NCBI GenBank assembly: GCA_037441385.1
Contig: JBBISH010000001.1
Coordinates: 64,001-128,000 of the forward strand
Origin: Myxococcales bacterium
GTDB taxonomy: Bacteria > Myxococcota_A > UBA9042
DNA: 64,000 bases
Reading direction: 5' to 3'
Part shown: positions 1 to 64,000 of the stretch, piece after piece
Layout: the number at the start of each line of letters is the position of its first letter
How positions within the stretch are numbered: position 1 is the stretch's first letter
Notes under the pieces: model-generated
The model's input: only the letters and a program-made list of their open reading frames with translations
What the model was told of the DNA's origin: nothing
Database searches by the model: none
Made by a program: the position numbers and the translations under genes

Positions 1-172
1 GCCCGAAGGGTGAACGGGTCGCCCCAGTGGGGCAACCCGTAGCTGGGACGACGCAGCAACGCCGAGTTGCGCCCAAAGCGGCGGATCGGGGCCGAGGTGA
101 CCCCTTGACCCCATCCCTGTGCGCAACGTAACGTGCTGACCCGTGGCCCGATCTGGCCACCGCGAGGACCCC

Positions 173-469
173 GTGGCCGACATCTCCCTTCAGCGCAACC
201 ACAGCTTTGGCATCGACTCCGGCAAGGAGAAATTAGCTCGCCTTGTCAGCAAGTTCCAGCAGAGCAACCCCAGCATGATCGACCGCATCGACTGGAACGC
301 CGACAAGACCGGCGCCGAGGCGGAAGGCAAGCACTTCAAAGCCCAATTCGCGCTGACGGCCGGCCAGGTCAAGGTCGACATCGATCTGAAGGGCTTTGCC
401 GCCAAGATGGCCAAGGGCATGGTGCAGACCAAGCTAGAGAAGACGGTCGGCGAGGAATTTCCAGCCTGA
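173..469 (+). CDS. Polyhydroxyalkanoic acid system (PHA granule region) family small protein
   Basis: GTG start after GAGGA. ~98 aa with 'ISLQRNHSFG...IDW...GQVKVDIDL...KGMVQTKLEK', the pattern of the PHA_gran_rgn family. Confidence 0.65.
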   Translation: MADISLQRNHSFGIDSGKEKLARLVSKFQQSNPSMIDRIDWNADKTGAEAEGKHFKAQFALTAGQVKVDIDLKGFAAKMAKGMVQTKLEKTVGEEFPA

Positions 470-1425
470 AACCGCTACTTTGCAGCCCAAGTTGTTGGAT
501 CCGCGCCGGACTGGCGTGGACGGTGCTGGCCTTTTGCCCGGCGCCGGCTTGGGCCGACACGGCCTTGGCGCCCGAGCCCGCGCTGGCTCAGGCGCAGAAG
601 TGCTATGTCGAAGCGGATTTGGGCTGCACGCTGCGCCTGTTAGAGCCCGATGCGGTGTGGCCCGAGAGCCTGCCGGTCGCGGTGCGGGGCGAGCGGCTGC
701 GTTTGCTCGGCTTTGCGGCGGCCCGTTTGGACCAGCACGCCCTGGCGCGGCGGGCGTTTGCGGCGTGGGTGGCCCTGGCGCCGACCCACCGGCTGGACCG
801 TGCGAGCACCCCGCCCGCGATCTACGCGGACTACGCGGCGGCCTGGGCCGAGGCGCTGGCCCCACAGCTCGAGCGCCAGCCGCAGCTGGATCAGCACCCG
901 CCGCTGGACCCGCCCAAGCCGACCGCGGCGGATCTGCCCCGCTACGCGCCGCCGCCGCTGTCGCCGCGGGACACCGCGCGCGATCACCGGTTCTACCTGG
1001 GGATGACGGCTGCGGGCGGCGGCTTTGGTGTGCCGGATTCGCCGACCAACCAGCTGGGCGTGCAACTGGCCGGGACGCTGCAGGTCCGGCCGTTGTGGAG
1101 CGTGGGCTTTCAGCTCGCGGCTTTGCGGTGGACGCTGCAGGGCACGCCGGCGACGCGTGCGCTGGCGCAAATTCAAGGCGCCTACAAGTTGCCGGTTGCT
1201 GCGGAACATTTCGAGATCGTAGCGGATGGTGGCTTCACCTTTGACTACGATGCGCAGACCCTGGCGGCGCTTGGCCTGGGGCTGCGCTATCATGTGGCGC
1301 CCGAGCAGCCGGTCGGCCTGTACGTAACCCTGGGCGACCAAATGGCGGTCGGCAGCGAGGCCGCGCACCTGGCGGTGTTGGCGGTAGGCGTGGTGGTGCG
1401 GCCGGGTCCCGGTGCCGGCAAGTAG
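466..1425 (+). CDS. Hypothetical secreted protein with a TPR-like helical N-terminus, Pro-rich linker and beta-strand-rich C-terminus
   Basis: 3' part of ORF 133..1425. Signal-like 'AGLAWTVLAFCPAPAWA', then TPR-like 'LRLLGFAAARLDQHALARRAFAAWVALAP'. Start is uncertain (CTG overlapping the upstream stop). Confidence 0.6.
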   Translation: MKPLLCSPSCWIRAGLAWTVLAFCPAPAWADTALAPEPALAQAQKCYVEADLGCTLRLLEPDAVWPESLPVAVRGERLRLLGFAAARLDQHALARRAFAAWVALAPTHRLDRASTPPAIYADYAAAWAEALAPQLERQPQLDQHPPLDPPKPTAADLPRYAPPPLSPRDTARDHRFYLGMTAAGGGFGVPDSPTNQLGVQLAGTLQVRPLWSVGFQLAALRWTLQGTPATRALAQIQGAYKLPVAAEHFEIVADGGFTFDYDAQTLAALGLGLRYHVAPEQPVGLYVTLGDQMAVGSEAAHLAVLAVGVVVRPGPGAGK

Positions 1426-1452
1426 CGGTGCGCGCGGCGAGCGAGGTGGGCG

Positions 1453-2544
<1,092 letters not shown>

Positions 2545-2565
2545 CGGCCAAGGGCGCGGTGGGCA

Positions 2566-3783
2566 ATGGCGGACTCGCAGCGAGACAAGCGGCGCGCCCC
2601 CACGCTGACGCAGCGGATGCGGCAGTGGGTGCAGGCCCGCGACAGCGACGACCCGCCTGCGCCGCCCAAGCGGACCGAGGGCCGCGGTCTCCTTGAGCGC
2701 CTGCCTGCGCCGCGCGGCATGGACGCGCTGCACGATCGCGCTCAGATTTCGCACCTTTTCTCGTGGTTTGGCGAGGACGAGCCCGTTGTTCGCAAGGGTC
2801 TGGCGCAGCGCGCCTCCGAAGTGCTGGCCGGGCTGGGTCCGCTGCAGCTGCCGGCGCGGCAGGTCGGCGATGGCCAGCCGGGCGGTCTGCACCGCTCGCT
2901 GCGGCGCGGCGGCGGCGTGGAGTTCAGCGAGCACAAGGAGTACGCCCCAGGCGATGACCTGCGCCTGCTCGACTGGCGCGCCTATGCCCGCACCGATCGC
3001 TACTACCTCAAGCGCTACGAGCAAGAAGTCCACGCGACGCTGACGCTGGTGATCGATGCGTCGGCTTCGATGCAGTTGGCAGACCTGCAGAGCGATAAGT
3101 TCGACGCCGTGCGGTTGCTTTTGGCGTGCGTGGCGCTGGTGCTGGTGCGGCAGGGCGACTCGGTAGGGCTGGTGGTGCTGGGGCAGCCGGAAGTGAACCT
3201 GGCGCCGCAGACGGGCCTCCGGCATTTCGCTCAGATCTGCGAGCGGTTGCAGCGTCTGCAGCCCGAGGGTACGGCGAGCCTGCCCAGCTTGGGGCCGACG
3301 CATTGGCGCGGGATGGACCAGCGCGGGCTGGTGCTGGTCGCGTCGGACGTGCTGATGGCGGTGGACGCGGCGGTGGCGCCGCTCTACTCGCTGCGGCGTT
3401 CGGGGCTGGATGTGCTGCTGCTGCACACCCTGCATCCCCGCGAGCTGGATTTGAATTTTGCCGCGCCTGCGCAGTTTGTCTGCCGCGAGTCCGAGCGCAA
3501 GGTGGTGGTGGATCCGCGGGTCATCCGCAATTTGTATGTGGATTTGATGCGGAGCCACTGCGACAACCTGCGCCAGGCCGCCACTCACAGCGGCGTGGGC
3601 TACCTGCTGGTCGATACGGCGGTGGATCCGCGCGGGATGATTCGCCAGATTTTGCGGGCGACTGCGCGGCTCAAGCGGCACGGCCAGGCCTCGCTGGGGG
3701 CGAGCGCGTACTCGGACGCGAGCAGCGAGTCGGACGCGGTGCTGGATGCGCTGGAAGCGGGCATCGCGGAGCGCGGGCCATGA
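2566..3783 (+). CDS. DUF58 domain protein (MoxR partner) with an N-terminal extension
   Basis: 'GLHRSLRRGGGVEFSEHKEYAPGDDLRLLDWRAYARTDRYYLKRYE' and 'IDASASM'; directly follows moxR. Confidence 0.9.
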   Translation: MADSQRDKRRAPTLTQRMRQWVQARDSDDPPAPPKRTEGRGLLERLPAPRGMDALHDRAQISHLFSWFGEDEPVVRKGLAQRASEVLAGLGPLQLPARQVGDGQPGGLHRSLRRGGGVEFSEHKEYAPGDDLRLLDWRAYARTDRYYLKRYEQEVHATLTLVIDASASMQLADLQSDKFDAVRLLLACVALVLVRQGDSVGLVVLGQPEVNLAPQTGLRHFAQICERLQRLQPEGTASLPSLGPTHWRGMDQRGLVLVASDVLMAVDAAVAPLYSLRRSGLDVLLLHTLHPRELDLNFAAPAQFVCRESERKVVVDPRVIRNLYVDLMRSHCDNLRQAATHSGVGYLLVDTAVDPRGMIRQILRATARLKRHGQASLGASAYSDASSESDAVLDALEAGIAERGP

Positions 3784-5906
3784 TCCAGTTCGACAACCCG
3801 TGGATGTTGCTGGGGGTGTTGGCGGCGGCGCTGCCGGTGTGGCTGCACCTATTTGGCCGGCGGCACGCGCCGGTGGTGCACTTCTCGGCGCTCGATTTCA
3901 TCTTGGCGAGCAATCCGCGGCGGGCGCGAGCGCTGCGGGTGCGCGAGTGGTTGCTGATTGCCTTGCGGAGCGCCGTGTTGGCGCTGCTGGCGGTGGCGCT
4001 GGCGCGGCCGATGCTGCCGGTCTTTGGTGGCGATGTGGGGCCGGAAGTCGGGACGGGGACGCAGGCGGTGGTCCTGGTGATCGACGACAGCCAGTCGATG
4101 CTCGCGCGCGACCGCGGCGAGACGTTGTTGGACCGCAGCGTGGCCCGCGCGGCGGCCCTGCTGGAGCGGCTGCCGCCGGGCTGCCAAGTCGGCTTGGTGG
4201 CTTCGGGTTTTCCGGCGCGACCCCTGCTGCGGCAATTGACGCGCGATCGCGCGGCGGCGCTGGATGCTTTGCGGCGGCTGCCGGCGCGGCCGCGGCGCGA
4301 CGACTCGGCCAAGGCCCTGAACCTGGCGCAGATCCTGCTGGATTCGAGTGATCTGCCCCTGCGGCGGCTGGTGCTGCTGTCCGACCTGCAGGCGACCGGC
4401 TGGAGCGAGGTGAGCCTGCCGACCCGGAGCGGGCAGGGCGTGCCGATCCAGGCGACGGTGGACCGGCTGGAGCCGAGCTCGCGCGAGAACACGGCGGTGG
4501 TCGATGCCGTGGTGGCGGGGGCGGCGGACCGGGCCAACAACCAGGTGCGCCTGGAGGTGGCTGTCACGCATTTTGGCGAGAAGCCGTTCCGCAACTACCT
4601 GAACGTGCAAAGTGGCGATCGCGAAGTGAAAAGCCTGCTGCAGCTCCAGCCGGGCGAGACGGTGCGGCGGTCGTTCTCGCTGCCGGCGGGCGCGCAGTGG
4701 GCCGAGGTGTCGCTGCCGCCGGACGCGCTGGAGGCGGACAACCGGCGGTTGGTGCGGCTGGACGCGTCGGCCACGCTGCGGGTGGCGCTCGTCAATGGCG
4801 CACCGCGGCCGGTTCCGCGCGACGACGAGGTGTTTTTTGCCGCGCGGGCGCTGGAACTGGGGCAGAGCCAGGCCGGGCAGTGGCTGGTGGACGTGCTGCC
4901 GGCGGACAAGCTGGTGGCGTCCTCGCTGGCCGAGACGGACGTGGTCGTGCTGGCGAACGTGGCCCAGCCGAGCGACGAGGCCCTGGCGGCGCTGAAGGCG
5001 GCGGTGCAGGCGGGGGCTGGGCTGCTGGTGGCGGTGGGCGACAATTTGCCCGATCCGCCGCAGGGTTACTTGCAGGGCCTGTTGCCGGCGACGCTGGTGG
5101 GGCAGCGCCACTTGGTGTCGGCAGACGGGAGTGCTCGGCAGGCGACGGGGATGCGTTGGGAGGGCGGCGGCGCGGCGTTGCAGGGGCCGGCGGCGCAGTT
5201 GCTCGGTCAGGTGGCCGGCGAGTTGGGCGAGGCGTTCAGCGGGGTCGCGGTGCAGCACTATGCCTTGGTGCGGCCGGATGCCGCCCTGGCCGGGAGTGTG
5301 GTGGCCCGCTACGGCGACGGTGCGCCAGCGCTGCTGTTGGGGAGCCTGGGGCGCGGCCAGGTGGCGCTGCTGACGACCACGCTGGACCGCGACTGGACGA
5401 ATTTGCCGGTACAGCCTGCGTTTTTGCCGCTGCTGCACGACTTGGTGGTGGCACTGGCGCGGACGCGGGCGAGCGAGCGGCGCGGACCGGTCGAGGTGGG
5501 CGAGGTGGCCGTGCTGGCGCGCGACAGTCGCGCCGACCAGTTGGAGATTCGCTTTGAAGGACAAGGGGCCGGGCCGCGGCGGGTGCTGCCGGCGGCGCTG
5601 GAGGCGGGGCCGACCTGGACGGTGGCGGGGCTGGACGAGCCGGGGCGGTACGTCGCGACGGAGCTGCGGGGCGGCGTTGCCTTGACTTCGCGGCCGTTGC
5701 TGGTGGTGCCGCCTTCGACCGAGAGCGACTTGCGTCCCGCGGCGAAGGGCGACCTGGTGCGCGCCGGCCTGAATCCGCAGCAGGCGCGCGGCGGGGTGGT
5801 GACGGCGCCGGGTTGGGCCGGGGTGCTGGTGCTGCTGATCGGGTTGCTGCTCGTCGAGGCGGTCTTGCTGGCGCGGGGCGCGCGCGGGGTTGTGCAGGCT
5901 TCGTGA
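3780..5906 (+). CDS. BatA N-terminal domain / VWA domain membrane protein
   Basis: ATGA overlap with the DUF58 gene. BatA-type 'FDNPWMLLGVLAAALPVWLHL...FSAL...LARP', MIDAS-like 'IDDSQSM', 'LLSDLQ', C-terminal TM helix. Confidence 0.85.
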   Translation: MIQFDNPWMLLGVLAAALPVWLHLFGRRHAPVVHFSALDFILASNPRRARALRVREWLLIALRSAVLALLAVALARPMLPVFGGDVGPEVGTGTQAVVLVIDDSQSMLARDRGETLLDRSVARAAALLERLPPGCQVGLVASGFPARPLLRQLTRDRAAALDALRRLPARPRRDDSAKALNLAQILLDSSDLPLRRLVLLSDLQATGWSEVSLPTRSGQGVPIQATVDRLEPSSRENTAVVDAVVAGAADRANNQVRLEVAVTHFGEKPFRNYLNVQSGDREVKSLLQLQPGETVRRSFSLPAGAQWAEVSLPPDALEADNRRLVRLDASATLRVALVNGAPRPVPRDDEVFFAARALELGQSQAGQWLVDVLPADKLVASSLAETDVVVLANVAQPSDEALAALKAAVQAGAGLLVAVGDNLPDPPQGYLQGLLPATLVGQRHLVSADGSARQATGMRWEGGGAALQGPAAQLLGQVAGELGEAFSGVAVQHYALVRPDAALAGSVVARYGDGAPALLLGSLGRGQVALLTTTLDRDWTNLPVQPAFLPLLHDLVVALARTRASERRGPVEVGEVAVLARDSRADQLEIRFEGQGAGPRRVLPAALEAGPTWTVAGLDEPGRYVATELRGGVALTSRPLLVVPPSTESDLRPAAKGDLVRAGLNPQQARGGVVTAPGWAGVLVLLIGLLLVEAVLLARGARGVVQAS

Positions 5907-5992
5907 AGGGCGACCGCGCGGGTCGGGCTTGGCGTTGACCCGTCGCCGTGGCGCAGCTAGGCTGCAATGAGGGAGCGGACCTGGGTTCTAGG

Positions 5993-7408
5993 ATGCGGCG
6001 CATGCTTAGGGTAGTGCACGTTTGGGCGCTGTGTTGGGTGACCTTGGTCGGGCTCGTTCCGGCCGCGGCCCTGGCGGAGCCGCCGGCGTCGCGCTATTTG
6101 GAACTGAGCGACGAGATCGCGAGGGCGCAGCTGCAGATCGAGATGTTGCGCTCGCAGGGCCGCCACGGCGAGGCCGTGGTCGTGGCGCAGCGGGTCGAGC
6201 GGATGGTCGACGGGGCGGCCCGCGACCTGAAGGGCGACGAGCCGGACGCAGCCGAATTGGCCTGGTTGGTGGTGCAGCGCTGGCAGGATCGAGCGGGCGC
6301 GTGCGCGGTGCCCGACGGACCTGGCGCGGTGGTCCTTGCCGAGGCGGCCACGCCGGTGCTGACGGCGTGCGGGTGGCTGGAGAAGGGGGCCGCGCTGGCC
6401 CTCCGTGCGCGGGCGTGGGCGCCGCATCGGCGCGACCTGGAGCAAACTCCGCCCACGTACGAGCAGTTGAGCGAGGTCGCGCTGGAGCAGTTGAGCCGGA
6501 CCCTTGCGGTGCGTGCGGCCCTGCCGGCGAAGCATCCGCAGGGGGTGCCGGGGGCTGCGGTGCCGCCGCCCTATCAGGTGTGGCCGTGGACGGATGCCGC
6601 AAGGGCGGATGCCGCCGGCAAGATCCGCGTGGCGCGGGCCGGAAAGCCGCGGGGCGTGCTGGATCCGGCTGCCGAGCAGTGGCTCGCGGTGGCCTTGGAG
6701 CTGGAACGGCTGGGCAGCCCGCTGGCGTCGCCCTGGATCGTGGCTCAATTCCTGATGCGCAACGGACTGGTGCGGGCCGACGGGGCGGTGGGCGAGGACG
6801 ACCGCGACGTGGTCGCGCAGCTCGCACGGGCCGTGTTGCCGGGTGGCGTCGACGGCGAGGCTGTGGCGGCCTGGCTCGCGGCGCAGCAGCCCAAGAGGCG
6901 CTCTGTGGACCCCAAGGATTGGTCGGCCGAGGAGCGGTTGGCGTGGTGCGATCAGCCGGGGCGGCCCTGTGCGCCGCTGCGGTTGGCGACGTTGCCGGCG
7001 GACGCGGAGTTGCGGGTCCTGCTGGGGGCGAACGCCTGCAGTGGCGACGATCCGCTGCTGCTGCGTTTTCATGGGGGTACCGCTCCGAAAGTCGTGGTGT
7101 CGGGCTGCCCGGCCCTGGCGCTGGGGCCGGACATGCTGGCGGCGGTGGACGGCGCCTTGGCGTGGTATGCGTTTGCCTATCCGGGCGGCAGGGGCGGTCT
7201 CACCACCAGTGCCGACGTGTCGGCGCGGCGCGGGGCCCGGCAGCTGGCCCGCGAGGCCTACCCCGCCCGGCCAAGCGCGGGCCGCGAGGACTTTCTCTAC
7301 CAGCTCGCTGCGGTGGCCTGCGCGCAAGCCCCGAGCGGGGCGCGCGCCAAGCCGGTCAAAGTGCCCCCCGGCGCGGCCTACAGCGCCTGCCGCGCAGCCG
7401 CCCCCTAG
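5993..7408 (+). CDS. Hypothetical secreted protein
   Basis: ORF 5948..7408. Likely ATG at 5993 followed by signal peptide 'VVHVWALCWVTLVGLVPAAALA'. No family recognised. Confidence 0.6.
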   Translation: MRRMLRVVHVWALCWVTLVGLVPAAALAEPPASRYLELSDEIARAQLQIEMLRSQGRHGEAVVVAQRVERMVDGAARDLKGDEPDAAELAWLVVQRWQDRAGACAVPDGPGAVVLAEAATPVLTACGWLEKGAALALRARAWAPHRRDLEQTPPTYEQLSEVALEQLSRTLAVRAALPAKHPQGVPGAAVPPPYQVWPWTDAARADAAGKIRVARAGKPRGVLDPAAEQWLAVALELERLGSPLASPWIVAQFLMRNGLVRADGAVGEDDRDVVAQLARAVLPGGVDGEAVAAWLAAQQPKRRSVDPKDWSAEERLAWCDQPGRPCAPLRLATLPADAELRVLLGANACSGDDPLLLRFHGGTAPKVVVSGCPALALGPDMLAAVDGALAWYAFAYPGGRGGLTTSADVSARRGARQLAREAYPARPSAGREDFLYQLAAVACAQAPSGARAKPVKVPPGAAYSACRAAAP

Positions 7409-7477
7409 AACACCAATCACAACTCTCCGAGGTTCAGAGCAACGAGACCACTCGCTGACGAAAACTCGCTGAGGCTC

Positions 7478-7557
7478 ATACGAACCCCGTCTGATTCACG
7501 CCTGTACGGTTCCTCTGATACGAACCCCATCTGATTCACGCCTGAACGGCTTCTCTG
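7478..7557 (+). repeat. Imperfect 40-bp tandem duplication (2 copies)
   Basis: ATACGAACCCCGTCTGATTCACGCCTGTACGGTTCCTCTG followed by ATACGAACCCCATCTGATTCACGCCTGAACGGCTTCTCTG. Confidence 0.9.
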
Positions 7558-7698
7558 ACCCGGTCTGCAACCGGCGAGAATCAGGCGGGGACCCCGGTCC
7601 GGGCCCGAAGAATTGCCGAAGTTTTCGAGCCGATTTGGACGGAAACCGTATCAGTGGGTCGCAAGCGGGCGCCCCACTACCCAGCACAGCCGCGACCC

Positions 7699-7744
7699 GC
7701 CGCGACGTTTGCCCCCCAAGGACTGGGTTTCTGATCGGTGCTCT
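7699..7744 (+). repeat. Left copy of a ~45-bp inverted repeat (partner at 11581-11624)
   Basis: GCCGCGACGTTTGCCCCCCAAGGACTGGGTTTCTGATCGGTGCTCT; the inner 26 bp are a perfect reverse complement of 11581-11606. Confidence 0.9.
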
Positions 7745-7881
7745 GGCAACCGCAGTGCAGCCATTTTCTACTGCCTGATCTTACGGTAGATTGAGAGCGC
7801 CGCCGCGAAAGTGCTGGAATCCCGGCCGCGCGGCGCCGATCACTGCGTTGCAGGGGTGCCTCTGGGCAGAAGGCCGGTTCC

Positions 7882-10629
7882 ATGGTTCCGAGCATTGCAC
7901 ACTTGTCGAAGCGACTCCCCAGCGCCGTCGCCGGTCTTCTTGCCTTCGCGGCGGTGGTGGCGGGCTGCCAGCCGGAAACCTTGCCGTCGACCAAGGTCTC
8001 CGAGGCCAAGGATGTCGAGGCCGTCCCAGACGTGACCCCGGTCGATGCTGTCGCCGGCGACGTGGCCGAGGTCGATCAACAGGCCGCTGACGTGGCCGAG
8101 GTCGCAGGTCCAGAGTGCGTGCAAGACGGCGACTGTGCAGCTAAAGCCGGCCCCTGCCAGCTCGCCGCCTGCGTAAAGGACAAGTGCGCCCTGGCGCAAA
8201 AGCCGGCGACTGCGGCGTGCGACGACGGCGACCCCTGCACCGTTGGCGACGCCTGCAACTCCGCTGGCGCTTGTGTGCCTGGCACCTTGCCGCCCAAGTG
8301 CGACGACGACAACGCTTGCACGTCCGACAGTTGCGTGCCAAAGACCGGTTGTGTCCACGCCAAGAAGTCGAGCGGCCCTTGCGAAGACGGCGACAAGTGC
8401 ACCGATGGCGACCACTGTCTGGATGGCATCTGCAAGTCGGGCGCGAACGATCTGTGCCCGTGCCATGTCGACGCGGACTGCGCGCCAAAGGCGAACTGGT
8501 GCACAGGCCCGCTGGTCTGCAACAAGTCCGGCAAGGTCAACAAATGCGAACCGAGCGGAGCGGGCGTGGTCTGCACCGATCCCAATCCGCTGGACTGCAA
8601 AGGCGTGGTCTGCGACCCGGCCGCACCCGAGCTGGCCAAGGCTTGCACGGAAACGGTCTTGAAAGACGGCGCCAACTGCAACGACGGCATCGACTGCACC
8701 ATGAACGACAAGTGTGCGGCGGGGGAGTGCAAGTTCGACGCGAACTTGTGTGATTGCCTCACGACCCAGCAATGCGTCAAGAAGTACAATACCCCAGGAA
8801 ACCTTTGTAAAAACAAGCATTTCTGTGACGTTGACCACGTCTGCAAGCCGCTGCCGGATGTCGTCTGTCCCGCCGCGGACCTGGGCGCGTGCGCCACCGT
8901 GACGTGCAACGAAGCCACCGGCAAGTGCGAGCCGACCCCCATCAAAGCCCAGCCGCTCGCCTGCGACGACGGCAACGCGTGCACGGAGGGGGACCACTGC
9001 GCGTATCCGGTTGGCGGCGTTTACTCCGGCCAGTGCGTTTCGGGCAAGGACCTTTGCCTTTGCACGAGCAACGCCGACTGCGCCGTCAAGGAAGACGGCG
9101 ACATGTGCAACGGCACCTTGTACTGCGACAAGCTGACCGGCACCTGCCAGGTGAACCCGGCGACTGTGGTTCAGTGCCCCACAGCGAATGACACGGTGTG
9201 CCAAAAGACCGTGTGCAACAAGAAGACGGGGCTCTGCGACGAAGTGCCGTCCGAGTGGCTCAAAGAGAACTGTCCCCCGGGCACGGCGGGTTGCGGGGTG
9301 TACATCAAATTGCCCGAGGGGGCGACACCGGTCTACAAAGGCTGCGAGGACGGCAACCCGTGTACCGCGAGCTCGACGTGCCTCGCCGGTCAGTGCACGA
9401 CCGAGCCGACGTCGTACATCTGTGGCTGCTCCAAGGACAGCGACTGCGCCTCGCTGGGCGACAAGTGCAAGGGCTCGTTCTACTGCAACGTGGAGTCCGG
9501 CAAGTGCCAATTGAATCCAGCGACGGCGGTGGTCTGCCCGGCGAGCGCCGACTCGCAGTGCGCCAAGAACGTCTGCGACCCCAAGACGGGGGCGTGCAAG
9601 CCGGAGCCCATCGCCAAGGGCGACGCCTACGTCCCCTGCGAAGACGGCAACGCGTGCACGAAGTTCGACTGGTGCGACCTCCAAGGCCAATGTCAGTCTG
9701 GCCAGAACCACTGCATCTGTCAGACCGACGCGGACTGCGCCGCCAAAGAGGACGGGAATCCCTGCAACGGCACGCTTTACTGCAACAAGGCTGCGGGCAA
9801 GTGCCAGCTGAACCCGGCGACGGTGGTCTACTGCTCGCCGCTCTTCGATACCGCGTGCCGGGCCAACAAGTGCCAGATCGCGACCGGGAAGTGCGCGATG
9901 GTTTCGCGGAGCGACAAGAGCCTGTGCGACGACGGAAACGTCTGCACGGCCTCGGACTCGTGCCTGGCGGGCGTGTGCGTGGGGGGCGCGAACCTGTGCG
10001 AGTGCGACAGCAGCAACGACTGCAGCAAGAAGGAAGACGGCAACTTGTGCAACGGCACGCTGTTCTGCGACTTGGCCGCGGTCCCCCACAAGTGCAAGGT
10101 CAACCCGGCGACCGTCGTGACGTGCCCATCCGGCCAGAACACCGCCTGCATGCTGAACACGTGCACGCCCGCGACCGGCGCATGCGCAATGGCGCCGCAC
10201 CCGCAGTTGTTCGCCCAGTGCGACGACGGCAATCCGTGTACCGCCGGCGACGTCTGCGTAGCCGGGGTCTGCACGGGATCTGCGAACCTGTGCAAATGCG
10301 TGCTCGACAGCGAGTGCGCCCCGCTTGACGATGGCGATCCGTGCAACGGCAAGCTCTACTGCGACAAGTCGGCGCCGCCCTTTGCGTGCAAGACCCTGCC
10401 TGGAAGCCCGATTGTTTGCAGCGGGTCCGGGGAGTGCATCCAGAGCACGTGCAGCCCCAGCACGGGCACCTGCACCACGGTCGCGGTCCCTGGGGCATGT
10501 GACGACGGCAACCCGTGCACGTTCGACGCGTGCACCGGGACCTGCAGCCACAGCGTCATCGACGATGGGGTCACGCCGTGCTCTCCCGGGAGTCCCGACA
10601 AGGTCTGCGTGGCCGGCCAGTGCAAGTAG
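7882..10629 (+). CDS. Large cysteine-rich repeat lipoprotein (915 aa)
   Basis: Lipobox VAGC. Seven ~95-aa 14-Cys repeats ('CxDGNxCT...CxC...CNGTLYC...NPATVVxC') plus shorter CDDGNPCT units. Confidence 0.85.
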   Translation: MVPSIAHLSKRLPSAVAGLLAFAAVVAGCQPETLPSTKVSEAKDVEAVPDVTPVDAVAGDVAEVDQQAADVAEVAGPECVQDGDCAAKAGPCQLAACVKDKCALAQKPATAACDDGDPCTVGDACNSAGACVPGTLPPKCDDDNACTSDSCVPKTGCVHAKKSSGPCEDGDKCTDGDHCLDGICKSGANDLCPCHVDADCAPKANWCTGPLVCNKSGKVNKCEPSGAGVVCTDPNPLDCKGVVCDPAAPELAKACTETVLKDGANCNDGIDCTMNDKCAAGECKFDANLCDCLTTQQCVKKYNTPGNLCKNKHFCDVDHVCKPLPDVVCPAADLGACATVTCNEATGKCEPTPIKAQPLACDDGNACTEGDHCAYPVGGVYSGQCVSGKDLCLCTSNADCAVKEDGDMCNGTLYCDKLTGTCQVNPATVVQCPTANDTVCQKTVCNKKTGLCDEVPSEWLKENCPPGTAGCGVYIKLPEGATPVYKGCEDGNPCTASSTCLAGQCTTEPTSYICGCSKDSDCASLGDKCKGSFYCNVESGKCQLNPATAVVCPASADSQCAKNVCDPKTGACKPEPIAKGDAYVPCEDGNACTKFDWCDLQGQCQSGQNHCICQTDADCAAKEDGNPCNGTLYCNKAAGKCQLNPATVVYCSPLFDTACRANKCQIATGKCAMVSRSDKSLCDDGNVCTASDSCLAGVCVGGANLCECDSSNDCSKKEDGNLCNGTLFCDLAAVPHKCKVNPATVVTCPSGQNTACMLNTCTPATGACAMAPHPQLFAQCDDGNPCTAGDVCVAGVCTGSANLCKCVLDSECAPLDDGDPCNGKLYCDKSAPPFACKTLPGSPIVCSGSGECIQSTCSPSTGTCTTVAVPGACDDGNPCTFDACTGTCSHSVIDDGVTPCSPGSPDKVCVAGQCK

Positions 10630-10694
10630 CCATGGTCGTGCCGGTCCAGTAGACTCCGCCGTGGCAGAGGACCCTGCCGTTCGCTTGGGTTGCA

Positions 10695-11582
10695 TTGGCT
10701 GGTTTTCAAGGCAAGATCCTGTTGCGCCGGGTGCTCTCGCGGCCCTACCACGTCGTTTCGCTTGTGCAGGCCGCGCGCACCCTCGCCAAACTGCAGGGTC
10801 ACGCCCATCCAGCGGTGCGGGCTGCTGCCACTGCCTGCAAGGCCGCCCTGTTGGGCAACTTCTCGCCAGACGAGCAAGCCTGGATTGCCCGAGTCGAAGC
10901 CCTCCGCAGTCGCGCAAGCCGTTCGACCGAGGTCGTCAAGATCGACGATTTCGGTGCAGTTTCACCGGACTCCAACCTGACCGCCGCGCAAATGTACACG
11001 GGCCGCGTGATCGAGCGCACCGTGGGGGCGGCCTGCAAGGGTGCCTCCAAGCCGCTGGTTTGGTCCTCGCTCCTTTTCCAGTTGGTGCGGCAGTTTGATC
11101 CAAAAACTTGCGTAGAATTGGGATGTTGCGTGGGTATCTCTGCCGGCTTCCAGGCGGGAGCGTTGCGCTTGAACGGGCACGGCGGGCACTTGTGGACGCT
11201 CGAAGGGGCACCGGCACTCGCCGAGGTTTCCCGTCGGCATTTCAACGAGATCGACGTGGATGTTGAGGTCGTCGTGGGCCGTTTCCAGGACACTCTGGCC
11301 GGCTTCCTCACCGCCCACACGCCCATTGACTATGCCTTTATCGACGGGCACCACGACGAGCAGGCAACTATTGACTATTTCGAGCAATTCTTGCCGCACT
11401 GCGGCCCGCGCGCCGTCCTGGTCTTCGACGACATCAACTGGTCGAAGGGCATGACGCGTGCATGGCGGCGCATCGAGGCGGATCCCCGCGTACCGCTTGC
11501 CTTCGATTGCGGCGAGATCGGGCTGTGCGTCATCGACGCCACGCTGACGGACCGAGTGCGGGCCCGCGTGCCGCTGCTCTAG
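10695..11582 (+). CDS. Class I SAM-dependent methyltransferase (Methyltransf_24-like)
   Basis: 'CVELGCCVGISA', 'WTLEG', 'IDYAFIDGHHDEQATIDYF', 'VLVFDDINWSKGM'. Start (TTG) is uncertain. Confidence 0.85.
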   Translation: MAGFQGKILLRRVLSRPYHVVSLVQAARTLAKLQGHAHPAVRAAATACKAALLGNFSPDEQAWIARVEALRSRASRSTEVVKIDDFGAVSPDSNLTAAQMYTGRVIERTVGAACKGASKPLVWSSLLFQLVRQFDPKTCVELGCCVGISAGFQAGALRLNGHGGHLWTLEGAPALAEVSRRHFNEIDVDVEVVVGRFQDTLAGFLTAHTPIDYAFIDGHHDEQATIDYFEQFLPHCGPRAVLVFDDINWSKGMTRAWRRIEADPRVPLAFDCGEIGLCVIDATLTDRVRARVPLL

Positions 11583-11624
11583 AGCACCGATCAGAAACCC
11601 AGTCCTGGGGGCAAACGTCGCGGC
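11581..11624 (-). repeat. Right copy of the ~45-bp inverted repeat; begins inside the methyltransferase TAG stop
   Basis: AGAGCACCGATCAGAAACCCAGTCCTGGGGGCAAACGTCGCGGC. Confidence 0.9.
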
Positions 11625-11689
11625 CTGCCTTACCGGATGGCTACTAGTGCCGTCAATGCAGTAAAAACATGTGCGATCATTGGCACTTG

Positions 11690-11873
11690 GCCCTCACCCC
11701 GCCGCCTTCGGCATCTGCCCCGCTCTCCCGGCGCCGTTGGCGCCACTCGCTCGCTTCGCTCACCGCGGGGATCCCTCCTCTCCCAACGCTTTGGGCGAGG
11801 GGCAATGCAATTTCCCTTTACCCCTCGCCCACTTCAGTGGGAGAGGGGTCGGCCGCAGGCCGGGGGTGAGGGC
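11690..11873. repeat. REP-like nested palindromic element between convergent genes
   Basis: Outer inverted repeat GCCCTCACCCC (11690-11700) / GGGGTGAGGGC (11863-11873). Inner hairpins CCTCTCCCAA-CGCT-TTGGGCGAGG and CCCCTCGCCCAC-TTCA-GTGGGAGAGGGG. Confidence 0.75.
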
Positions 11874-11914
11874 TATTCGACCGGGCGGCAGAGTATGCAA
11901 CCGGTAAGGCCGGG

Positions 11915-13417
11915 TCACGGGCAAGCCCCCGTCACCGTCAGCTCGTCGACCAGGAGCCCCAACTTCTGCTTGTTCGACGTGTCCCACTTGACCTGATCGA
12001 ACCACACCCGCAACTTGACCGACTTGCCGCCCAACGTGCTGGGCATGGCCACCTGCTGGTGCAGCCACTTGGCGCTGGTCGTGCCGGTATTCAAGTCCTT
12101 GTTCTTGCTCCAAAGATTGGCCAACACCGCCCCCGAGGTCGGGTCGACGGCATCGATGCCCGCTTGATGAATTGACGCGCCCGGCGACACATCCAACAGC
12201 ACCCAGAAATCCAGGCCGGGATTGGCCGGCAGCGCGATGACCGGGCTGGTCGCCGCGCCCTTGTTTGGGGTCTGGTCCTCGAACGAGACCTGGCCGGGCA
12301 CGCCGTAGCGCAGACAGCCAGCCCCGGCGACCTTGGTGAGCGTGCCAAAGTGGAAGTACACGCTCTTGCTCGACTGCTCCAGGGCGAAGCCGTTCAGCGC
12401 CGCCGCGTCAAAGTGGTACCACAGGTGCGTGCCACTGCCGCTGGCCTTTTGCGAACTGCAGGTCTGGGCCTGGCAGGTGTCGACCATGCACGCCACGTCC
12501 TTGGCGCACTGCGCATTGTTGCTGCAGCAGCCGAGCATCTTGCCGGGCGGGCTGTAGCTGCAGAACTCGCCCGCGCAGGTGCCCAGCGAGCAGGCGTTGC
12601 TGGTACAGCCCTGGCCGCCTGGGCACGTCGCGGCCTGGCCGGCCCAAACGTGCGTGCACTTGCCCGCTTTGCAGGCGTCTGCGCTGTCGTCGTTGCCGTC
12701 GCTGCACTCGCCGTCGCTCAGGCAGCAGTTGACGGCCGGAGGATGCAAGCACACGCCACCGCTGCACAAATCCTGGGTGCAGGGTTTGCCGTCGTCGCAC
12801 TCTTTGTCGGCGGTGCAGCACACGCCCTTGGGGGTCCACACGCACTTGCCGCCGGTGCACGCGTCCGTGGTGCAGTCGCTGCCGTCGTCGCAGTCGGCCA
12901 GGCTCTGGCAGCAGCCAAAGATGGGGTCGTGCTTGCAGGTGCCGTCGGGCAGGCATTGCTCCAACGTGCACGGATCCTTGTCGTCGCAGTCGGCGTTGAC
13001 GGTGCAGAGCGTAGTCTTGTCAAAGCACAGGTACGTAAAGGTGTTGCAGCCTTGGTTGGCCTTGCAGTCCTGGTCGGTGGCGCATTGAAAGCCCTTGCAG
13101 ATGCCCTTGTAGCAGAAGTAGGGCGGTGTGCCGGGCTCCGGGCTGGCGGCGTTGCAGTCGGGGTCCGCCGTACACGTCTTCTGGCCGCAGGTCGTGCCCT
13201 TGCACGCCTGCCAGGGGTCGCACGGCGGATCGCAGGTGGCGGGGCCGCTCGTGTCGGTTACCGCAGTATCCTGGCTGACTTGCGTGTCATAGCCCACCGT
13301 CTCGTCCGGCCCAACGGTGTCTGGGCTGGGCTTGGGGCTGCTGCCGCCCAAGAGCGAGTCGCAGCCTACACACGTCAGCGCGGCGGCGAGCAAGTAGACA
13401 TTCATCAAGTTCTTCAT
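11915..13417 (-). CDS. Cysteine-rich lipoprotein with a C-terminal beta-sandwich-like domain
   Basis: MKNLMNVYLLAAALTCVGC lipoprotein signal. Repeats 'CCxxDxxCDDGxxCTxDxC'. Cys-poor, beta-rich C-terminal ~165 aa. Confidence 0.8.
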   Translation of the reverse strand: MKNLMNVYLLAAALTCVGCDSLLGGSSPKPSPDTVGPDETVGYDTQVSQDTAVTDTSGPATCDPPCDPWQACKGTTCGQKTCTADPDCNAASPEPGTPPYFCYKGICKGFQCATDQDCKANQGCNTFTYLCFDKTTLCTVNADCDDKDPCTLEQCLPDGTCKHDPIFGCCQSLADCDDGSDCTTDACTGGKCVWTPKGVCCTADKECDDGKPCTQDLCSGGVCLHPPAVNCCLSDGECSDGNDDSADACKAGKCTHVWAGQAATCPGGQGCTSNACSLGTCAGEFCSYSPPGKMLGCCSNNAQCAKDVACMVDTCQAQTCSSQKASGSGTHLWYHFDAAALNGFALEQSSKSVYFHFGTLTKVAGAGCLRYGVPGQVSFEDQTPNKGAATSPVIALPANPGLDFWVLLDVSPGASIHQAGIDAVDPTSGAVLANLWSKNKDLNTGTTSAKWLHQQVAMPSTLGGKSVKLRVWFDQVKWDTSNKQKLGLLVDELTVTGACP

Positions 13418-13433
13418 GCTGCGCTCCCCGCGG

Positions 13434-15443
13434 CTACAGTAGATGCGTTTGCCAGAACAGCGCCACGGCCTGCACCAACGCCTCGCGGTTGGTCTTCTTC
13501 TGGAAGCCGTGGCCCTCGTCCTTGGCCAGCAGGTACCAGACCGCCTTACCGGCCTGCCGCACCGCCGCGACCACCTGCTCGGCCTCACTGCGCGGAACCC
13601 GTGGATCATTAGCGCCTTGCGCGACAAACAGCGCGCTGTGGATGCGGGCGGCGTGGCTGAGCGGCGAAATGTGCTGCAAAAACTCGCGCATGCCCGGATC
13701 GCGCTCGTCGCCGTACTCGGCGCGGCGGTTGTCGCGGCGATAGGCCTGGGTATTCTCTAAGAACGTCACAAAGTTGCTGATGCCCACGATGTCCACGCCG
13801 GCCCGCAACTGCTCGCCGTAGTGCACCAGCGCCGCCAGCACCATGTAGCCGCCGTACGAGCCGCCATAGACCGCTGCGCGCTTGGGATCCAGGTCGGGTT
13901 GCGTGCGCGCCCAATCGAGCAGCGCGCCGATGTCGCTCACCGAATCCTCGCGCTTTTTGCCATTGTCCAAGGCCAGGTAGGTCTTGCCGTAGCCGTCGCT
14001 GCCGCGCACGTTCGGCACCAGCACCGCCACCCCCAGTTCGGCCAGCCACAGCTGGATCGATGGGTCAAAGCCCGGCCGGGCCTGCCCCTCGGGCCCGCCG
14101 TGAATGTTGATCACAAAGGGAAACGGGCCCTTGCCCGCAGGCTTGTACACAAAGCAAGGGATCTGCCGCGCCGCCTTGCCCACCCGGTCAAAGGTCGGGT
14201 AGTGCACCAGCGTCGGCTCAGCAAAGGCTTTGGGGTCCAGGCCACCGGTCTCGCCCTCGGTCCAGCGCTGTACCACGGGCGCCTTCTTGGGATTCTCCCA
14301 CCGCAACGTCCACACGTCGCCCGGCGACGCCGGTGCCGTCAGCCCCACCGCCACCGCCTTGCCATCCGGACTCCAGCGCAGCTCGCGAATCACGCCATTG
14401 GGCAGGCCCGCCACGGGCGCCGGCTTGCCGTCGTCGCCCAGCACGTACAGCCGCGACCAGCCGTCGTCGTTGACAACCAGCGCCACCCTGCCCGTACTCG
14501 ACACCGCGAACATCTCGACATTCCATCGGATATTCTGGGTCACCCACTGCAGCGCGCCGTCTTTGCCCTGGTGTGCCAGGCGCATGAAGTCGTCGCCCCA
14601 GTCGCTCGTCAGCCACACGCTGCCATCGGGAGCAAAGGCCGCGTCGCCAAAGGCCACCGTCTTGCCCTCCAACTCGGGCAGCAGCGGCGTCACCTTGCCG
14701 GTCGCCAGGTCCAACAGATGCGGCACCGACTCTTCAATCGAGATGAACTTGATGATCATCAAGCGCTTGCCGTCCGGCGACCAGTCCGCCACGCGCCAGT
14801 TCCCGGTCAATTCCACCGCGCGCTTGGGCGGTTCGCTGCTGTCGGCCGCCCAGACATACACGTCGAAGTCCTTGCCGTTGCGGCCCGTGCCCACAAACGC
14901 CAACTGCTTGCCGTCAGCCGACCAGACCGGCGTGTCGTGCCGGGATTTGCCATCGGTCAGCAGCCGCATGCTGCCGTCGCGGCGGCGCAACAAAGACAGC
15001 TGATAGAACTCGCTGCCGCCCTTGTCCACGCCCAACACCAACTCGTCGCCACCGCTGGTCGCGGGCCGCGCCGCGGCGAACGCCACCGGTTCGTCCAAGA
15101 AGGTCCACTGACTGCGCGCCCCCAAAGGCATCGCCAGCTTGTGCAGTTGCATCGTTTCGGCAAAGCGGGTCAGGATGAACAGCCCGCTGCTGTCGGCCGC
15201 CCAATCCGCCAAACGCGCCGGCCGCACGTTGGTGTATTGGGCCGCCCGCCGCGCCAACTCACTTGGAATTTCGGGCACATCCTCAAGCACCAGGCTGCCC
15301 TTGGCGCGAAGCGTGACCGTAGGAGTCCGCTCAGGCGCCTGCACCCGCGGCAATGACTCGGCCCACGCCGGCAGGGTCGGCAGGGCCGCAACCCCCAACA
15401 CCAGCAAAGCAATTCGCCATGACCACTTGCCCACGCCTGCCAT
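13434..15443 (-). CDS. S9 family (prolyl oligopeptidase / acylaminoacyl peptidase-like) serine peptidase, secreted
   Basis: Signal peptide, TolB-like propeller 'WSPDGK', 'IHGGPE', nucleophile GGSYGG, 'GANDPRVP', 'DEGHGF'. Confidence 0.95.
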   Translation of the reverse strand: MAGVGKWSWRIALLVLGVAALPTLPAWAESLPRVQAPERTPTVTLRAKGSLVLEDVPEIPSELARRAAQYTNVRPARLADWAADSSGLFILTRFAETMQLHKLAMPLGARSQWTFLDEPVAFAAARPATSGGDELVLGVDKGGSEFYQLSLLRRRDGSMRLLTDGKSRHDTPVWSADGKQLAFVGTGRNGKDFDVYVWAADSSEPPKRAVELTGNWRVADWSPDGKRLMIIKFISIEESVPHLLDLATGKVTPLLPELEGKTVAFGDAAFAPDGSVWLTSDWGDDFMRLAHQGKDGALQWVTQNIRWNVEMFAVSSTGRVALVVNDDGWSRLYVLGDDGKPAPVAGLPNGVIRELRWSPDGKAVAVGLTAPASPGDVWTLRWENPKKAPVVQRWTEGETGGLDPKAFAEPTLVHYPTFDRVGKAARQIPCFVYKPAGKGPFPFVINIHGGPEGQARPGFDPSIQLWLAELGVAVLVPNVRGSDGYGKTYLALDNGKKREDSVSDIGALLDWARTQPDLDPKRAAVYGGSYGGYMVLAALVHYGEQLRAGVDIVGISNFVTFLENTQAYRRDNRRAEYGDERDPGMREFLQHISPLSHAARIHSALFVAQGANDPRVPRSEAEQVVAAVRQAGKAVWYLLAKDEGHGFQKKTNREALVQAVALFWQTHLL

Positions 15444-15557
15444 CGCCGCTCCGCCGGGCCCCCGCGGCGCCCGCCGCCGCCCATGGTGACGCAGCCGGAC
15501 CGGCCAAGCAACCGCGCGGCTTGCCTCCGCAGGCCAAAATCGCTAGGTTGCAGCCCC

Positions 15558-16241
15558 ATGAAGAAACCCAAGCCGCCTCCACCCAAGCAGCCGGCCCAGC
15601 CGCGCGGCACGTTTGGCGACACGGCCGCCCCGCACAAGCCGTTCGCCAGCGCGCTGGGCGACCTGAAAAAGCAAGTGCAAGCCCAAGAGCGCGCTCAGAA
15701 AGCCGAGGAGGAGCGCCGGGCGCGCATGCCGCCGCCGCCCCCGCCGCCACCGCAAGAGCTGAGCGACGACGAACTGTTGGCGATGGCCATGAGCGGCGTC
15801 AAGCCCCTGGCGGGCCCCGAGCGAGTGGGCAAACCCACGCCTGCCAGTCTGCCGCAGGCCCCACAAGGTCGCGAACCAGCACCGCAATTGGGCCAAGAGC
15901 CCGACGAACCCGACTGGTGGTCCGCCAAGGTCGACGTCGCCTTTTTGTGGTCCCTGGGCGGCGACCGACCGTGGCAAAAGCGAGTCCAGCTCAAGGGCTG
16001 CGACCCAAGCAGCTTGGGCCCCGACATCGCCCGCGCTATCGTCCGCGCCCGCGAGCAGCACCACGGCTGCCTGCTGCTGGCCTTCGACGCCGGGCTGGTG
16101 CCGCAAGGCCTGCGCGTAGGCACATGGATTCGTGCCTATATACGGAAGGATCAGCGCCAGAACGTCATCGGATACATGACGGCCAAGCCCGCAGATGGCG
16201 GAACTCAGGCCATTTACCTGTGGGTACGGCCCAAGGTCTAG
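15558..16241 (+). CDS. Degenerate Smr/MutS2 C-terminal domain protein
   Basis: N-terminal 'DDELLAMAMSGVKPL' and C-terminal 'VIGYMTAKPADGGTQAIYLWVR' resemble SmrA/B. The LDLHG and HGKG motifs are replaced. Confidence 0.55.
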   Translation: MKKPKPPPPKQPAQPRGTFGDTAAPHKPFASALGDLKKQVQAQERAQKAEEERRARMPPPPPPPPQELSDDELLAMAMSGVKPLAGPERVGKPTPASLPQAPQGREPAPQLGQEPDEPDWWSAKVDVAFLWSLGGDRPWQKRVQLKGCDPSSLGPDIARAIVRAREQHHGCLLLAFDAGLVPQGLRVGTWIRAYIRKDQRQNVIGYMTAKPADGGTQAIYLWVRPKV

Positions 16242-17666
16242 CTAGATCTTGCGGCGAATCGGCAGGTCTTCGTTGACCCGCATCGGGTCCATGCCGGCGT
16301 AGTAGGCCTTGGTCGGGCGGTTGAACAGCGCCTTGGTCGTCAGCACCAGCAGGCCAAAGGCGACGAACAGGCCGCGCACCGCCCACTTGGTCATGTTGAA
16401 CAGCGCGTCCTCTTTCTCTAGGTCATTCAAGATCTTCCAGCGACGGGCAAAGCCGTCGACCACGGCGAATTCGCGCTTGGTCGCGGTCTTGAGCTCCTGG
16501 TCGGTCATCCGGTCCACTTCGCGCAGCTTCTTCTCCAGGTCGCGTTTGCGGGGATCGTAGCGGTCGCTGATCTTGGCCAGTTCGTCAAAGTGGCGCTTGC
16601 TGGCGAATTCCTCGGCCTTGCGGTTGGTTTCGCTGCGGCGGTCGATCTCGGCCTGGCGCGCCGCCTTGGCCTCGGCCAGCTCGCGCTCTAGCCCGAGCCG
16701 CTCGTCGTTCAGGCGGAACCACTTGGGCCCCTTGCCCTTGGTGCCCGAACGCCAGCCCTTCTCTTCCTGAGTCAGCTCGGCCAGCACGCCATTGAGCTGC
16801 TTGTCCAAATCCGCAATACGCACGTCGTGTTGCGGCACTTCCAGCGACTCGAGCTTCAGGACCGGCGCCTCTTCTTTCAGCCGCGTGCGCGCCTTGCCTT
16901 CCTCGCCGGCGGTGTCGTCGATGTCTTTGCGAATGTCGCCGCGCAGTTGCTGCCGCGCACCTTCGCGCACGCCTTGGAGCTCGCCGTTCAGCCGACCTTG
17001 GATGACGTCGTTGAACACCATCAATTCCACCGGGATCGCCGTCACGGTGGCGAACAAGATCACCACAGCCACGCGCATCAGGATCGCCGGATTCAAGAAC
17101 AGCGGCAGCTTGGCGCCGTAGACGTCGGCCGTGAGCACAAATCGCTCGAAGATCAAGATGATCGACGCGATCAAGAAGGCGAACAGCACCGCCGGCGTCC
17201 AACCCGGCCAGCCCATCGCGTTGACAAAAACCCAGCGAAAACCCAGGGTCCAGGCCAGCATGTCCATGCAAAACTGCACGCCCATCAACACGACGCCAAA
17301 GCCGACCTGGGCCTGTACGGTGCGCGGCATGGGGCCGTGTTCGTCCAAGACCAGCAGGCGGATCAGCGGGTGCAGCCACGTGCGGGCATACAAGTCCATA
17401 TAGGGCGCCACTTGGATGCGCTGATGCGGCACGCGCGGCGCGGCTGCAGCAACCGCTTCGGTCGGGGCAACCGGCTTGCTTGCGGGGCGCTCCGGCAGGT
17501 GCGGCAGCTCAGCGCGCTCGCCACCGGGCTCATTCGCATGATCCGCACCGTGGCCGATGCGGGCAGCGTCCAGCTCGGCGATGTCCACGAGTTCGTCTTG
17601 CGGATCCACCACTTCAAGGGTCCGCCCACCTTCGAGCTCGCGCGCTTTGACCGACGACAACGCCAT
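16242..17666 (-). CDS. DUF4407-like membrane / coiled-coil protein
   Basis: TM block 'IILIFERFVL...RVAVVILFATVTAIPVELMVF', coiled coil with 'EEKG..SGTKGKGPKW', 'GFARRWKIL', C-terminal TM. Confidence 0.7.
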   Translation of the reverse strand: MALSSVKARELEGGRTLEVVDPQDELVDIAELDAARIGHGADHANEPGGERAELPHLPERPASKPVAPTEAVAAAAPRVPHQRIQVAPYMDLYARTWLHPLIRLLVLDEHGPMPRTVQAQVGFGVVLMGVQFCMDMLAWTLGFRWVFVNAMGWPGWTPAVLFAFLIASIILIFERFVLTADVYGAKLPLFLNPAILMRVAVVILFATVTAIPVELMVFNDVIQGRLNGELQGVREGARQQLRGDIRKDIDDTAGEEGKARTRLKEEAPVLKLESLEVPQHDVRIADLDKQLNGVLAELTQEEKGWRSGTKGKGPKWFRLNDERLGLERELAEAKAARQAEIDRRSETNRKAEEFASKRHFDELAKISDRYDPRKRDLEKKLREVDRMTDQELKTATKREFAVVDGFARRWKILNDLEKEDALFNMTKWAVRGLFVAFGLLVLTTKALFNRPTKAYYAGMDPMRVNEDLPIRRKI

Positions 17667-17881
17667 GTGCCACTCACCTGCCCCTGCAGTCCGAACAACG
17701 AATCTGCAGAATTCTCGGCTGTTCCCTGTTTGGTGGCCCGCCGCGCAAGTCCGCGGCAGGGCACTCAAGAACGCAAAAGGATACTTGTTTCCACCGCGGG
17801 CGTCCAGCAAATCCAACGCCTGGGCCCCACAACCTATTCCAGGCTGGTGCGTCCCAGGCGTGCCTGCGGTAGGCTGCGGCG

Positions 17882-18553
17882 ATGGAGGTTGCGATGCTGG
17901 GTTGGCTGGCCCTGATGGTCCTGCAAGTGGCGGCGGCAGAACGGGTTCACCCCGGCGCTGAGCCGCTGGGCGCCCAAGATGCACCGTACGTCCTAGACGG
18001 CGTGCCGCGCTGGATCCCAGGCAAGGGGCCCCTGCACTGCCCCAAAGTGCCTCTGACCCTCTACCGTGGCCAGTCGCTCAAGTATGCCGGCGCGGTGATG
18101 GTCCATCCGGAATTCGCCAAGCACTTGGCCCTGTTCGAAGAAGTCGCGCGCGACACGGCCATCGAGGTCTACGGCCGCGCCCCCAAGGCGATCCGCCACC
18201 TGGGCACGCTCAACTGCCGCCGCATCCGCACCTGGCCCGAGCTGCTGTCCGAGCACGGCCTAGGCAATGGCATCGACGTCGCCGGTTTTGACCTGCCCGC
18301 GCTGGGCAAAGGCGATCCGCACTACGCCAGTACGCCGGTGGCATTGCGCGGACCGCTCCAAATCCGGCTGGCACAGCACTGGCAAGGCGGCGCCAGCGAA
18401 ACGGCCAAGGCCCACGCGCACTTCCTGCACTTGCTGGCGCAGCGCCTGACCGATCGCAAAGACATCTTCCGCGTGCTGCTGGGCCCGGCCTACCCCGGCC
18501 ACAAAGACCACTTCCACTTCGATTGTGCGCCCTGGCGCCTGGTCACGATCTAG
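17882..18553 (+). CDS. Extensin-like C-terminal domain protein (secreted)
   Basis: 'HLGTLNCRRI...SEHGLGNGIDVAGF...LGPAYPGHKDHFHFD' and a signal peptide. Confidence 0.85.
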   Translation: MEVAMLGWLALMVLQVAAAERVHPGAEPLGAQDAPYVLDGVPRWIPGKGPLHCPKVPLTLYRGQSLKYAGAVMVHPEFAKHLALFEEVARDTAIEVYGRAPKAIRHLGTLNCRRIRTWPELLSEHGLGNGIDVAGFDLPALGKGDPHYASTPVALRGPLQIRLAQHWQGGASETAKAHAHFLHLLAQRLTDRKDIFRVLLGPAYPGHKDHFHFDCAPWRLVTI

Positions 18554-18596
18554 CGAACGTTCAGGCAACTGCGTACCATCCAGGGCGAGGTGACCC

Positions 18597-19301
18597 ATGC
18601 CGTGGTTGTTCGATCCACCTGCCCCGCCCTCGCTGGCCATCGCCGGCCGCCCCGAGCGGCTGCCGGTGCGGCGCATCTGGTGCGTTGGGCGCAATTATCG
18701 CGCGCATATTCAAGAGATGGGTGGTGATCCGCAACGTGATACACCTATTTTCTTCGCCAAACCTGCTGATGCGATTCTACAAATATCAAGTGGAACCCTG
18801 GGTCAGCTCCCCTACCCGCCTCGCACCAACGATTTCCACTACGAGGCAGAACTGGTCATTGCTATTGGCCGTTTTGGCCGATCGATCGCGCCCGAGGTCG
18901 CCTTGGACCACGTGTTGGGCTACGCAGTGGGCCTGGACATGACCCGCCGCGATGCCCAGCGCGCCGCCAAGGCGACGGGCGGACCGTGGGAACTAGCCAA
19001 ATCCTTTGATGATTCGGCGGTGATTGGCGATCTGCACTTGGCCAGCGAGGTCGGGCATCGCCACCAGGGCCGGCTGAGCCTGGCGGTGGACGGAGTGGCC
19101 AAGCAGAACGCCGATCTGGCCGAAATGATCTGGAATGTTCCCCTCATCGTCGCGCACTTGTCGCAATGGGTCGCGATCGCTCCGGGCGACCTGATCTACA
19201 CGGGCACGCCCGAAGGAGTGGGCGCCGTGGTGCCCGGCCAGCGCATGTACGCCTCGATCGACGGCTTGGGCAGCCTGGCCGTAGAGGTGGTGTCCCCTTG
19301 A
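18597..19301 (+). CDS. Fumarylacetoacetate hydrolase family protein
   Basis: 'RRIWCVGRNYRAH', 'FFAKP', 'HYEAEL', 'GLDMTRRD', 'PGDLIYTGTPEGVG'. Confidence 0.95.
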   Translation: MPWLFDPPAPPSLAIAGRPERLPVRRIWCVGRNYRAHIQEMGGDPQRDTPIFFAKPADAILQISSGTLGQLPYPPRTNDFHYEAELVIAIGRFGRSIAPEVALDHVLGYAVGLDMTRRDAQRAAKATGGPWELAKSFDDSAVIGDLHLASEVGHRHQGRLSLAVDGVAKQNADLAEMIWNVPLIVAHLSQWVAIAPGDLIYTGTPEGVGAVVPGQRMYASIDGLGSLAVEVVSP

Positions 19302-19825
19302 GCCACTGGACGCCCTTGCCGAATGCGACGTTCGCCGCCCTCGACTTCGAGACGGCCGACCGGCACAGCGACAGCGCCTGCGCCATCGGGCTGGCGTTGG
19401 TGCAAAACGGCGAGGTGGTGCGCGTGTTGCACCGGCATATCCGTCCGCCGCGCAACAGCTTTGAGCACAGCTGGGTGCACGGCATCACCTGGGACGACGT
19501 GCGCGAAGCCCCCACGTTTGGCGAGCTCTGGCCCGAGATCGCATCGTTCCTGCAGGGTTGCGAGTTCCTGGTCGCGCACAACGCCGGCTTCGAGCGGCGC
19601 GTGCTGACCACCTGCCTGGGCGCCGTGGGCTTGGCCCTGCCCAGTCAGCCGATCCACTGCACCGTGCAGTTGGCCAAGCGCACCTGGCCGATTCCCAAAC
19701 ACAATCTGCCCAGTGTGTGCGCCCACCTGGGCATTGCGCTGCGCCACCACGACGCGGCATCCGACGCCGAAGCCTGCGCGCGCATCGTGCTGGCGGCGGC
19801 CCGGCAAGGCGAAGGCACACCATGA
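19298..19825 (+). CDS. DEDDh 3'-5' exonuclease (DNA polymerase III epsilon-like)
   Basis: 'ALDFETA', 'VHGIT', 'LVAHNAGFE', 'HHDAASDAEAC'; TTG start overlaps the upstream TGA. Confidence 0.9.
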   Translation: MSHWTPLPNATFAALDFETADRHSDSACAIGLALVQNGEVVRVLHRHIRPPRNSFEHSWVHGITWDDVREAPTFGELWPEIASFLQGCEFLVAHNAGFERRVLTTCLGAVGLALPSQPIHCTVQLAKRTWPIPKHNLPSVCAHLGIALRHHDAASDAEACARIVLAAARQGEGTP

Positions 19826-22362
19826 AGGTTCGGTTGACATTGCCTGTTCTTGCCGCGCTCGCCGGGCTCGGCATGGCCTGCGGCGGCCAGGGCGATCCGG
19901 AATATTCCAGCGACGGTATCCTGCACAGTGACAGCGGGGCCGCCGAGACCACGGCCGCGTCCATCTTGGAACCCAGCGATGGTATGTGGTTTTCGTTCAC
20001 GCCCGCCACCAGTCGCATCGCGATCCTGCGCGGCCAGACCCAAGTGCTGGCGGTCGCCGATCCAAGCAACCTGGGGCTGGCCGTGCGCATGGCAATGCCC
20101 AAAGTGCAGTTCAAGTTTGGCTCGTTCCTGTTCGACGACAGCGGCGCTGCGCCGTGGCAGGCCGTAACCAAGCTCGAGTTGCAGGGAAGTGCTGAAAACA
20201 TTGCCTGGTTTTCGGCTACCGGCCCTGGCGGCTCGCCGCTGGGCACGCTGCGTTTGACCGTGGAGTCGGCCAGCCAGGCGCGCCTGATCTTCGAGCCGAC
20301 CAGCGACTTCAACCAGACCACGATCGCCTGGAATTGCGAGACCAAAGAGCACTTTGTGGGCTTTGGCGGTCAAGGCTTCGACGTGGACCACCGCGGCCAT
20401 CGCCTGGACCTGTGGGTCAGCGAAGACGGCATCGGCAAGCTCCCAGGCGAAGAGGCGCCGCCGCTGTGGTTCGTCAACGGCAAGCGCGATCAAAGCCACA
20501 CGCCCATGCCGCTTTTCGTGTCCAGCCGCGACTACGGGGCCCTGTTGCGCTCGGACTACCGGGTGCTGGTCGATGTGTGCAAGGCGGATCCCAAGCTGCT
20601 GCGCTGGGAAAACCAAGGCGGCAAGCTCGACGTGACGGTAGTGGCCGCCACCGGGCCGCAAGCGGTCAATAGCAATCTGGCCGGCGTGCTGGGGACACCG
20701 CGGATGCTGCCGGGCTTTGCGCTCATGCCGTGGCTCGACGCGATCTACGGCAACGGCAACGTGCTGCGCGTCGCCAAGAAGCTCAAGGACTTGCAGATCC
20801 CGGCCAGCGCCATCTGGAGCGAGGACTGGCGGGGCGGCACCGCCACCGGCGAGGACTACACCCTGGACGAGGATTGGAAGGCCGACGGCAAGCTCTACCC
20901 AAACATGCCAGATCTTTCTAAACAGTTACACGATCTTGGGTTCAAGTTCTTGACGTACAACAACACGTTTATCACTCAAGATGCAGATATTTGGAAGGAA
21001 TCTACCGACGCCGGCTATGCCATCAAAGATAGCACTGGCAAGCCCTACACGTTCATCGGCGGCAAATTCGTGCCCGCCACCCTGCTCGACCTGGATAACC
21101 CAGATGCGGCCAAGTGGGCCAAGCAGGTCTATGCCACCGGGCTCGAGGCCGGTGCCGACGGCTGGATGGCCGACTTTTGCGAGTGGCTGCCCACCGACGC
21201 GGTGACGGCCGCCGGCTCGGGCTGGAATCGCCACCAGGGCTATCCGGTGCAATACCAGAAGCTCAATCAAGAGTTGCTGGATGCTTGGGCCGCCAAGGAT
21301 GGCCGCGAGCGCGTCACGTTCGTGCGCTCAGCTTGGCTGGGCTCGCAGCCGCTGGTGCAGGTGATGTGGGGCGGCGACCAGCAGACCGACTTCTCGGCCG
21401 GCGACGGCCTGCCCAGCGTCGTGCCGATTGGCCTGGGCCTGGGCGTGGCTGGGTTCCCGTATTTTGGTTCGGATATCGCCGGGTATGCCTCGGCCGGGAC
21501 CGTGCCGACCGACAAGGAGCTGTTCTTCCGCTGGGTACCGCTGGCCGCGCTGACCCCCGTGTTCCGCACCCACCACGGCAAGCTGGCGCAGGCCAACTGG
21601 CAGTGGGAGCACGACGATGAAACCACAGCGCACTTCAAGCGTTGGGCCACGTTGCACACCCAGCTATTCCCCTACCTGTGGATGCTGGCGCAGTCCCCCG
21701 AAGTGGCCATGATGCGGCCGCTGGCCTGGCAATTCCCAGCGTTTGAACCAGGTTGGACGCGCACGGATCAATACATGCTGGGCGACCGTATCGCCGTGGC
21801 ACCGGTCGTGACCAAGGGCGCGCTCAACCGCAAGCTGGATCTGCCGCCGATCCAGTGGTTCCCGCTGCTGCCGCCGTGGGCCAAGCCCGGTACCACCGTG
21901 GCCGAGACGCCGCTACAGGGCGGCACCGACCTGGCCGTGGACGTGTCGCTGACCGAAATTGCCGCCTTTGTGCAGGCGGGTACGCTGCTGCCCCTGCTGC
22001 CCGCGGGGAGCGAAGCGGCGTGGGCCGACAGCTTGGGCCGAATGAGCGCGCCGCAAGCCTGGAAGACCGCGCCCGTGGGCGTAGAGCTGTGGATCTGGCC
22101 GGGGCCCAAGGGCACCCACTCGGCCGCCCAGTACGGCACCGGCGACAGCCAATCCAGCTACCAGTGGGACGGCAGCCAATGGACCGGGGCTTGCAAGTCC
22201 GCGACGTTCAACGGCAAGCCCGCCGCCATCGTCAGCGGCGCCGTGGAACTGCAAGGGGTGGGCACCTTGGTCCTAGACGACACCGGCACACTGCAGATCG
22301 GCGGCGGCGCCAACAACCCCGAGGTGGCCAAGCGCGTGCGCGTCGTCTGCCGGGGCCATTGA
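19822..22362 (+). CDS. Glycoside hydrolase family 31 (YihQ-like) lipoprotein
   Basis: Lipobox GMAC; nucleophile region 'GADGWMADFCEWLP'; 'WGGDQQTDF', 'GSDIAGY', 'FRTHHG', 'DQYMLG'. Confidence 0.9.
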   Translation: MKVRLTLPVLAALAGLGMACGGQGDPEYSSDGILHSDSGAAETTAASILEPSDGMWFSFTPATSRIAILRGQTQVLAVADPSNLGLAVRMAMPKVQFKFGSFLFDDSGAAPWQAVTKLELQGSAENIAWFSATGPGGSPLGTLRLTVESASQARLIFEPTSDFNQTTIAWNCETKEHFVGFGGQGFDVDHRGHRLDLWVSEDGIGKLPGEEAPPLWFVNGKRDQSHTPMPLFVSSRDYGALLRSDYRVLVDVCKADPKLLRWENQGGKLDVTVVAATGPQAVNSNLAGVLGTPRMLPGFALMPWLDAIYGNGNVLRVAKKLKDLQIPASAIWSEDWRGGTATGEDYTLDEDWKADGKLYPNMPDLSKQLHDLGFKFLTYNNTFITQDADIWKESTDAGYAIKDSTGKPYTFIGGKFVPATLLDLDNPDAAKWAKQVYATGLEAGADGWMADFCEWLPTDAVTAAGSGWNRHQGYPVQYQKLNQELLDAWAAKDGRERVTFVRSAWLGSQPLVQVMWGGDQQTDFSAGDGLPSVVPIGLGLGVAGFPYFGSDIAGYASAGTVPTDKELFFRWVPLAALTPVFRTHHGKLAQANWQWEHDDETTAHFKRWATLHTQLFPYLWMLAQSPEVAMMRPLAWQFPAFEPGWTRTDQYMLGDRIAVAPVVTKGALNRKLDLPPIQWFPLLPPWAKPGTTVAETPLQGGTDLAVDVSLTEIAAFVQAGTLLPLLPAGSEAAWADSLGRMSAPQAWKTAPVGVELWIWPGPKGTHSAAQYGTGDSQSSYQWDGSQWTGACKSATFNGKPAAIVSGAVELQGVGTLVLDDTGTLQIGGGANNPEVAKRVRVVCRGH

Positions 22363-23138
22363 CCGTGGCCGATCGCCCGCCCAACCGCATGGACTGGCCA
22401 CCCGGCCATGTGCCGCTCGAGCGCGCCCTCTCCAAGCTGGGCCTGGCCAGCCGCACGCAAGCCCGTGCCTGGATTAGCGAAGGCCGCGTGACCGTTGGCG
22501 GCCTGGTGGTGCGCGACCCGCAGCTGCCCGTGGTGCCCGAGCGGATCCAAGTCCAGATCGATCAGGCGCCGGTAGCACAAAACGCCCTGATCCTGCTGGC
22601 CTATCACAAACCGCGTGGCCTGCTGGTCACCCGCGACGACCCGCAGGGCCGGCCGACCATCTACAGCGAGCTGGGCGAAAAGGTGCACGGCGTGCAGGCC
22701 GTCGGGCGGTTGGATCAGGCGACCAGCGGCCTGCTGCTGCTGACCAACGACACACAACTGGCCAATCTACTTCTGGATCCGCGATCGCGGGTCACGCGGC
22801 GCTACCTGGTCGAAGTGCGCGGTTTGGCGGGCCCCGATCTGCCGGCGCGGCTCGTGCAGGGGGTGATCGACGACGGCGAACGGCTTGCCGCGGACGCCGT
22901 GACGATCAAGAAAGCGTCGCGGCGCGAGAGCCAGTTGCTGCTTGACCTGTGCGAGGGCAAGAATCGCGAGGTGCGGCGCCTGCTTGCGGCGTGTGGGCAC
23001 CCGGTGCAACGCTTGCTGCGGATCGCCTACGGCTCCATCGCGCTGGGCTCGCTGCAGCCGGGCCAGTTGCGGACAGAAGACATCGAGGCGGTCCGAAGCT
23101 GGCTGCAGCAAGAACCCGCAAGTCGGCCTTCAGCCTAG
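22359..23138 (+). CDS. RsuA/RluB-family pseudouridine synthase with an S4 domain
   Basis: 'LERALSKLGLASR', 'YHKPRG', 'VGRLDQATSGLLLLTND', 'EGKNREVRRL'. Confidence 0.92.
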   Translation: MTVADRPPNRMDWPPGHVPLERALSKLGLASRTQARAWISEGRVTVGGLVVRDPQLPVVPERIQVQIDQAPVAQNALILLAYHKPRGLLVTRDDPQGRPTIYSELGEKVHGVQAVGRLDQATSGLLLLTNDTQLANLLLDPRSRVTRRYLVEVRGLAGPDLPARLVQGVIDDGERLAADAVTIKKASRRESQLLLDLCEGKNREVRRLLAACGHPVQRLLRIAYGSIALGSLQPGQLRTEDIEAVRSWLQQEPASRPSA

Positions 23139-24254
23139 TCTTTCCTTCAACCACTCGGCCGCATAGGCCCAAACCTGGGTTGGGGCATGGCGACCGGCCA
23201 TCACCCCCATGTGCCCACCCGGCACCTCGCGGAAGGTCGTGTCGCTCGTCCCCAGCACACCCAGCACCTCGCGCGCAGCCGCAGGTGGGACGATCTTGTC
23301 CGTCTTGCCGGCAAAAGCCAGGACCGGGCAGGTGATGTCGCGCAAATTGGCTGTCTTGTCGCCAAATTGCATGGTGCCCTGCATGAGCTTGTTGTCCTTG
23401 ACAAAGTCGCCCAGCAACTGACGGAACGCGTCGCCGGGATAGTCGACGAAGTGCGAAGTCCAGGCCGTGACCCCGTCAAAACCATTGACGAAATCGTCGT
23501 TCCACAGGTTCAGGAACAGGTCGGTGTAGCGGGTAACCGAGCCAATCGGGTTGGTCATACGGAACGCCGTAGCCGACAGCCCGCCCGGCACGTTGCCCAG
23601 CCGCCGGCTGATGGCGTCGATCTGCGCGTGGCCATGGCGCACGAACACGTTGAGCAGGCTCATCTTTTGCGCGTCGATCGGCGAGCCAATCGTGACGATG
23701 GCGCGCACGCGCGGGTCCTTGTGCACCGCCGTGTGGAACAGCGCGAACAGGCCGCCCTGGCAATAGCCCAGCAACGCCAAGTCGATGGATTGACTGATCT
23801 CCAAGGTGCGGTCGATGGCAAATGGCACCCAGTCCAGCACATAGTCGTCCAGCGTCACGTTCTGGTGCTCCTTGCCGGGCGCGCCAAAATCCAGCAAAAA
23901 CACGTCGAAACCGGCCCGCAAGAAGGTGCGCACCAGGCTGCGGCGCGGCGCCAAGTCGTAGATCCACGGCTGGACCATCAGCGGCGGGATGAGCAGCACC
24001 GGCACGGGCCGGCGCGGAGCCTCGATGCGCACAGTGGTACGGCCAATCTCCAAGTCCTCGTCCTGCAGCAGCGGCCGGTAGTGCCGCAGGGTGACAAGTG
24101 CGCGGCGGCCCACCACGTCGTAGGGCGTGCGGTCGACCACATCGGCGGGATCGCGCTGCAACCATTCGATACCGTTGACGAACCCCGTGGCCGCCCGCAC
24201 GGCAGTCCGCTCGATCTTGGCCAAGCTGCGCCGACCCGAGGGAGTGCGACTCAT
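23130..24254 (-). CDS. PhaC-like (class III PHA synthase-type) alpha/beta hydrolase
   Basis: 'LLIPPLM...IYDLAPRRSLV', Cys lipase box GYCQGG, 'GKTDKIVPP', 'GGHMG'. Confidence 0.75.
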   Translation of the reverse strand: MSRTPSGRRSLAKIERTAVRAATGFVNGIEWLQRDPADVVDRTPYDVVGRRALVTLRHYRPLLQDEDLEIGRTTVRIEAPRRPVPVLLIPPLMVQPWIYDLAPRRSLVRTFLRAGFDVFLLDFGAPGKEHQNVTLDDYVLDWVPFAIDRTLEISQSIDLALLGYCQGGLFALFHTAVHKDPRVRAIVTIGSPIDAQKMSLLNVFVRHGHAQIDAISRRLGNVPGGLSATAFRMTNPIGSVTRYTDLFLNLWNDDFVNGFDGVTAWTSHFVDYPGDAFRQLLGDFVKDNKLMQGTMQFGDKTANLRDITCPVLAFAGKTDKIVPPAAAREVLGVLGTSDTTFREVPGGHMGVMAGRHAPTQVWAYAAEWLKERLG

Positions 24255-24423
24255 GCTGCTTCCTTCCGTGCGACCACAGCGGGTCCGCCCGGCCAGCATA
24301 GCCCGCAGGCGCCCGTGTGTCGAAAACGCGGCAGCGGAATCGCGGGAGTTGCGCTGTCGTCCCGCGCGGTTGTCGCGCAGCACCGAGCAGAGTATCCTGG
24401 CCGAAACGGCGCGAGAGGTGGCG

Positions 24424-24576
24424 ATGCAGTCCAAGAAATTCAAATGGTTGGCATGGTTGACCACCTTGGTTCTGGATGTCGTGCCCCATTGCGGCGGCTA
24501 CCAGCGCCCCATGCCCGTCGAGCGGCCGGCCCAGAGCGAGGCCGGCGCAGACACCACCGGTAGTAGCGCGCGGTGA
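24424..24576 (+). CDS. Possible 50-aa small protein
   Basis: ATG after AGAGGTG. MQSKKFKWLAWLTTLVLDVVPHCGG...; its stop overlaps the next GTG (GTGA). Confidence 0.4.
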   Translation: MQSKKFKWLAWLTTLVLDVVPHCGGYQRPMPVERPAQSEAGADTTGSSAR

Positions 24577-24959
24577 TCGACGGCACCTACCTGTTGTGGT
24601 GGCTGGGCGCCTTTACCGCGACCCAGATCATCGAAGCGCCGATTTACAAGCGATTTTGCCTGCCCGGCGGCTGGTGGCCGGCGCTGCAGCCCAGCGCTAT
24701 CACCCACCCGCTGCTCTGGTTCGTGCTGACGCCGGCGTGGAATCACCTGCGCTGGCCCATCGCCGACCTCATCGGCCGCGGCGCACCAGAGCGACTCGAT
24801 AATCCAGCGACTTGGCTGATGGAGGTCGCCATCACCGTCTTCGAGGGCTGGTGGCTCAAGCGCCTGGGCGGCCGCGACCCGTTTTTGTGGGCGCTGGTGG
24901 GCAACGCCGCCAGCTACGGCTTTGGCGAAGTGCTCTACGCGGTGCTCGGGCTGAACTAG
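24573..24959 (+). CDS. Hypothetical small multi-pass membrane protein
   Basis: 128 aa hydrophobic ORF: 'AFTATQIIEAPIY', 'SAITHPLLWF', 'EVAITVFEGWWL', 'GNAASY'. Confidence 0.7.
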   Translation: MIDGTYLLWWLGAFTATQIIEAPIYKRFCLPGGWWPALQPSAITHPLLWFVLTPAWNHLRWPIADLIGRGAPERLDNPATWLMEVAITVFEGWWLKRLGGRDPFLWALVGNAASYGFGEVLYAVLGLN

Positions 24960-24967
24960 ATGTTTGT

Positions 24968-26065
24968 CTAGTACTGCGACCTTCCCAACAACCTACCGCG
25001 CGCCGCGTGGTCGTGAACCCCTTTGCTCACAGTCAGTTGGCTGCCAGCCGCCCGACCCGCAGCCAGCGCCGACGAGTGCGCCACCCCGGCCCGGCCCGTG
25101 CTCACCAACCGCGGATAGCGCTCGCGGGCATAAGCCGCTAGGCCCGGATCGCCCAGCCACACCAACCCGCGCGCCCGGCTGACGTTGCGTTCGGCGCGGA
25201 GCTTGTCGCGAAAGCCCATGAGTACGCCGGCTTTGAACTCGCGCTTGCTCGACCGATCGCTGGACCACAGGCCCGTCTGCGACCGTTGCCACAACGCTTC
25301 GCACTCGCGGTGCAAGAAATCGTGGACGTAGTGCGCCAGTTCCAGGTTCGTCTCGCTGCCCATGATCTCTAGCTGACGCTGGCTCTGATCGCGGCGCGCG
25401 TCGTAGGTCGAGACCCAGATGCACTCGACAAAGAAGAATTCCGACAAGATCGCCGCCACCAGCTTGGCCGACACGTCAAAGGCGCCAGCGGCCTTGCCCA
25501 ACAGCCGCGCCTGATACAGCTCTTCTCCCTGACGCACGACGTGCTGCAAATTATGCTCTAATAGCAGCTTGTTGGCCGCCGCCATCGCCGCTTCGGCCTC
25601 GTGCACGTTGTCGTTGTTGGCCAGCGCCAGCAGCTTCTGCACGCGCGCCAGGATCTTGCCGGTCTCGGTCGAAGTGGCGCCGTCGCGCGGCGCGGTCGCG
25701 CGGGGCGAGGTCTGCAACCGGCGGCAGGTCTGGGCAAAGGCCGGTCCGTGCGAGGTCTCGTCCGTGATCTTCAGTACTTCTGAGACATACTGATGGGCTA
25801 TCTCGTGCCGCAGCGTCGCCCGCACCTCGTGCCACGGCGCGCGCAGGATGTGCATCTCGCTGATCGACAGGGTCCTTGTGGTTGGCTGCCACTGCCCCAG
25901 GCGCGCTTCGGGACCCACGTCGATGGCAAACACGGGCAATTGCAGGGCTTTGTCCAAGTAGTGATCGTTGGCCGACAGCCACTCGCTCTTGAGACGCCGC
26001 AGCCACGCCGGGTGCAGCTTGGCCCGCACCTCTGGAAAAAGACCTGCAGTTCTGCCCTCAGCCAT
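24968..26065 (-). CDS. SprT-like zinc metallopeptidase domain plus DUF2786 domain protein
   Basis: HExxH 'LRHEIAHQ' and 'HGPAF'; DUF2786 pattern '[13 protein letters not shown]...[18 protein letters not shown]'. Confidence 0.85.
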
Positions 26066-26181
26066 CGCCACCTCGCCCGCGATTTTGCCGGTTGGTCGCC
26101 GCCTATTGCAAGGCCGGACACCCTGCCCTAGGCTTTTGCGTCCCGGCGGCCTGCCCGCTCCTCCGCCGGCAAAGGTCGGGG

Positions 26182-27063
26182 ATGGCAATCAAACCGTTGA
26201 AAAAGCTGCGTCTTCAGGGTTTCAACAACCTGACCAAGACGCTCAGCTTCAACATGTACGACATCTGCTACGCCCGCAGCGAGGCCCACCGCGCGGCCTA
26301 CATCCGCTACATCGACGAGGCGTACAACGCCGAGCGCCTGACGCAGATCCTGCTGAATGTATGTCGCATCATCGGCGCGCATGTGTTGAACATTGCTCGC
26401 GAAGACTACGATCCCCAGGGCGCCAGCGTAACCATGCTGATCGCCGAGGACGAGATCGTCGGCAAGACCCTGTCGCTCGAAGACGTGGACGACGAGACGC
26501 CGGGGCCGCTGCCGGGCGCCATCCCTCTGTCGCAAGTCACGCGCGACGGCGTGGAACTGCCCAAGAAAAAAGAGTCTGTGGTCGCGCACTTGGACAAGTC
26601 GCACATCACCGTGCACACCTATCCAGAGAGCCACCCGGACAACGGCATCGCCACCTTCCGCGCCGACATCGACGTATCGACCTGCGGCCGGATTTCGCCA
26701 TTGCGCGCGCTGAATTACCTGCTGCACAGCTTCGAGAGCGACATCGTCACCATCGACTACCGCGTGCGCGGCTTCACCCGCGACGTCGAGGGCAAGAAGT
26801 TCTTCATCGACCACAAGATCAACTCGATCCAGAACTTCATCACCAAGGAGCAGCGCAACCGCTACCAACTGATCGACGTCAACGTCTACCAAGAAAACAT
26901 CTTCCATACCAAGATGTTGCTGAAGGACTTGGACCTGTCGAACTACGTGTTTGGCAGCGACGTGGACAAGCTGGACGACGCCGAAGCCGCGACCGTGCGC
27001 AAGCGCCTGCACAAAGAGATGCTCGAGATCTTCTACGGCCGGCGACTCAAGAAAGGCGCCTAA
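26182..27063 (+). CDS. speD: S-adenosylmethionine decarboxylase proenzyme (class 1A, E. coli-type)
   Basis: '[19 protein letters not shown]', '[10 protein letters not shown]', self-cleavage site '[14 protein letters not shown]', 'IDVSTCG'. Confidence 0.95.
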
Positions 27064-27069
27064 TTCCGG

Positions 27070-27720
27070 TCACTTCTTGTCGCGAATCACCGCACCCAGG
27101 CCGTCCAGCCGCACCAGCGTCATCGCTTCCTTCACGCTGGCCGGGTCGAAGGGCTGCCCCTGCTCTTGCGCTTCGTGTTCTTTGACCTTGATGGTCTGCT
27201 CCAGGGTCAGCGGCATCTTGCGCACCTGACCTTCTGCGACCGCCCACTTGCCGATCGCCGACACCGGGAAGGTCATCAGCCCATCGGTGACCTTGAACTT
27301 CATGGTTTGGCCCGGCTTTTCGCCCTTCATTGCAAACCAGCAGCCGCGCATGCGGCAGACATCTTCAACCTCGCCTTCTACGCGAACCCGCTTGCCCGCG
27401 TAGGCATCGGGATTGGCGAGCAAGGCGTCGATCGACACGGTCTCGGTCAAGGTCACACCTTGGCCAAACTTGTCGCCGGCCAGCGCCAGCTCGGGCCCGT
27501 GTTCAGCGGCCACCTTGGGGTCGATGTTGGTGGCGCAGGCCGGGTTGTCGCCGTGCCCGCAGGCCGGTGCCGCTGTGGTGGTGGCCACGGTCGGGGCGGT
27601 CACCGCGGCTGCGGCAGGCGTTGGTGCACCAGGGGCCAATGCCGGGGCGGCGACGGGCGGCTCGGCCTTGGCGCAGGCGACGGCAGACAAAAGCAGACAC
27701 ACGATGGACAATTTCTTCAT
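27070..27720 (-). CDS. DUF4920-like lipoprotein
   Basis: Lipobox AVAC; 'VRVEGEVEDVCRMRGCWF...FKVTDG..TFP...GKWAVAEG'. Confidence 0.75.
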   Translation of the reverse strand: MKKLSIVCLLLSAVACAKAEPPVAAPALAPGAPTPAAAAVTAPTVATTTAAPACGHGDNPACATNIDPKVAAEHGPELALAGDKFGQGVTLTETVSIDALLANPDAYAGKRVRVEGEVEDVCRMRGCWFAMKGEKPGQTMKFKVTDGLMTFPVSAIGKWAVAEGQVRKMPLTLEQTIKVKEHEAQEQGQPFDPASVKEAMTLVRLDGLGAVIRDKK

Positions 27721-27908
27721 GTAAAGTAGTCCGCGGCGGCTCGCAGGACCGCCCAAAGCGGCCGCAGTGTAGCATTGCCTGCGCCCAGCGGCACGGCGTT
27801 TTCTGGCGCACGAGATCGCGCTAAACAGAGCGGTGAACAATTCCTGCGCGCCGCGCGTCGTGGTATGGTGGCTGTTTCTGGGCGGCATACCTGCCCTTGG
27901 ACCATACG

Positions 27909-29741
27909 ATGCGCGTTTGCCTGGAATGCGGCGCCGAAACCGAAGGGCTGTTCTGCCCGACCGACGGCATGGCCACTATCGTCTCGGGCCGCCAGCCGAC
28001 GAGCACTCAACTCCAGCCCCAGACCATTTTTGCCAATCGTTACCGCATCGTCGGTACGTTGGGTCGCGGCGGCATGGGCGCGGTCTACGACGCCCTGCAT
28101 ACCGGCACCGGCCAGCGCGTGGCGATCAAGACGCTGCTCATCGACGCGGCGCACGAACCCCAGGCCGTCAAACGGTTCTTCTACGAGGCCAAACTAACCG
28201 CCGGACTACAACACCCCAATACTATTCGCGTTTTTGATTTTGGTCAAAGCGACGACGGCATCTACTTCTTGGTGATGGAGCGGCTGCAGGGCGAGACGCT
28301 GGGGGAACGCCTGCAGCGCTACGCCGCGGAAGGGCGCACGATGGCCGAAAGCGAGGCCGCGTCGATCGGCGTGGGCGTCCTGCGCAGCCTGGGCGAAGCA
28401 CATCGGGTCGGCCTGGTCCACCGCGATCTGAAGCCCGGCAACATCTTCTTGCACGACATCGGTGGCGGCGAAACTGTAGTCAAAGTACTGGATTTTGGCA
28501 TTGCCAAGCACGGCGAGTCCAACTTGACGCAGTCGGGCACCAGCTTGGGCACCCCTTCGTACATGAGCCCCGAACAGGTAATGGGTCAGGCGATCGATGG
28601 CCGCAGCGATCTGTATTCGCTGGGCATCGTGCTGTACCAGTGCGTGTCGGGCAAGGTGCCATTCCCGGGCGAGTCGTCGTACACCGTGATGATGAAACAG
28701 GTTCACGACCCGGTGCCGGACCTGAGCGAGCTGGGTGGCACCTCCAAGGGCTTTGCCTTCATCGTCCGCCAAGCCATGGCCAAGAAGGTCGACGACCGAT
28801 TTGCCAGCGCCCAGGCGCTCCGCGAGGCCTTGGAACCGGTGGCGCGCGGCGAAGTGGTCCAGGCGCCGGGCGCCATCGAAGACAAGCCGACGCAAGCCCT
28901 GGCGACCGGTCAACTGCCACAGCCTTCGGCCGCACGGCCCCTGCCTTCGCCCCCTGTGAGCGCGACGCCGGGGCCCAGCAGTCCTTCGGCTGGCCACGTG
29001 CCGCCCCCGCCGCCCCCTTCGGCTGTCCCGCCGCCAGCCATGTCGGCGCCGTCGACCAAGATGGCCGCGCGCAAGCCGGGCGGTCCGGGGCAGCACCCCG
29101 AACCCGCGCCGCCGCGGGCGCAAGGCGACGCCCCGGTGGCGGTGACGGCACCCAAGAAGGCGAACTTCTTGCCGATACTGGTCGTCGGCCTCGCCCTCAT
29201 CGCCATCAGTCTGGCGATCGCCTGGTGGTTGCACGGCGACGGTTCCACTCCGCCCGACGCGGCCAGCGCCGATGCCGGCTCGGCGCCCAGTGCCCACCCC
29301 GACGTTGCCCCGGCAGCGCCGCCCCCAACCCAAGACGTTGCTGCGGCCGTCCCAGCTGCCGATGCCGGTTCGGCCGCCGAGGACGTCGACGTCCAGGTCG
29401 CGCAAGACGCCCAAGACGCCATAGATGCAGGCGAAAGCGTTGACACAGCCGACGCCGCGGACACTGCGGATTCGCCCGACGTGGCCAGCGCCGAAGACGT
29501 GGCGGCGGCGGATACCGCAAAAACCGGCGCTGAATCGGGCCTCCTCCCGCCCGAAGCGGGTGCATCGGCCGGCTCAACAGGCGAACCAGCCGGCGGCGAA
29601 CCGGCCAAACCGGTCAAGAAGAAGCCCGTGGTCCAATGGAAGCATGTCTGGGAGCACAAGGGCTACCGCGCGCCGGGTGACGGCCGGCCCAGCGCACCTG
29701 GGTCGCGCCCCTCGCAGCCAGGCACTCGGCCGTCGCGATAA
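27909..29741 (+). CDS. Hanks-type Ser/Thr protein kinase with an N-terminal CxxC..CPxDG ribbon, a TM helix and a low-complexity tail
   Basis: GRGGMG, VAIK, HRDLKPGN, DFGIAK, GTPSYMSPE, DLYSLG; TM 'FLPILVVGLALIAISLAIAWWL'. Confidence 0.95.
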   Translation: MRVCLECGAETEGLFCPTDGMATIVSGRQPTSTQLQPQTIFANRYRIVGTLGRGGMGAVYDALHTGTGQRVAIKTLLIDAAHEPQAVKRFFYEAKLTAGLQHPNTIRVFDFGQSDDGIYFLVMERLQGETLGERLQRYAAEGRTMAESEAASIGVGVLRSLGEAHRVGLVHRDLKPGNIFLHDIGGGETVVKVLDFGIAKHGESNLTQSGTSLGTPSYMSPEQVMGQAIDGRSDLYSLGIVLYQCVSGKVPFPGESSYTVMMKQVHDPVPDLSELGGTSKGFAFIVRQAMAKKVDDRFASAQALREALEPVARGEVVQAPGAIEDKPTQALATGQLPQPSAARPLPSPPVSATPGPSSPSAGHVPPPPPPSAVPPPAMSAPSTKMAARKPGGPGQHPEPAPPRAQGDAPVAVTAPKKANFLPILVVGLALIAISLAIAWWLHGDGSTPPDAASADAGSAPSAHPDVAPAAPPPTQDVAAAVPAADAGSAAEDVDVQVAQDAQDAIDAGESVDTADAADTADSPDVASAEDVAAADTAKTGAESGLLPPEAGASAGSTGEPAGGEPAKPVKKKPVVQWKHVWEHKGYRAPGDGRPSAPGSRPSQPGTRPSR

Positions 29742-29759
29742 GCCCAGCGACTTTCCGGT

Positions 29760-30983
29760 TCAGTAGACCGACAACCCCATCGACCCGCCCTGCGTCCAGC
29801 CGCCTGCGCTGACGGACGACTGCGCGTAATTGCCGCCGTAGCGCAAGAACATCGCCAGGCGGGTGGTCCACTCGATCTCGAATAGGCCGCCCACGGCGTA
29901 GTAGGGGCGATTCTCGCTGAACTCCGCCCAGTCGCCGCCGCCGGCCTTGGCCCACTCCAAGCCGGCACCGCCGTACGCGCCCAGGTGAAGGCGCCCCAAA
30001 TCCAACGGCATCAGCTGCACTTCCGCGCCCGCGCGCAGGGTCAGGTAGTCGCTTGCGCCAAAAGTGCCCGAGCCGAACTGCGTGCGCGCGACCACGCCCA
30101 CCATCTGAGTGGGGAAGACGCCAAACGCCAGCTCGGCCGCGCCCGCGGGCTGAACCATGCTGCCGCCCAAAGCCACGCCGGTGTAGCCGCCGCCCAACTG
30201 GTAGGTGAATCCTTCGCGATCCAGCGGCGCCCGCCCGCGCAGCCACAGGCCCATGCCCTCTTGGCCCACCAGGACCGCGGTCTCGTCGGGGCGCATGTCG
30301 CCGGGGCGAATCTCGTCCAGCGCCAGGATGCGGTGACCGCCGTTGTCGCTGAGCAAGTGCACCGGGTGGTGCGGGTGAACGGCGACCCAGCCGTCGTGGC
30401 GCGCCCCTTCTGTCGCGGCCAGCGCAACGCCCACAACGATGGCGGTGACCACTAGCACCGCCGCAGCCCCTGCCAGGCTATCGCGATCGGCCTTGCCCTT
30501 GCTGGCCGCGGCCTTGGCGACTTCGCTCATGCCCCCCTTGTCGGCCGGTCCTGGCGAAGGAGTCGCGACGCCGCCTGCCCCAACCGCACCACCGCCGCCG
30601 ACTCGAACATAGTAGGGCGTGTAGAACGGGTCACCCCAGCCGTAGCCACCGTAGTAAGAATAGTGCGGAGTTACAGGCACTCCGACCGGCACGGGCACCG
30701 GCGCGGGTGGCGCGTCGCCCGCCTCGGCTTGCGGACCGGGGTCAAAGGGCGGAGCCGGCGGCACATCGGCCGACGTCGAAAACCGTTGCACAGAGCGAAC
30801 ATGCTTACCCCGTTCGCTGCGGTCGACCTTGCTGAGGCGCTCGATCTCGTCGTGGCTGACCGTGAAGGTGGGCGACAAGCAAGCCGACTGAAGCAGGCCG
30901 GCAAGGGCGACCACGGCAACCGCGCCACTGCGCGCAAAGCGCGCGAGGACCGGGACTGGAATAGGGGAATAGGGCTCGCGCAT
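29760..30983 (-). CDS. Hypothetical lipoprotein with a Tyr/Gly-rich segment and C-terminal outer-membrane beta-barrel-like domain
   Basis: Lipobox-like QSAC. The last ~150 aa are alternating amphipathic strands ending in an aromatic residue (GLSVY). Confidence 0.6.
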   Translation of the reverse strand: MREPYSPIPVPVLARFARSGAVAVVALAGLLQSACLSPTFTVSHDEIERLSKVDRSERGKHVRSVQRFSTSADVPPAPPFDPGPQAEAGDAPPAPVPVPVGVPVTPHYSYYGGYGWGDPFYTPYYVRVGGGGAVGAGGVATPSPGPADKGGMSEVAKAAASKGKADRDSLAGAAAVLVVTAIVVGVALAATEGARHDGWVAVHPHHPVHLLSDNGGHRILALDEIRPGDMRPDETAVLVGQEGMGLWLRGRAPLDREGFTYQLGGGYTGVALGGSMVQPAGAAELAFGVFPTQMVGVVARTQFGSGTFGASDYLTLRAGAEVQLMPLDLGRLHLGAYGGAGLEWAKAGGGDWAEFSENRPYYAVGGLFEIEWTTRLAMFLRYGGNYAQSSVSAGGWTQGGSMGLSVY

Positions 30984-31165
30984 GTCGACCTCGCCGCAAG
31001 GATGCTGCCCGGCACTATAGCTCATTTCGGCGCAACCGCACCAATGGCGTGCCGCCCCCCACGCAGGGCATGCAACGGCGAGGCAACCTCGCTATGCTTG
31101 ACGCTTGGCCGCCGCCGCGGCAGCAGGGCAATATGGGGCGGGCGCTCCCGGTCATCGCCAATTGT

Positions 31166-33088
31166 ATGAGTATGTTCAACGCGTTGCCGCATGTCCAGCG
31201 CGCGACACTCGCGGCCAGCGTGGCGGCGGTGGGGCTGCTGGCTTGCCGGCGCGAGGCACCGGAAACGCCCGTGGCCGCACCTGCTTCAACTCAGGCGCCT
31301 GCCCCGGTTGCTGCTGAGTCCGTCCCGCCGCCTCGCTCGCCGCGCATGGGCTGGAGTTCGGGCCGAGTCGAACGCCAAACCATCGATGTGCTGGTGCGCG
31401 CGGACGCGCCTGGGCTCGAGCCCGGCCCGGCCGATGGCGCAATCCGCCCGGTGGCCGATGCGTGGCGGTCCCTGGGCGGCGTAGAGCACGTGGTCACGCG
31501 CGCGCGCGAAGGCGAAGTGCGGGCGCTGATTCGCTTTGACGCTACCGCGCAACTGCCCGACGCGGCCACCGCCGCAGTGGCCTCGGCCTGGCAAGCTCAC
31601 CGGCCGCCCGAGCTGGCAACGCCGCAAATTGCTTGGATTCCCAGAGGGAATCGCGCACGGTTAGGCTGGGCCTTTACCAGTTTTGACGGCGGCGAAGACG
31701 CGACCGCGTTGGCCGTGCAGGTAGCGCCGCAGCTGCTGCAGCAATGGCCGGCCTTGGCGCGCACCGAGGTCGCTGGCACGGTGCGGCCGGTGTTCTTCGT
31801 CGACGTGCTGACCAAGTCCGTGCAAGACCGCGGCTCGACCTTGGCGATGGTGGCGGCCGGGGTGCGAAATGTGCTGCAAAGCCACGCCGGGCAGACCAAG
31901 GTCGACGCGGGGCCGCAATCACAGAACATTTTGCAAGCAGCCGTGGATACGGGGAAAATCGGTGTGCACGATCGCGGCGCGCCCGTGGAATTGAGCCGCG
32001 TGGTGGCGCTGCGGCGCGGATTGGGCGGCCCGGTGCGCTCGGGGCTGGTCGGCCGAAACGAGGCGGTGCTCTTGCGCGGCGAGATGGGCGTCGGTGGCGA
32101 GATGGGCAATCTAGAGGCCAAGGCGCGGGCCGAGTTGGCTGCCGCTGGGCACCTGGGGGCGCGACGGCAGGTGTACCCGCAGACTCTGGCCGTGGCGTCG
32201 CGCCTGGTGTTGGATTTGCGCGCAGACCAAACGCCCGAGCGGCCCGTCGATCTGGCCAAACGGCTGTTGGTGGTCCGCGAAATGCCGGGTGTGGTGGGCG
32301 TGGCGGCCATGCAAGGTCTTGACGGGATTCCAGAACCGCTGGACAGCGACGTGCCCGCCAATCGCCGCTGGACGGTTTGGGTGACGGTGTCGACGCCCAA
32401 TGCCGAAGCGCTGATCACGTCGATCGCCGGGCAGCTTGGCGAAGGTCCGTGGCAGGCCTACTCGATCCCCGGCAACCTGGACACGAGCTTGGCTTGGCTG
32501 CTCGATCGTCCCGCGGCGGCGGGCGCGCTGGTGGCCGCTCGGGATCCGGCCCAGTTGGCGCCGGCGGTGGCCGCGCTGGGCGAACAGCTCAAGAAGCATC
32601 CAGACTTTGCCAACCTGCGATCGGGTCCGCAGCGACGCGGCGCCGTGGCGACGTTTGCCCGCCTGCGGGTCGACAACCTGCTGGCCGCGCACTTGCCTAG
32701 CGACGACGCGGCCTTGGCGCTGAACTTGGTCGACCGACCGCAGCCCATCGGTGTTTTTGGCGGCGCGGACGTGTGGTTGGGCCTGCCCACTGGCGCGATG
32801 GCTGCCGAGTACGGGACTCTGCCCCTGGCGTGGCTCCCGCCCGCGAACCGACCGGCGCTGCTGGGCGACATCATCCAACTGCCCAGCGACATGACCGTTT
32901 TGGAGCGTCTGCGCGTCGATGGCGATCCGGCGCTGTGGGTGCAGGTCGACAACCACGGGATGCTGCCCGATGTGGCGGTGACCGCGTTTCGCGACGCGTT
33001 TGAACGGGCCAGCATCGCGCCCACAGTGCAGCGCCTGGGCTTAACCGTGGCCGATCCCACCCTTGGCCTTGGGGCTTGCGTCCCATGA
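31166..33088 (+). CDS. Lipoprotein made of RND (CusA/AcrB-like) periplasmic porter and docking subdomains, without TM helices
   Basis: Lipobox LLAC. Collinear motif similarity (by eye) to PN1, PN2, DN, PC1, PC2 and DC of HME/HAE RND pumps; no TM blocks. Confidence 0.65.
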   Translation: MSMFNALPHVQRATLAASVAAVGLLACRREAPETPVAAPASTQAPAPVAAESVPPPRSPRMGWSSGRVERQTIDVLVRADAPGLEPGPADGAIRPVADAWRSLGGVEHVVTRAREGEVRALIRFDATAQLPDAATAAVASAWQAHRPPELATPQIAWIPRGNRARLGWAFTSFDGGEDATALAVQVAPQLLQQWPALARTEVAGTVRPVFFVDVLTKSVQDRGSTLAMVAAGVRNVLQSHAGQTKVDAGPQSQNILQAAVDTGKIGVHDRGAPVELSRVVALRRGLGGPVRSGLVGRNEAVLLRGEMGVGGEMGNLEAKARAELAAAGHLGARRQVYPQTLAVASRLVLDLRADQTPERPVDLAKRLLVVREMPGVVGVAAMQGLDGIPEPLDSDVPANRRWTVWVTVSTPNAEALITSIAGQLGEGPWQAYSIPGNLDTSLAWLLDRPAAAGALVAARDPAQLAPAVAALGEQLKKHPDFANLRSGPQRRGAVATFARLRVDNLLAAHLPSDDAALALNLVDRPQPIGVFGGADVWLGLPTGAMAAEYGTLPLAWLPPANRPALLGDIIQLPSDMTVLERLRVDGDPALWVQVDNHGMLPDVAVTAFRDAFERASIAPTVQRLGLTVADPTLGLGACVP

Positions 33089-34218
33089 AATCCGCCGCGC
33101 CGGATGCACGCGCCCGCGGGCGTCGCCGGCTGGCGACAGTTCTTGTCGCATGGCAGTTGACCGTCGGTTGTGGCGCGCTGGACGAGTCGGCCCCAGTGGT
33201 CGCCAAACCCAGCCACTGCAAGACCGTGGACGAGCGTCTGGCACCGCTGATGAAGCTGGCCCATCAGGGTAAAACCAGCCACCTGGCGGCACTGGTGGCC
33301 GAACGCCTGGATCCGGCTGGCCAACGCGCCGTAGTGCAACTGGTGCTGGACATTGCCTACGCGCTACCAGGGGACATCAGCAAGGATCTTCCAGATCTGC
33401 TCGCACCCACGGGTTTGGGCGCGCTGGTGCCGTTGCTGGTAGCCATCTTGGCTCCCCTGCCGGGTGATCCGCACGCTACGCCGCCGGTACCGCCCAAGAT
33501 CGAGGCCATGAAGGCGTTTTCGGCCGTGGCTCAAAGCTGCCTGAGCCAAGAGATGTTCGTTTTGGGCAAGCGGCTGTTCGCCGAGCCCGAAGCCGCCGAC
33601 GCGGTGGCGGGTCTGCTGGGCGCGGGCACGGGCGGGATCAAGCAGATCCTGGGTGCGGTGCAGGCCGCGGGCGCCGAGGGGCGCATGGGCATGCAGACGC
33701 TGGTCCGCAACCTGATGACTTCGCTGGCGGCCGATGATTTTGCCCCCGAGCCGCTGCTGGCGCTGCTCGACCGCCTGGTCGATCCTGCCAATCCCGGTGC
33801 GCTGGGTGCCGTGAGCACGTTCTTGCACAGCATGGTGCTGGGTCACTCGGCGCAGGACCGCCAGCAAGCTCTGCAGGCGCTGGGCGGATTTGCCAAGTGT
33901 ATGCTGGCGCTGGACCCCGACATGGCGATTGCCGGCCACGCCTACGATGTGGTGGCCAACTTGGAACTGCCCGAAGCGGCGACCATCACCATCGACACCC
34001 ACCGCTGGCTGCCCATTGTGGCGATTGCGATGGACGTGCTGGCCAGTCACCCCGCCTCGCGCGATGCCTGGAGCCAGCTGCTGGGACTGCTGCTGCGGCC
34101 AGAGACGGGTATCGCCGCCCTGCCCGACTTGGTCGCGCTGATGCAAAGCGAAGCGCTGCCAGGTGTTTTTGGTCTTCTGGCCGATCTGGTGGCCCTACCT
34201 TGCCAGGAGCAGCCGTGA
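33085..34218 (+). CDS. Hypothetical alpha-helical, Leu-rich lipoprotein
   Basis: ATGA overlap with the upstream gene; lipobox TVGC; amphipathic helical pattern; four additional Cys. Confidence 0.7.
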   Translation: MKSAAPDARARGRRRLATVLVAWQLTVGCGALDESAPVVAKPSHCKTVDERLAPLMKLAHQGKTSHLAALVAERLDPAGQRAVVQLVLDIAYALPGDISKDLPDLLAPTGLGALVPLLVAILAPLPGDPHATPPVPPKIEAMKAFSAVAQSCLSQEMFVLGKRLFAEPEAADAVAGLLGAGTGGIKQILGAVQAAGAEGRMGMQTLVRNLMTSLAADDFAPEPLLALLDRLVDPANPGALGAVSTFLHSMVLGHSAQDRQQALQALGGFAKCMLALDPDMAIAGHAYDVVANLELPEAATITIDTHRWLPIVAIAMDVLASHPASRDAWSQLLGLLLRPETGIAALPDLVALMQSEALPGVFGLLADLVALPCQEQP

Positions 34219-35621
34219 CCACCGCGCGGCTTGCGGCGGCTGCCGCGACCCTGTTCTTGGCAACTCCTTGCCATGCCTCGGTTTTTGAGCTGTTTGGCGC
34301 CGGTCCCCGCTCAATGGCGATGGTGGGCGCGAGCACGGCGTCGGCCGAGGGTGGCGAAGCCGCATTCCACAACCCCGCCATGCTCATGGCATCGCCCTTG
34401 GCCGGCGCGTGGTTCGGCGTGTCGACCACCCGCATGGGCCTGGACATCACATTGCAGCGGCCCGTCTGCACGGGCAGTTACACCAGCTGCAACAGCCAAT
34501 ATCCCGGTGGCTTTTCTAGCCGCAACCCCGTATTGCCAGAGAACTCGAGTGCCTTTGAGCTGGGCTGGAACTACCCGGTTGGCGGCATCTTGCGCAACCG
34601 GTTGGCCTTTGGCGCCGCGCTGGCCCTGCCGGTAGGGCACTTGATCCGCATTGCCGGCCCCGATCCGCAGGCGCCAAACTTCATTCAATACGAGGGCATG
34701 CCCGATCGCCTGGCCTTCCTGGTCTCGATGGCGGGCCGCATCACGGACCGATGGTGGCTGGGCGTGGGCACGCAGGTTCTGGCCGTGCTGAATGCGCAGA
34801 TCGACCTGCAACTCAACGCCACCAATCGCAACTATGACCGCGCGACCATCAACATCGGTCTGCAGCCGCGGGCGCGCTTGACCGCCGGCACCGCGTTCCA
34901 TCCCCGCGACGACCTGTGGTTTGGGCTGGCATGGCGACAGCAATTGTCGCTGCAATACGGCATCCCGGCCGATGTCGCCGTGGGTTCGCCCGCCGAGCTG
35001 GCCATTGGCTTGGGGCATGACACGCTGTACTCGCCGGATGTGGTCAGCTTGGGCGCGGCTTGGCGCAGTAGCCAGGGCGGCGTGCGCATGTCGGCCGATC
35101 TGGCCTGGTCGCGGTGGTCGGCGATGCCAGACCCTTCGCCGTCGGTAACCCTTGACGTCCGCGGCGACGGCGTGCGCGCCTTTGGCCTGAATTCGGCCTT
35201 GGATGTGGGCACGGATACCCCCATCATTGCCCTGCATTTCCGCGACACCTTCAGTCCGGCGCTCGCCACCGAAGTTCGCCTCACCGACGACCTGCTGCTG
35301 CGCGGCGGCTACCGCTACCGGCCCACGCCCGCACCTCGCGCCGAGGGGCCGTTCAAGTACCTGGACAACGACGCTCATATTCTGGGCTTGGGCGTGGGCT
35401 ACCACTTTGGGACCTTGGCCCCACGTCTCCAGCAGCAACTCCGCGACGCGGGTGCCAGCGCCGTGGACACGCCCGGTCCGCTGCACGTCGACGTGGGGAT
35501 CCAGAGCCAGATCCTGCCTCAGCGCACGGTCTACCCCAGCGACGTCCACGACCCGGTCGGTGGCATCGCCCACGGCGGCAGTGTCTGGCACGCGGGGGTC
35601 GCATTCGGCGGCAGCTTCTGA
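34215..35621 (+). CDS. FadL/OmpP1-family outer-membrane transporter
   Basis: GTGA overlap; signal peptide; hatch motif 'GPRSMAMVGASTASAEGGEAAFHNPA'; 'LRGGYRYRPTP'; C-terminal Phe. Confidence 0.8.
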   Translation: MTTARLAAAAATLFLATPCHASVFELFGAGPRSMAMVGASTASAEGGEAAFHNPAMLMASPLAGAWFGVSTTRMGLDITLQRPVCTGSYTSCNSQYPGGFSSRNPVLPENSSAFELGWNYPVGGILRNRLAFGAALALPVGHLIRIAGPDPQAPNFIQYEGMPDRLAFLVSMAGRITDRWWLGVGTQVLAVLNAQIDLQLNATNRNYDRATINIGLQPRARLTAGTAFHPRDDLWFGLAWRQQLSLQYGIPADVAVGSPAELAIGLGHDTLYSPDVVSLGAAWRSSQGGVRMSADLAWSRWSAMPDPSPSVTLDVRGDGVRAFGLNSALDVGTDTPIIALHFRDTFSPALATEVRLTDDLLLRGGYRYRPTPAPRAEGPFKYLDNDAHILGLGVGYHFGTLAPRLQQQLRDAGASAVDTPGPLHVDVGIQSQILPQRTVYPSDVHDPVGGIAHGGSVWHAGVAFGGSF

Positions 35622-35724
35622 CACAATCGCCTGCGGGACCGCGGGGCAGCGCAGGATCACGTCGACATGGCGCAGGCTTCCCCAGTTACCAGCGCGACTT
35701 GCGCCAGCACCGGTGTGGCCATCC

Positions 35725-36492
35725 ATGCAACAGATACTCCGCAATCGCATCCGCATAGGCCTACTCGCGACGGCCGCGACCTTGGCGCTTGCCGGCTGCG
35801 GCAGCTCGACCAGCACGCCGAGCGCCGCCAGCGACAGCCAAGGCAGCCTGGACACCGCCAGCAGCGACACCAAGGCCGATACCAACACCACCAAGACGGA
35901 CACCACCGTCAAAGCCGACACCACCAAAGCCCCCTGCAAGCCTTGGGAAACGCCCACCGAATGGAACTGCCCAGCCGACACGCACTGCGCGTACGACGAG
36001 AATGACGTGATCGCCTGCATGCCCAACGGCAGCCACGGCGTGGGCGAAGACTGCGCCGACGGTGGCGGCTGCAAGATCGGGCTGTGCGTGCAAGCCAGCA
36101 ACGGCGCATCGGCCTGCGCCCCGTTCTGCACGACTGAGAGCCAGTGCGACTCGAACACCTGCAACAAGATCCAGGGCAAGAAGTACAGCACCTGCGACGT
36201 GGCCAAGTACACCTCGTGCGCGCCCCTGACGCCCAAGTGCCCCACGGGCCAGTCGTGCTACCTGCTGGGCAACCTGGGCTTTGTCTGCTCGAACGCCGGC
36301 ACGCTGCAAAGCGGCGAGGCTTGCGTCAGCAATTCGGAGTGTGCGCCCGGCCTTACGTGCGCGGGCGCCGCGGGCAGCACCAACGGCCTATGCCGCAAGC
36401 TGTGCAGCACCACCTCTCAGCCCAACGGCTGCGACGATCCGTCGACCAACTGCTCCAAGCTCGGCTCGGGCGCAGGGTACTGTGAGCAATAG
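35725..36492 (+). CDS. Cysteine-rich lipoprotein with a Thr/Ser-rich linker
   Basis: Lipobox LAGC; 'DTKADTNTTKTDTT' linker; Cys repeats such as 'GEACVSNSECAPGLTC...CRKLC'. Confidence 0.8.
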   Translation: MQQILRNRIRIGLLATAATLALAGCGSSTSTPSAASDSQGSLDTASSDTKADTNTTKTDTTVKADTTKAPCKPWETPTEWNCPADTHCAYDENDVIACMPNGSHGVGEDCADGGGCKIGLCVQASNGASACAPFCTTESQCDSNTCNKIQGKKYSTCDVAKYTSCAPLTPKCPTGQSCYLLGNLGFVCSNAGTLQSGEACVSNSECAPGLTCAGAAGSTNGLCRKLCSTTSQPNGCDDPSTNCSKLGSGAGYCEQ

Positions 36493-36525
36493 CCGCCCCG
36501 TCCGCTTGACTCAGGTAGGGTTCGC

Positions 36526-38037
36526 ATGAGCACTCCTCCCAGCCTGCTCGACATTTTGGACACCACGGTCACGCTCGAGTGGGCCGAGACGCGCAGTATG
36601 GGCACGCTGCTGCAGCTTGGCGGGCGCAGCTTGGTGGTCACGGCCCTGCGCGCACCCGAAGTCGGCACCACGGTGTTCCTGCGCATCGAAGACGACAAGT
36701 CCGGCGAGGCCATGGCAGTCGACGGAACCTGCACCGGCGTGACCCAGAGCGACTGGGGCGAGCAGGAAGTCGCCCTCGACGTCAAACGGGTCGGGACAGT
36801 GGCCTCGGCGGCGGCGCTGCGCAGTTTCTTGGAGCGGCACGGCCTGGAACCCGGCGGCGCGGTGTCGGTCGGCCGCAATCGCGACAATCCCGACCTGAAG
36901 CGCTACGTCTACACCCTTCCCGAGCCCAAGCCCGGTAGCACCGCGACCTCGCCGATTCTCCCGGCGAATGTCACCGCCCGGAACCCTGCACCGGTCGTCC
37001 ACGAGTCCACCAAAACCCTTGGATCGCGCACGGATTTGGCCGCCCAGATTGAAGCCGCTCGGTCTGCCGCGGCGGCTCCACAAGAAGCTGTGGGGCTGGC
37101 CAGGCCCACCGCCCCTTCGCCGCCGCCGGCCGTCGCCATTTCTGTACCGATGCTGGACTCCAGCGCAGATCAAGAGTTGGCTGACCTGCTCTCGGCCCTG
37201 TCCAACGAACGCCCGACCCCGGCGATCGATACCTTGGCCATCGTCACTCCCACCAGCACTGCCGCCAGCCCTGCCGCACCGGCGCAGGCCAAGCCGGCCG
37301 CACCGACCAGGACCGCAGGGCCAAGTGCCGACGAAAACGCTACGGTCGAGCTGTCGCTCGCCAGTCTGGCGCTGGCGGCGCCCAGTCATTCGCCGGTGCC
37401 GACCGCCGCGCAACCGCTGCCGCGTCCGCCAAGCCCCCCGCAGGGAATCTCGGCCCCGGGCAGCCTGCTCGGCGCGGCGCTCAAGCCGGCCCCGGCCAAG
37501 CCAGCGGTCGATCTCGACCACGACTTCTCGGAGAAGATCCTGGTCCAGACCGTCGATCAGGCCACTACGATTGCGGCGCCCGTGGTCACAGTTCCAGGCC
37601 GCGACCGGCCGGCGCCGTCCAGCCCCGCGCTGAACAATCGCCCCACCGAGCAGTCGCCGATGGCGGGCCTGAGCCACACCGAACCGCTCGGCGCGGCACC
37701 ATTGTTCGCCACCGACTCGGCGCAGCGGGTAGAAATTGCGGTCCAGTTCGAACTGGGGCCCAAGAAGAAGAAGATCCCGGGCACATTGATCCGTTTGGGC
37801 GAAAGCAAGTTGCGGGTATGCAGCGACAGCCTGCCCCAATTGTACGAGCGCCTGGCCGTGCTGGTGCCGCTCAAGAACAATCCCAAGAACCTGCTGACGT
37901 TGCGCTGCGAAGTCACCCGCGTGCGCACCGGCGAAGACGGCAGCGTGCCCTGCTTTGACGCCCGCCTGACCGCGGCCGGCAACACTCCGGCGATTCTGGC
38001 CAAAGTGCGCGAATTGCTGAACGAGCCCCCAGGATAG
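36526..38037 (+). CDS. Hypothetical protein: two degenerate PilZ-like domains joined by a long Pro/Ala linker
   Basis: N-terminal 'GTLLQLGGRSLVV...PEVGTTVFLRI...VDGTCTGV' and C-terminal 'GTLIRLGESKLRV...LTLRCEVTRV'. Confidence 0.5.
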   Translation: MSTPPSLLDILDTTVTLEWAETRSMGTLLQLGGRSLVVTALRAPEVGTTVFLRIEDDKSGEAMAVDGTCTGVTQSDWGEQEVALDVKRVGTVASAAALRSFLERHGLEPGGAVSVGRNRDNPDLKRYVYTLPEPKPGSTATSPILPANVTARNPAPVVHESTKTLGSRTDLAAQIEAARSAAAAPQEAVGLARPTAPSPPPAVAISVPMLDSSADQELADLLSALSNERPTPAIDTLAIVTPTSTAASPAAPAQAKPAAPTRTAGPSADENATVELSLASLALAAPSHSPVPTAAQPLPRPPSPPQGISAPGSLLGAALKPAPAKPAVDLDHDFSEKILVQTVDQATTIAAPVVTVPGRDRPAPSSPALNNRPTEQSPMAGLSHTEPLGAAPLFATDSAQRVEIAVQFELGPKKKKIPGTLIRLGESKLRVCSDSLPQLYERLAVLVPLKNNPKNLLTLRCEVTRVRTGEDGSVPCFDARLTAAGNTPAILAKVRELLNEPPG

Positions 38038-38082
38038 GTTGCAGTCGAACCCAGGCCCACGCGGCCCCCGGCGGAGCGAACC

Positions 38083-38781
38083 ATGCCGCACGTACTGATC
38101 GTCGAAGACGAACCGGACTTGCGCGCGTTGGTGGCCCACCACGTGGAAATGGCCGGGCACTCGTGCAGCGAGGCGGGAACTTGCGCCGAGGCCTTGGCAG
38201 CGGCCGGCCAGCAACGGCCCGACATCGTCATCCTGGACCTGATGCTGCCCGACGGTTCGGGCGTGGACGTGTGCCGCAGCCTGCGCGCGCAGCCCAAGCT
38301 GGCCACGGTGCCGATCCTCATGCTGACCGCGCTGGCGGCCGAACCCGAGCGCGTGACGGGCTTCGAGGCCGGTGCCGACGACTACGTGACCAAGCCGTTC
38401 TCGGTCCGCGAGCTGATGTTGCGGATCTCGGCCATCCTGCGGCGTGCGCCCGCGGAGCCGCCGCCGCCGAGCAACGTGGTCGAGGCCGCCGGAATTCGCC
38501 TGGACGCCGAGCGCCACGAGGTCCACGTCCAGGGTGAGTTGCTGCACCTGACCGCGCTGGAATTCCGCCTGTTGGCCGCGCTTTTGGCCAACGCGGGCAA
38601 GGTGCTGACGCGCCAGTCGCTGCTGGAAGATGTGTGGGAGATGAGCCCTGATCTGCGGACGCGGACAGTCGATACGCACGTCAAGCGCCTGCGCGAGCGC
38701 CTGGGCCCCGCTGGCGAGGCCATCGCCACCGTGCGCGGCGTGGGCTACAGCTTGCGCACGGGCAGCGAGGGCCCACAGTGA
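38083..38781 (+). CDS. OmpR/PhoB-family response regulator (PhoB-like)
   Basis: 'VLIVEDE', 'ILDLMLPD', 'GADDYVTKPFS', winged HTH 'RTVDTHVKRLR...TVRGVGY'. Confidence 0.92.
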   Translation: MPHVLIVEDEPDLRALVAHHVEMAGHSCSEAGTCAEALAAAGQQRPDIVILDLMLPDGSGVDVCRSLRAQPKLATVPILMLTALAAEPERVTGFEAGADDYVTKPFSVRELMLRISAILRRAPAEPPPPSNVVEAAGIRLDAERHEVHVQGELLHLTALEFRLLAALLANAGKVLTRQSLLEDVWEMSPDLRTRTVDTHVKRLRERLGPAGEAIATVRGVGYSLRTGSEGPQ

Positions 38782-39854
38782 GTCCCGACGGCAGCCGCGG
38801 ACCGCCGCCCAACCCGCGCGCCAACCTGTTCTCGACCATGATCGACGCCATGGGCGACGGCATGATGGTTGTGGACGACAAGCTCCGGGTGGTCGTCACC
38901 AACCGCAGCCTGCGCGATACGCTGGTTTGGGCCAGTACCAGCCAAGGGCAGCCGCTGGTCAGCTTGGTCGACGCGCCGCAGTGGGTGGATGCCTGCGCCA
39001 CGGTCTTGGCCGGCGGCGAGCCGCGCACGCTCGAGGTCGTTCACCGCGGCCTCCGCGAACGGCTGCTGGAGGTGCGGGTGGTGCCGCTGCCCGACCACGA
39101 GTACTGGGGGCACCGCGTCCTCTGCGTGGTGCGCGACGTCACCGAGACGCGCGCCGTCGAGCGAATGCTCATGGACTTTATCGCCAACGCCAGCCACGAG
39201 TTGCGCACGCCCACCGCCGCCATCCTGGGCTGGGCCGAGACGCTGGTCGACGCGCCGCCAACCAACCCCGAAAAGCTGGCGCAAATCCACGCGACACTGT
39301 ACCGCCACGCGAGCCGCCTCAAGATTCTGCTGGGCCAGTTGCTCGATCTGTCGCGCTTGGACCAGCACCAGTGGCACCTGCAGAGCAGCGCCATCGACGT
39401 GGCCGCCTTGCTGCACGGGTTGTTAGAGCACTACCGCGACGAGGCCAACGGCGCAGGCCTGACGCTGCAAACCGAGCTAGAGGCCCACCTGCCGCCCGCG
39501 CTGGCCGACCGCGGCGCCCTGGAGATCGCGCTGGGCAATCTGGTGCAAAATGCCATCAAGTACTCGACCTGCGGCGGCAGCGTGACCGTGCGCGCCCGGC
39601 GGAGCCGCGAGCCGAACACCCGCACGCTGCGCATCGAAGTGGTCGACTGCGGAATCGGCATCCCGCCCGACGATCAGCAGCGGGTTTTCGAGCGTTTCTA
39701 TCGCGTGGACAAGGGGCGCTCGCGGCAAGTTGGCGGCGCGGGCCTGGGTCTGTCCATCGTGCAATCGCTGGTGCAACAGCTGGGCGGCCGCCTGGAGCTA
39801 CACAGCGAGATCGGTCAAGGGTCGACCTTCGCCGTGATCCTGCCCATTGGATAG
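38778..39854 (+). CDS. PhoR-like cytoplasmic sensor histidine kinase (PAS-HisKA-HATPase)
   Basis: 'DFIANASHELRTP', 'NLVQNAIKY', 'DCGIGIP', 'FERFYRVDKGRSR..GGAGLGLSIV'; no TM helix. Confidence 0.9.
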   Translation: MSPDGSRGPPPNPRANLFSTMIDAMGDGMMVVDDKLRVVVTNRSLRDTLVWASTSQGQPLVSLVDAPQWVDACATVLAGGEPRTLEVVHRGLRERLLEVRVVPLPDHEYWGHRVLCVVRDVTETRAVERMLMDFIANASHELRTPTAAILGWAETLVDAPPTNPEKLAQIHATLYRHASRLKILLGQLLDLSRLDQHQWHLQSSAIDVAALLHGLLEHYRDEANGAGLTLQTELEAHLPPALADRGALEIALGNLVQNAIKYSTCGGSVTVRARRSREPNTRTLRIEVVDCGIGIPPDDQQRVFERFYRVDKGRSRQVGGAGLGLSIVQSLVQQLGGRLELHSEIGQGSTFAVILPIG

Positions 39855-39860
39855 GGTCGC

Positions 39861-40418
39861 TCAGCCCGCCGTGGCGAAGCGGCTGGTGACGAACTCGGCC
39901 GTCACGCGCACACCGTTGATCACAAAGGCAATGTGGATGTCGCGCAGATCGTAGGTCGTCTGCAATTCGGTCAGGATGGCGTCGCCCTGCTCATCGGTGA
40001 TGGACTCGATGGCCTCCACGTCCTCGTTGATCTTCTTGACCTCTTTTTGCAGGTCGTTGTACAGGCGCCACTCCGCCTCGTCCCAGTTGAAGATCACCAA
40101 CTGGGCCAACAGGCCGTTGCGCTTGCCAAAGATCTCGGCGCGGAACACCTTTTCCAGGTGACCGGCGTCGATCTTTTGCGGACGGTAGCCCTTGAAATGA
40201 CGGAAGAAGACGCCGCGGTCCAGCTTCTCGAGCTCGGCCAAGAAGGTCCGCAGCGGCAAGCGGCGGCAAATGCGCGCAAGTTGCTTGCCCGACAGGCTCT
40301 CTAGCGCGGCAATGGCGTCGCGGTCATCGTCGCGGGCCGCGTCCGTGGCTGCGGTGCCCTGCGCGGGAGTGTCGGTTTCGGCCTGCGCCGGCGCTACTTG
40401 CTCGAGTTCCTGGGTCAT
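39861..40418 (-). CDS. Hypothetical protein (185 aa)
   Basis: ATG at 40418 with a globular-looking, typical-codon ORF; no family assigned. Confidence 0.65.
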   Translation of the reverse strand: MTQELEQVAPAQAETDTPAQGTAATDAARDDDRDAIAALESLSGKQLARICRRLPLRTFLAELEKLDRGVFFRHFKGYRPQKIDAGHLEKVFRAEIFGKRNGLLAQLVIFNWDEAEWRLYNDLQKEVKKINEDVEAIESITDEQGDAILTELQTTYDLRDIHIAFVINGVRVTAEFVTSRFATAG

Positions 40419-40521
40419 CCTAACACCTGTTGCCTTCAGCACGTTGTATTCATCGGGATTTAGCCGCCAAACCGTGCGGTGGCGGCGGGGCGGCGGAGTG
40501 TACGACCACGGCTGGCCGACT

Positions 40522-41298
40522 TCAAGAGTTGCCGGGCAATTTCGGCCGCCGCGACAGCGCGATCCAGACCGCAACCAGCGTCACCGCCAACAGATACCAC
40601 GTCGAGGCATACTCGATGTGCTTGGTCGGCAACGGGTGGATCGGATACTCATAGCCATCGAGCGGCCAGGCCTCTGGATTGACCGGCTGGCCCACCGCCT
40701 GCTCGCCCGCGTCCAGCAGCAGGTCGGGATCCAGATCCGCGACCGTAGCCGAAATCGCCTTGGGATCCGCAATCATCCAAGTCGCCAACCCTTCGTGACT
40801 GCCCAGCGGCTGCTGGCCCGGCGGCGCGTCGCCCACCACCCGAAGCCGGCCGCGAAACAGGTCGGGCGGCTCAGTCGCCAGCTTCTTGCGGAACTCGGGC
40901 AACTTGTCGACAGGAACCCAGCCCAAATTCACCAAGAGCTTGGCGTGCGGCCCCGACGCGACCTGGATCGGCGCAAGCACACCCCAGCCACGCTGACCAA
41001 ACTTGTAGCGCGCGGTCAGCAGGTTGAGGTGCTCCAGGTCCAGCTTGCCGCGCAGAGCCGCCCGGCGAAAATGCAGCTGTTCCAGCCGGTTGGAGCTTCC
41101 CTGCCCTTCACTCAGGCTGGTCACCGGCGGCCGCTCGTCGTGCTGGCGCCGGTACTGCTCGACCCGACCGCTGGTTTCGCCAAAACGGCGCACCTGCCAC
41201 GTGCCCAGGCTGAGCAAAATCCCCAGCATGATCACGGCAATGAGGGTCGGCACCAGCTTGGGCGCAAATACCTTTGGATTGTCTTGCTGTTGCGTCAT
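40522..41298 (-). CDS. SURF1 family cytochrome oxidase biogenesis protein
   Basis: 'LLSLGTWQVRR', 'LLVNLGWVP', 'KHIEYASTWYLLA'. Confidence 0.9.
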   Translation of the reverse strand: MTQQQDNPKVFAPKLVPTLIAVIMLGILLSLGTWQVRRFGETSGRVEQYRRQHDERPPVTSLSEGQGSSNRLEQLHFRRAALRGKLDLEHLNLLTARYKFGQRGWGVLAPIQVASGPHAKLLVNLGWVPVDKLPEFRKKLATEPPDLFRGRLRVVGDAPPGQQPLGSHEGLATWMIADPKAISATVADLDPDLLLDAGEQAVGQPVNPEAWPLDGYEYPIHPLPTKHIEYASTWYLLAVTLVAVWIALSRRPKLPGNS

Positions 41299-41325
41299 GT
41301 TGGCGCCCCGTCCTGGCGGTGTGCT

Positions 41326-41958
41326 CTAGGGCTGCTCGGCCAGACCCCGGGCAGCGGCTTCCAGCGCCTGCATGCCGGCCGCGTCCCGATCGAAAAGCCC
41401 ACGCAGGTGCCCCTGCCGGTCCACCAGCACAAAGCGCAGGCTGTGGGCCGTGTCCAGCGGAGTGGGCGCCAGGATCGCCGTGTGCTCCGAAGGCAGCCCG
41501 GTCACGCGATCCGCGCGGATGATCGGCTGCATGAAGCCCTGCACCACCAGCCGCTCCATGGTCTCGTACTCACCGGTCAGCAGCGACCAAACCCGCGTGT
41601 CGGCGCCATATTTCTGGCCGTAGGCGCGCAGCACCTCGGGCGTGTCGGTCATCGGGTCCACCGAGATGCTGATGATTCGTACCGGTGGCTTGCCCGTGGC
41701 CGGCATCCAGGCCTTCAGGCGATTCTGCAGCTCGGCTGTGGCTTTGGCGAGCGGCGGACACTGGGTGGGGCAAGACGTAAACAAGAAGTTGGCGATCCAG
41801 ACCGTGCCGCGCAGGCTGGTGTCGTCCACGGGCCGGCCGTCTTGATCGGTCATCGCAAAGGCCGGCAGCACGCCCAGGTCTTGCAGGGGCGGCGCGTCGC
41901 GACGGCAAGCCAGCAGCACCACCGTCGTCGCGGCCACGAGCCACGCGCGGCCGGTCAT
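41326..41958 (-). CDS. SCO1/SenC family copper chaperone (lipoprotein)
   Basis: 'FLFTSCPTQCP', 'SISVDPMTDTPEVL', 'HSLRFVLVDRQG'; lipobox LLAC. Confidence 0.93.
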   Translation of the reverse strand: MTGRAWLVAATTVVLLACRRDAPPLQDLGVLPAFAMTDQDGRPVDDTSLRGTVWIANFLFTSCPTQCPPLAKATAELQNRLKAWMPATGKPPVRIISISVDPMTDTPEVLRAYGQKYGADTRVWSLLTGEYETMERLVVQGFMQPIIRADRVTGLPSEHTAILAPTPLDTAHSLRFVLVDRQGHLRGLFDRDAAGMQALEAAARGLAEQP

Positions 41959-43259
41959 GGTGCCCCCGCAGGCGCGGCCAGCCATGGCTGGGCAGGCAAG
42001 GGCCCGGTCAGGCTGGTCAAGAAAGCCACCAGATCTTCAGCATCTACGCTGCCGGGCAGCGGCCGCAGGGTCAGCTCGCGGTGCCCCAGCTGCGCCTTGC
42101 CAGGCAAGGTGCGATAGAAATCGACCACATCACGCAAGGTTGCCGCCTGTCCCGCGTGAAAGTAGGGCGCCGTCATCGCCACATTGCGCAGACTAGGCGT
42201 CTTGAACGCCCCGACAAAGTCGGCAAAGCGCGGATCCAAGAACCGGAGTTCGTCGCATTGCTTGGCATCCGAGTACGCCTCGCCACAGCGGAACGGGTCG
42301 TGCTTGACCTGCCCCGCGCCCAGCGTGCGACCGCCGTCCACTCCGGTCAGAGGTTGGCCTTGATCGTCGTCGCCACCGGGCAGACCCAGGTTGTGGAAGG
42401 TGCGGTCGCTGAAAAGCGGCCCGTTGTGGCAGTTGACGCAGCCTGCGGTGCCGATGAACGCCCGCAGACCGCGCCGCGCAGACTCGCTCAAGTGCCCACC
42501 GCCCGCGGCATCGCCCGCCACCACGGCCTGTACGTAGCGATCGAACGGCGCTGGCTGCGGCTGCAGGTGCCGTTCGTAGGCCTCGATTGCTTTGCCAAAA
42601 TGGGCGAATACGCGGTTCACCGCGTCTTGGTCTGCCGGCTGCATCGCCGCCCAGGCCACCTGCAGCGGGTGCTGCCGGTCCAGATCCACTGGCATGGCGT
42701 GGGGCGGAAAGCGCTGCAGATCGGCCAAATTCGGCATCGGGCCAAACAGCTGCTCGTAGGGCTGCCGATAGCGATCGTACAGGGCGTGCGCCAGTGCCAG
42801 ACGATCCAGCCCGTGCTCGTTCGCGGCTTCAACGGGCCCCAGCGCCTGCGACCACGCGCTGTCTTTGCGGCCGTCCAAGAACAAAAACGGGAACCAGCCC
42901 GCACCGATCACGGTGGGCGCGTTGCGCTTGGTCGCTCCCACCCCTTGGGCCTGCCGTCGACCGTCCGTAAAATACTTTTGCGGCTCGTGGCAGGTCGCGC
43001 ATGCCACCTTGCCGTTGCTAGAAAGGGCCTTGTCAAAGAACAGAGCTTGCCCCAGCTTGGCGGCGTTCGGCTCATCGGCCCAGCGATTGCCAGGACTTGC
43101 GGGCAGTTTGTTGACCAGCGCCAGGCTCGCCAGTATGCGCAGCTCTGCCGGAGTCCACGGGCCGTCGCTAGTCCGGCAACCCACGCCCGCCACACCAAGC
43201 AGGCTGGCGACGAGCAGCCACCGCAGCGGCGGCCCCAAACGAAGTCCCAAGCGGTCCAT
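41955..43259 (-). CDS. Diheme cytochrome c peroxidase superfamily protein (MauG/MbnH-like)
   Basis: 'LGQALFFDKALS.NG.VACATCH', 'RNAPT', 'CVNCHNGPLFSD', 'FKTPSLRNVAMTAPYFHAG...VVDFY'. Confidence 0.9.
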   Translation of the reverse strand: MDRLGLRLGPPLRWLLVASLLGVAGVGCRTSDGPWTPAELRILASLALVNKLPASPGNRWADEPNAAKLGQALFFDKALSSNGKVACATCHEPQKYFTDGRRQAQGVGATKRNAPTVIGAGWFPFLFLDGRKDSAWSQALGPVEAANEHGLDRLALAHALYDRYRQPYEQLFGPMPNLADLQRFPPHAMPVDLDRQHPLQVAWAAMQPADQDAVNRVFAHFGKAIEAYERHLQPQPAPFDRYVQAVVAGDAAGGGHLSESARRGLRAFIGTAGCVNCHNGPLFSDRTFHNLGLPGGDDDQGQPLTGVDGGRTLGAGQVKHDPFRCGEAYSDAKQCDELRFLDPRFADFVGAFKTPSLRNVAMTAPYFHAGQAATLRDVVDFYRTLPGKAQLGHRELTLRPLPGSVDAEDLVAFLTSLTGPLPAQPWLAAPAGAP

Positions 43260-43265
43260 GGTGGG

Positions 43266-43811
43266 CTACTGCGCCGCGCCGGCTGGCAATGCCTCGGGCG
43301 GTTGTTCAAAGGGCAACTCGAAGGAATCGCTTTGATCCCCCTCGCGCACCTGCACAGAGAACACCCAGTGGCCCTGCATGTGCAGGCGCATCCCCTGGGT
43401 GCGGAATTGCCCCGGCACCAACTGCGCCGTCTCAGGCTTGGTCATCATGCCATGGTGGTGGGCCGGCATGGTCGCATCCACGATCACGGTGGCGTCGGCA
43501 GCCAGCGGCGCGCCGTCCGAGTGCTGCACCCGCGTCACCGCCGCAAACAGGTCGCCGGTCGACGGCACGGTAAAGGTAAAGGTGCCTTTGTACTTGCCGG
43601 CCTTGCTGGTGCCGCCCAGCTCCATGGCGGTGCCAACGGCCGGTGCCGCATTCGCCGGCGCTTGCGCCTGTGCCGGCGCTGGAGCCAGGGCCGGGGCTGG
43701 AGCCAGGGCCGGGGCTGGAGCCAGGGCCGGAGCCGGAGCGGGGACCGGAGCCGCCTTGCCGCATGCACAAAGCACAACAATTCCAAGCAGTAGAAAATGG
43801 GGGGCATTCAT
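43266..43811 (-). CDS. YtkA/FixH-like His/Met-rich lipoprotein
   Basis: Lipobox LCAC; (APALAP)n linker; 'VDATMPAHHHGM', 'GMRLHMQGHW'. Confidence 0.75.
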   Translation of the reverse strand: MNAPHFLLLGIVVLCACGKAAPVPAPAPALAPAPALAPAPALAPAPAQAQAPANAAPAVGTAMELGGTSKAGKYKGTFTFTVPSTGDLFAAVTRVQHSDGAPLAADATVIVDATMPAHHHGMMTKPETAQLVPGQFRTQGMRLHMQGHWVFSVQVREGDQSDSFELPFEQPPEALPAGAAQ

Positions 43812-44884
43812 GGCGTGGCCTGCTTGGGCGCTGCGGCAAGCGCCGGCTGGTCTTCGTCGAGCATCTCGGTCGCCTGCACCGAGGTCTTGTGGCCGCGCGC
43901 CCGATCGATGGCCTCGATGCCCGTGGTGCCGCGCTTGGGCGTGCCCAAGTTGACCCATTGCCAAAACACGCGGCCCAGACCGAACCACATCAAGCCGCCG
44001 CCCGGCATCCACATGAGCAGGCCGCCGATCTGCTGGTCGCTCATGGCGTCGAGCCCCCAGGCGCGCGGCTGCTTGGCGTAGAAGGTGTACAGCACGTCCG
44101 ACGACATCGAGATGATGAGGCCGAGGATCTTCATGCCGAACATGTTGACGAAAATGAACACCATCCGCCGCGGGTACGAGCGCTTCAGCTCCGGGAGCGG
44201 GGCGATCGCCACGAACCAGAACATCACCGACGTCGTCATGAACAGCAAGTGCTCAAAGACGTGCCAGGGGTGCTGCTCCAGCGCCAGGTTGTAGGCGTCG
44301 GGCCAGTGCCACGCCCAGGTCGCGCCGTTGAAGGCGATCGAGGCCACCAGCGGCCCGGCCGCCCAAGCGCCAAACCGCTTGCAGCCCGGCAGGTTATACA
44401 GCGCCCGCCACAGCCATTCGGGGATGCCGAGGATCATCAGCGGCGCCCAGACCAGCTGCAGCAGCATGTGTTGCAGCATGTGCGCCGAAAACAGCAGCTC
44501 GTCGGCCAAGTGGTGCAACGGCCCATCCAGCGACAGGTACATCAGCAGCAGCGAGCCGTAGAAGCTCTGGACACGCCAAGGTTCGGCCGGTTGGTCCGAG
44601 AGCGCGGCCTTTTTGCGCCACTTGGTGATGGCCCAGGCGTACCATGCGCCAAAGGCCAGCGCACCGATCACAATGCTCTCGTGCACTTCCCACACCAGCC
44701 AGGCGGTCCCGCTCTCGAACGCGAGGGCCGCATTGGGCGAGGTGATGGTGGGATTGCCGGTGTGAGCCAGGGCCGGCCGCGCCAGCCAAGCCAGCGCCGC
44801 GAGGGCAAAAAGGCTCACGCCCGCCCAGACGGTCGCAAGGACTCGCCGGGACGGGCGCAGCGGAACCAAAAAGCTAGGACTCAC
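43808..44884 (-). CDS. ctaG: Cytochrome c oxidase caa3 assembly factor CtaG
   Basis: 'LFSAHMLQHMLL', 'WAWHWP', 'HVFEH', 'DQQIGGLLMWMPG'. Confidence 0.9.
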   Translation of the reverse strand: MSPSFLVPLRPSRRVLATVWAGVSLFALAALAWLARPALAHTGNPTITSPNAALAFESGTAWLVWEVHESIVIGALAFGAWYAWAITKWRKKAALSDQPAEPWRVQSFYGSLLLMYLSLDGPLHHLADELLFSAHMLQHMLLQLVWAPLMILGIPEWLWRALYNLPGCKRFGAWAAGPLVASIAFNGATWAWHWPDAYNLALEQHPWHVFEHLLFMTTSVMFWFVAIAPLPELKRSYPRRMVFIFVNMFGMKILGLIISMSSDVLYTFYAKQPRAWGLDAMSDQQIGGLLMWMPGGGLMWFGLGRVFWQWVNLGTPKRGTTGIEAIDRARGHKTSVQATEMLDEDQPALAAAPKQATP

Positions 44885-44939
44885 GGGAACTTCTTTGGCC
44901 TACGCGACATGGCCGTGGCCTCCGGAGCGCTTCTCTGGC

Positions 44940-45695
44940 TCAGGGCATCTTGTCGCCAACGCAGGGCTGGCCGCCCGCCACGTTGGTGCCCTTCAGGCTC
45001 TTGATGTAGTACATGACCTGGCGAATTTCTTCGCCTTTGAGCTGCCCGGCCCAAGCCGGCATCTTGCCGCCCGCCTGGCCCTTGCCAATGGTCATGTACA
45101 ACTCTTTGAACGAGCCGCCGTACTTGTAGCAGTCGTCGGTCAGGTTCAGACCCAGGTTCGGCATGCCGCCGCCCTGCGGGCCGTGACAAGCGGCGCACTT
45201 CTCGCCAAAGACCTTCTTGCCGTCGGCAAATTCCTTGCCCTTGGCCAGGTCAAAGGCGGCCGCAAACTTGGCGTCGTCCAGCGGCTGCTCAAAGGCCGGG
45301 CCCGTGCTCGCTTCGACAAAGCCAAGGGCCTTGGCCTCGGCCGTCACCGCGTAGCCCGCGCCGAACGGCCGGAACATCACCACCGAAAGTAGCGACAGCA
45401 GCACGAACACCACCGTGGCCAGCATCAGCGGCGACAGGAACAAGAACTGATACACCCGGCGGTCGCCGCGCAGGTGCATGAACTCGCCCACCACCGCGCC
45501 AAACTTGGCAACCGACATGATGATCAGCGCCGGCGCCCACAGCGGCCGGGCCGGCTCCCAGATCTCTGGGTAGTGCTTCAGCATCGGCAGCGCCAGCTCG
45601 ATGGCGGTGATCACGGTGAGGATCGCGCCGATCCGCAGGTAGTGCTTCTTGTGCGAATGCGTCACGCCGGATGTGGCGTCGTGCGCCTGGCTCAT
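44940..45695 (-). CDS. Cytochrome c oxidase subunit IV-like protein fused to a C-terminal class I cytochrome c
   Basis: Three TM helices with 'LTVITAIE...AKFGAVVGEFMHL' (prokaryotic subunit IV pattern), then CAACH and 'NLTDD..KYGG...GKMPAW'. Confidence 0.85.
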   Translation of the reverse strand: MSQAHDATSGVTHSHKKHYLRIGAILTVITAIELALPMLKHYPEIWEPARPLWAPALIIMSVAKFGAVVGEFMHLRGDRRVYQFLFLSPLMLATVVFVLLSLLSVVMFRPFGAGYAVTAEAKALGFVEASTGPAFEQPLDDAKFAAAFDLAKGKEFADGKKVFGEKCAACHGPQGGGMPNLGLNLTDDCYKYGGSFKELYMTIGKGQAGGKMPAWAGQLKGEEIRQVMYYIKSLKGTNVAGGQPCVGDKMP

Positions 45696-46354
45696 TTGAT
45701 GAACTCCAACAGGTAGACGAAGGTGAAGATGACGATCCAGACGATGTCGACGAAGTGCCAGTACAGGCCCGCGGACTCCACGGTGATCGGCGAGCGCTCT
45801 TTGTTCAGCTTGCCGTTGCTGATCATGATCGACAGCATCGTCAACCAGATGACGCCCACGGTCACGTGCGCGCCGTGGAAGCCGGTCATGACAAAGAAGG
45901 TCGAGCCGAACAGCGAGGTCGACAGCTTCAGCCCCTCTTCGACGAACTGCGAGAACTCGTACACCTGGAAGCCGACAAACGTCGCGCCGAGCGCCGCCGT
46001 GGCCAGGATGTAGGTGCGCGCGCTGCTGAGCCGCTTCAACCGCGTCGCGTCCACCGCCAGCGCCATCGTCATCGACGACATCAGCAGCAAGAACGTAGAG
46101 ATCGACGTGATGGCGATCGAGAAAACCTGGTTCGGCAGCGGGCCGGCCAGGCTCTTGCCATGGTAGAAGAAATAGGTGCCGATCAGCGAGCCAAAGAACA
46201 TGCACTCGGACCCCAGGAAGGCCCACATCGCCAGTTTGATGTTGGGCAGGCCCAGGAAGTTGTTCTCGGCGCTCACGTGGCCGTGGTCACCGTGGCCGGC
46301 GTCGTGGCCGGCGTCGGGGAGGTGACCGTCTGCAGTGGCGAGCTCTGCGCTCAT
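45692..46354 (-). CDS. ctaE: Cytochrome c oxidase subunit III
   Basis: 'MWAFLGSECMFF', 'FFVMTGFHGAHV', 'GLYWHFVDIVWIVIF'. Confidence 0.95.
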   Translation of the reverse strand: MSAELATADGHLPDAGHDAGHGDHGHVSAENNFLGLPNIKLAMWAFLGSECMFFGSLIGTYFFYHGKSLAGPLPNQVFSIAITSISTFLLLMSSMTMALAVDATRLKRLSSARTYILATAALGATFVGFQVYEFSQFVEEGLKLSTSLFGSTFFVMTGFHGAHVTVGVIWLTMLSIMISNGKLNKERSPITVESAGLYWHFVDIVWIVIFTFVYLLEFIK

Positions 46355-46399
46355 GAAATCCTCACTTCGAAACAGAAGAAGCTGCGAACAGTTTGCCGA

Positions 46400-48241
46400 C
46401 TACACGGGCTCCGTCACCCACTGGTAGATGCCGACCACCACGGTCAGCGCACCCGCCACCGAGATGAGCCACAGCATGGGCGCCAGGTTGAGCAGCAGCA
46501 GGCCCAGGATGACCAGCAGCGCGCCGCTCGCCACCACCAAGGGCTTCCACGAGTACGAGGGCATGTGGATTTGCTCGGCCTCGTGGGGCACCGGGATCGC
46601 CAGATCCTCGCTGTGCTTGTGGTCAAACAGCGGCCGCTCCGAGAACACGACCGGCGTAAAGTCAAAGTTGTGGGCCGGCGGCGGCGACTCGGTCATCCAC
46701 TCCAGCGTGTTGGCATCCCAAGGATCGCGCCCCGCGGTTTTGCCGTTCTTCATGCTGGTGAAGATGTTGTAGACCATCAGCAGCGTGCCGGCGGCCATGA
46801 AGAACACGCCCACCGTGCCCAGCATGTTGTCGAAATTCCAACCCGCATCGGCCGGGTAGGTAAAGATGCGGCGCGGCATGCCGCGGTTGCCCAGGTCGTG
46901 CATCGGCCAGAACGTGATGTTCATGCCAAGGAGGAACAGCCAGAAGTGGGCCTTGCCCAAGCCTTCACTCAGCATTTTGCCAGTGATCTTGGGGAAGTAG
47001 AAGTAGATGCCCGAGAACAGGCCTTGCAGCGCGCCGCCCACCAGCACGTAGTGAAAGTGCGCGACCACAAAGTACGAGTCGTGCTGCTGCAGGTCCAGCG
47101 GCGCGTTGGCGTGCATGACGCCCGATAGACCGCCAATGGTGAACATCGGGATGAACGAGATCGCAAACAGCATCGGCACGGGGAACGTCAGCTTGCCGCC
47201 CCACAACGTGCCCAGCCAGTTGAAGATCTTTACGCCGGTGGGGATGGCAATCACCGCGGTCGTCGCGGCAAACACCGCGTCGGCGATCGGGCCCATGCCG
47301 GCGGTGAACATGTGGTGACCCCACACGCCAAAGCCCACAAAGCCGATGAAGACGCCCGAGAAAATCACCGCGTGCTGGCCGAACAGCGGCCGGCGAGCAA
47401 ATACCGGCAGAACCTCGGACACGATGCCCATCGAGGGCAGGATCAGCACGTACACCTCGGGGTGACCGAACAGCCAGAACAGGTGCTGCCACAGGTGCGG
47501 GTCGCCGCCCATCGCGCTCTCGTAGAACACGGCGCCAAAGGTGCGATCGAAGGCCAGGAAGATGAGGCCGACGGCCACGGGCGGGAAGGAGAACGCGAGC
47601 AGGAACTGGATGACGAGCATCATCCAGGCGAGCACCGGCACGCGCATCAGGGTCATGCCCGGGGCGCGCATGTTCAAGATGGTGACCACGAAGTTGACGC
47701 CCGCGACCATCGAGCTGATGGCGAGGAGCACGAGGCCGGCCCACCAGAAGTCCATGCCGTCGTTGCCGTAGGCGCGGGTCGACAGCGGGGCATAGCCGGT
47801 CCAACCACCTGCGGGGAAGTGGGCGAACACGATCGAGGCGTTGATGACCAACGAGCCGAACAGGAACGTGTACCACGAGAACGCGTTGAGGCGCGGGAAG
47901 GCGACGTCGCGGGCGCCAATCATCAGCGGCACAAAGTAGTTCGAGAAGCCGGCGATCATCGGCATCACGGCCAAGAACACCATGGTGGTCGCGTGCATCG
48001 TAACCAGGCCATTGTACTGGTTGCCGATGAACAGATCCTGGTCGGGCTTGGCCAACTGCAGGCGGAACAACAGGGCTTCCAGGCCGCCGATGAGCAGCCA
48101 GAACAGACCCGCCGAGCCATACAGGATGCCGATCTTCTTATGATCGACGGTGGTCAGCCAGTCGACAAGGCCAGATTTGGCGGGCCGCTCCTGGTGGTAG
48201 ACCGGGGCTTGGGCCTGGGCGAAATCGGCAACGGATGCCAT
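46400..48241 (-). CDS. ctaD: Cytochrome c oxidase subunit I (A1-type heme-copper oxidase)
   Basis: 'DHKKIG', 'WLFGHPEVY', 'VWGHHMF', 'VVAHFHY', 'GMPRR'. Confidence 0.97.
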   Translation of the reverse strand: MASVADFAQAQAPVYHQERPAKSGLVDWLTTVDHKKIGILYGSAGLFWLLIGGLEALLFRLQLAKPDQDLFIGNQYNGLVTMHATTMVFLAVMPMIAGFSNYFVPLMIGARDVAFPRLNAFSWYTFLFGSLVINASIVFAHFPAGGWTGYAPLSTRAYGNDGMDFWWAGLVLLAISSMVAGVNFVVTILNMRAPGMTLMRVPVLAWMMLVIQFLLAFSFPPVAVGLIFLAFDRTFGAVFYESAMGGDPHLWQHLFWLFGHPEVYVLILPSMGIVSEVLPVFARRPLFGQHAVIFSGVFIGFVGFGVWGHHMFTAGMGPIADAVFAATTAVIAIPTGVKIFNWLGTLWGGKLTFPVPMLFAISFIPMFTIGGLSGVMHANAPLDLQQHDSYFVVAHFHYVLVGGALQGLFSGIYFYFPKITGKMLSEGLGKAHFWLFLLGMNITFWPMHDLGNRGMPRRIFTYPADAGWNFDNMLGTVGVFFMAAGTLLMVYNIFTSMKNGKTAGRDPWDANTLEWMTESPPPAHNFDFTPVVFSERPLFDHKHSEDLAIPVPHEAEQIHMPSYSWKPLVVASGALLVILGLLLLNLAPMLWLISVAGALTVVVGIYQWVTEPV

Positions 48242-48273
48242 AGCGAGCTCCTTATAGAATCGGTACGAACGTG

Positions 48274-48312
48274 CGGGTCAGGGCCTCGGGTCAGGGCCTC
48301 GGGTCAGGGCCT
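48274..48312. repeat. 13-bp tandem repeat x3 (CGGGTCAGGGCCT) between subunit II and subunit I genes
   Basis: Three perfect copies read directly. Confidence 0.95.
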
Positions 48313-48324
48313 CGGATGAGGTGC

Positions 48325-49542
48325 CTACTTCAAGCTGCTCAGGAAGGCCGCAATGGTCTTGGCATCTTCGGGCGTCACCAAGCCGTCGGGCATCTTGGAG
48401 CCGGGCTTGACGGCCGAGGGCTTGCTGATCCACTTGGCAATGTTTTCGGGGTTGTTGACCAGCGTGTTGGCGGCGATGGCCATACGCGAGCCCACGTGGG
48501 TCAGATTGGGGCCGCTGGTGGCCGAACGGGCGGCGATGTCCGTGCCCTCCAGGCCATTGATCAGGTGGCACGACGGGCACGTCCGCTCTTTGAACAGCTT
48601 GAGGCCCTTTTCCAGCTCGGCGACCGGCGGCTTGGCCGGCTGCAACTGAGCCTTGACCCAGGTCTCGTAGCTCTCGAGCTTGACCTTCTGGCCCTTGTAG
48701 TCCACCTCGACCTCGGCCGCCAGCGGATGCACGACGAGCTTGGTGCCCATCAGCGCATGGCTGGAGCCGCAGAGCTCGGCGCACTGGCCGTCGTAGATGC
48801 CAGGCGCCTTGGCCGTGAACGACATCGGGTAGTTGCGACCCGGGTTGGCATCGCGCTTGCCACCCAGGCGCGGCACCCACCAGGCGTGGATGACGTCGGC
48901 CGAAGTCATGTGCAGGGTCACCGCCGTGTCGGCGGGCAGGTGCAATTCGTTGGCAGTGTGCAGACCTGCGGCGCTGCCGCTCTTGTAGTCGAATTCCCAC
49001 CACCACTGCTTGCCCGTCACATCCACTTCCACCACCGGTTGGTTCGGGTCGTGGCGCTTGGACATCTGGAACACACCCACCAGCATCGGCACGGTGATGG
49101 CCACCACGATCAGCGTGGGGATGGCGGTCCAGATGACCTCGAGCTTCATGTTGCCGTGGCTCTGCTCGGGCAGAGTGTCGTCGCCGGCCTGCTTCTTGAA
49201 CTTGACTAGCGCGTAGGCCCATACCGCCACGACGATCGCCAAGATCGCCGCGTCCAGATACAGGAGCAGGCTGTAGAAGAAGCTACTGATTTCGCCGTTG
49301 TCGCTCACCGGCGCATGCGTGTCGCGGGGCGCCGGCTCGCTGGAGCAGCCCGCCAGCCACGCCAGCAGCAGCGGGAGTGCGGCCATCGCGACGACTTTGA
49401 GCAGGGACAGCGCCGCTTTGCCTGCAGGGTACCCAGCTACAGGGTGCGCAGCTACTGGGTGCCCAGCTACAGGGTGCGCAGCTGCAGAGAGCCGGGCCAG
49501 GCGATGGCGAAGTGCGCTGAGGGTGAGCAAGCGATAGGACAT
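48325..49542 (-). CDS. ctaC: Cytochrome c oxidase subunit II with fused cytochrome c (caa3-type), lipoprotein
   Basis: Lipobox LAGC; 'QWWWEFDY', 'DVIHAWW', CuA motif 'CAELCGSSHALM', heme motif CPSCH. Start uncertain. Confidence 0.95.
   Translation of the reverse strand: MSYRLLTLSALRHRLARLSAAAHPVAGHPVAAHPVAGYPAGKAALSLLKVVAMAALPLLLAWLAGCSSEPAPRDTHAPVSDNGEISSFFYSLLLYLDAAILAIVVAVWAYALVKFKKQAGDDTLPEQSHGNMKLEVIWTAIPTLIVVAITVPMLVGVFQMSKRHDPNQPVVEVDVTGKQWWWEFDYKSGSAAGLHTANELHLPADTAVTLHMTSADVIHAWWVPRLGGKRDANPGRNYPMSFTAKAPGIYDGQCAELCGSSHALMGTKLVVHPLAAEVEVDYKGQKVKLESYETWVKAQLQPAKPPVAELEKGLKLFKERTCPSCHLINGLEGTDIAARSATSGPNLTHVGSRMAIAANTLVNNPENIAKWISKPSAVKPGSKMPDGLVTPEDAKTIAAFLSSLK
49425..49484. repeat. 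15-bp tandem repeat x4 inside the 5' end of the subunit II gene
   Basis: CAGGGTACCCAGCTA, CAGGGTGCGCAGCTA, CTGGGTGCCCAGCTA, CAGGGTGCGCAGCTG; encodes AAHPVAGHPVAAHPVAGYP. Confidence 0.9.
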
Positions 49543-49753
49543 GATGCAATTCCGAAGCTGGGTTGCCAGTTTGGTCGGCCGCCGCGCAGGGCCGGAGTCA
49601 GTGTTCCGGACGAAGACTAGACCACCGCCGACCCGCGACCGCGGCAGCTGTTTTCGCAACGGCTGCGACAGGTACGGACGAGGGGCGTGGCCGTTTGGGG
49701 ATCCGACTGGGTTATCGAGAAGATGACCGACAAAGGCGAGCCCTCATCAGGGG

Positions 49754-49832
49754 TTACGATTCCCACATTCGGCGTTTACATTCCCACAGCGGGATATGCA
49801 TGGCGCAGCCAGCGGGATGTGCACGGCGCAGC
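49754..49832. promoter_or_regulatory. Direct-repeat cluster upstream of the oxidase operon (possible operator sites)
   Basis: ATTCCCACA at 49759 and 49780 (21-bp period); 23-bp tandem CAGCGGGATRTGCAYGGCGCAGC at 49787-49832. Confidence 0.35.
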
Positions 49833-50007
49833 GGGGTCCACTCGACGCCGCACGCAGGGCGTTGCTTGCGCGACCGCGGGGCGACTCCGCTGCCGGCGGG
49901 CGGATTGTACGCGAAATGTCGCCGCGAGTCACGGGGCTGTCATGCACTTTTTCGCGTGCCCTTTTTCGCTGCTCAGCAAGGTGGGATCTGGACCGGTGCA
50001 GCGGGCC

Positions 50008-50976
50008 TCAGCGACGGGCCAGGTCGAAGGTCATGGCGGTAAACAAGACGTGCAAGTAGGCGAGCGAAGCGAAGAACGCCCGCTTGGCCATCGCCTCGGT
50101 GCCGACGCGGTAGAGCTGGATGCACTTCCAGACAAACCAAGCCGTGGCCGCCAGAGCAAAAAGCCCGTAGCCGATCGATAGGTTGCTCGTCAGCGTTGGC
50201 AGGATAGCGAACGGCGCAATGCTGATCGCGTACTGCACGATGCGCAACCGGGTCAGCTTGTCGCCGTGCGTCAGCGGGAGCATCGGTAGGTGCGCATTGG
50301 CGTAATCCTGCTTGCGGAACAAGGAAATCGCCCAGAAATGCGGGGGCGTCCACAAGAAAACGATCACGAAGAGCGTCAGACTCATCAGGCCGATGCGGCC
50401 GTGTAGGGCGGCGTCGACGATCAGCGGCGGCGCGGCGCCGGCGGCCCCACCAATGACAATATTCAGCGGTGTCGTGGGTTTGAGCCACATCGTGTAGATC
50501 ACGACGTAGAACGCGATGGTCAGCGCCCCGGCCAGGGCGCCCTGCCAGCCCCCCGAGGCGGCGAGCACGGCCACGCCCGCCACGGTCAAGAACCACGCCC
50601 AGATCCAGGCCCATCCCGGCGGCACCAAGCCCGTGGGCAACGGCCGGTTGCGGGTCCGCTCCATTTTGGCGTCGATGTCGCGCTCCAGCCAGGCGTTGAA
50701 CACCGAGCTGGCGGCCGCGCAGAGGGCAATGCCGGCCAAAATCGCAGTGCTGCGGGTCCAGCTTGGCCAAGCGCCGTCATCGATCGCCAAGGCAGGCAAA
50801 CCGGTAAAGAATACCAGGCCGACCACGGATGGGCGGGTCATGGCAAGCAGGCCGCCCAGGCGCGAGCGACTACCGCGGGCCGATGGAGTGCCGCGCTCGG
50901 CCTCGCGAGTCGGCTCGCCGGCTGGGAGTTCCGCTAGCTGCGCGCCGGAATCCGCCGCATTGTCCACAGGGATCAT
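50008..50976 (-). CDS. cyoE: Protoheme IX farnesyltransferase (heme O synthase)
   Basis: 'ERDIDAKMERTRNRPLP', 'YTMWLK', 'IGGAAGAAPPL', 'FLWTPPHFWA', 'DYANAHLPMLP'; ATG overlaps the upstream stop. Confidence 0.95.
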   Translation of the reverse strand: MIPVDNAADSGAQLAELPAGEPTREAERGTPSARGSRSRLGGLLAMTRPSVVGLVFFTGLPALAIDDGAWPSWTRSTAILAGIALCAAASSVFNAWLERDIDAKMERTRNRPLPTGLVPPGWAWIWAWFLTVAGVAVLAASGGWQGALAGALTIAFYVVIYTMWLKPTTPLNIVIGGAAGAAPPLIVDAALHGRIGLMSLTLFVIVFLWTPPHFWAISLFRKQDYANAHLPMLPLTHGDKLTRLRIVQYAISIAPFAILPTLTSNLSIGYGLFALAATAWFVWKCIQLYRVGTEAMAKRAFFASLAYLHVLFTAMTFDLARR

Positions 50977-51434
50977 TCCCACCAACGCTCGTCGGCTTCT
51001 TCCGCGTCTTCGTCGGGCTCGGCGTCCACGTCGTCGATGTCCAGGTCGTCGTCGTCTAGGTCATCGCTGCGCTTGCTGCGAGTTTCGTCGTCTTCGTCTT
51101 TGTCCAGGCCGACTTCGGCTTCTTCTTCTTCTTCTTCGTCGTCGACCGAATAGTCGTCGTCGTCGAAGTTCAGCTCGCGCTCGACCTCTTCCTCGTCGTC
51201 GTCTTCGTCTTCGTCGTCGTCGTCGTACGACTCGTCGTCCTCGTCGTCGTCGTCGTCGTCTTCAAAGTCCTCGTCGTCTTCGAAGTCCTCGTCCTCGTCG
51301 TCCCAATCGTCGTATCCAGCCCACAGCGGCACGGCCGGTCCAGGAGCGGGGGCAGCCACTTCCTGCTGCGGGAGCAGCCAGGCAGAGGCGTTGACCGCAA
51401 ACGGGCTCATCGAGGTGTCCTGGGTGATCGACAT
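50973..51434 (-). CDS. Hyper-acidic Asp/Glu-rich protein (153 aa), probably disordered
   Basis: AAGGAG Shine-Dalgarno before the ATG; about two-thirds D/E over the last ~113 aa; TGA overlaps the cyoE ATG. Confidence 0.7.
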   Translation of the reverse strand: MSITQDTSMSPFAVNASAWLLPQQEVAAPAPGPAVPLWAGYDDWDDEDEDFEDDEDFEDDDDDDEDDESYDDDDEDEDDDEEEVERELNFDDDDYSVDDEEEEEEAEVGLDKDEDDETRSKRSDDLDDDDLDIDDVDAEPDEDAEEADERWWE

Positions 51435-51798
51435 GGCAACTCCTTGGTGCTCGTGCGAGGCCGTCTGCTCGCAGGGCCGCTTGTGCCGATTTTTCGACGC
51501 GGTGGCAAGGGGGGGTGCCGGCCACCGAGGGGCGATGCGCTGCAACGTGCTGGGACATACTAGTCGTCTTGACGACTTAGGCAAGGTGCCGCCGCGATCG
51601 CCACCGGCATTTTCGCGTCAGTCCCAGAGCCACGGCGCGGGCGTGATCGGGCAAGCAACGATGCCGCCGACCGTTTTTGCGCCTCGGCAGCCCAAGCGAA
51701 CTTGGTGTACACTGCCGCCAGCGCCGCACGATCGGCCGCGGAATCGGCCGCCCGATCCCGGCAGGCCGACATTCCGCCCCGCCCGGCAGAGGTAGCAG

Positions 51799-52881
51799 AT
51801 GATCCACAAGCAAGCGCAACCAAATGGGAATTTCAAGACCGATCTGGCGGCCCTGCGGCGTGTGCGCCTGAGCGAAGGTCGGGCTCCGCTGCTCGGCGCC
51901 GCGCTGGACGGGCTGTTCGATCTGCTGCGATCCGTCGATCTCGACCCGCGCCACGCGCTGGGCGCACGCAGTCCGGCCAGCATGCTCGAACGGTTGGCCA
52001 CGGTGGGCGACTGGCTGGACCACACGCCGCTCGACGTGGCCACGGTCGAGCAAGTGGCGAATCAATGCGGTTGGCAAGGCGTGGTCGGCACCCCGGCCGC
52101 GGGTGCGGATTGGGTCGATCGCTGGCTGACCCCCGAATTGCTGTTGGCGGTGGCCCAGTTTCCCCATGCGCAGCGCAGTCATAGTGGCGAGCGCGGGCCG
52201 TGGCTGCAGGCGGTGGCGGCCCTGACGGCGGTCGACGCCTATCGGCCACTGTTGGATGCTTCGCTGACGCCGGAAGAGCTTGAAGAGACGCCAGGTTGCC
52301 ATCTGCGTCCGGCCTTGGGCCGGCTGCTGCCGGCGGCGCGCTTCATGTCGGCCACGCTGGGCCTGGACGCGGTACTGGCGGCCGCCACGGGTGCAGCCCC
52401 CTTCGACGACGCGCTGGGAATGCTGCAGGCCGATGAGATCGAAGCTCTTTTGCTGGGCAATCACGCTCCAAGCGCGGCAAGGGCGCCACAGCCATTTGGC
52501 GAACAAGATGCGGCATGGCTCGAAGACGCGCTGCTGGCGATGCTCTTCCGGCGGTCGCTCGCCAGCGGCGTGCCGCAGGCCCAGGCGTGGCTGCCTCCGG
52601 GCAGCGGACTGCGCTTCGACATGGCGCGCGCACAGTTGCGGACCATGGCGCCGGTGCCGCTGGATCACGCCGGCTTCGCCGACGCCGCGATCGGTCATCT
52701 GCCCTTGCCCGCGGGCGCCTGTGCCGCTCTGCAGCAGCGCGGCCTGCAAGCGTTGGACGTGCACCTGGAGCACCTGGAAGCGCTGGACGACTTGTTCGAT
52801 GTGATCTTTGAAATCTACGACGGCGAAGCCGACGAGGCGGTCCTGGAAGGCGATGGGTTCCACGTCGAGTTCGTCAAATAG
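51799..52881 (+). CDS. Hypothetical protein (360 aa)
   Basis: ATG after AGAGGT; helical Leu/Ala-rich ORF with an acidic C-terminus; no family recognised. Confidence 0.65.
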   Translation: MIHKQAQPNGNFKTDLAALRRVRLSEGRAPLLGAALDGLFDLLRSVDLDPRHALGARSPASMLERLATVGDWLDHTPLDVATVEQVANQCGWQGVVGTPAAGADWVDRWLTPELLLAVAQFPHAQRSHSGERGPWLQAVAALTAVDAYRPLLDASLTPEELEETPGCHLRPALGRLLPAARFMSATLGLDAVLAAATGAAPFDDALGMLQADEIEALLLGNHAPSAARAPQPFGEQDAAWLEDALLAMLFRRSLASGVPQAQAWLPPGSGLRFDMARAQLRTMAPVPLDHAGFADAAIGHLPLPAGACAALQQRGLQALDVHLEHLEALDDLFDVIFEIYDGEADEAVLEGDGFHVEFVK

Positions 52882-52930
52882 TACGTAACAGTAGTACGTA
52901 ACAGTAGTACCTAACAGTAGTACGTAACAA
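52879..52930. repeat. AT-rich 13-bp tandem repeat x4 (TAGTACGTAACAG) starting at a TAG stop
   Basis: Copies at 52879, 52892, 52905 (one mismatch) and 52918 (last base A). Confidence 0.95.
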
Positions 52931-52952
52931 TCGAACCAGTATCGCGCTAGAA

Positions 52953-55016
52953 CTACTGAGTAATCTCGAACCTAGCGGTGTCCGTGCCCCACTGCTTTTC
53001 GGGCGCGTAGCCAAAGGGCTCGCCGCGGGTCTTGCTGAACACCTCGCCCATCAGGCGCTCTAGGGGCGAACCGCCGCGAGCGGCCCCGCGCGTGACTTTG
53101 AATTCCAGGGCGCGGAAGTCGATGTCGTCTTCGCTGGCGATGACCTTGAGGATCTCGGGGCCAGCCGGCGGCGTCATCCGGTACGGGAATGGAATCGCCC
53201 GCTTCTCGCCTGGTTTCAGCATATTGTCCCCAGGAACGTTAGGTAGCGGATAGAGGATGCTGATCGACCCATCGGCGCTGAGCTCGACGACGCTGAAGAA
53301 ACACGGCTTGGTCCCTTTGTTTTCCACGAACAACTGCACGATATCGTTGGCCTTGACCTTGCCGGTGCCGTCCTTGGCCACCATGCCATGATCCGCCGTG
53401 ATCTTGGGCCGTTTACCACCCGTTGGGAGCGTCTCGACCACCGCGTCGACCCGGTGCACGGTCAGATCGACCTCGAGCCGGGTCCCCACGTCGTTGTTTT
53501 CTAGCGCCATCACGCGCATCTTGCGGAATTGCGCCTCGATCGCCTGGCTGACGCGCAGATCGCGCTGCGGATCGTCCATCGCCACCGCGCCGGCCATCGG
53601 CTGGTTCTTGCCGCGCGGAATCGGCAGCGCCGTGCCATCGGCCCGCTGGATGCGCAAACCGCCGGATTCGACGTCCTTGGTCAGCAGCAGATCCCACTGC
53701 GGCAGCGCCGCGCTGGCAGCCTTGGCGGGCATCACCTCGACAAAAGGCAGCTTCTCGACCGTGGCCTGCAGCACGCTGGCCTCGGCGTCGAACGCCACCC
53801 GCACGCGCGCGGCTTGAACTTTGGTCAGGACTTCTTGGGCTTGCGACCCCTTGTCGAACAGCTTGGCATCCAGCCGCTCGCCGTCTTTGACCGGCACGCC
53901 GTAGCTCATGCCCAGTTCGACCCGCACGATCTTGACCCGTGCCAGCGGCTTGTCGCCGCCGATCGCCCGCACTTCCAGCTCGCTCCCCGGGACCAGGCCG
54001 TGCAACGACCCAGCCTCGATCGGCAGCTCGCCGTCGCCGTTGATGGGACGTACGCGGTAGAACTTGCTGGGCGCAGACCACTCGCCCGAGAAGAGGCGCT
54101 TGTCGGCATCGCCCTCGATCTGCGGGTTTTGGTCGCTCACGCGCACCACGATCTGTGCGCCAATGCGCTCGATCAGGTCGCGGTAAGTGGTACGCGGGCC
54201 GGCATCGTGCAGGGCCTGCACCAGCATCAGCGAGTAGGCGCCCATCGGCGCGCCCGACACCGGATCGCGGTCCTCATTCGCTTCTTGATCGGCGCGCACG
54301 GCCGAGATGAACACGTACCCTGCCCCTTTGGCGTCGCCCGCCGGGACCCAGGCGCCGGCCCCGTCCGCCTCGTTGCCGCGACGCTCGGCCGGCGGATGCA
54401 TGGGCCGGCTGCCGCGGGTGCGCATCTTGCGGGGATCGCCAGGCGCGCCGCGGGTCGCCGTGCCGGAGTGACACGAATCCAGCGAAATCACGATGTTGTC
54501 GGTCTTCTTGGCCGCCTGGGCGATCAGGCCACCCAGTTCGTCGTCGCGGATGTGGTTGGCGTAGTTCTTGATGCCCAAATTGTCAAAGGGTACCAGCGCT
54601 TCGTCGTAGCCGTCGGCTTCGTCCGGGGTACCGTTGTCGTCGGGAATCTGCTGGCCGTGGCCCGAATAGTGGAAGAACAGCACGGCGTCTTTGTCGGCCT
54701 TGTCGACCAGCTGCTTTTGAAAGGCCTCGACGATGGCCTTGTGCGTCGCCTGCTCGTCGACCAGCGTCAGCACGTCGAAGCCGCGCCGCTCCAATTCCGC
54801 TTTGATCAAGGTCACATCGTTGCGGCTGCCGTCCAGTTGCGACCATTGTTCGTGGGCCGGCACGGCGGGCGTGTAGCGCAGTCCGTAGTGCTCGATGCCC
54901 ACCAACAGCGCCAGCTTCTTGGGCCCTTCGGCGGCCTGCGCCGCGCGGATGGACGTGGGCGGCACAACCACCGCGGTGGCCAACAAAATCCCCAGAATCC
55001 ACTTGCCAACCTTCAT
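52953..55016 (-). CDS. Secreted caspase-family (C14) peptidase with a C-terminal DUF4384-like domain
   Basis: Signal peptide; 'ALLVGI', His in 'HYSGHG', 'DEADGYDEALVPFD', Cys in 'LDSCHSG'; C-terminal 'VELSADGSISILYP...PPAGPEILKVIAS'. Confidence 0.9.
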   Translation of the reverse strand: MKVGKWILGILLATAVVVPPTSIRAAQAAEGPKKLALLVGIEHYGLRYTPAVPAHEQWSQLDGSRNDVTLIKAELERRGFDVLTLVDEQATHKAIVEAFQKQLVDKADKDAVLFFHYSGHGQQIPDDNGTPDEADGYDEALVPFDNLGIKNYANHIRDDELGGLIAQAAKKTDNIVISLDSCHSGTATRGAPGDPRKMRTRGSRPMHPPAERRGNEADGAGAWVPAGDAKGAGYVFISAVRADQEANEDRDPVSGAPMGAYSLMLVQALHDAGPRTTYRDLIERIGAQIVVRVSDQNPQIEGDADKRLFSGEWSAPSKFYRVRPINGDGELPIEAGSLHGLVPGSELEVRAIGGDKPLARVKIVRVELGMSYGVPVKDGERLDAKLFDKGSQAQEVLTKVQAARVRVAFDAEASVLQATVEKLPFVEVMPAKAASAALPQWDLLLTKDVESGGLRIQRADGTALPIPRGKNQPMAGAVAMDDPQRDLRVSQAIEAQFRKMRVMALENNDVGTRLEVDLTVHRVDAVVETLPTGGKRPKITADHGMVAKDGTGKVKANDIVQLFVENKGTKPCFFSVVELSADGSISILYPLPNVPGDNMLKPGEKRAIPFPYRMTPPAGPEILKVIASEDDIDFRALEFKVTRGAARGGSPLERLMGEVFSKTRGEPFGYAPEKQWGTDTARFEITQ

Positions 55017-55187
55017 CGTCATCCTCGTCTTTGGCCCGGGCCCCGTTGCGTTGCTGGCGGGCAGGCGTTGGACGCGCTGACCCGGCTGCGGGATCTGCCG
55101 CCGTGCCGTGCTGCCGTGGTGCGGCCTTGGTTGGATGGTGCGCACAACTGGGCGCGCCGGCAAGTCCAGTTGCTGCAGATCCAGTCC

Positions 55188-55215
55188 TTGACAGGCGGAC
55201 ACCCCATCCTAGCTT
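55188..55215 (+). promoter_or_regulatory. Candidate promoter for groES-groEL
   Basis: TTGACA-N16-TAGCTT, also readable as CTTG-N17-CCTAGCT (RpoH-like), about 240 bp upstream of groES. Confidence 0.35.
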
Positions 55216-55454
55216 GCGTTCGCCGTGGCCGGTGGTGGCCGGCGGCATCGCAGACGGTCTGCTGCATTCTTGCATAAGTTCAGCACGTTGCGCCAACGCA
55301 GCGCCCGACCGCCAAGCACTGCGACACATCTCTCTAGGGTTCCGCGTCGGTCCCCAGGGTCGGTCCCCAGGGCGACGCGCAGGGCAAAACCGGGCAAGCG
55401 GCCCACACCAGCCGGGCACTGTCGCGTAGCAGAGTCCCGAAACAGAGGAAGGAT

Positions 55455-57453
<1,999 letters not shown>

Positions 57454-57473
57454 CTCTGTCCGCGACAGGTAGA

Positions 57474-57522
57474 CCGGTGGGCACGTCGGAGCAAGCAAGC
57501 CGGCGTGCCCATTGGCATTTTT
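57474..57522 (+). terminator. Probable intrinsic terminator after groEL
   Basis: 16-bp stem CCGGTGGGCACGTCGG / CCGGCGTGCCCATTGG (three G-U pairs), 10-nt loop, followed by CATTTTT. Confidence 0.6.
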
Positions 57523-57538
57523 GCACGAGGATGGCGAC

Positions 57539-57931
57539 ATGAACCCGCCCAAACCGATCGAATTGTTCGCCTTTTACCACCTGGGCCTGGACTCGGACGG
57601 CAGCTACAAGTTTCGCAACCTGAGCGACTGCGCCCGCCGCTGGAAGGTGGATACCGCCACGGTGCAGCGGTGGCTGCAGGATGCCCACATCGATCCGGCC
57701 ACGGTGAAGTCGGTGCCCTTCAACTTGACCCGCTACCACGTGGACGCCCAGTTCGTCCGCGCCGAGCAGCAAGAGCAGTTGATCCGCGACGCGTGGCAGG
57801 GCTATATGGCGGAACTCAAGCGGTCGCTGCGCAACGGCCGCGGGGGAGCGCCCGACTTCCACTTCGACATCGATTACGAAGACGTATGGGAAGACGGCGC
57901 GCGGCGCGCCCAGGCCGACGACGACGAGTAG
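57539..57931 (+). CDS. Hypothetical protein (130 aa)
   Basis: ATG after GAGGA; 'FAFYHLGLD..G.YKFRNL'; acidic tail. Confidence 0.7.
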   Translation: MNPPKPIELFAFYHLGLDSDGSYKFRNLSDCARRWKVDTATVQRWLQDAHIDPATVKSVPFNLTRYHVDAQFVRAEQQEQLIRDAWQGYMAELKRSLRNGRGGAPDFHFDIDYEDVWEDGARRAQADDDE

Positions 57932-57974
57932 CGGCAACCCGGCGCAGGTCCTACAGCTTGGTCAGGGGGACGGC

Positions 57975-58400
57975 ATGGCAAAGACGGGTGAGTTTCAAGC
58001 AGTGCAAACCATGGCCGCCCCGGCGGCAATCGGCCCATATAGCCAGGCCATCGCCGTGGATCAGCCCGGGCGCTGGGTGTTCCTGAGCGGCCAGGTGGCG
58101 CTGGATCCGGTGAGTGGGGTGCTGCTGGCCGGCGACGTGGCTGCCCAGACCGAGCGCGCCATGCTGAACCTGCAAGCGGTGTTGCGCGAAGCGGGCGGCG
58201 ACCTGCGCGATTTGGTGAAGGTCGGAATTTTCTTGGCCGACATCAACGACTTTGTGGTGGTGAACCAGGTCTATTCGCGCTTTGTGCAGCAGCCATACCC
58301 GGCGCGCGCCACAGTGCAAGTGGCCCGGCTGCCGCGCGACGCCGCTGTCGAGATCGACGGTATCGCCTGGATCGCGAGCACGCCGCGCCCGCTGCCGTAG
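57975..58400 (+). CDS. RidA/YjgF/UK114 family protein
   Basis: 'APAAIGPYSQAI', 'FLSGQVALDP', 'PARATVQVARLP..A.VEID'. Confidence 0.95.
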   Translation: MAKTGEFQAVQTMAAPAAIGPYSQAIAVDQPGRWVFLSGQVALDPVSGVLLAGDVAAQTERAMLNLQAVLREAGGDLRDLVKVGIFLADINDFVVVNQVYSRFVQQPYPARATVQVARLPRDAAVEIDGIAWIASTPRPLP

Positions 58401-58490
58401 GCCAAAATCCTGTGACAATCCAAGCTTGAGCCCTGTCCTCTGACGCCGCACACTGTACGGGCGGGCAGCACTGTCCCGGGGCGGTCGAGC

Positions 58491-61400
58491 ATGCTGGGAC
58501 ACGGCGGGTGGGTTGCACGCCCCTTTGGTACAGGCGGGGCCAAAATCCCAGCGCGCGGCGGCCGACTTGCACTGGCCTGGATGCTGTCCTGGACGCTGGC
58601 CTGGACAGGGCTGGTCTTTGGCGGCTGTGGCAGCGATCCCACGCCGACCTCGGCCGACCTCGCGGCCCAAGCCAGCGACATCACTTCGACGGACACCCCA
58701 GCCCCAGCCGACACCAGCGCCGCCGACGTCGCGCTGGCCGATGCCGCGTCGGTCGAGTGTCTGTCGGCCGCCGACTGCGCGGCCCCGGCCAACCCCTGCC
58801 TGGTGGCGCAGTGCAGTGCGGGCAAGTGCACAGAAGCACCTGCCGTTACTGGCGTTTGCGAAGACGGCGATCCTTGCACCGTCGCCGACCACTGCAGCAG
58901 CGGCCAATGCGTCCCAGGCCTGGACGTGTGCGCGTGCCATAGCGACGCCGAGTGCCCCGACGACGGCAACGCCTGCAACGGCAAGCCGATTTGCGACACG
59001 GCGATCTTGCCCCACGTCTGCCGAGTGCCACTAGAAACCGTCCCCAATTGTTCCAGCGACGCGGACAGCGAGTGCAGCAAGAACGCCTGCAACTCAGAGA
59101 CGGGCGCATGTGGCATGGCAGCCGTTGAACATACACTGCTGATGTGCTCGGCCAGCGGCTGCGTCCGCGTCATGACGACCGCGCTGATGGCCGCTGGAGT
59201 CTGCGACGACGGCAATCCGTGCACGGCCGGCGACGTGTGCAAAGGGGGCCAGTGCAAGGCGGGCCTGGATGTCTGCAACTGCAGCAGCGACGCGGACTGC
59301 CCAGACGATGGCAACTTGTGCAACGGCGTAGCCTATTGCGACAAAGCCAAGCTGCCGTGGTCCTGCCACCTCAAACCATTCAGCAAAGTGGTCTGCAGCA
59401 CGGGCGGGGACTCGGCCTGCCTAAGAAACGTGTGCGATCCCACCAAAGGCGAGTGCTCGCTGCAGCCCAGCGAGAATTTGACCTGGACCTGCGCCGACGG
59501 CAACTGCGCCTGGGCCGTTTTGCCGCCCGGCAGCCCCACTTCCAGCGTAGCGTGTAGCGATGGAAACGCCTGCACCAGCGGCGATTTCTGCGCGAGCGGC
59601 GCGTGCAAGGCGGGCCAAGAAAGCTGCAGTTGCAGCAGCGACGCCGACTGCGCCGCCCAAGAAGACGGCGACGTCTGCAACGGCACACTGTTCTGCAACA
59701 AAGCGACCGGGGCCTGCCAGCTCAACCCCGCCACCGTCATCCAGTGCCCCACCGCCGACGACACGGCCTGCCAAAAGAACGTCTGCTACCCCAAAACGGG
59801 CGTCTGCCAGCCCGCGTCCGTAGAGAAAACCACCCAAGTTTGCGACGGCAACGTGTGCACCTGGCACCTTTTGCCGCCGGGCAGCCCTTCGCCGGGCTCG
59901 GTTTGGTGCGACGACGGCAACCCCTGCACCCAAGGCGAGGCCTGCATCGCCGGCCAATGCGCAGGCGGGACGAACACTTGCGCCTGCAAGAGCGACGCCG
60001 ACTGCAAAGGTTTGGACGACGGCGATCTGTGCAACGGCGTCATGTACTGCGACAAAGCCAAGCTGACCTGCGTGTTGAACCCGGCCAGCGTCAAGCCCTG
60101 CCCCACGGTGGGCGACACGGCCTGCCAAAAGAACGCCTGCCAACCCCTGACCGGCCTGTGCAGCGCCACACCCGTGGGCAAGGTCAAGCAAGCCTGCGTC
60201 GCCCTGCCCGACAGCAGCACCGTCTGCGTGATCGAGGTCAAGGCCGACGCCGAGACCCAGGGCATCGTCTGCGACGACGGCGATCCCTGCACGGCCGGCG
60301 AAGTCTGCGAGGCCGGCGCCTGCACGGGCGGCAAGAAGACCTGCACCTGCAAGACCGACAGCGATTGCGCCGGGTTAGAAGACGGAGACGCCTGCAACGG
60401 CACGCTGTACTGCAACAAACAAACCGGCGACTGCGCCTGGAACCCGGCGACGGTGGTCAGCTGCCCCTCGGCCGCGGACACGGTCTGCCTCAAGAACGCC
60501 TGCGACCCCAGCAGCGGCCAATGCGTGGCCAAAGCCGTGGAGCTGACCAAGAAAGTCTGCGATGTGCAAAGCGGTTGCCGGCTGGAGGTCAGCCTGGCCG
60601 GCAGCCCCACCAGCACCTGCGAAGACGGCGACCCGTGCACCAAGGGCGACGTATGCGGCGCGGGCCAATGCCAGTCCGGCGTTTTTGTCTGCGAATGCGC
60701 AAGCAGCGCCGATTGCGCCAAGAAGGACGACGGCAACCTGTGCAACGGTGTGGCATTTTGCGACAAGAGTGTGGCAGGAAGTCCCACTTGTGCGGCCAAC
60801 CCGGCCTCGGTCGTCGTGTGCCCGGCCACCGGCGAGCTCTGCGTGGGCAACACCTGCGACCCCGCCACCGGCAAGTGCGGCAAAGTGGCCGCCAACGAGA
60901 AGAAATCGTGTGACGACGGCACCTTGTGCACCACGGCCGACCAATGCACTGGCGGCCAGTGTCTGGGCACGGCGATCGACTGCAACGACGCAAGTGCTTG
61001 TACCAACGACAGTTGCTCGCCGCAAACCGGCTGCGTCCATGTGGGCAGCAACTGCGACGACGGCAACGGCTGCACGGCCGACCTTTGCGACGCCAAATCG
61101 GGCTTGTGCGTGCACGACGCCACCAGCCTCACCGCCAAAGCGTGCAGCGACGGCGACCCTTGCACCCTGAGCGACTCCTGCCAGGCCGGCACTTGCACGT
61201 CGGGCGCACCCGTGATCTGCCCGGCCACCAGCAAGCCCTGCACGGTGCCGGTGTGTGTGGCCCAGCCTGGCGCGACCTACCAGTGCGTCACCGCGCTGGC
61301 CAAAGACGGCGCGGCCTGCGGAGATGGCAAAGCGTGCACGTTGGACGCCACCTGCCAGGCGGGGACGTGCAAACCGGGCACGGTAGAGCGCTTGGGTTTT

Positions 61401-63962
61401 GCTCAGTTGGACGATCCCACGCTGGCCAACTTGCGCTGGACCACGGCGACGCCCACGGACGACGGTGGGCTGTGGGCGGGCGGTATGACCTGGTCGGGCA
61501 CCCCGGCGGGCACCAACATCGGCGCCGGCAGCTACTGGATCGGCCACTTGTCGGCCGCAGCCAAGCCCACCGGCAAAGTCCTGATGACGACTATGTTTGG
61601 CAGCATCCCCGACCGCAACTGGCTGACGCTGAGCGCCACCGGCGACGGCGGGGTGTTGGTGGCCGGCACCGTGGCGACCCCCAACGGGTCGGGCGGCAAC
61701 CTCCCGCAAAAGCCGTTCATTTCCAAGGTAACCGCCGCCGGCGTCCAGTGGACCAAGCTCTACGGCGTCACCGCCGAGATCGAATTCTGCACGGCCGCCA
61801 GCCTAAGTGACGGCGGCACCTCGTGGCTGGCCGGCTCGCGAACCGTGGGCGGAATCGCCAAGTTGATGATCATCCAAGTGGCGCCGACCTGGCAGACGGT
61901 TTGGACCAAGCTCTACGATGTGGGCAGCACTTCTGCAGAGGTTTCGCGGGTCCAGGCGCGGCCCGGCGGCGGTTTGGTGGTGTTCGGTTGGCGCAACGAC
62001 CCCGGCGGAGCGATGCCCTTTGCGGTCGCGGTGGACGCGTCCGGCACCTTGGTCTGGGTCAACAGCTACCCCACCAGCGACTCCACCTGGACCGGCCGCA
62101 CCTTCCAGGGCGCTGCCGCTACCTCCGACGGCGCCTGGTTGGTCGTCGGCGACGAGCGCTCGGGCACGAACCGCCGCGGCTGGTGGGGCGAGATCACCAG
62201 CAAGGGCGAGTTGGTGTGGAACGAAAGCTCGGGCAACCCCGGACGCTGGATGGACATTCAATCGGACGGCCTGGACCACTTCGCCGTGGCGGGCAGCTAC
62301 CAGCCGGTGGGTGCAACGGCGCCAGTCGCGTGGCTGCAGGGGCTGGACCGGCGCGGCAACGGCCAATGGGCGGCCCAGCAGGCCAGCGCCGACATCTGGC
62401 CCGGGGTGGCCACGGCCAAGCTGGGCGGCTGGTGGCCCGTGGGCGGCCAAGATGCGCCCGGAGCCGCGGGTTGGATCGGCCTGAGCCAACGGGTGGATCC
62501 GTGGGGCCACGCCAGCTGCAACGAAGCCGGGGTCTGCGCCACTGCCCAGGCCAGCGACTGCGACGACGGCAACACCTGCACGGTGGATAGCTGTGACGCC
62601 AGCAAGGGTTGCAAGGTCACCGCGGTCGAGAAGCTGCGCTGCCAGCCCACCGACAGTTGTTCGGGCATGGGCAGCTGCACCCAAGGCAAGTGTCCGCAGA
62701 CCGATCAAGGGCGCCTCTACAGCGCGGCCATTCACGGCGGCGGCACCACCTTCTACGCCGCAGCCACCCAGGCGAACGGCAGCACGCTGGTGGGCGGCAC
62801 CACCGCCGGCCCCAAAGCCGTGTTGGTGCGTCTGGACGACGCGGGGCACGAGGTCTGGAGCGACGTGCTCATGTTGGGGCCAGCGGGGAGCTTGGACTAC
62901 GCCTATGTCCACAGCATCGTGCCCACTCCCGACGGTGGCTTCTTCGTCGGCGCCTCGGGCCGCTTGGGCAGCATGAACTATGACGGCAACGTGGGTGGCC
63001 CAGAGCGCTACCGCCGACTGCGCAAGTACTCGGCCAGCAACGTGATCACCTTTGACGAATGGTCGGGCGACGACTACCCCAACAACGCGAACAACCAGAA
63101 AGAGGGCGACGACGTGGTGGATGAGGGCGACGGCACCTACATCTGGCTCAGCCGCGAAGGCGACAAGCCCAACGCGACCAAGCTGAACCAAGTTGGAACG
63201 TACCTGTACTCGGTTGCGCCCTACATCCCGCCCTACGATGGCACCGGGATCACCAACTACGCCTGGGATCTGCGGGGCGCTGCCGCGCCCAATGCCCAGA
63301 CCTGGGTGGGCGGCTTCCGCCGCTCGGCCGACACGCGCTACGGCTGGCTGTCCAAGTTGAGTTCGAACGGCACGATCTTGTTCCAAAAGGATTCCGTGCA
63401 GATCATGACTGGCTGGACGGGCGCCTACATCCGCGACATGGAACCAGCACCCAATGGCGGCGTGTACGTGCTGTTCCGCATGGTCAATCCCGCGGGAGCG
63501 ATGACACCGCGCCTGGCCAGGTACGACGCCAACGGCAATGGCAACTGGCAGATCGACCTGGGCGACGACGCCTACTACAACGCGTGGGCGCTGGTTGGGC
63601 GATCCGATGGCGACGTGTGGGTGGTCTCGGAGGCCCAGAAGAACGGCTACAGCATCCCGTGCATCGACGTGCGCAACCCCAGCGCGCTGCGCCGCTATCG
63701 CTTCTTCCTGCCCGGAAGTGGCTCGCTCTTCGCGGCCACGACAGCGGGTTGGGGCGACATCGTGGGCGCCGGCCGCATCGCCGACTTCAGCAATGGCCTG
63801 GTGATCCGCGCCACCGCCTGGGGCCAGACGGGCTGCGCCGCTGCGGGAGCCTGCGCAAGCAAAGCGCCGGTCACGTGCGACGACGGCATCGCGTGCACCA
63901 TCGACCTGTGCGCCCCCAGCACGGGCGCGTGCAGCCACACCAACCTGCCGTCCTGCCTCTAG
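58491..63962 (+). CDS. Giant cysteine-rich repeat lipoprotein with two beta-propeller-like domains (~1800 aa)
   Basis: Lipobox FGGC (start may be ATG 58581). Six 14/16-Cys repeats shared with 7882..10629, then two Trp/Gly-rich beta-repeat domains each closed by 'WG...C..AG.CA...CDDG'. Confidence 0.85.
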   Translation: MLGHGGWVARPFGTGGAKIPARGGRLALAWMLSWTLAWTGLVFGGCGSDPTPTSADLAAQASDITSTDTPAPADTSAADVALADAASVECLSAADCAAPANPCLVAQCSAGKCTEAPAVTGVCEDGDPCTVADHCSSGQCVPGLDVCACHSDAECPDDGNACNGKPICDTAILPHVCRVPLETVPNCSSDADSECSKNACNSETGACGMAAVEHTLLMCSASGCVRVMTTALMAAGVCDDGNPCTAGDVCKGGQCKAGLDVCNCSSDADCPDDGNLCNGVAYCDKAKLPWSCHLKPFSKVVCSTGGDSACLRNVCDPTKGECSLQPSENLTWTCADGNCAWAVLPPGSPTSSVACSDGNACTSGDFCASGACKAGQESCSCSSDADCAAQEDGDVCNGTLFCNKATGACQLNPATVIQCPTADDTACQKNVCYPKTGVCQPASVEKTTQVCDGNVCTWHLLPPGSPSPGSVWCDDGNPCTQGEACIAGQCAGGTNTCACKSDADCKGLDDGDLCNGVMYCDKAKLTCVLNPASVKPCPTVGDTACQKNACQPLTGLCSATPVGKVKQACVALPDSSTVCVIEVKADAETQGIVCDDGDPCTAGEVCEAGACTGGKKTCTCKTDSDCAGLEDGDACNGTLYCNKQTGDCAWNPATVVSCPSAADTVCLKNACDPSSGQCVAKAVELTKKVCDVQSGCRLEVSLAGSPTSTCEDGDPCTKGDVCGAGQCQSGVFVCECASSADCAKKDDGNLCNGVAFCDKSVAGSPTCAANPASVVVCPATGELCVGNTCDPATGKCGKVAANEKKSCDDGTLCTTADQCTGGQCLGTAIDCNDASACTNDSCSPQTGCVHVGSNCDDGNGCTADLCDAKSGLCVHDATSLTAKACSDGDPCTLSDSCQAGTCTSGAPVICPATSKPCTVPVCVAQPGATYQCVTALAKDGAACGDGKACTLDATCQAGTCKPGTVERLGFAQLDDPTLANLRWTTATPTDDGGLWAGGMTWSGTPAGTNIGAGSYWIGHLSAAAKPTGKVLMTTMFGSIPDRNWLTLSATGDGGVLVAGTVATPNGSGGNLPQKPFISKVTAAGVQWTKLYGVTAEIEFCTAASLSDGGTSWLAGSRTVGGIAKLMIIQVAPTWQTVWTKLYDVGSTSAEVSRVQARPGGGLVVFGWRNDPGGAMPFAVAVDASGTLVWVNSYPTSDSTWTGRTFQGAAATSDGAWLVVGDERSGTNRRGWWGEITSKGELVWNESSGNPGRWMDIQSDGLDHFAVAGSYQPVGATAPVAWLQGLDRRGNGQWAAQQASADIWPGVATAKLGGWWPVGGQDAPGAAGWIGLSQRVDPWGHASCNEAGVCATAQASDCDDGNTCTVDSCDASKGCKVTAVEKLRCQPTDSCSGMGSCTQGKCPQTDQGRLYSAAIHGGGTTFYAAATQANGSTLVGGTTAGPKAVLVRLDDAGHEVWSDVLMLGPAGSLDYAYVHSIVPTPDGGFFVGASGRLGSMNYDGNVGGPERYRRLRKYSASNVITFDEWSGDDYPNNANNQKEGDDVVDEGDGTYIWLSREGDKPNATKLNQVGTYLYSVAPYIPPYDGTGITNYAWDLRGAAAPNAQTWVGGFRRSADTRYGWLSKLSSNGTILFQKDSVQIMTGWTGAYIRDMEPAPNGGVYVLFRMVNPAGAMTPRLARYDANGNGNWQIDLGDDAYYNAWALVGRSDGDVWVVSEAQKNGYSIPCIDVRNPSALRRYRFFLPGSGSLFAATTAGWGDIVGAGRIADFSNGLVIRATAWGQTGCAAAGACASKAPVTCDDGIACTIDLCAPSTGACSHTNLPSCL

Positions 63963-64000
63963 ATCTGGTCCAGGCCGTCCAGGCGCGCCACGAGCCACGG

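Follow-up and report, generated by a model that had tools for sequence, protein, structure and literature searches.

A probable natural RND headpiece without transmembrane helices, predicted to be a lipoprotein, in a Myxococcales genome

RND pumps have 12 transmembrane (TM) helices and are understood as machines whose periplasmic head works only when it is driven by the membrane domain. What, then, could be the role of a porter and docking domain that is left without power? This question is posed by a gene in a 64-kb stretch of DNA from a Myxococcales bacterium (64,000 nucleotides; hereafter the window), whose product a first-pass annotation had described as an RND headpiece trimmed of its membrane domain and anchored as a lipoprotein. 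The present analysis leads with high confidence to the view that this protein is a naturally occurring RND headpiece that lacks TM helices and is under selection. When this identity is blended with a role in ligand hand-off, the combination, which we regard as the best explanation overall, is somewhat favoured. The first-pass annotation knew of no description of such a protein, and a literature search conducted mostly outside subscription journals likewise yielded no natural equivalent.

The gene and its relationship to RND transporters

The open reading frame (31166..33088, forward strand) encodes 640 amino acids from an ATG at 31166, in a frame that is open from 31049 to 33088. Its stop codon overlaps the ATG of the next gene by 4 nt (ATGA at 33085-33088), in agreement with the intact frame and gene overlap reported earlier. 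All motifs quoted in the first-pass annotation were located in the protein, in the order that had been stated (Table 1). A scan for promoters and terminators returned counts at chance level.

Table 1. Predicted features of the headpiece gene and of the genes that follow it (positions in the window)
Feature	Residues	Position	Strand	Basis or remark
Signal peptide and lipobox LLAC		31166..31246	+	translation; lipidation predicted at Cys27 (31244-31246)
LLAC	24-27	31235-31246		lipobox motif of the headpiece protein
Ala/Pro-rich disordered tether (44 aa)	28-71	31247..31378	+	pLDDT 45-58 over residues 21-60
RND periplasmic loop 1 equivalent (PN1, PN2, DN)	72-339	31379..32182	+	profile alignments; pLDDT mostly >90
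VLVRADAPGLEP	75-86			PN1-like in the first-pass annotation
LQQWPALARTEVAG	191-204			PN2/DN-like in the first-pass annotation
GAPVELSRVVALRRG	271-285			PN2/DN-like in the first-pass annotation
Five-residue junction TLAVA in place of TM2-TM7	340-344	32183..32197	+	DSSP of the model
RND periplasmic loop 2 equivalent (PC1, PC2, DC)	345-625	32198..33040	+	Foldseek, CusA profile stretch, invariant residues
REMPGVVGVAAMQG	371-384			PC1-like in the first-pass annotation
ALVAARDPAQL	454-464			PC2-like in the first-pass annotation
PALLGDII	563-570			DC-like in the first-pass annotation
RVDGDPALWVQVD	583-595			DC-like in the first-pass annotation
Short C-terminal tail and stop codon		33041..33088	+	chain stops at the expected start of TM8
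All-helical lipoprotein (377 aa), lipobox TVGC		33085..34218	+	no known family
FadL/TodX-type outer-membrane channel (468 aa), GTG start		34215..35621	+	Pfam Toluene_X PF03349
Cys-rich lipoprotein, lipobox LAGC		35725..36492	+	~100 nt downstream, same strand; membership of the unit uncertain

Taken alone, the headpiece has no Pfam or NCBIfam match at E<=10, hence stays below the ACR_tran gathering threshold, and a search against PDB sequences returned a chance match only. It takes a family profile or a structure model for its motif-level likeness to RND proteins to emerge statistically. A profile built from three close homologs retrieved 43 representative clusters at E<=0.001, 41 of them at E<=1e-10. 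The 41 clusters range from 187 to 704 aa and none carries a TM domain; the two weakest matches (E 1.7e-4 and 8.3e-4) are genuine RND fragments bearing TM1. With all 43 sequences the profile matches CusA (E 1.3e-6) in two colinear stretches, CusA 51-224 and 734-863, and 13 of the 17 PDB sequences found at E<=10 are RND pumps. Among 5.8 billion proteins it identified P0062, a 1009-aa protein named CzcA in its source (PF00873), at E 3.4e-8, a match that hhalign supports with a probability of 95% and that was the sole addition from a second word-index search. ACR_tran is matched by 23 of the 43 family members at E<=1 and by 20 of 33 relatives at E<=0.1, over model positions ~35-240 with most stretches ending by ~220, and three of the 33 reach its gathering score of 28 bits (P0023, 36.0; P0040, 35.4; P0034, 28.5). 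A protein-language-model search with the headpiece ranked three ACR_tran clusters first, with a weak score of 0.80. By sequence, the family is tied most closely to RND proteins of the heavy-metal CusA/CzcA type.

The two halves of the protein differ in how they are recognized. Profile alignments cover loop 1 in BpeF (45-325), CzcA P0062 (41-315) and the RND fragment P0045 (46-291), and the hydrophobic TM2 segment of P0062 begins at residue 330, directly after the aligned loop. For loop 2 the sequence signal consists of profile positions 500-623 aligned to CusA 734-863, with an independent E of 0.34; neither hmmsearch nor hhalign found a second stretch in P0062, which is matched in loop 1 only. 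The assignment of the second half to PC1, PC2 and DC is therefore supported mainly by the predicted structure, next to a weak sequence signal. The most invariant residues of the family lie in this half (R346, D386, G387, T403, W405, D439, W444 and P488).

The AlphaFold2 model of the headpiece (pLDDT 89.9, pTM 0.88) matches 243 PDB chains at E<=0.001 in Foldseek. The best matches are entries of AcrBper (5ent_B, E 3.7e-24, TM 0.50/0.55), followed by CusA, CmeB, MdtB and AdeB, which bears out the earlier proposal of an RND porter and docking headpiece. Against AcrBper chains of 572-587 residues, 618-635 columns were aligned at 12-13% identity (E 3.7e-24 to 1e-22). The best full-length match is CusA (4dnt_A, E 1.2e-21), and full-length pumps give alignments that exceed those with the TM-less AcrBper by ~220-230 columns. 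Two matches separated by a gap had been predicted for this protein, and both the longer alignments and the two CusA stretches conform to that prediction. In the model, the two periplasmic loops fold into porter and docking subdomains, and all six of the subdomains (PN1, PN2, DN, PC1, PC2 and DC) are kept. The junction, placed at ~32170-32200 by the first-pass annotation, is real, and the model shows it as a five-residue linker between strands 334-339 and 345-351. In tripartite RND systems the DN hairpin inserts into the adjacent protomer and holds the homotrimer together. The corresponding segment measures 10 aa, modelled as coil, in the headpiece and 0 aa in P0023 and P0034, compared with 14-16 aa in the RND proteins P0045 and P0062. 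The hairpin is reported to be important for the stability of the AcrB trimer (PMC4303003).

Loss of the membrane domain, lipid anchor and selection

No 19-residue stretch of the headpiece reaches a Kyte-Doolittle value of 1.6 (maximum 1.34), and the sole helix ahead of residue 60 in the model is the signal peptide, so that the reported absence of a TM domain could be corroborated. One or two isolated stretches lie marginally over the threshold (1.64-2.05) in 10 of 42 relatives. The RND fragment P0045, subjected to the same test, shows many overlapping strong hydrophobic windows with values up to 2.69, and no cluster of this kind occurs in any of those relatives. All twelve TM helices of the RND superfamily (ACR_tran PF00873; TC 2.A.6) have been lost: TM1 has given way to a signal peptide, a lipobox and an Ala/Pro tether, TM2-7 to the five-residue linker, and TM8-12 have been removed. 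The residues of the RND proton relay sit in TM4, TM10 and TM11 and are absent together with the helices that bear them; therefore the headpiece cannot itself be a proton-driven pump.

The N-terminus, as claimed before, carries the hallmarks of a lipoprotein. Of the 31 family members with at least 20 aa ahead of PN1, 27 match a lipobox pattern (22 the strict and 5 a relaxed one), and the Cys27 column of the family alignment is 97% conserved. The tether that follows measures 36-78 aa across the family (median 57) and consists of 25% Ala and 16% Pro. Judged from its signal peptide and lipobox, the headpiece is a predicted lipoprotein. Cys27 is followed at +2 by Arg. A Lys in this position marks lipoproteins of the inner membrane in M. 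xanthus (8/12; PMC3222651), and either membrane may therefore hold the anchor. A C-terminal Cys, considered as a further family motif, is present in only 4 of 41 members and was rejected.

Could the gene be a decaying RND pseudogene, or the resemblance a matter of chance? The lack of any Pfam, NCBIfam or PDB sequence match for the headpiece alone would fit such an explanation, to which we assign an almost negligible likelihood: 41 related clusters share the architecture, the lipobox has been gained by most members that can be assessed, and the confident model finds its structural counterparts at very low E values. In addition, comparison with the ortholog in a Myxococcales MAG (locus L001) gives a dN/dS of ~0.25 over a gap-free alignment of 583 codons with no indels. 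The gene is under purifying selection, and the first-pass view that it is no pseudogene is upheld. The likeness to RND proteins, measured against CusA, CzcA or the structures found by Foldseek, is far beyond chance, and this small, conserved family of periplasmic lipoproteins derives from an RND transporter.

Operon partners

The genes for a helical lipoprotein and for a FadL-type channel, both operon partners of the headpiece, were overlooked in the first-pass annotation. The stop codon of the helical-lipoprotein gene overlaps the GTG start of the channel gene by 4 nt (GTGA), and the arrangement of these overlaps indicates that the headpiece is translationally coupled to both. The helical lipoprotein has 15 homologs at 51-91% identity and four further invariant Cys residues. 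It is without Pfam, NCBIfam or PDB sequence match and without an atlas lead (0.75), and its model (pLDDT 73, 17 helices) has no PDB fold match at E<=0.001 (best E 0.14, TM ~0.1). The channel exceeds the gathering threshold of Toluene_X over residues 30-398 of 468 (E 1.7e-13, 50.3 bits against a cut-off of 29.7) and shows weak matches to the NCBIfam model of the alkane-uptake protein AupA (8.2e-6, 24.6 bits against a cut-off of 840) and to PDB 3dwo (E 0.005). It also contains an NPA tripeptide (HNPAM); NPA is a hallmark of the FadL hatch. For the Cys-rich lipoprotein further downstream, no Pfam or NCBIfam family was found.

A search of genome contigs with the three-sequence alignment returned one locus, L001, in which the same gene order is kept at 68-82% identity; the Cys-rich lipoprotein, too, is conserved and syntenic there (75% identity). 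A headpiece of 53% and a helical lipoprotein of 64% identity are both recorded with a longest contig of 27034 bases, a circumstantial hint at a second case. With synteny seen in a single close relative, and a second case only hinted at, the operon link might stem from recent shared descent and not from function. The taxonomic range seen comprises the Myxococcales MAG and one helical-lipoprotein homolog named 'Deltaproteobacteria bacterium'; a tblastn search of plasmids was without match. A complex prediction of headpiece residues 60-640 with residues 45-377 of the helical lipoprotein, run without controls, scored 0.00 and weighs neither way.

In line with the earlier statement that no adaptor or TolC gene is nearby, Pfam scans of all 95 ORFs of at least 250 aa in the window (E<=1e-5, in one scan E<=1e-3) detected no MFP (HlyD-type), TolC-like/OEP or ACR_tran gene. 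Neither the adaptor nor the outer-membrane factor of a tripartite system is thus co-encoded with the headpiece within these 64 kb.

Candidate functions and known systems

As the first-pass annotation did, we infer that the headpiece may serve as a substrate-binding or docking module. A more specific proposal, which we hold only tentatively, is that of an energy-uncoupled, membrane-tethered module that binds or hands off hydrophobic molecules. The headpiece would act together with the coupled helical lipoprotein and the FadL-type outer-membrane channel, and would accept or pass on molecules of hydrophobic or amphipathic nature on their way between this channel and the periplasm or the inner membrane. 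The metal pumps CusA and CzcA, its closest canonical sequence relatives, fit poorly with hydrophobic cargo.

Several known systems invite comparison. AcrBper was engineered by fusing the two loops of AcrB into a soluble protein, which forms a trimer in crystals with DARPin and binds drugs (PMC8617272). A headpiece on its own is thus able to fold and to bind ligands. Like AcrBper, its best structural match, the myxobacterial protein holds both periplasmic loops in one chain without TM helices; unlike the man-made construct it is natural and conserved and possesses a lipid anchor with a 44-aa tether, and its short hairpin segment is not predicted as a hairpin. CusA and CzcA (HME-type RND, PF00873), whose periplasmic subdomains are colinear with the headpiece, differ as proton-driven pumps of ~1009-1055 aa with TM helices, co-encoded MFP and OMF and obligate trimers. 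MmpL3 and HpnN, which are monomeric and move lipids, and the eukaryotic NPC1 and Patched belong to the RND superfamily, and their periplasmic or luminal domains handle lipids. These proteins suggest that porter-type domains can carry hydrophobic cargo; a comparison of PD domains is given in PMC8277102. They keep the 12-TM motor, however, and are without the AcrB/CusA-type docking subdomains present in the headpiece, and none of them is among the top Foldseek matches listed. A further analogy is offered by Marinobacter hydrocarbonoclasticus, in which AupA (FadL family) and the inner-membrane protein AupB interact physically and mediate alkane uptake (PMC5989066); there, too, a FadL-family outer-membrane protein shares an operon with a second envelope protein. 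The headpiece has no NCBIfam match, and AupB is not described as RND-like in the available text of that report (PMC5989066).

Other functions can be conceived. The protein might assist or regulate canonical tripartite pumps whose genes lie elsewhere, as a subunit that competes for or docks to the MFP or outer-membrane factor, or mixes with full-length RND protomers, and so modulates efflux. Retention of the docking subdomains DN and DC agrees with this idea, as does the tether (36-78 aa), which would be long enough for the head to contact other complexes of the envelope. We nevertheless consider it improbable, given that the window is devoid of ACR_tran, HlyD-type and OEP-type genes among the ORFs scanned, that translational coupling is to a FadL-type channel instead, and that the inter-protomer hairpin segment is shorter than in P0045 and P0062. 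The sequence ties to CusA and to the protein named CzcA, together with three invariant acidic residues of the family (D74, D386 and D439), would also accommodate a periplasmic metal-binding buffer or chaperone with an ion-binding porter domain derived from a CusA/CzcA/ZneA-type pump. This option appears very improbable: the columns conserved to at least 80% include no His and, apart from the initiator Met and Cys27 of the lipobox, no Met or Cys, the number of Cys residues varies from 0 to 8 per member, D74 is aligned with Gln in CusA, a pump with a methionine triad, and the partner genes encode a FadL-type channel and lipoproteins instead of metal-homeostasis functions.

A split pump, in which a separate TM-only protein encoded elsewhere supplies the proton-driven motor by non-covalent association, is conceivable insofar as the data cover 64 kb of the genome only. 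It is judged highly improbable, as the window contains no TM-only partner gene, no family member keeps any TM bundle as an intermediate, and the lipid anchor, with its long tether, speaks for a membrane attachment of its own.

The ligand hand-off module, the reading preferred here, can be carried one step further. Together with the helical lipoprotein and the FadL-type barrel, the headpiece might constitute a new kind of envelope machine, in which a motor-less, lipid-tethered RND module serves as periplasmic gate or shuttle for an outer-membrane channel for hydrophobic molecules; we consider this doubtful. To our knowledge, the periplasmic acceptors of FadL-type channels are largely unknown, and the analysis ties an RND-derived family to such channels.

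A conserved natural RND head without a motor shows that the head fulfils a selectable function by itself. The protein provides a natural counterpart of the engineered AcrBper, and a soluble form from which Cys27 is removed could serve as an easy model of ligand recognition by RND porter domains. For ~40 clusters of unnamed proteins, the results supply a fold and a testable hypothesis. Should the envelope machine prove true, the RND headpiece would be an autonomous, transferable module, and myxobacteria would possess a transport route that is independent of the PMF.

Architecture of the headpiece gene and its kinship with RND pumps

The headpiece gene lies in a frame that is open from 31049 to 33088 (+) and encodes 640 aa from the ATG at 31166. 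Its stop and the start ATG of the following gene overlap within ATGA (33085-33088), in agreement with the intact, overlapping frame described in the first-pass annotation, and translation returned every motif quoted there, in the same order and at the same positions. Because of the high G+C content of the window (~63-73%), many long spurious ORFs occur on both strands; the headpiece ORF stands out from these by having homologs. The predicted lipidation site is followed by an Ala/Pro-rich stretch of 44 residues that is disordered in the structure model, and the +2 residue is Arg. A Lys at +2 is a mark of inner-membrane lipoproteins in M. xanthus, according to passages of PMC3222651.

Parts of the headpiece protein and lipoprotein genes around it
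Feature	Position or sequence	Strand	Basis or remark
Headpiece N-terminus	MSMFNALPHVQRATLAASVAAVGLLAC	+	signal peptide up to lipobox LLAC
Predicted lipidation site Cys27	nt 31244-31246	+	last residue of lipobox LLAC
Loop-1-like part	residues 72-339	+	secondary structure of model
Junction linker TLAVA	residues 340-344, nt 32183-32197	+	secondary structure of model
Loop-2-like part	residues 345-625	+	secondary structure of model
C-terminal tail, 15 residues	end of protein, at expected TM8 start	+	model/translation
Helical lipoprotein, 377 aa	33085-34218	+	lipobox TVGC, four further invariant Cys
Cys-rich lipoprotein	35725-36492	+	~100 nt after FadL-like gene; >20 Cys in ~190 residues
Divergent lipoprotein, 421 aa	29760-31025	-	upstream of headpiece gene; lipobox LQSAC

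The protein is very probably a trimmed RND periplasmic part. An AlphaFold2 model computed from a 43-sequence family alignment (A2) has a mean pLDDT of 89.9 and a pTM of 0.88, with values of at least 90 at 496 of the 640 residues, and shows the beta-alpha-beta-beta-alpha-beta porter pattern four times together with two inserted docking regions. Foldseek against the PDB gave at least 500 matches (243 at E<=0.001). The best ten are chains of AcrBper, an engineered soluble fusion of the two AcrB periplasmic loops (5ENT, 5ENO, 5EN5, 7B8R/S/T; E 3.7e-24 to 1.2e-22; query TM-scores of 0.49-0.52 and target TM-scores of 0.53-0.56), followed by CusA (1.2e-21), CmeB, MdtB, AdeB, MtrD, MexB, ZneA, AcrD, OqxB and BpeB/F, and the porter and docking fold proposed earlier was thus recovered. 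The alignments span 817-900 columns with full-length pumps and 618-635 with AcrBper; the ~220-230 extra columns, going by the column counts, are as many as expected if a TM bundle were skipped.

The trimming lies where the first-pass annotation had placed it: the junction expected at ~32170-32200 corresponds to the linker TLAVA, the short tail closes the protein where TM8 would begin, and no 19-residue stretch of the headpiece reaches KD 1.6, as anticipated for a protein with no TM domain. One or two isolated stretches slightly over this threshold (1.64-2.05) occur in 10 of 42 relatives, unlike the pattern of the RND fragment P0045. The DN-hairpin segment is a 10-residue coil in the headpiece, is absent from two family members (P0023 and P0034) and measures 14-16 residues in the two RND sequences compared, P0045 and P0062. 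Since the hairpin of DN is important to the AcrB trimer, as the abstract of PMC4303003 describes, an RND-style trimer of the headpiece is not assured.

Searched alone, the headpiece protein had no Pfam or NCBIfam match at E<=10, and among PDB sequences it obtained only a chance match. The A2 profile matched 17 PDB sequences at E<=10, 13 of them RND pumps, with CusA on top (E 1.3e-6) in two colinear stretches (profile 77-244 with CusA 51-224, profile 500-623 with CusA 734-863); profile residues 80-335 matched BpeF 45-325. Among 5.8 billion sequences it also found P0062, a 1009-aa protein named CzcA by a source (PF00873), at E 3.4e-8, residues 41-315 of which were aligned by hmmsearch to profile 76-334 (hhalign probability 95%), the aligned stretch stopping just before the first internal hydrophobic segment of this protein (at 330). 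Two profile hits separated by a gap, as had been predicted, were thus obtained in CusA, where the independent E of the second stretch is no better than 0.34, and not in P0062, where hmmsearch and hhalign returned loop 1 and no second stretch. That the loop-2 half is RND-like is suggested mostly by the model. Scanned singly, 23 of the 43 family members match ACR_tran at E<=1; 20 of 33 relatives do so at E<=0.1, with best stretches at ~35-240 of the Pfam model, most ending by ~220, and three of the 33 reach the 28-bit gathering score. A protein-language-model search ranked three ACR_tran clusters first, with a weak score (0.80).

The headpiece family and purifying selection on the headpiece

A word-indexed search with the headpiece protein found itself and two relatives only (68% and 53% identity), and a profile of these three sequences was run against 1.84 billion representative proteins. 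Of the 43 proteins that it retrieved at E<=0.001, 41 reach E<=1e-10 and 32 reach E<=1e-30. The 41 strong matches measure 187-704 aa, none being of pump length, and the two weakest (E 1.7e-4 and 8.3e-4) are genuine RND transporter fragments with a classic TM1, one of which also carries a block of strongly hydrophobic segments beyond residue 329. The proposed lipoprotein N-terminus, seen as LLAC/Cys27 in the headpiece, extends to the family: 27 of the 31 members keeping at least 20 residues ahead of the loop-1 subdomain PN1 have a lipobox (22 by a strict and 5 by a relaxed pattern), and the tether is 36-78 aa long (median 57; 25% Ala, 16% Pro). The most invariant residues (D74, R123, R346, D386, G387, T403, W405, D439, W444 and P488) cluster in the PC1/PC2 part.

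The headpiece is under purifying selection. Its alignment with the ortholog in L001, a contig of an uncultured Myxococcales MAG, covers 583 codons with no gap and gives a dN/dS of ~0.25, a rough value because dS (0.93) is near saturation; the first and second halves give 0.22 and 0.29, and the neighbouring genes 0.10-0.23. On these values the pseudogene reading is rejected.

Gene neighbourhood and other features of the window

The headpiece gene is translationally coupled to both downstream genes, for a helical lipoprotein and a FadL-type barrel, the GTG start of the latter overlapping the stop of the former (GTGA). The helical lipoprotein has 15 homologs (51-91% identity) and an all-helical model (pLDDT 73); Pfam, NCBIfam, PDB sequence and PDB fold searches gave no match, and it possibly represents a new fold. 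The 468-aa barrel is of FadL/TodX type (Toluene_X 1.7e-13, above the cut-off), with a weak match to AupA and one to PDB 3dwo at E 0.005. The Cys-rich lipoprotein is syntenic in L001 and the divergent lipoprotein is kept there at 73% identity; no family was found for either. Besides a Pro-rich region, the divergent protein contains a single hydrophobic stretch, and its C-terminal part, rich in Gly and aromatic residues and closing with ...GLSVY, is reminiscent of an outer-membrane barrel. A Ser/Thr kinase gene also lies upstream of the headpiece gene. All nine window genes queried occur in identical order in L001 (42-82% identity) and eight look real; the ninth, an Arg/Gly/Gln-rich 722-aa ORF at 36511-38679 (-), is a probable antisense artefact, opposite which a 503-aa ORF with no Pfam family (36526-38037, +) may be the real gene. 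None of the 95 window ORFs of at least 250 aa matches ACR_tran, adaptor or outer-membrane-factor families, consistent with the earlier remark that no adaptor or TolC gene is nearby.

Elsewhere in the window, a Cys-rich 'Dictyostelium repeat' (Dicty_CTDC), unusual for a bacterial genome, occurs in 7882-10629 (+; 915 aa, E 2e-8) and 58491-63962 (+; 1823 aa, E 4e-13). A MoxR-type AAA ATPase, a DUF58 protein and a BatA/VWA protein follow one another at 1453-5906 (+) as a Bat (aerotolerance)-like operon. The cytochrome c oxidase cluster at 40522-50985 (-) comprises SURF1, CtaG, a COX4/cytochrome c fusion, COX1, COX2 with a cytochrome c domain and a UbiA-family prenyltransferase, and a 749-aa protein at 52953-55202 (-) combines a caspase domain (Peptidase_C14, 7.9e-25) with DUF4384.

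Proposed working and classification

In RND pumps, proton flow in the TM domain drives the conformational cycling of the porter domain; having no such motor, the headpiece should therefore be unable to pump. FadL channels let hydrophobic molecules cross the outer membrane. The tether would hold the headpiece at a membrane yet leave the head mobile, and hydrophobic cargo might be passed to or from the FadL-type channel, a tentative reading suggested by the operon and by analogy with AupA/AupB (passages of PMC5989066). Substrate binding could be retained by the isolated head, as passages of PMC8617272 report for AcrBper.

Other roles are conceivable. The headpiece is unlikely to serve canonical pumps as an accessory or decoy subunit, and quite unlikely to be a periplasmic metal binder, for which its CusA/CzcA ancestry would speak. 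It is highly improbable that it belongs to a split pump with a separate motor, and the chance that it is a pseudogene or a fortuitous resemblance is close to negligible.

No natural RND headpiece lacking TM helices is described in the full-text literature searched, which includes few subscription journals, so that an earlier description is possible; the matched passages of a large tripartite-pump review contain no such case either (PMC8277102). The headpiece is like AcrBper in look and in predicted working, and is homologous to RND pumps. It misses the defining features of RND transporters, having neither TM helices nor a proton relay, scoring below the Pfam threshold and having no MFP/OMF partners in the window, and is therefore classed not as an RND transporter, but as a new, RND-derived architectural variant from a known superfamily.

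Follow-up and report, generated by a model that had tools for sequence, protein, structure and literature searches.

The locus lies on the plus strand of the window, by which we mean the whole 64,000-nucleotide stretch of Myxococcales DNA that was analyzed, and comprises four genes: g1 (31166-33088; 640 aa), which encodes a lipoprotein built from both periplasmic loops of an RND transporter (the porter and docking head); g2 (33085-34218; 377 aa), which encodes an orphan all-α lipoprotein; g3 (34215-35621; 468 aa), which encodes an outer-membrane channel of the FadL/TodX/OmpP1 family; and g4 (35725-36492; 255 aa), which encodes an accessory Cys-rich lipoprotein. The reading frames of g1-g4 are backed by codon-position GC content (GC3 0.78-0.88, GC2 0.48-0.61), while the start codon of g1 is uncertain, with 31094, 31133, and 31166 all in frame. 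The first-pass annotation had described the first three genes as overlapping and g4 as following about 100 bp later. The coordinates bear this out, since the start ATG of g2 and the stop TGA of g1 overlap at 33085-33088 (ATGA), the start GTG of g3 and the stop TGA of g2 do so at 34215-34218 (GTGA), and the measured gap between g3 and g4 is 103 bp. All four products had also been called exported and free of inner-membrane transport domains. The translations contain lipoboxes in g1 (LLAC), g2 (TVGC), and g4 (LAGC) and a signal peptide in g3 that ends in CHA ahead of SVFELFG; Pfam found no inner-membrane transport domain, and g1 has no 19-residue window with a Kyte-Doolittle score of >= 1.6. Upstream of g1, pairwise DNA alignment of the divergent intergenic region (31026-31165) between the window and the related locus L001 revealed a 17-nt block, GCAACCTCGCTATGCTT, at ~31083-31099 that is identical in the orthologous region of L001. 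It is possible, going by this identity, that the block is a promoter element; a consensus promoter scan gave nothing above chance on the plus strand.

The label of RND headpiece that g1 had been given was confirmed by both profile and fold comparisons. Pfam assigned the window g1 protein to 0 families, even at E <= 10, and the sole match outside its own family in a word search was a 1009-aa CzcA (3.7e-8). When we compared profiles with hhalign, g1 residues 60-335 aligned to CusA 32-320 (Prob 96.2, E 2.7e-9) and residues 347-616 to CusA 572-848 (Prob 88.3, E 2.9e-6), with no counterpart in g1 for CusA 321-571 or for anything beyond 848. Similarly, the g1 family profile matched CusA among PDB sequences (1.7e-6) in two segments, one for each periplasmic loop. 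Pfam ACR_tran was matched by 21 of 34 family members at E <= 1 and by 16 of 24 scanned relatives at E <= 0.1, always at profile positions ~33-220; three of these 24 reached the gathering score (28 bits), and the window protein fell below it. The AF2 model of g1 (pLDDT 88.0, pTM 0.87) returned 244 RND matches from the PDB at E <= 0.001 in Foldseek, with AcrBper chains (~578 aa) as the top neighbors (E 3.2e-24 to ~1e-23, TM 0.50-0.57, ~620 columns), followed by full-length CusA, CmeB, AdeB, MtrD, and AcrB. By sequence similarity, g1 sits nearer CzcA/CusA than AcrB. We found 43 relatives among 1.84 billion representatives, all of them <= 704 aa and mostly 550-700 aa in length, and the 34 aligned family members each showed at most two isolated internal hydropathy peaks (zero in the window protein). 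Together, these findings show that g1 is an RND porter and docking head, of a type nearest to CzcA/CusA, from which the 12-helix membrane domain has been deleted.

At the position of RND TM1, g1 instead possesses a lipobox and a flexible Pro/Ala-rich tether. In the window protein, a disordered tether of ~32 residues follows the lipobox Cys27, and across the family 45-80 residues (median 62.5) separate the Cys from the first conserved strand, with P/A/S/T/G/Q making up 54-82% of them. A recognizable lipobox was present in 22 of the 34 family members, and 20 of these carry K/R at +2 or +3, the two exceptions holding under the lipobox that the script chose. CusA has a methionine cluster in its periplasmic cleft, which we take to be M573, M623, and M672; in the hhalign alignment, M573 is replaced by Val and M623 by Ser in g1. 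With these positions lost, the nearest RND relatives give no basis for assigning a substrate class to g1.

The g2 protein had been called helical, and AF2 agrees at moderate confidence (18 helices, pLDDT 74.8, pTM 0.71). Family searches yielded no lead in Pfam (E <= 10), NCBIfam, PDB sequences, or the Atlas, and Foldseek found 0 PDB matches to the model at E <= 0.001 (best TM 0.13). Two candidate identities were rejected: an adaptor or outer-membrane factor (hhalign Prob <= 0.2 against each of AcrA, CusB, MdtA, CusC, and CusF) and MlaA, to which hhalign aligned the signal peptide only and for which Pfam gave nothing at E <= 10. In an alignment of 16 members, the lipobox Cys and the mature Cys residues at C45, C152, C272, and C373 are invariant. 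The residues after the lipobox read C-G-A-L-D-D-S, and K/R occurs at +2 to +6 in 0 of the 16. Hydropathy is +0.38 for the window protein and ranges from +0.20 to +0.51 in the family. Thus, g2 is a very hydrophobic all-α lipoprotein without a recognized fold. One conserved segment at ~105-125 is strongly hydrophobic (score 2.21) and qualifies the absence of a membrane domain at the locus. This segment forms a conserved helix, and g2 could be a membrane-embedded protein rather than a carrier.

The FadL-like assignment of g3 is well founded, with Pfam Toluene_X matching at E 1.7e-13 over profile positions 22-369 of 421 (50.3 bits; cut-off 29.7), and hhalign against E. coli FadL giving E 3.2e-5 over the C-terminal half only. 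All 8 orthologs share an N-terminal FHNPAML motif, the NPA of which is the conserved N-terminal hatch motif of the FadL family, as well as a C-terminal GGSF. The Cys pair that had been noticed in g3 (CTGSYTSC; mature C64/C71) is likewise present and conserved in 8/8 orthologs. This Cys loop lies directly after the first predicted strand, which would place it outside the cell. An identity of g3 as an AupA equivalog was rejected (NCBIfam NF041571; 24.6 bits, cut-off 840).

The cassette is carried by a small group of uncultured Myxococcota. We checked whether other genomes keep the genes together in this order, using the window and seven loci that were all found via g2 and stand for a minority of the 43 g1-family clusters, and found g1 directly upstream of g2 in all 6 loci whose sequence extends that far and g3 directly downstream of g2 in all 7 informative loci. 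This order is conserved down to 33-38% g1 identity, the identity matrices of g1, g2, and g3 recover the same three clades, and the genes flanking the cassette vary between clades. These three genes are therefore inherited together. On the other hand, the four-gene unit of the first-pass annotation did not hold up: g4 was found in L001 and L003 and was absent from L004-L007, that is, in 2 of the 6 loci with readable downstream sequence (L002, where the sequence stops 83 bp past g3, was left out of this count). With g4 confined to the clade of the window and the lineage of L003, the core consists of g1, g2, and g3. The g4 protein has a Ser/Thr/Asp-rich linker of ~45 residues and 24 Cys that are invariant in a three-sequence alignment, and no family or PDB match was found for it. 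It is probably an optional disulfide-rich accessory at the surface or in the periplasm. Catabolic genes for fatty acids, alkanes, or aromatics are absent from the window, as is any further RND, adaptor, or outer-membrane-factor gene, so its context yields no clue to the substrate.

The genes g1-g2-g3 make up one conserved, translationally coupled envelope cassette, and we tentatively propose that it passes hydrophobic molecules between the two membranes of the envelope with no proton-driven motor, a reading that we hold to be a fair way short of established and still the first to consider. In the first-pass annotation, too, the headpiece and the helical protein were taken for carriers of lipids or other hydrophobic compounds, which would be a plausible role. 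A hydrophobic substrate would enter through g3 and leave it sideways into the outer membrane, as in FadL. Here, g2, which probably resides in the outer membrane given its short tether and the lack of basic residues behind the lipid-modified Cys, would pick up or channel the molecule at the inner leaflet. The g1 head, probably kept on the inner membrane because of its Lys/Arg at +2 or +3, would swing on its leash, hold the cargo in what is the substrate cleft of RND pumps, and hand it to the inner membrane. The driving force would be a concentration gradient or metabolic trapping in the cytoplasm. We favor uptake as the direction of transport, although RND heads normally serve export, which counts against simply assuming it. 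Lys occupies +2 in 8 of 12 inner-membrane lipoproteins of Myxococcus xanthus (PMC3222651), a sorting rule for that species that may not hold in the uncultured lineage of our host. A precedent for partnership is given by AupA, an outer-membrane member of the FadL family, and the inner-membrane protein AupB, which interact physically and are required for alkane uptake; the same source describes the passage of FadL substrates through the periplasm as an unsolved question (PMC5989066). A bolder form of our proposal, which we regard as doubtful, is that g1 would be a natural 'AcrBper', an RND head taken off its proton motor and leashed by 45-80 residues to the inner membrane as a periplasmic ferry for FadL-type channels, and that with the new-fold g2 it would form an energy-independent trans-envelope relay, a previously unrecognized type of transport.

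It is conceivable, though we think it unlikely, that the same three-part machine handles the cell's own lipids or metabolites, either in the upkeep of outer-membrane lipids (Mla-like retrograde or anterograde transport) or in the export of a hydrophobic product or signal, with g2 as the outer-membrane-embedded partner of the barrel and g1 as the periplasmic carrier. Such a role would suit a head built for export, as RND heads are, and the lack of catabolic genes nearby; a hydrophobic all-α lipoprotein beside an outer-membrane barrel also recalls MlaA and its porin. However, g2 shows no similarity to MlaA beyond the signal peptide, neither an ABC nor an MCE component is present, nor is an energy source for directional export, and the hatch and NPA motif of g3 are conserved as in importers.

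An arrangement that we rate as improbable is that g2 sits on the cell surface as a SusD-like lid that caps the FadL-type barrel and captures substrate, with g4 as a second surface lipoprotein and g1 at work in the periplasm only. The lipoprotein export signals of Bacteroidota are acidic, and the acidic residues at +5/+6 after the g2 lipobox in most of the 16 members recall them. The conserved Cys of g2, which could form disulfides, the 24 Cys of g4, and the presumed extracellular position of the g3 Cys loop would also fit a surface complex. Against this, the export rule for surface lipoproteins is not known for the host lineage, and the SusD fold was not among the Foldseek matches of g2. Ala at +7 of g2 (C-G-A-L-D-E-S-A) coincides with the matrix-sorting signal of M. 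xanthus (PMC3222651) and is no more than suggestive.

We also considered that g1 might be a modulator or decoy that docks on the adaptors or outer-membrane factors of complete RND pumps encoded elsewhere, or that the cassette might be a structural or signaling module tied to the neighboring PhoB/PhoR-like two-component system, and judge both to be quite improbable. The adaptor-binding docking and porter surfaces are kept at the fold level in g1, but g1 is strictly coupled to g2 and g3 and not to pump genes, which points to a self-contained unit, and the window encodes no RND, adaptor, or outer-membrane-factor homolog. As for signaling, g5 and a PhoB/PhoR-like pair follow the cassette in the window, L001, and L003; the PhoB-like protein scores 232 bits (cut-off 296) and the PhoR-like protein 255 (cut-off 334). 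Yet neither g5 nor the two-component system lies beside the cassette in L004-L007, and the histidine kinase lacks any membrane or periplasmic portion. Finally, that g1 is the remnant of a decaying RND pump gene among unrelated neighbors is scarcely credible, as we found no support for it and it is contradicted by the consistent length, lipoboxes, and confident predicted fold of the 43 relatives, by the gene order held across divergent loci, and by the overlapping start and stop codons.

The relay that we favor appears to be built from known families in a new combination, in which the identities of g1 and g3 are settled and we infer the function from sequence. To our knowledge, RND transporters have always been described as proton-driven membrane machines, and a natural family of tethered heads would demonstrate an independent function for the head. 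As a naturally soluble RND head, g1 may also be of use in structural and ligand-binding work, and g2 offers a confidently helical protein with no structural neighbor in the PDB (Foldseek, E <= 0.001). In addition, a FadL channel hard-wired to two candidate carriers would supply concrete proteins for the question of periplasm crossing posed in PMC5989066.

Set beside known systems, g1 shares a homologous porter and docking head, with both loops, with the pumps of Pfam ACR_tran (CusA/CzcA and AcrB/MexB/MdtBC). Unlike these pumps, it has no TM2-TM12 or proton-relay domain and bears a lipid anchor in place of TM1, and no adaptor or TolC-like gene occurs in the cassette or the window. The g3 protein resembles FadL/TodX/OmpP1 in that it scores above the Toluene_X cut-off and retains the NPA motif of the hatch. 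The front end of the Mla system combines an outer-membrane barrel (OmpC/F), the MlaA lipoprotein, and the periplasmic carrier MlaC, and the cassette is analogous in its parts only (barrel, hydrophobic helical lipoprotein, and periplasmic carrier), whereas g2 is unrelated to MlaA, the barrel is of the FadL type rather than a porin, and the ABC/MCE inner-membrane complex is missing. AupA-AupB of Marinobacter (PMC5989066) are alike in being an operon that pairs a FadL-type channel with an interacting envelope protein for the uptake of very hydrophobic substrates; neither aupAB nor the fadL locus of E. coli includes anything equivalent to the RND head or the orphan helical lipoprotein. In Cycloclasticus, the outer-membrane barrel PahS hands polycyclic aromatics to the periplasmic binding protein PahP, and a two-component system lies beside them, a hand-over scheme like the one proposed for the cassette and a neighborhood like its own. 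PahP, however, is a classic two-lobe substrate-binding protein, FadL is not mentioned in the accessible text of that source (PMC10570129), and the kinase near our cassette is cytoplasmic and adjacent only in the window, L001, and L003. The closest structural parallel to g1 is AcrBper, which likewise joins RND loops 1 and 2 without a membrane domain and which is an engineered soluble AcrB head that forms a trimer and binds substrate without the motor (PMC8617272). AcrBper is a laboratory construct, whereas g1, at ~12% sequence identity to it, represents a natural gene family with a lipobox and a long tether.

The four genes lie on the + strand and encode exported proteins, namely g1, an RND-head lipoprotein (31166-33088, 640 aa, lipobox LLAC); g2, an all-alpha orphan lipoprotein (33085-34218, 377 aa, lipobox TVGC); g3, a FadL-family channel (34215-35621, 468 aa, with a classical signal peptide in which …PCHA is followed by SVFELFG); and g4, a Cys-rich lipoprotein (35725-36492, 255 aa, lipobox LAGC). 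The TGA of g1 is overlapped by the ATG of g2 in an ATGA at 33085-33088, the TGA of g2 is overlapped by the GTG of g3 in a GTGA at 34215-34218, and 103 bp separate g3 from g4, in agreement with the first-pass annotation, which had described exported genes joined by such overlaps with about 100 bp before the fourth. Codon-position GC backs all four frames (GC3 0.78-0.88 and GC2 0.48-0.61, in a genome with a G+C content of roughly 65-70%). The database protein for g1 is 664 aa long and starts at 31094. Upstream of g1, a 17-nt block, GCAACCTCGCTATGCTT (31083-31099), is common to the window and L001, the closest orthologous locus, as is CAGGGCAA-N-ATGG downstream of it, and the ATG at 31133, with AGGG before it, is kept in L001. 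Going by this shared sequence, the block could be a promoter and the ATG at 31133 the true g1 start, which would put the start first assigned to g1 (31166) 11 codons too far downstream. Since the candidate starts all lie upstream of the lipobox, mature g1 is identical in each case. A promoter and terminator scan performed at chance level (1 promoter-like site vs 0.7 expected; 8 terminator-like sites vs 6.0 expected), and Rfam gave 0 matches at 29500-40000.

We found that g1 represents a small family of RND heads. A word-indexed search of 5.8 billion proteins returned 3 clusters, a word search with a 34-sequence g1 profile returned only 4 proteins, and an exhaustive search of 1.84 billion representatives returned 43 at E<=0.001 (41 at E<=1e-10), all of which are at most 704 aa long. 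Pfam and NCBIfam gave no match to the window g1 itself, and tblastn of g1 against plasmids gave none. When the alignment of 34 near-full-length family members was used as a profile against PDB sequences, it matched CusA at 1.7e-6 in two stretches (profile 84-250 to CusA 50-222 and profile 513-635 to CusA 735-863), along with MtrD, MdtB and other pumps. Pfam ACR_tran was matched by 21 of the 34 members at E<=1; in a separate scan, 16 of 24 members matched it at E<=0.1, each time at about 33-220 of the profile, and three of those 24 reached the gathering score (P0041 with 36.0 bits, P0058 with 35.4 and P0052 with 28.5). An Atlas match to ACR_tran fragments at 0.80 is taken as a lead only.

Profile comparison by hhalign with a reference alignment of five RND sequences (CusA, a CzcA, AcrB, MdtB and MdtC) placed g1 60-335 on CusA 32-320, the entire first periplasmic loop (Prob 96.2, E 2.7e-9), and g1 347-616 on CusA 572-848, the second periplasmic loop (Prob 88.3, E 2.9e-6), while the CusA segments with TM2-7 and TM8-12 have no counterpart in g1. 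Against single-sequence AcrB, the family reached E 0.28, and the two halves of g1, compared for internal duplication, aligned collinearly at a nonsignificant E of 0.19. A hydropathy scan of the window g1 detected no TM-like window, and isolated internal peaks, never more than one or two, occur in 8 of the 34 relatives. The AlphaFold2 model built on the 34-member alignment has a mean pLDDT of 88.0 and a pTM of 0.87, with block means of at least 78 from about residue 70 to 630 and most of residues 1-59 below 50. Foldseek found 244 PDB matches to this model at E<=0.001, and those listed are all RND-type efflux pump entries, two of them under generic titles ("Crystal Structure of a membrane protein" and "Apo structure of bacterial efflux pump"). 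Ranked highest are the ~578-residue chains of 5ENT, 5ENO, 5EN5, 7B8R and 7B8S (E 3e-24 to 1e-22, TM 0.50-0.57), and full-length CusA comes next (TMq 0.53-0.57). Together, the alignment to both CusA loops, the RND structural matches and the lack of TM-like windows support the initial reading of g1 as an RND headpiece without a membrane domain.

The sequence-nearest pumps are of the CzcA/CusA type. In the hhalign comparison, the CusA methionines M573 and M623, the latter a cleft methionine, are replaced by Val and Ser in g1. Nine residues are invariant across the family alignment (R123, R346, D386, G387, T403, W405, D439, W444 and P488), and D386-G387 align beside M623, a position consistent with a putative conserved binding cleft. 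Separately, a lone Cys, C638 (about 33077-33079), lies two residues from the g1 C-terminus in an A-C-x-P motif; it is kept in the three closest homologues and in the g1 relative P0028, not across the wider family, and could form an intermolecular disulfide.

The position of TM1 is taken in g1 by the lipobox, which is followed by a disordered Pro/Ala-rich segment. A recognisable lipobox is present in 22 of 34 relatives, and in these the first conserved strand begins 45-80 residues after the Cys (median 62.5), with P/A/S/T/G/Q making up 54-82% of the tether. Lys or Arg occupies +2 or +3 in 20 of these 22, and the window protein reads C-R-R. Among 12 inner-membrane lipoproteins of Myxococcus xanthus, 8 carry Lys at +2 (PMC3222651). 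Because of these basic residues and the M. xanthus pattern, we infer that g1 may be retained at the inner membrane.

The g2 protein is an orphan. All 15 relatives found are unnamed or 'hypothetical', and g2 has no family in Pfam or NCBIfam. Searches for g2 against PDB sequences (best E 0.18) and the Atlas (best 0.75) were counted negative, and hhalign against adaptors, CusC, CusF, RND proteins and MlaA detected no relationship. AlphaFold2 predicts an all-alpha fold of 18 helices (pLDDT 74.8, pTM 0.71), which, with the lipobox, upholds the earlier call of a helical lipoprotein. In the alignment, G-A-L-D-D-S, without any basic residue, comes after the invariant lipobox Cys; another four Cys are invariant (C45, C152, C272 and C373), and there is a Pro-rich loop, PLPGDP-x-A-x-PP-x-PP. 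The disordered linker is short, about 16 residues, with no retention signal. Overall hydropathy is striking for an exported protein (+0.38 in the window protein, +0.20 to +0.51 across the family), with a conserved peak of 2.21 at about residues 105-125 (GLGALVPLLVAILAPLPG).

The call of g3 as a FadL-like channel also holds, with Pfam Toluene_X matched at 50.3 bits (cut-off 29.7), and hhalign to E. coli FadL aligned the C-terminal half only (E 3.2e-5). All eight orthologues keep an N-terminal FHNPAML, a Cys pair (mature 64 and 71) and a C-terminal GGSF. We rejected g3 as an AupA equivalog (24.6 bits vs a cut-off of 840).

To place the genes in context, 185,579 species genomes were scanned with two g2 peptide patterns, which yielded seven loci, L001-L007; the context thus rests on eight genomes including the window, all found through g2. 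Five loci are labelled as Myxococcales or Myxococcota MAGs, one as 'Deltaproteobacteria bacterium' and one as 'Proteobacteria bacterium'. By tblastn, g1 is directly upstream of g2 in all six loci with upstream sequence (L004 begins inside g2), and g3 is directly downstream of g2 in all seven, so the genes do co-occur in other genomes. Identity to the window proteins is 32-68% for g1, 50-77% for g2 and 57-82% for g3, and the pairwise matrices of all three give the same three clades. Upstream, the window and L001 share a Ser/Thr kinase and an unknown gene in divergent orientation, while L002 and L003 have Bat-like VWA, TPR and BatD genes; downstream, L004-L007 have unrelated genes. Since the flanks differ between clades, the conserved unit is g1-g2-g3. 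The first-pass annotation had proposed a four-gene unit, but of the six loci with readable downstream sequence, just L001 and L003 have g4. In the g4 alignment 24 Cys are invariant and there is a linker rich in Ser/Thr/Asp; searches of Pfam, NCBIfam and the PDB gave no match.

In the window, L001 and L003 only, g4 is followed on the + strand by g5 and a PhoB/PhoR-like pair (window 36526-39854; L001 about 13283-16746; L003 about 13468-17370). The g5 protein (36526-38037, 503 aa, GC3 0.81) has no signal peptide and no family; it is cytoplasmic, and its two ends look folded, with a long Pro/Ala-rich stretch between them. The OmpR-type response regulator lies at 38083-38781 (+, GC3 0.89). A 722-aa ORF on the - strand (36511-38679) was dismissed as a shadow ORF (GC3 0.70 vs 0.81-0.89 for the + genes). 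Both the PhoB-like regulator and the PhoR/PnpS-like PAS histidine kinase score below equivalog cut-offs, and a possible tie to phosphate limitation is a lead. The kinase is membrane-less. Immediately upstream of g1 and in the same orientation, the Bat-like genes of L002 (1-7561) and L003 (1-7611) encode a VWA protein, a 1330-aa VWA-TPR protein and an 880-aa BatD-TPR protein; we rejected them as part of the cassette, as they have no homologue in the window by tblastn, where MoxR (AAA_3) and DUF58 genes lie about 27 kb upstream of g1 (1426-3783). The gene divergent from g1 (29760-31025, -, 421 aa, no family) is conserved in L001 only; its product shows LLQSAC, which resembles a lipobox, together with a hydrophobic helix in the middle (AAAVLVVTAIVVGVALAAT) and a Gly-rich C-terminal region that ends in an aromatic residue (…GLSVY) and looks like a beta-barrel. 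Elsewhere, the window carries a cytochrome c oxidase assembly/structural cluster (40522-49743, -; SURF1, SCO1/SenC, CtaG, COX3, COX1 and COX2 with a cytochrome c domain), a protein of 751 aa that combines a caspase domain (Peptidase_C14) with DUF4384 (52953-55208, -), and two proteins with Dictyostelium-type Cys-rich repeats, one of 944 aa (7795-10629, +) and one of >1848 aa that reaches the window end (58416-63962, +).

The identities of g1, g2 and g3 are established, as are the missing motor, the anchoring features and the linkage, and we tentatively favor, at somewhat below even chances, a relay for hydrophobic molecules across the envelope. The FadL-type channel would let in a hydrophobic molecule, g2 would handle it at the outer membrane, and the leashed g1 head would bind it in the cleft used by RND pumps and ferry it towards or away from the inner membrane, all without proton motive force. 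Endogenous lipid traffic or export by the same three proteins is a rather unlikely alternative. It is improbable that g2 serves as a SusD-like surface lid; Foldseek of its model against the PDB gave 0 matches at E<=0.001 (best E 0.21, TM 0.13). Slightly less probable again is a pump modulator or signalling module, the regulator/kinase pair being confined to three of the genomes, and chance neighbours, set beside the conserved gene order, are very improbable.

With regard to known systems, the parts of the proposed relay belong to known superfamilies (RND, FadL and lipoproteins). The copies of Pfam and NCBIfam that were searched contain no dedicated g1 family, and a limited literature search, including part of PMC8277102, found no description of a natural membrane-less RND head, which falls short of proving absence. 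Unlike RND pumps, g1 has no 12-helix proton-coupled domain, their defining feature, and CusA/CzcA are nearest by sequence, with the two CusA methionines replaced in g1. As modelled, g1 is a natural counterpart of the laboratory construct AcrBper, an engineered soluble AcrB head, since AcrBper chains are its best Foldseek matches; AcrBper bound drugs and was a trimer in crystals (PMC8617272). For the cassette, the closest functional precedent is AupA-AupB (PMC5989066).
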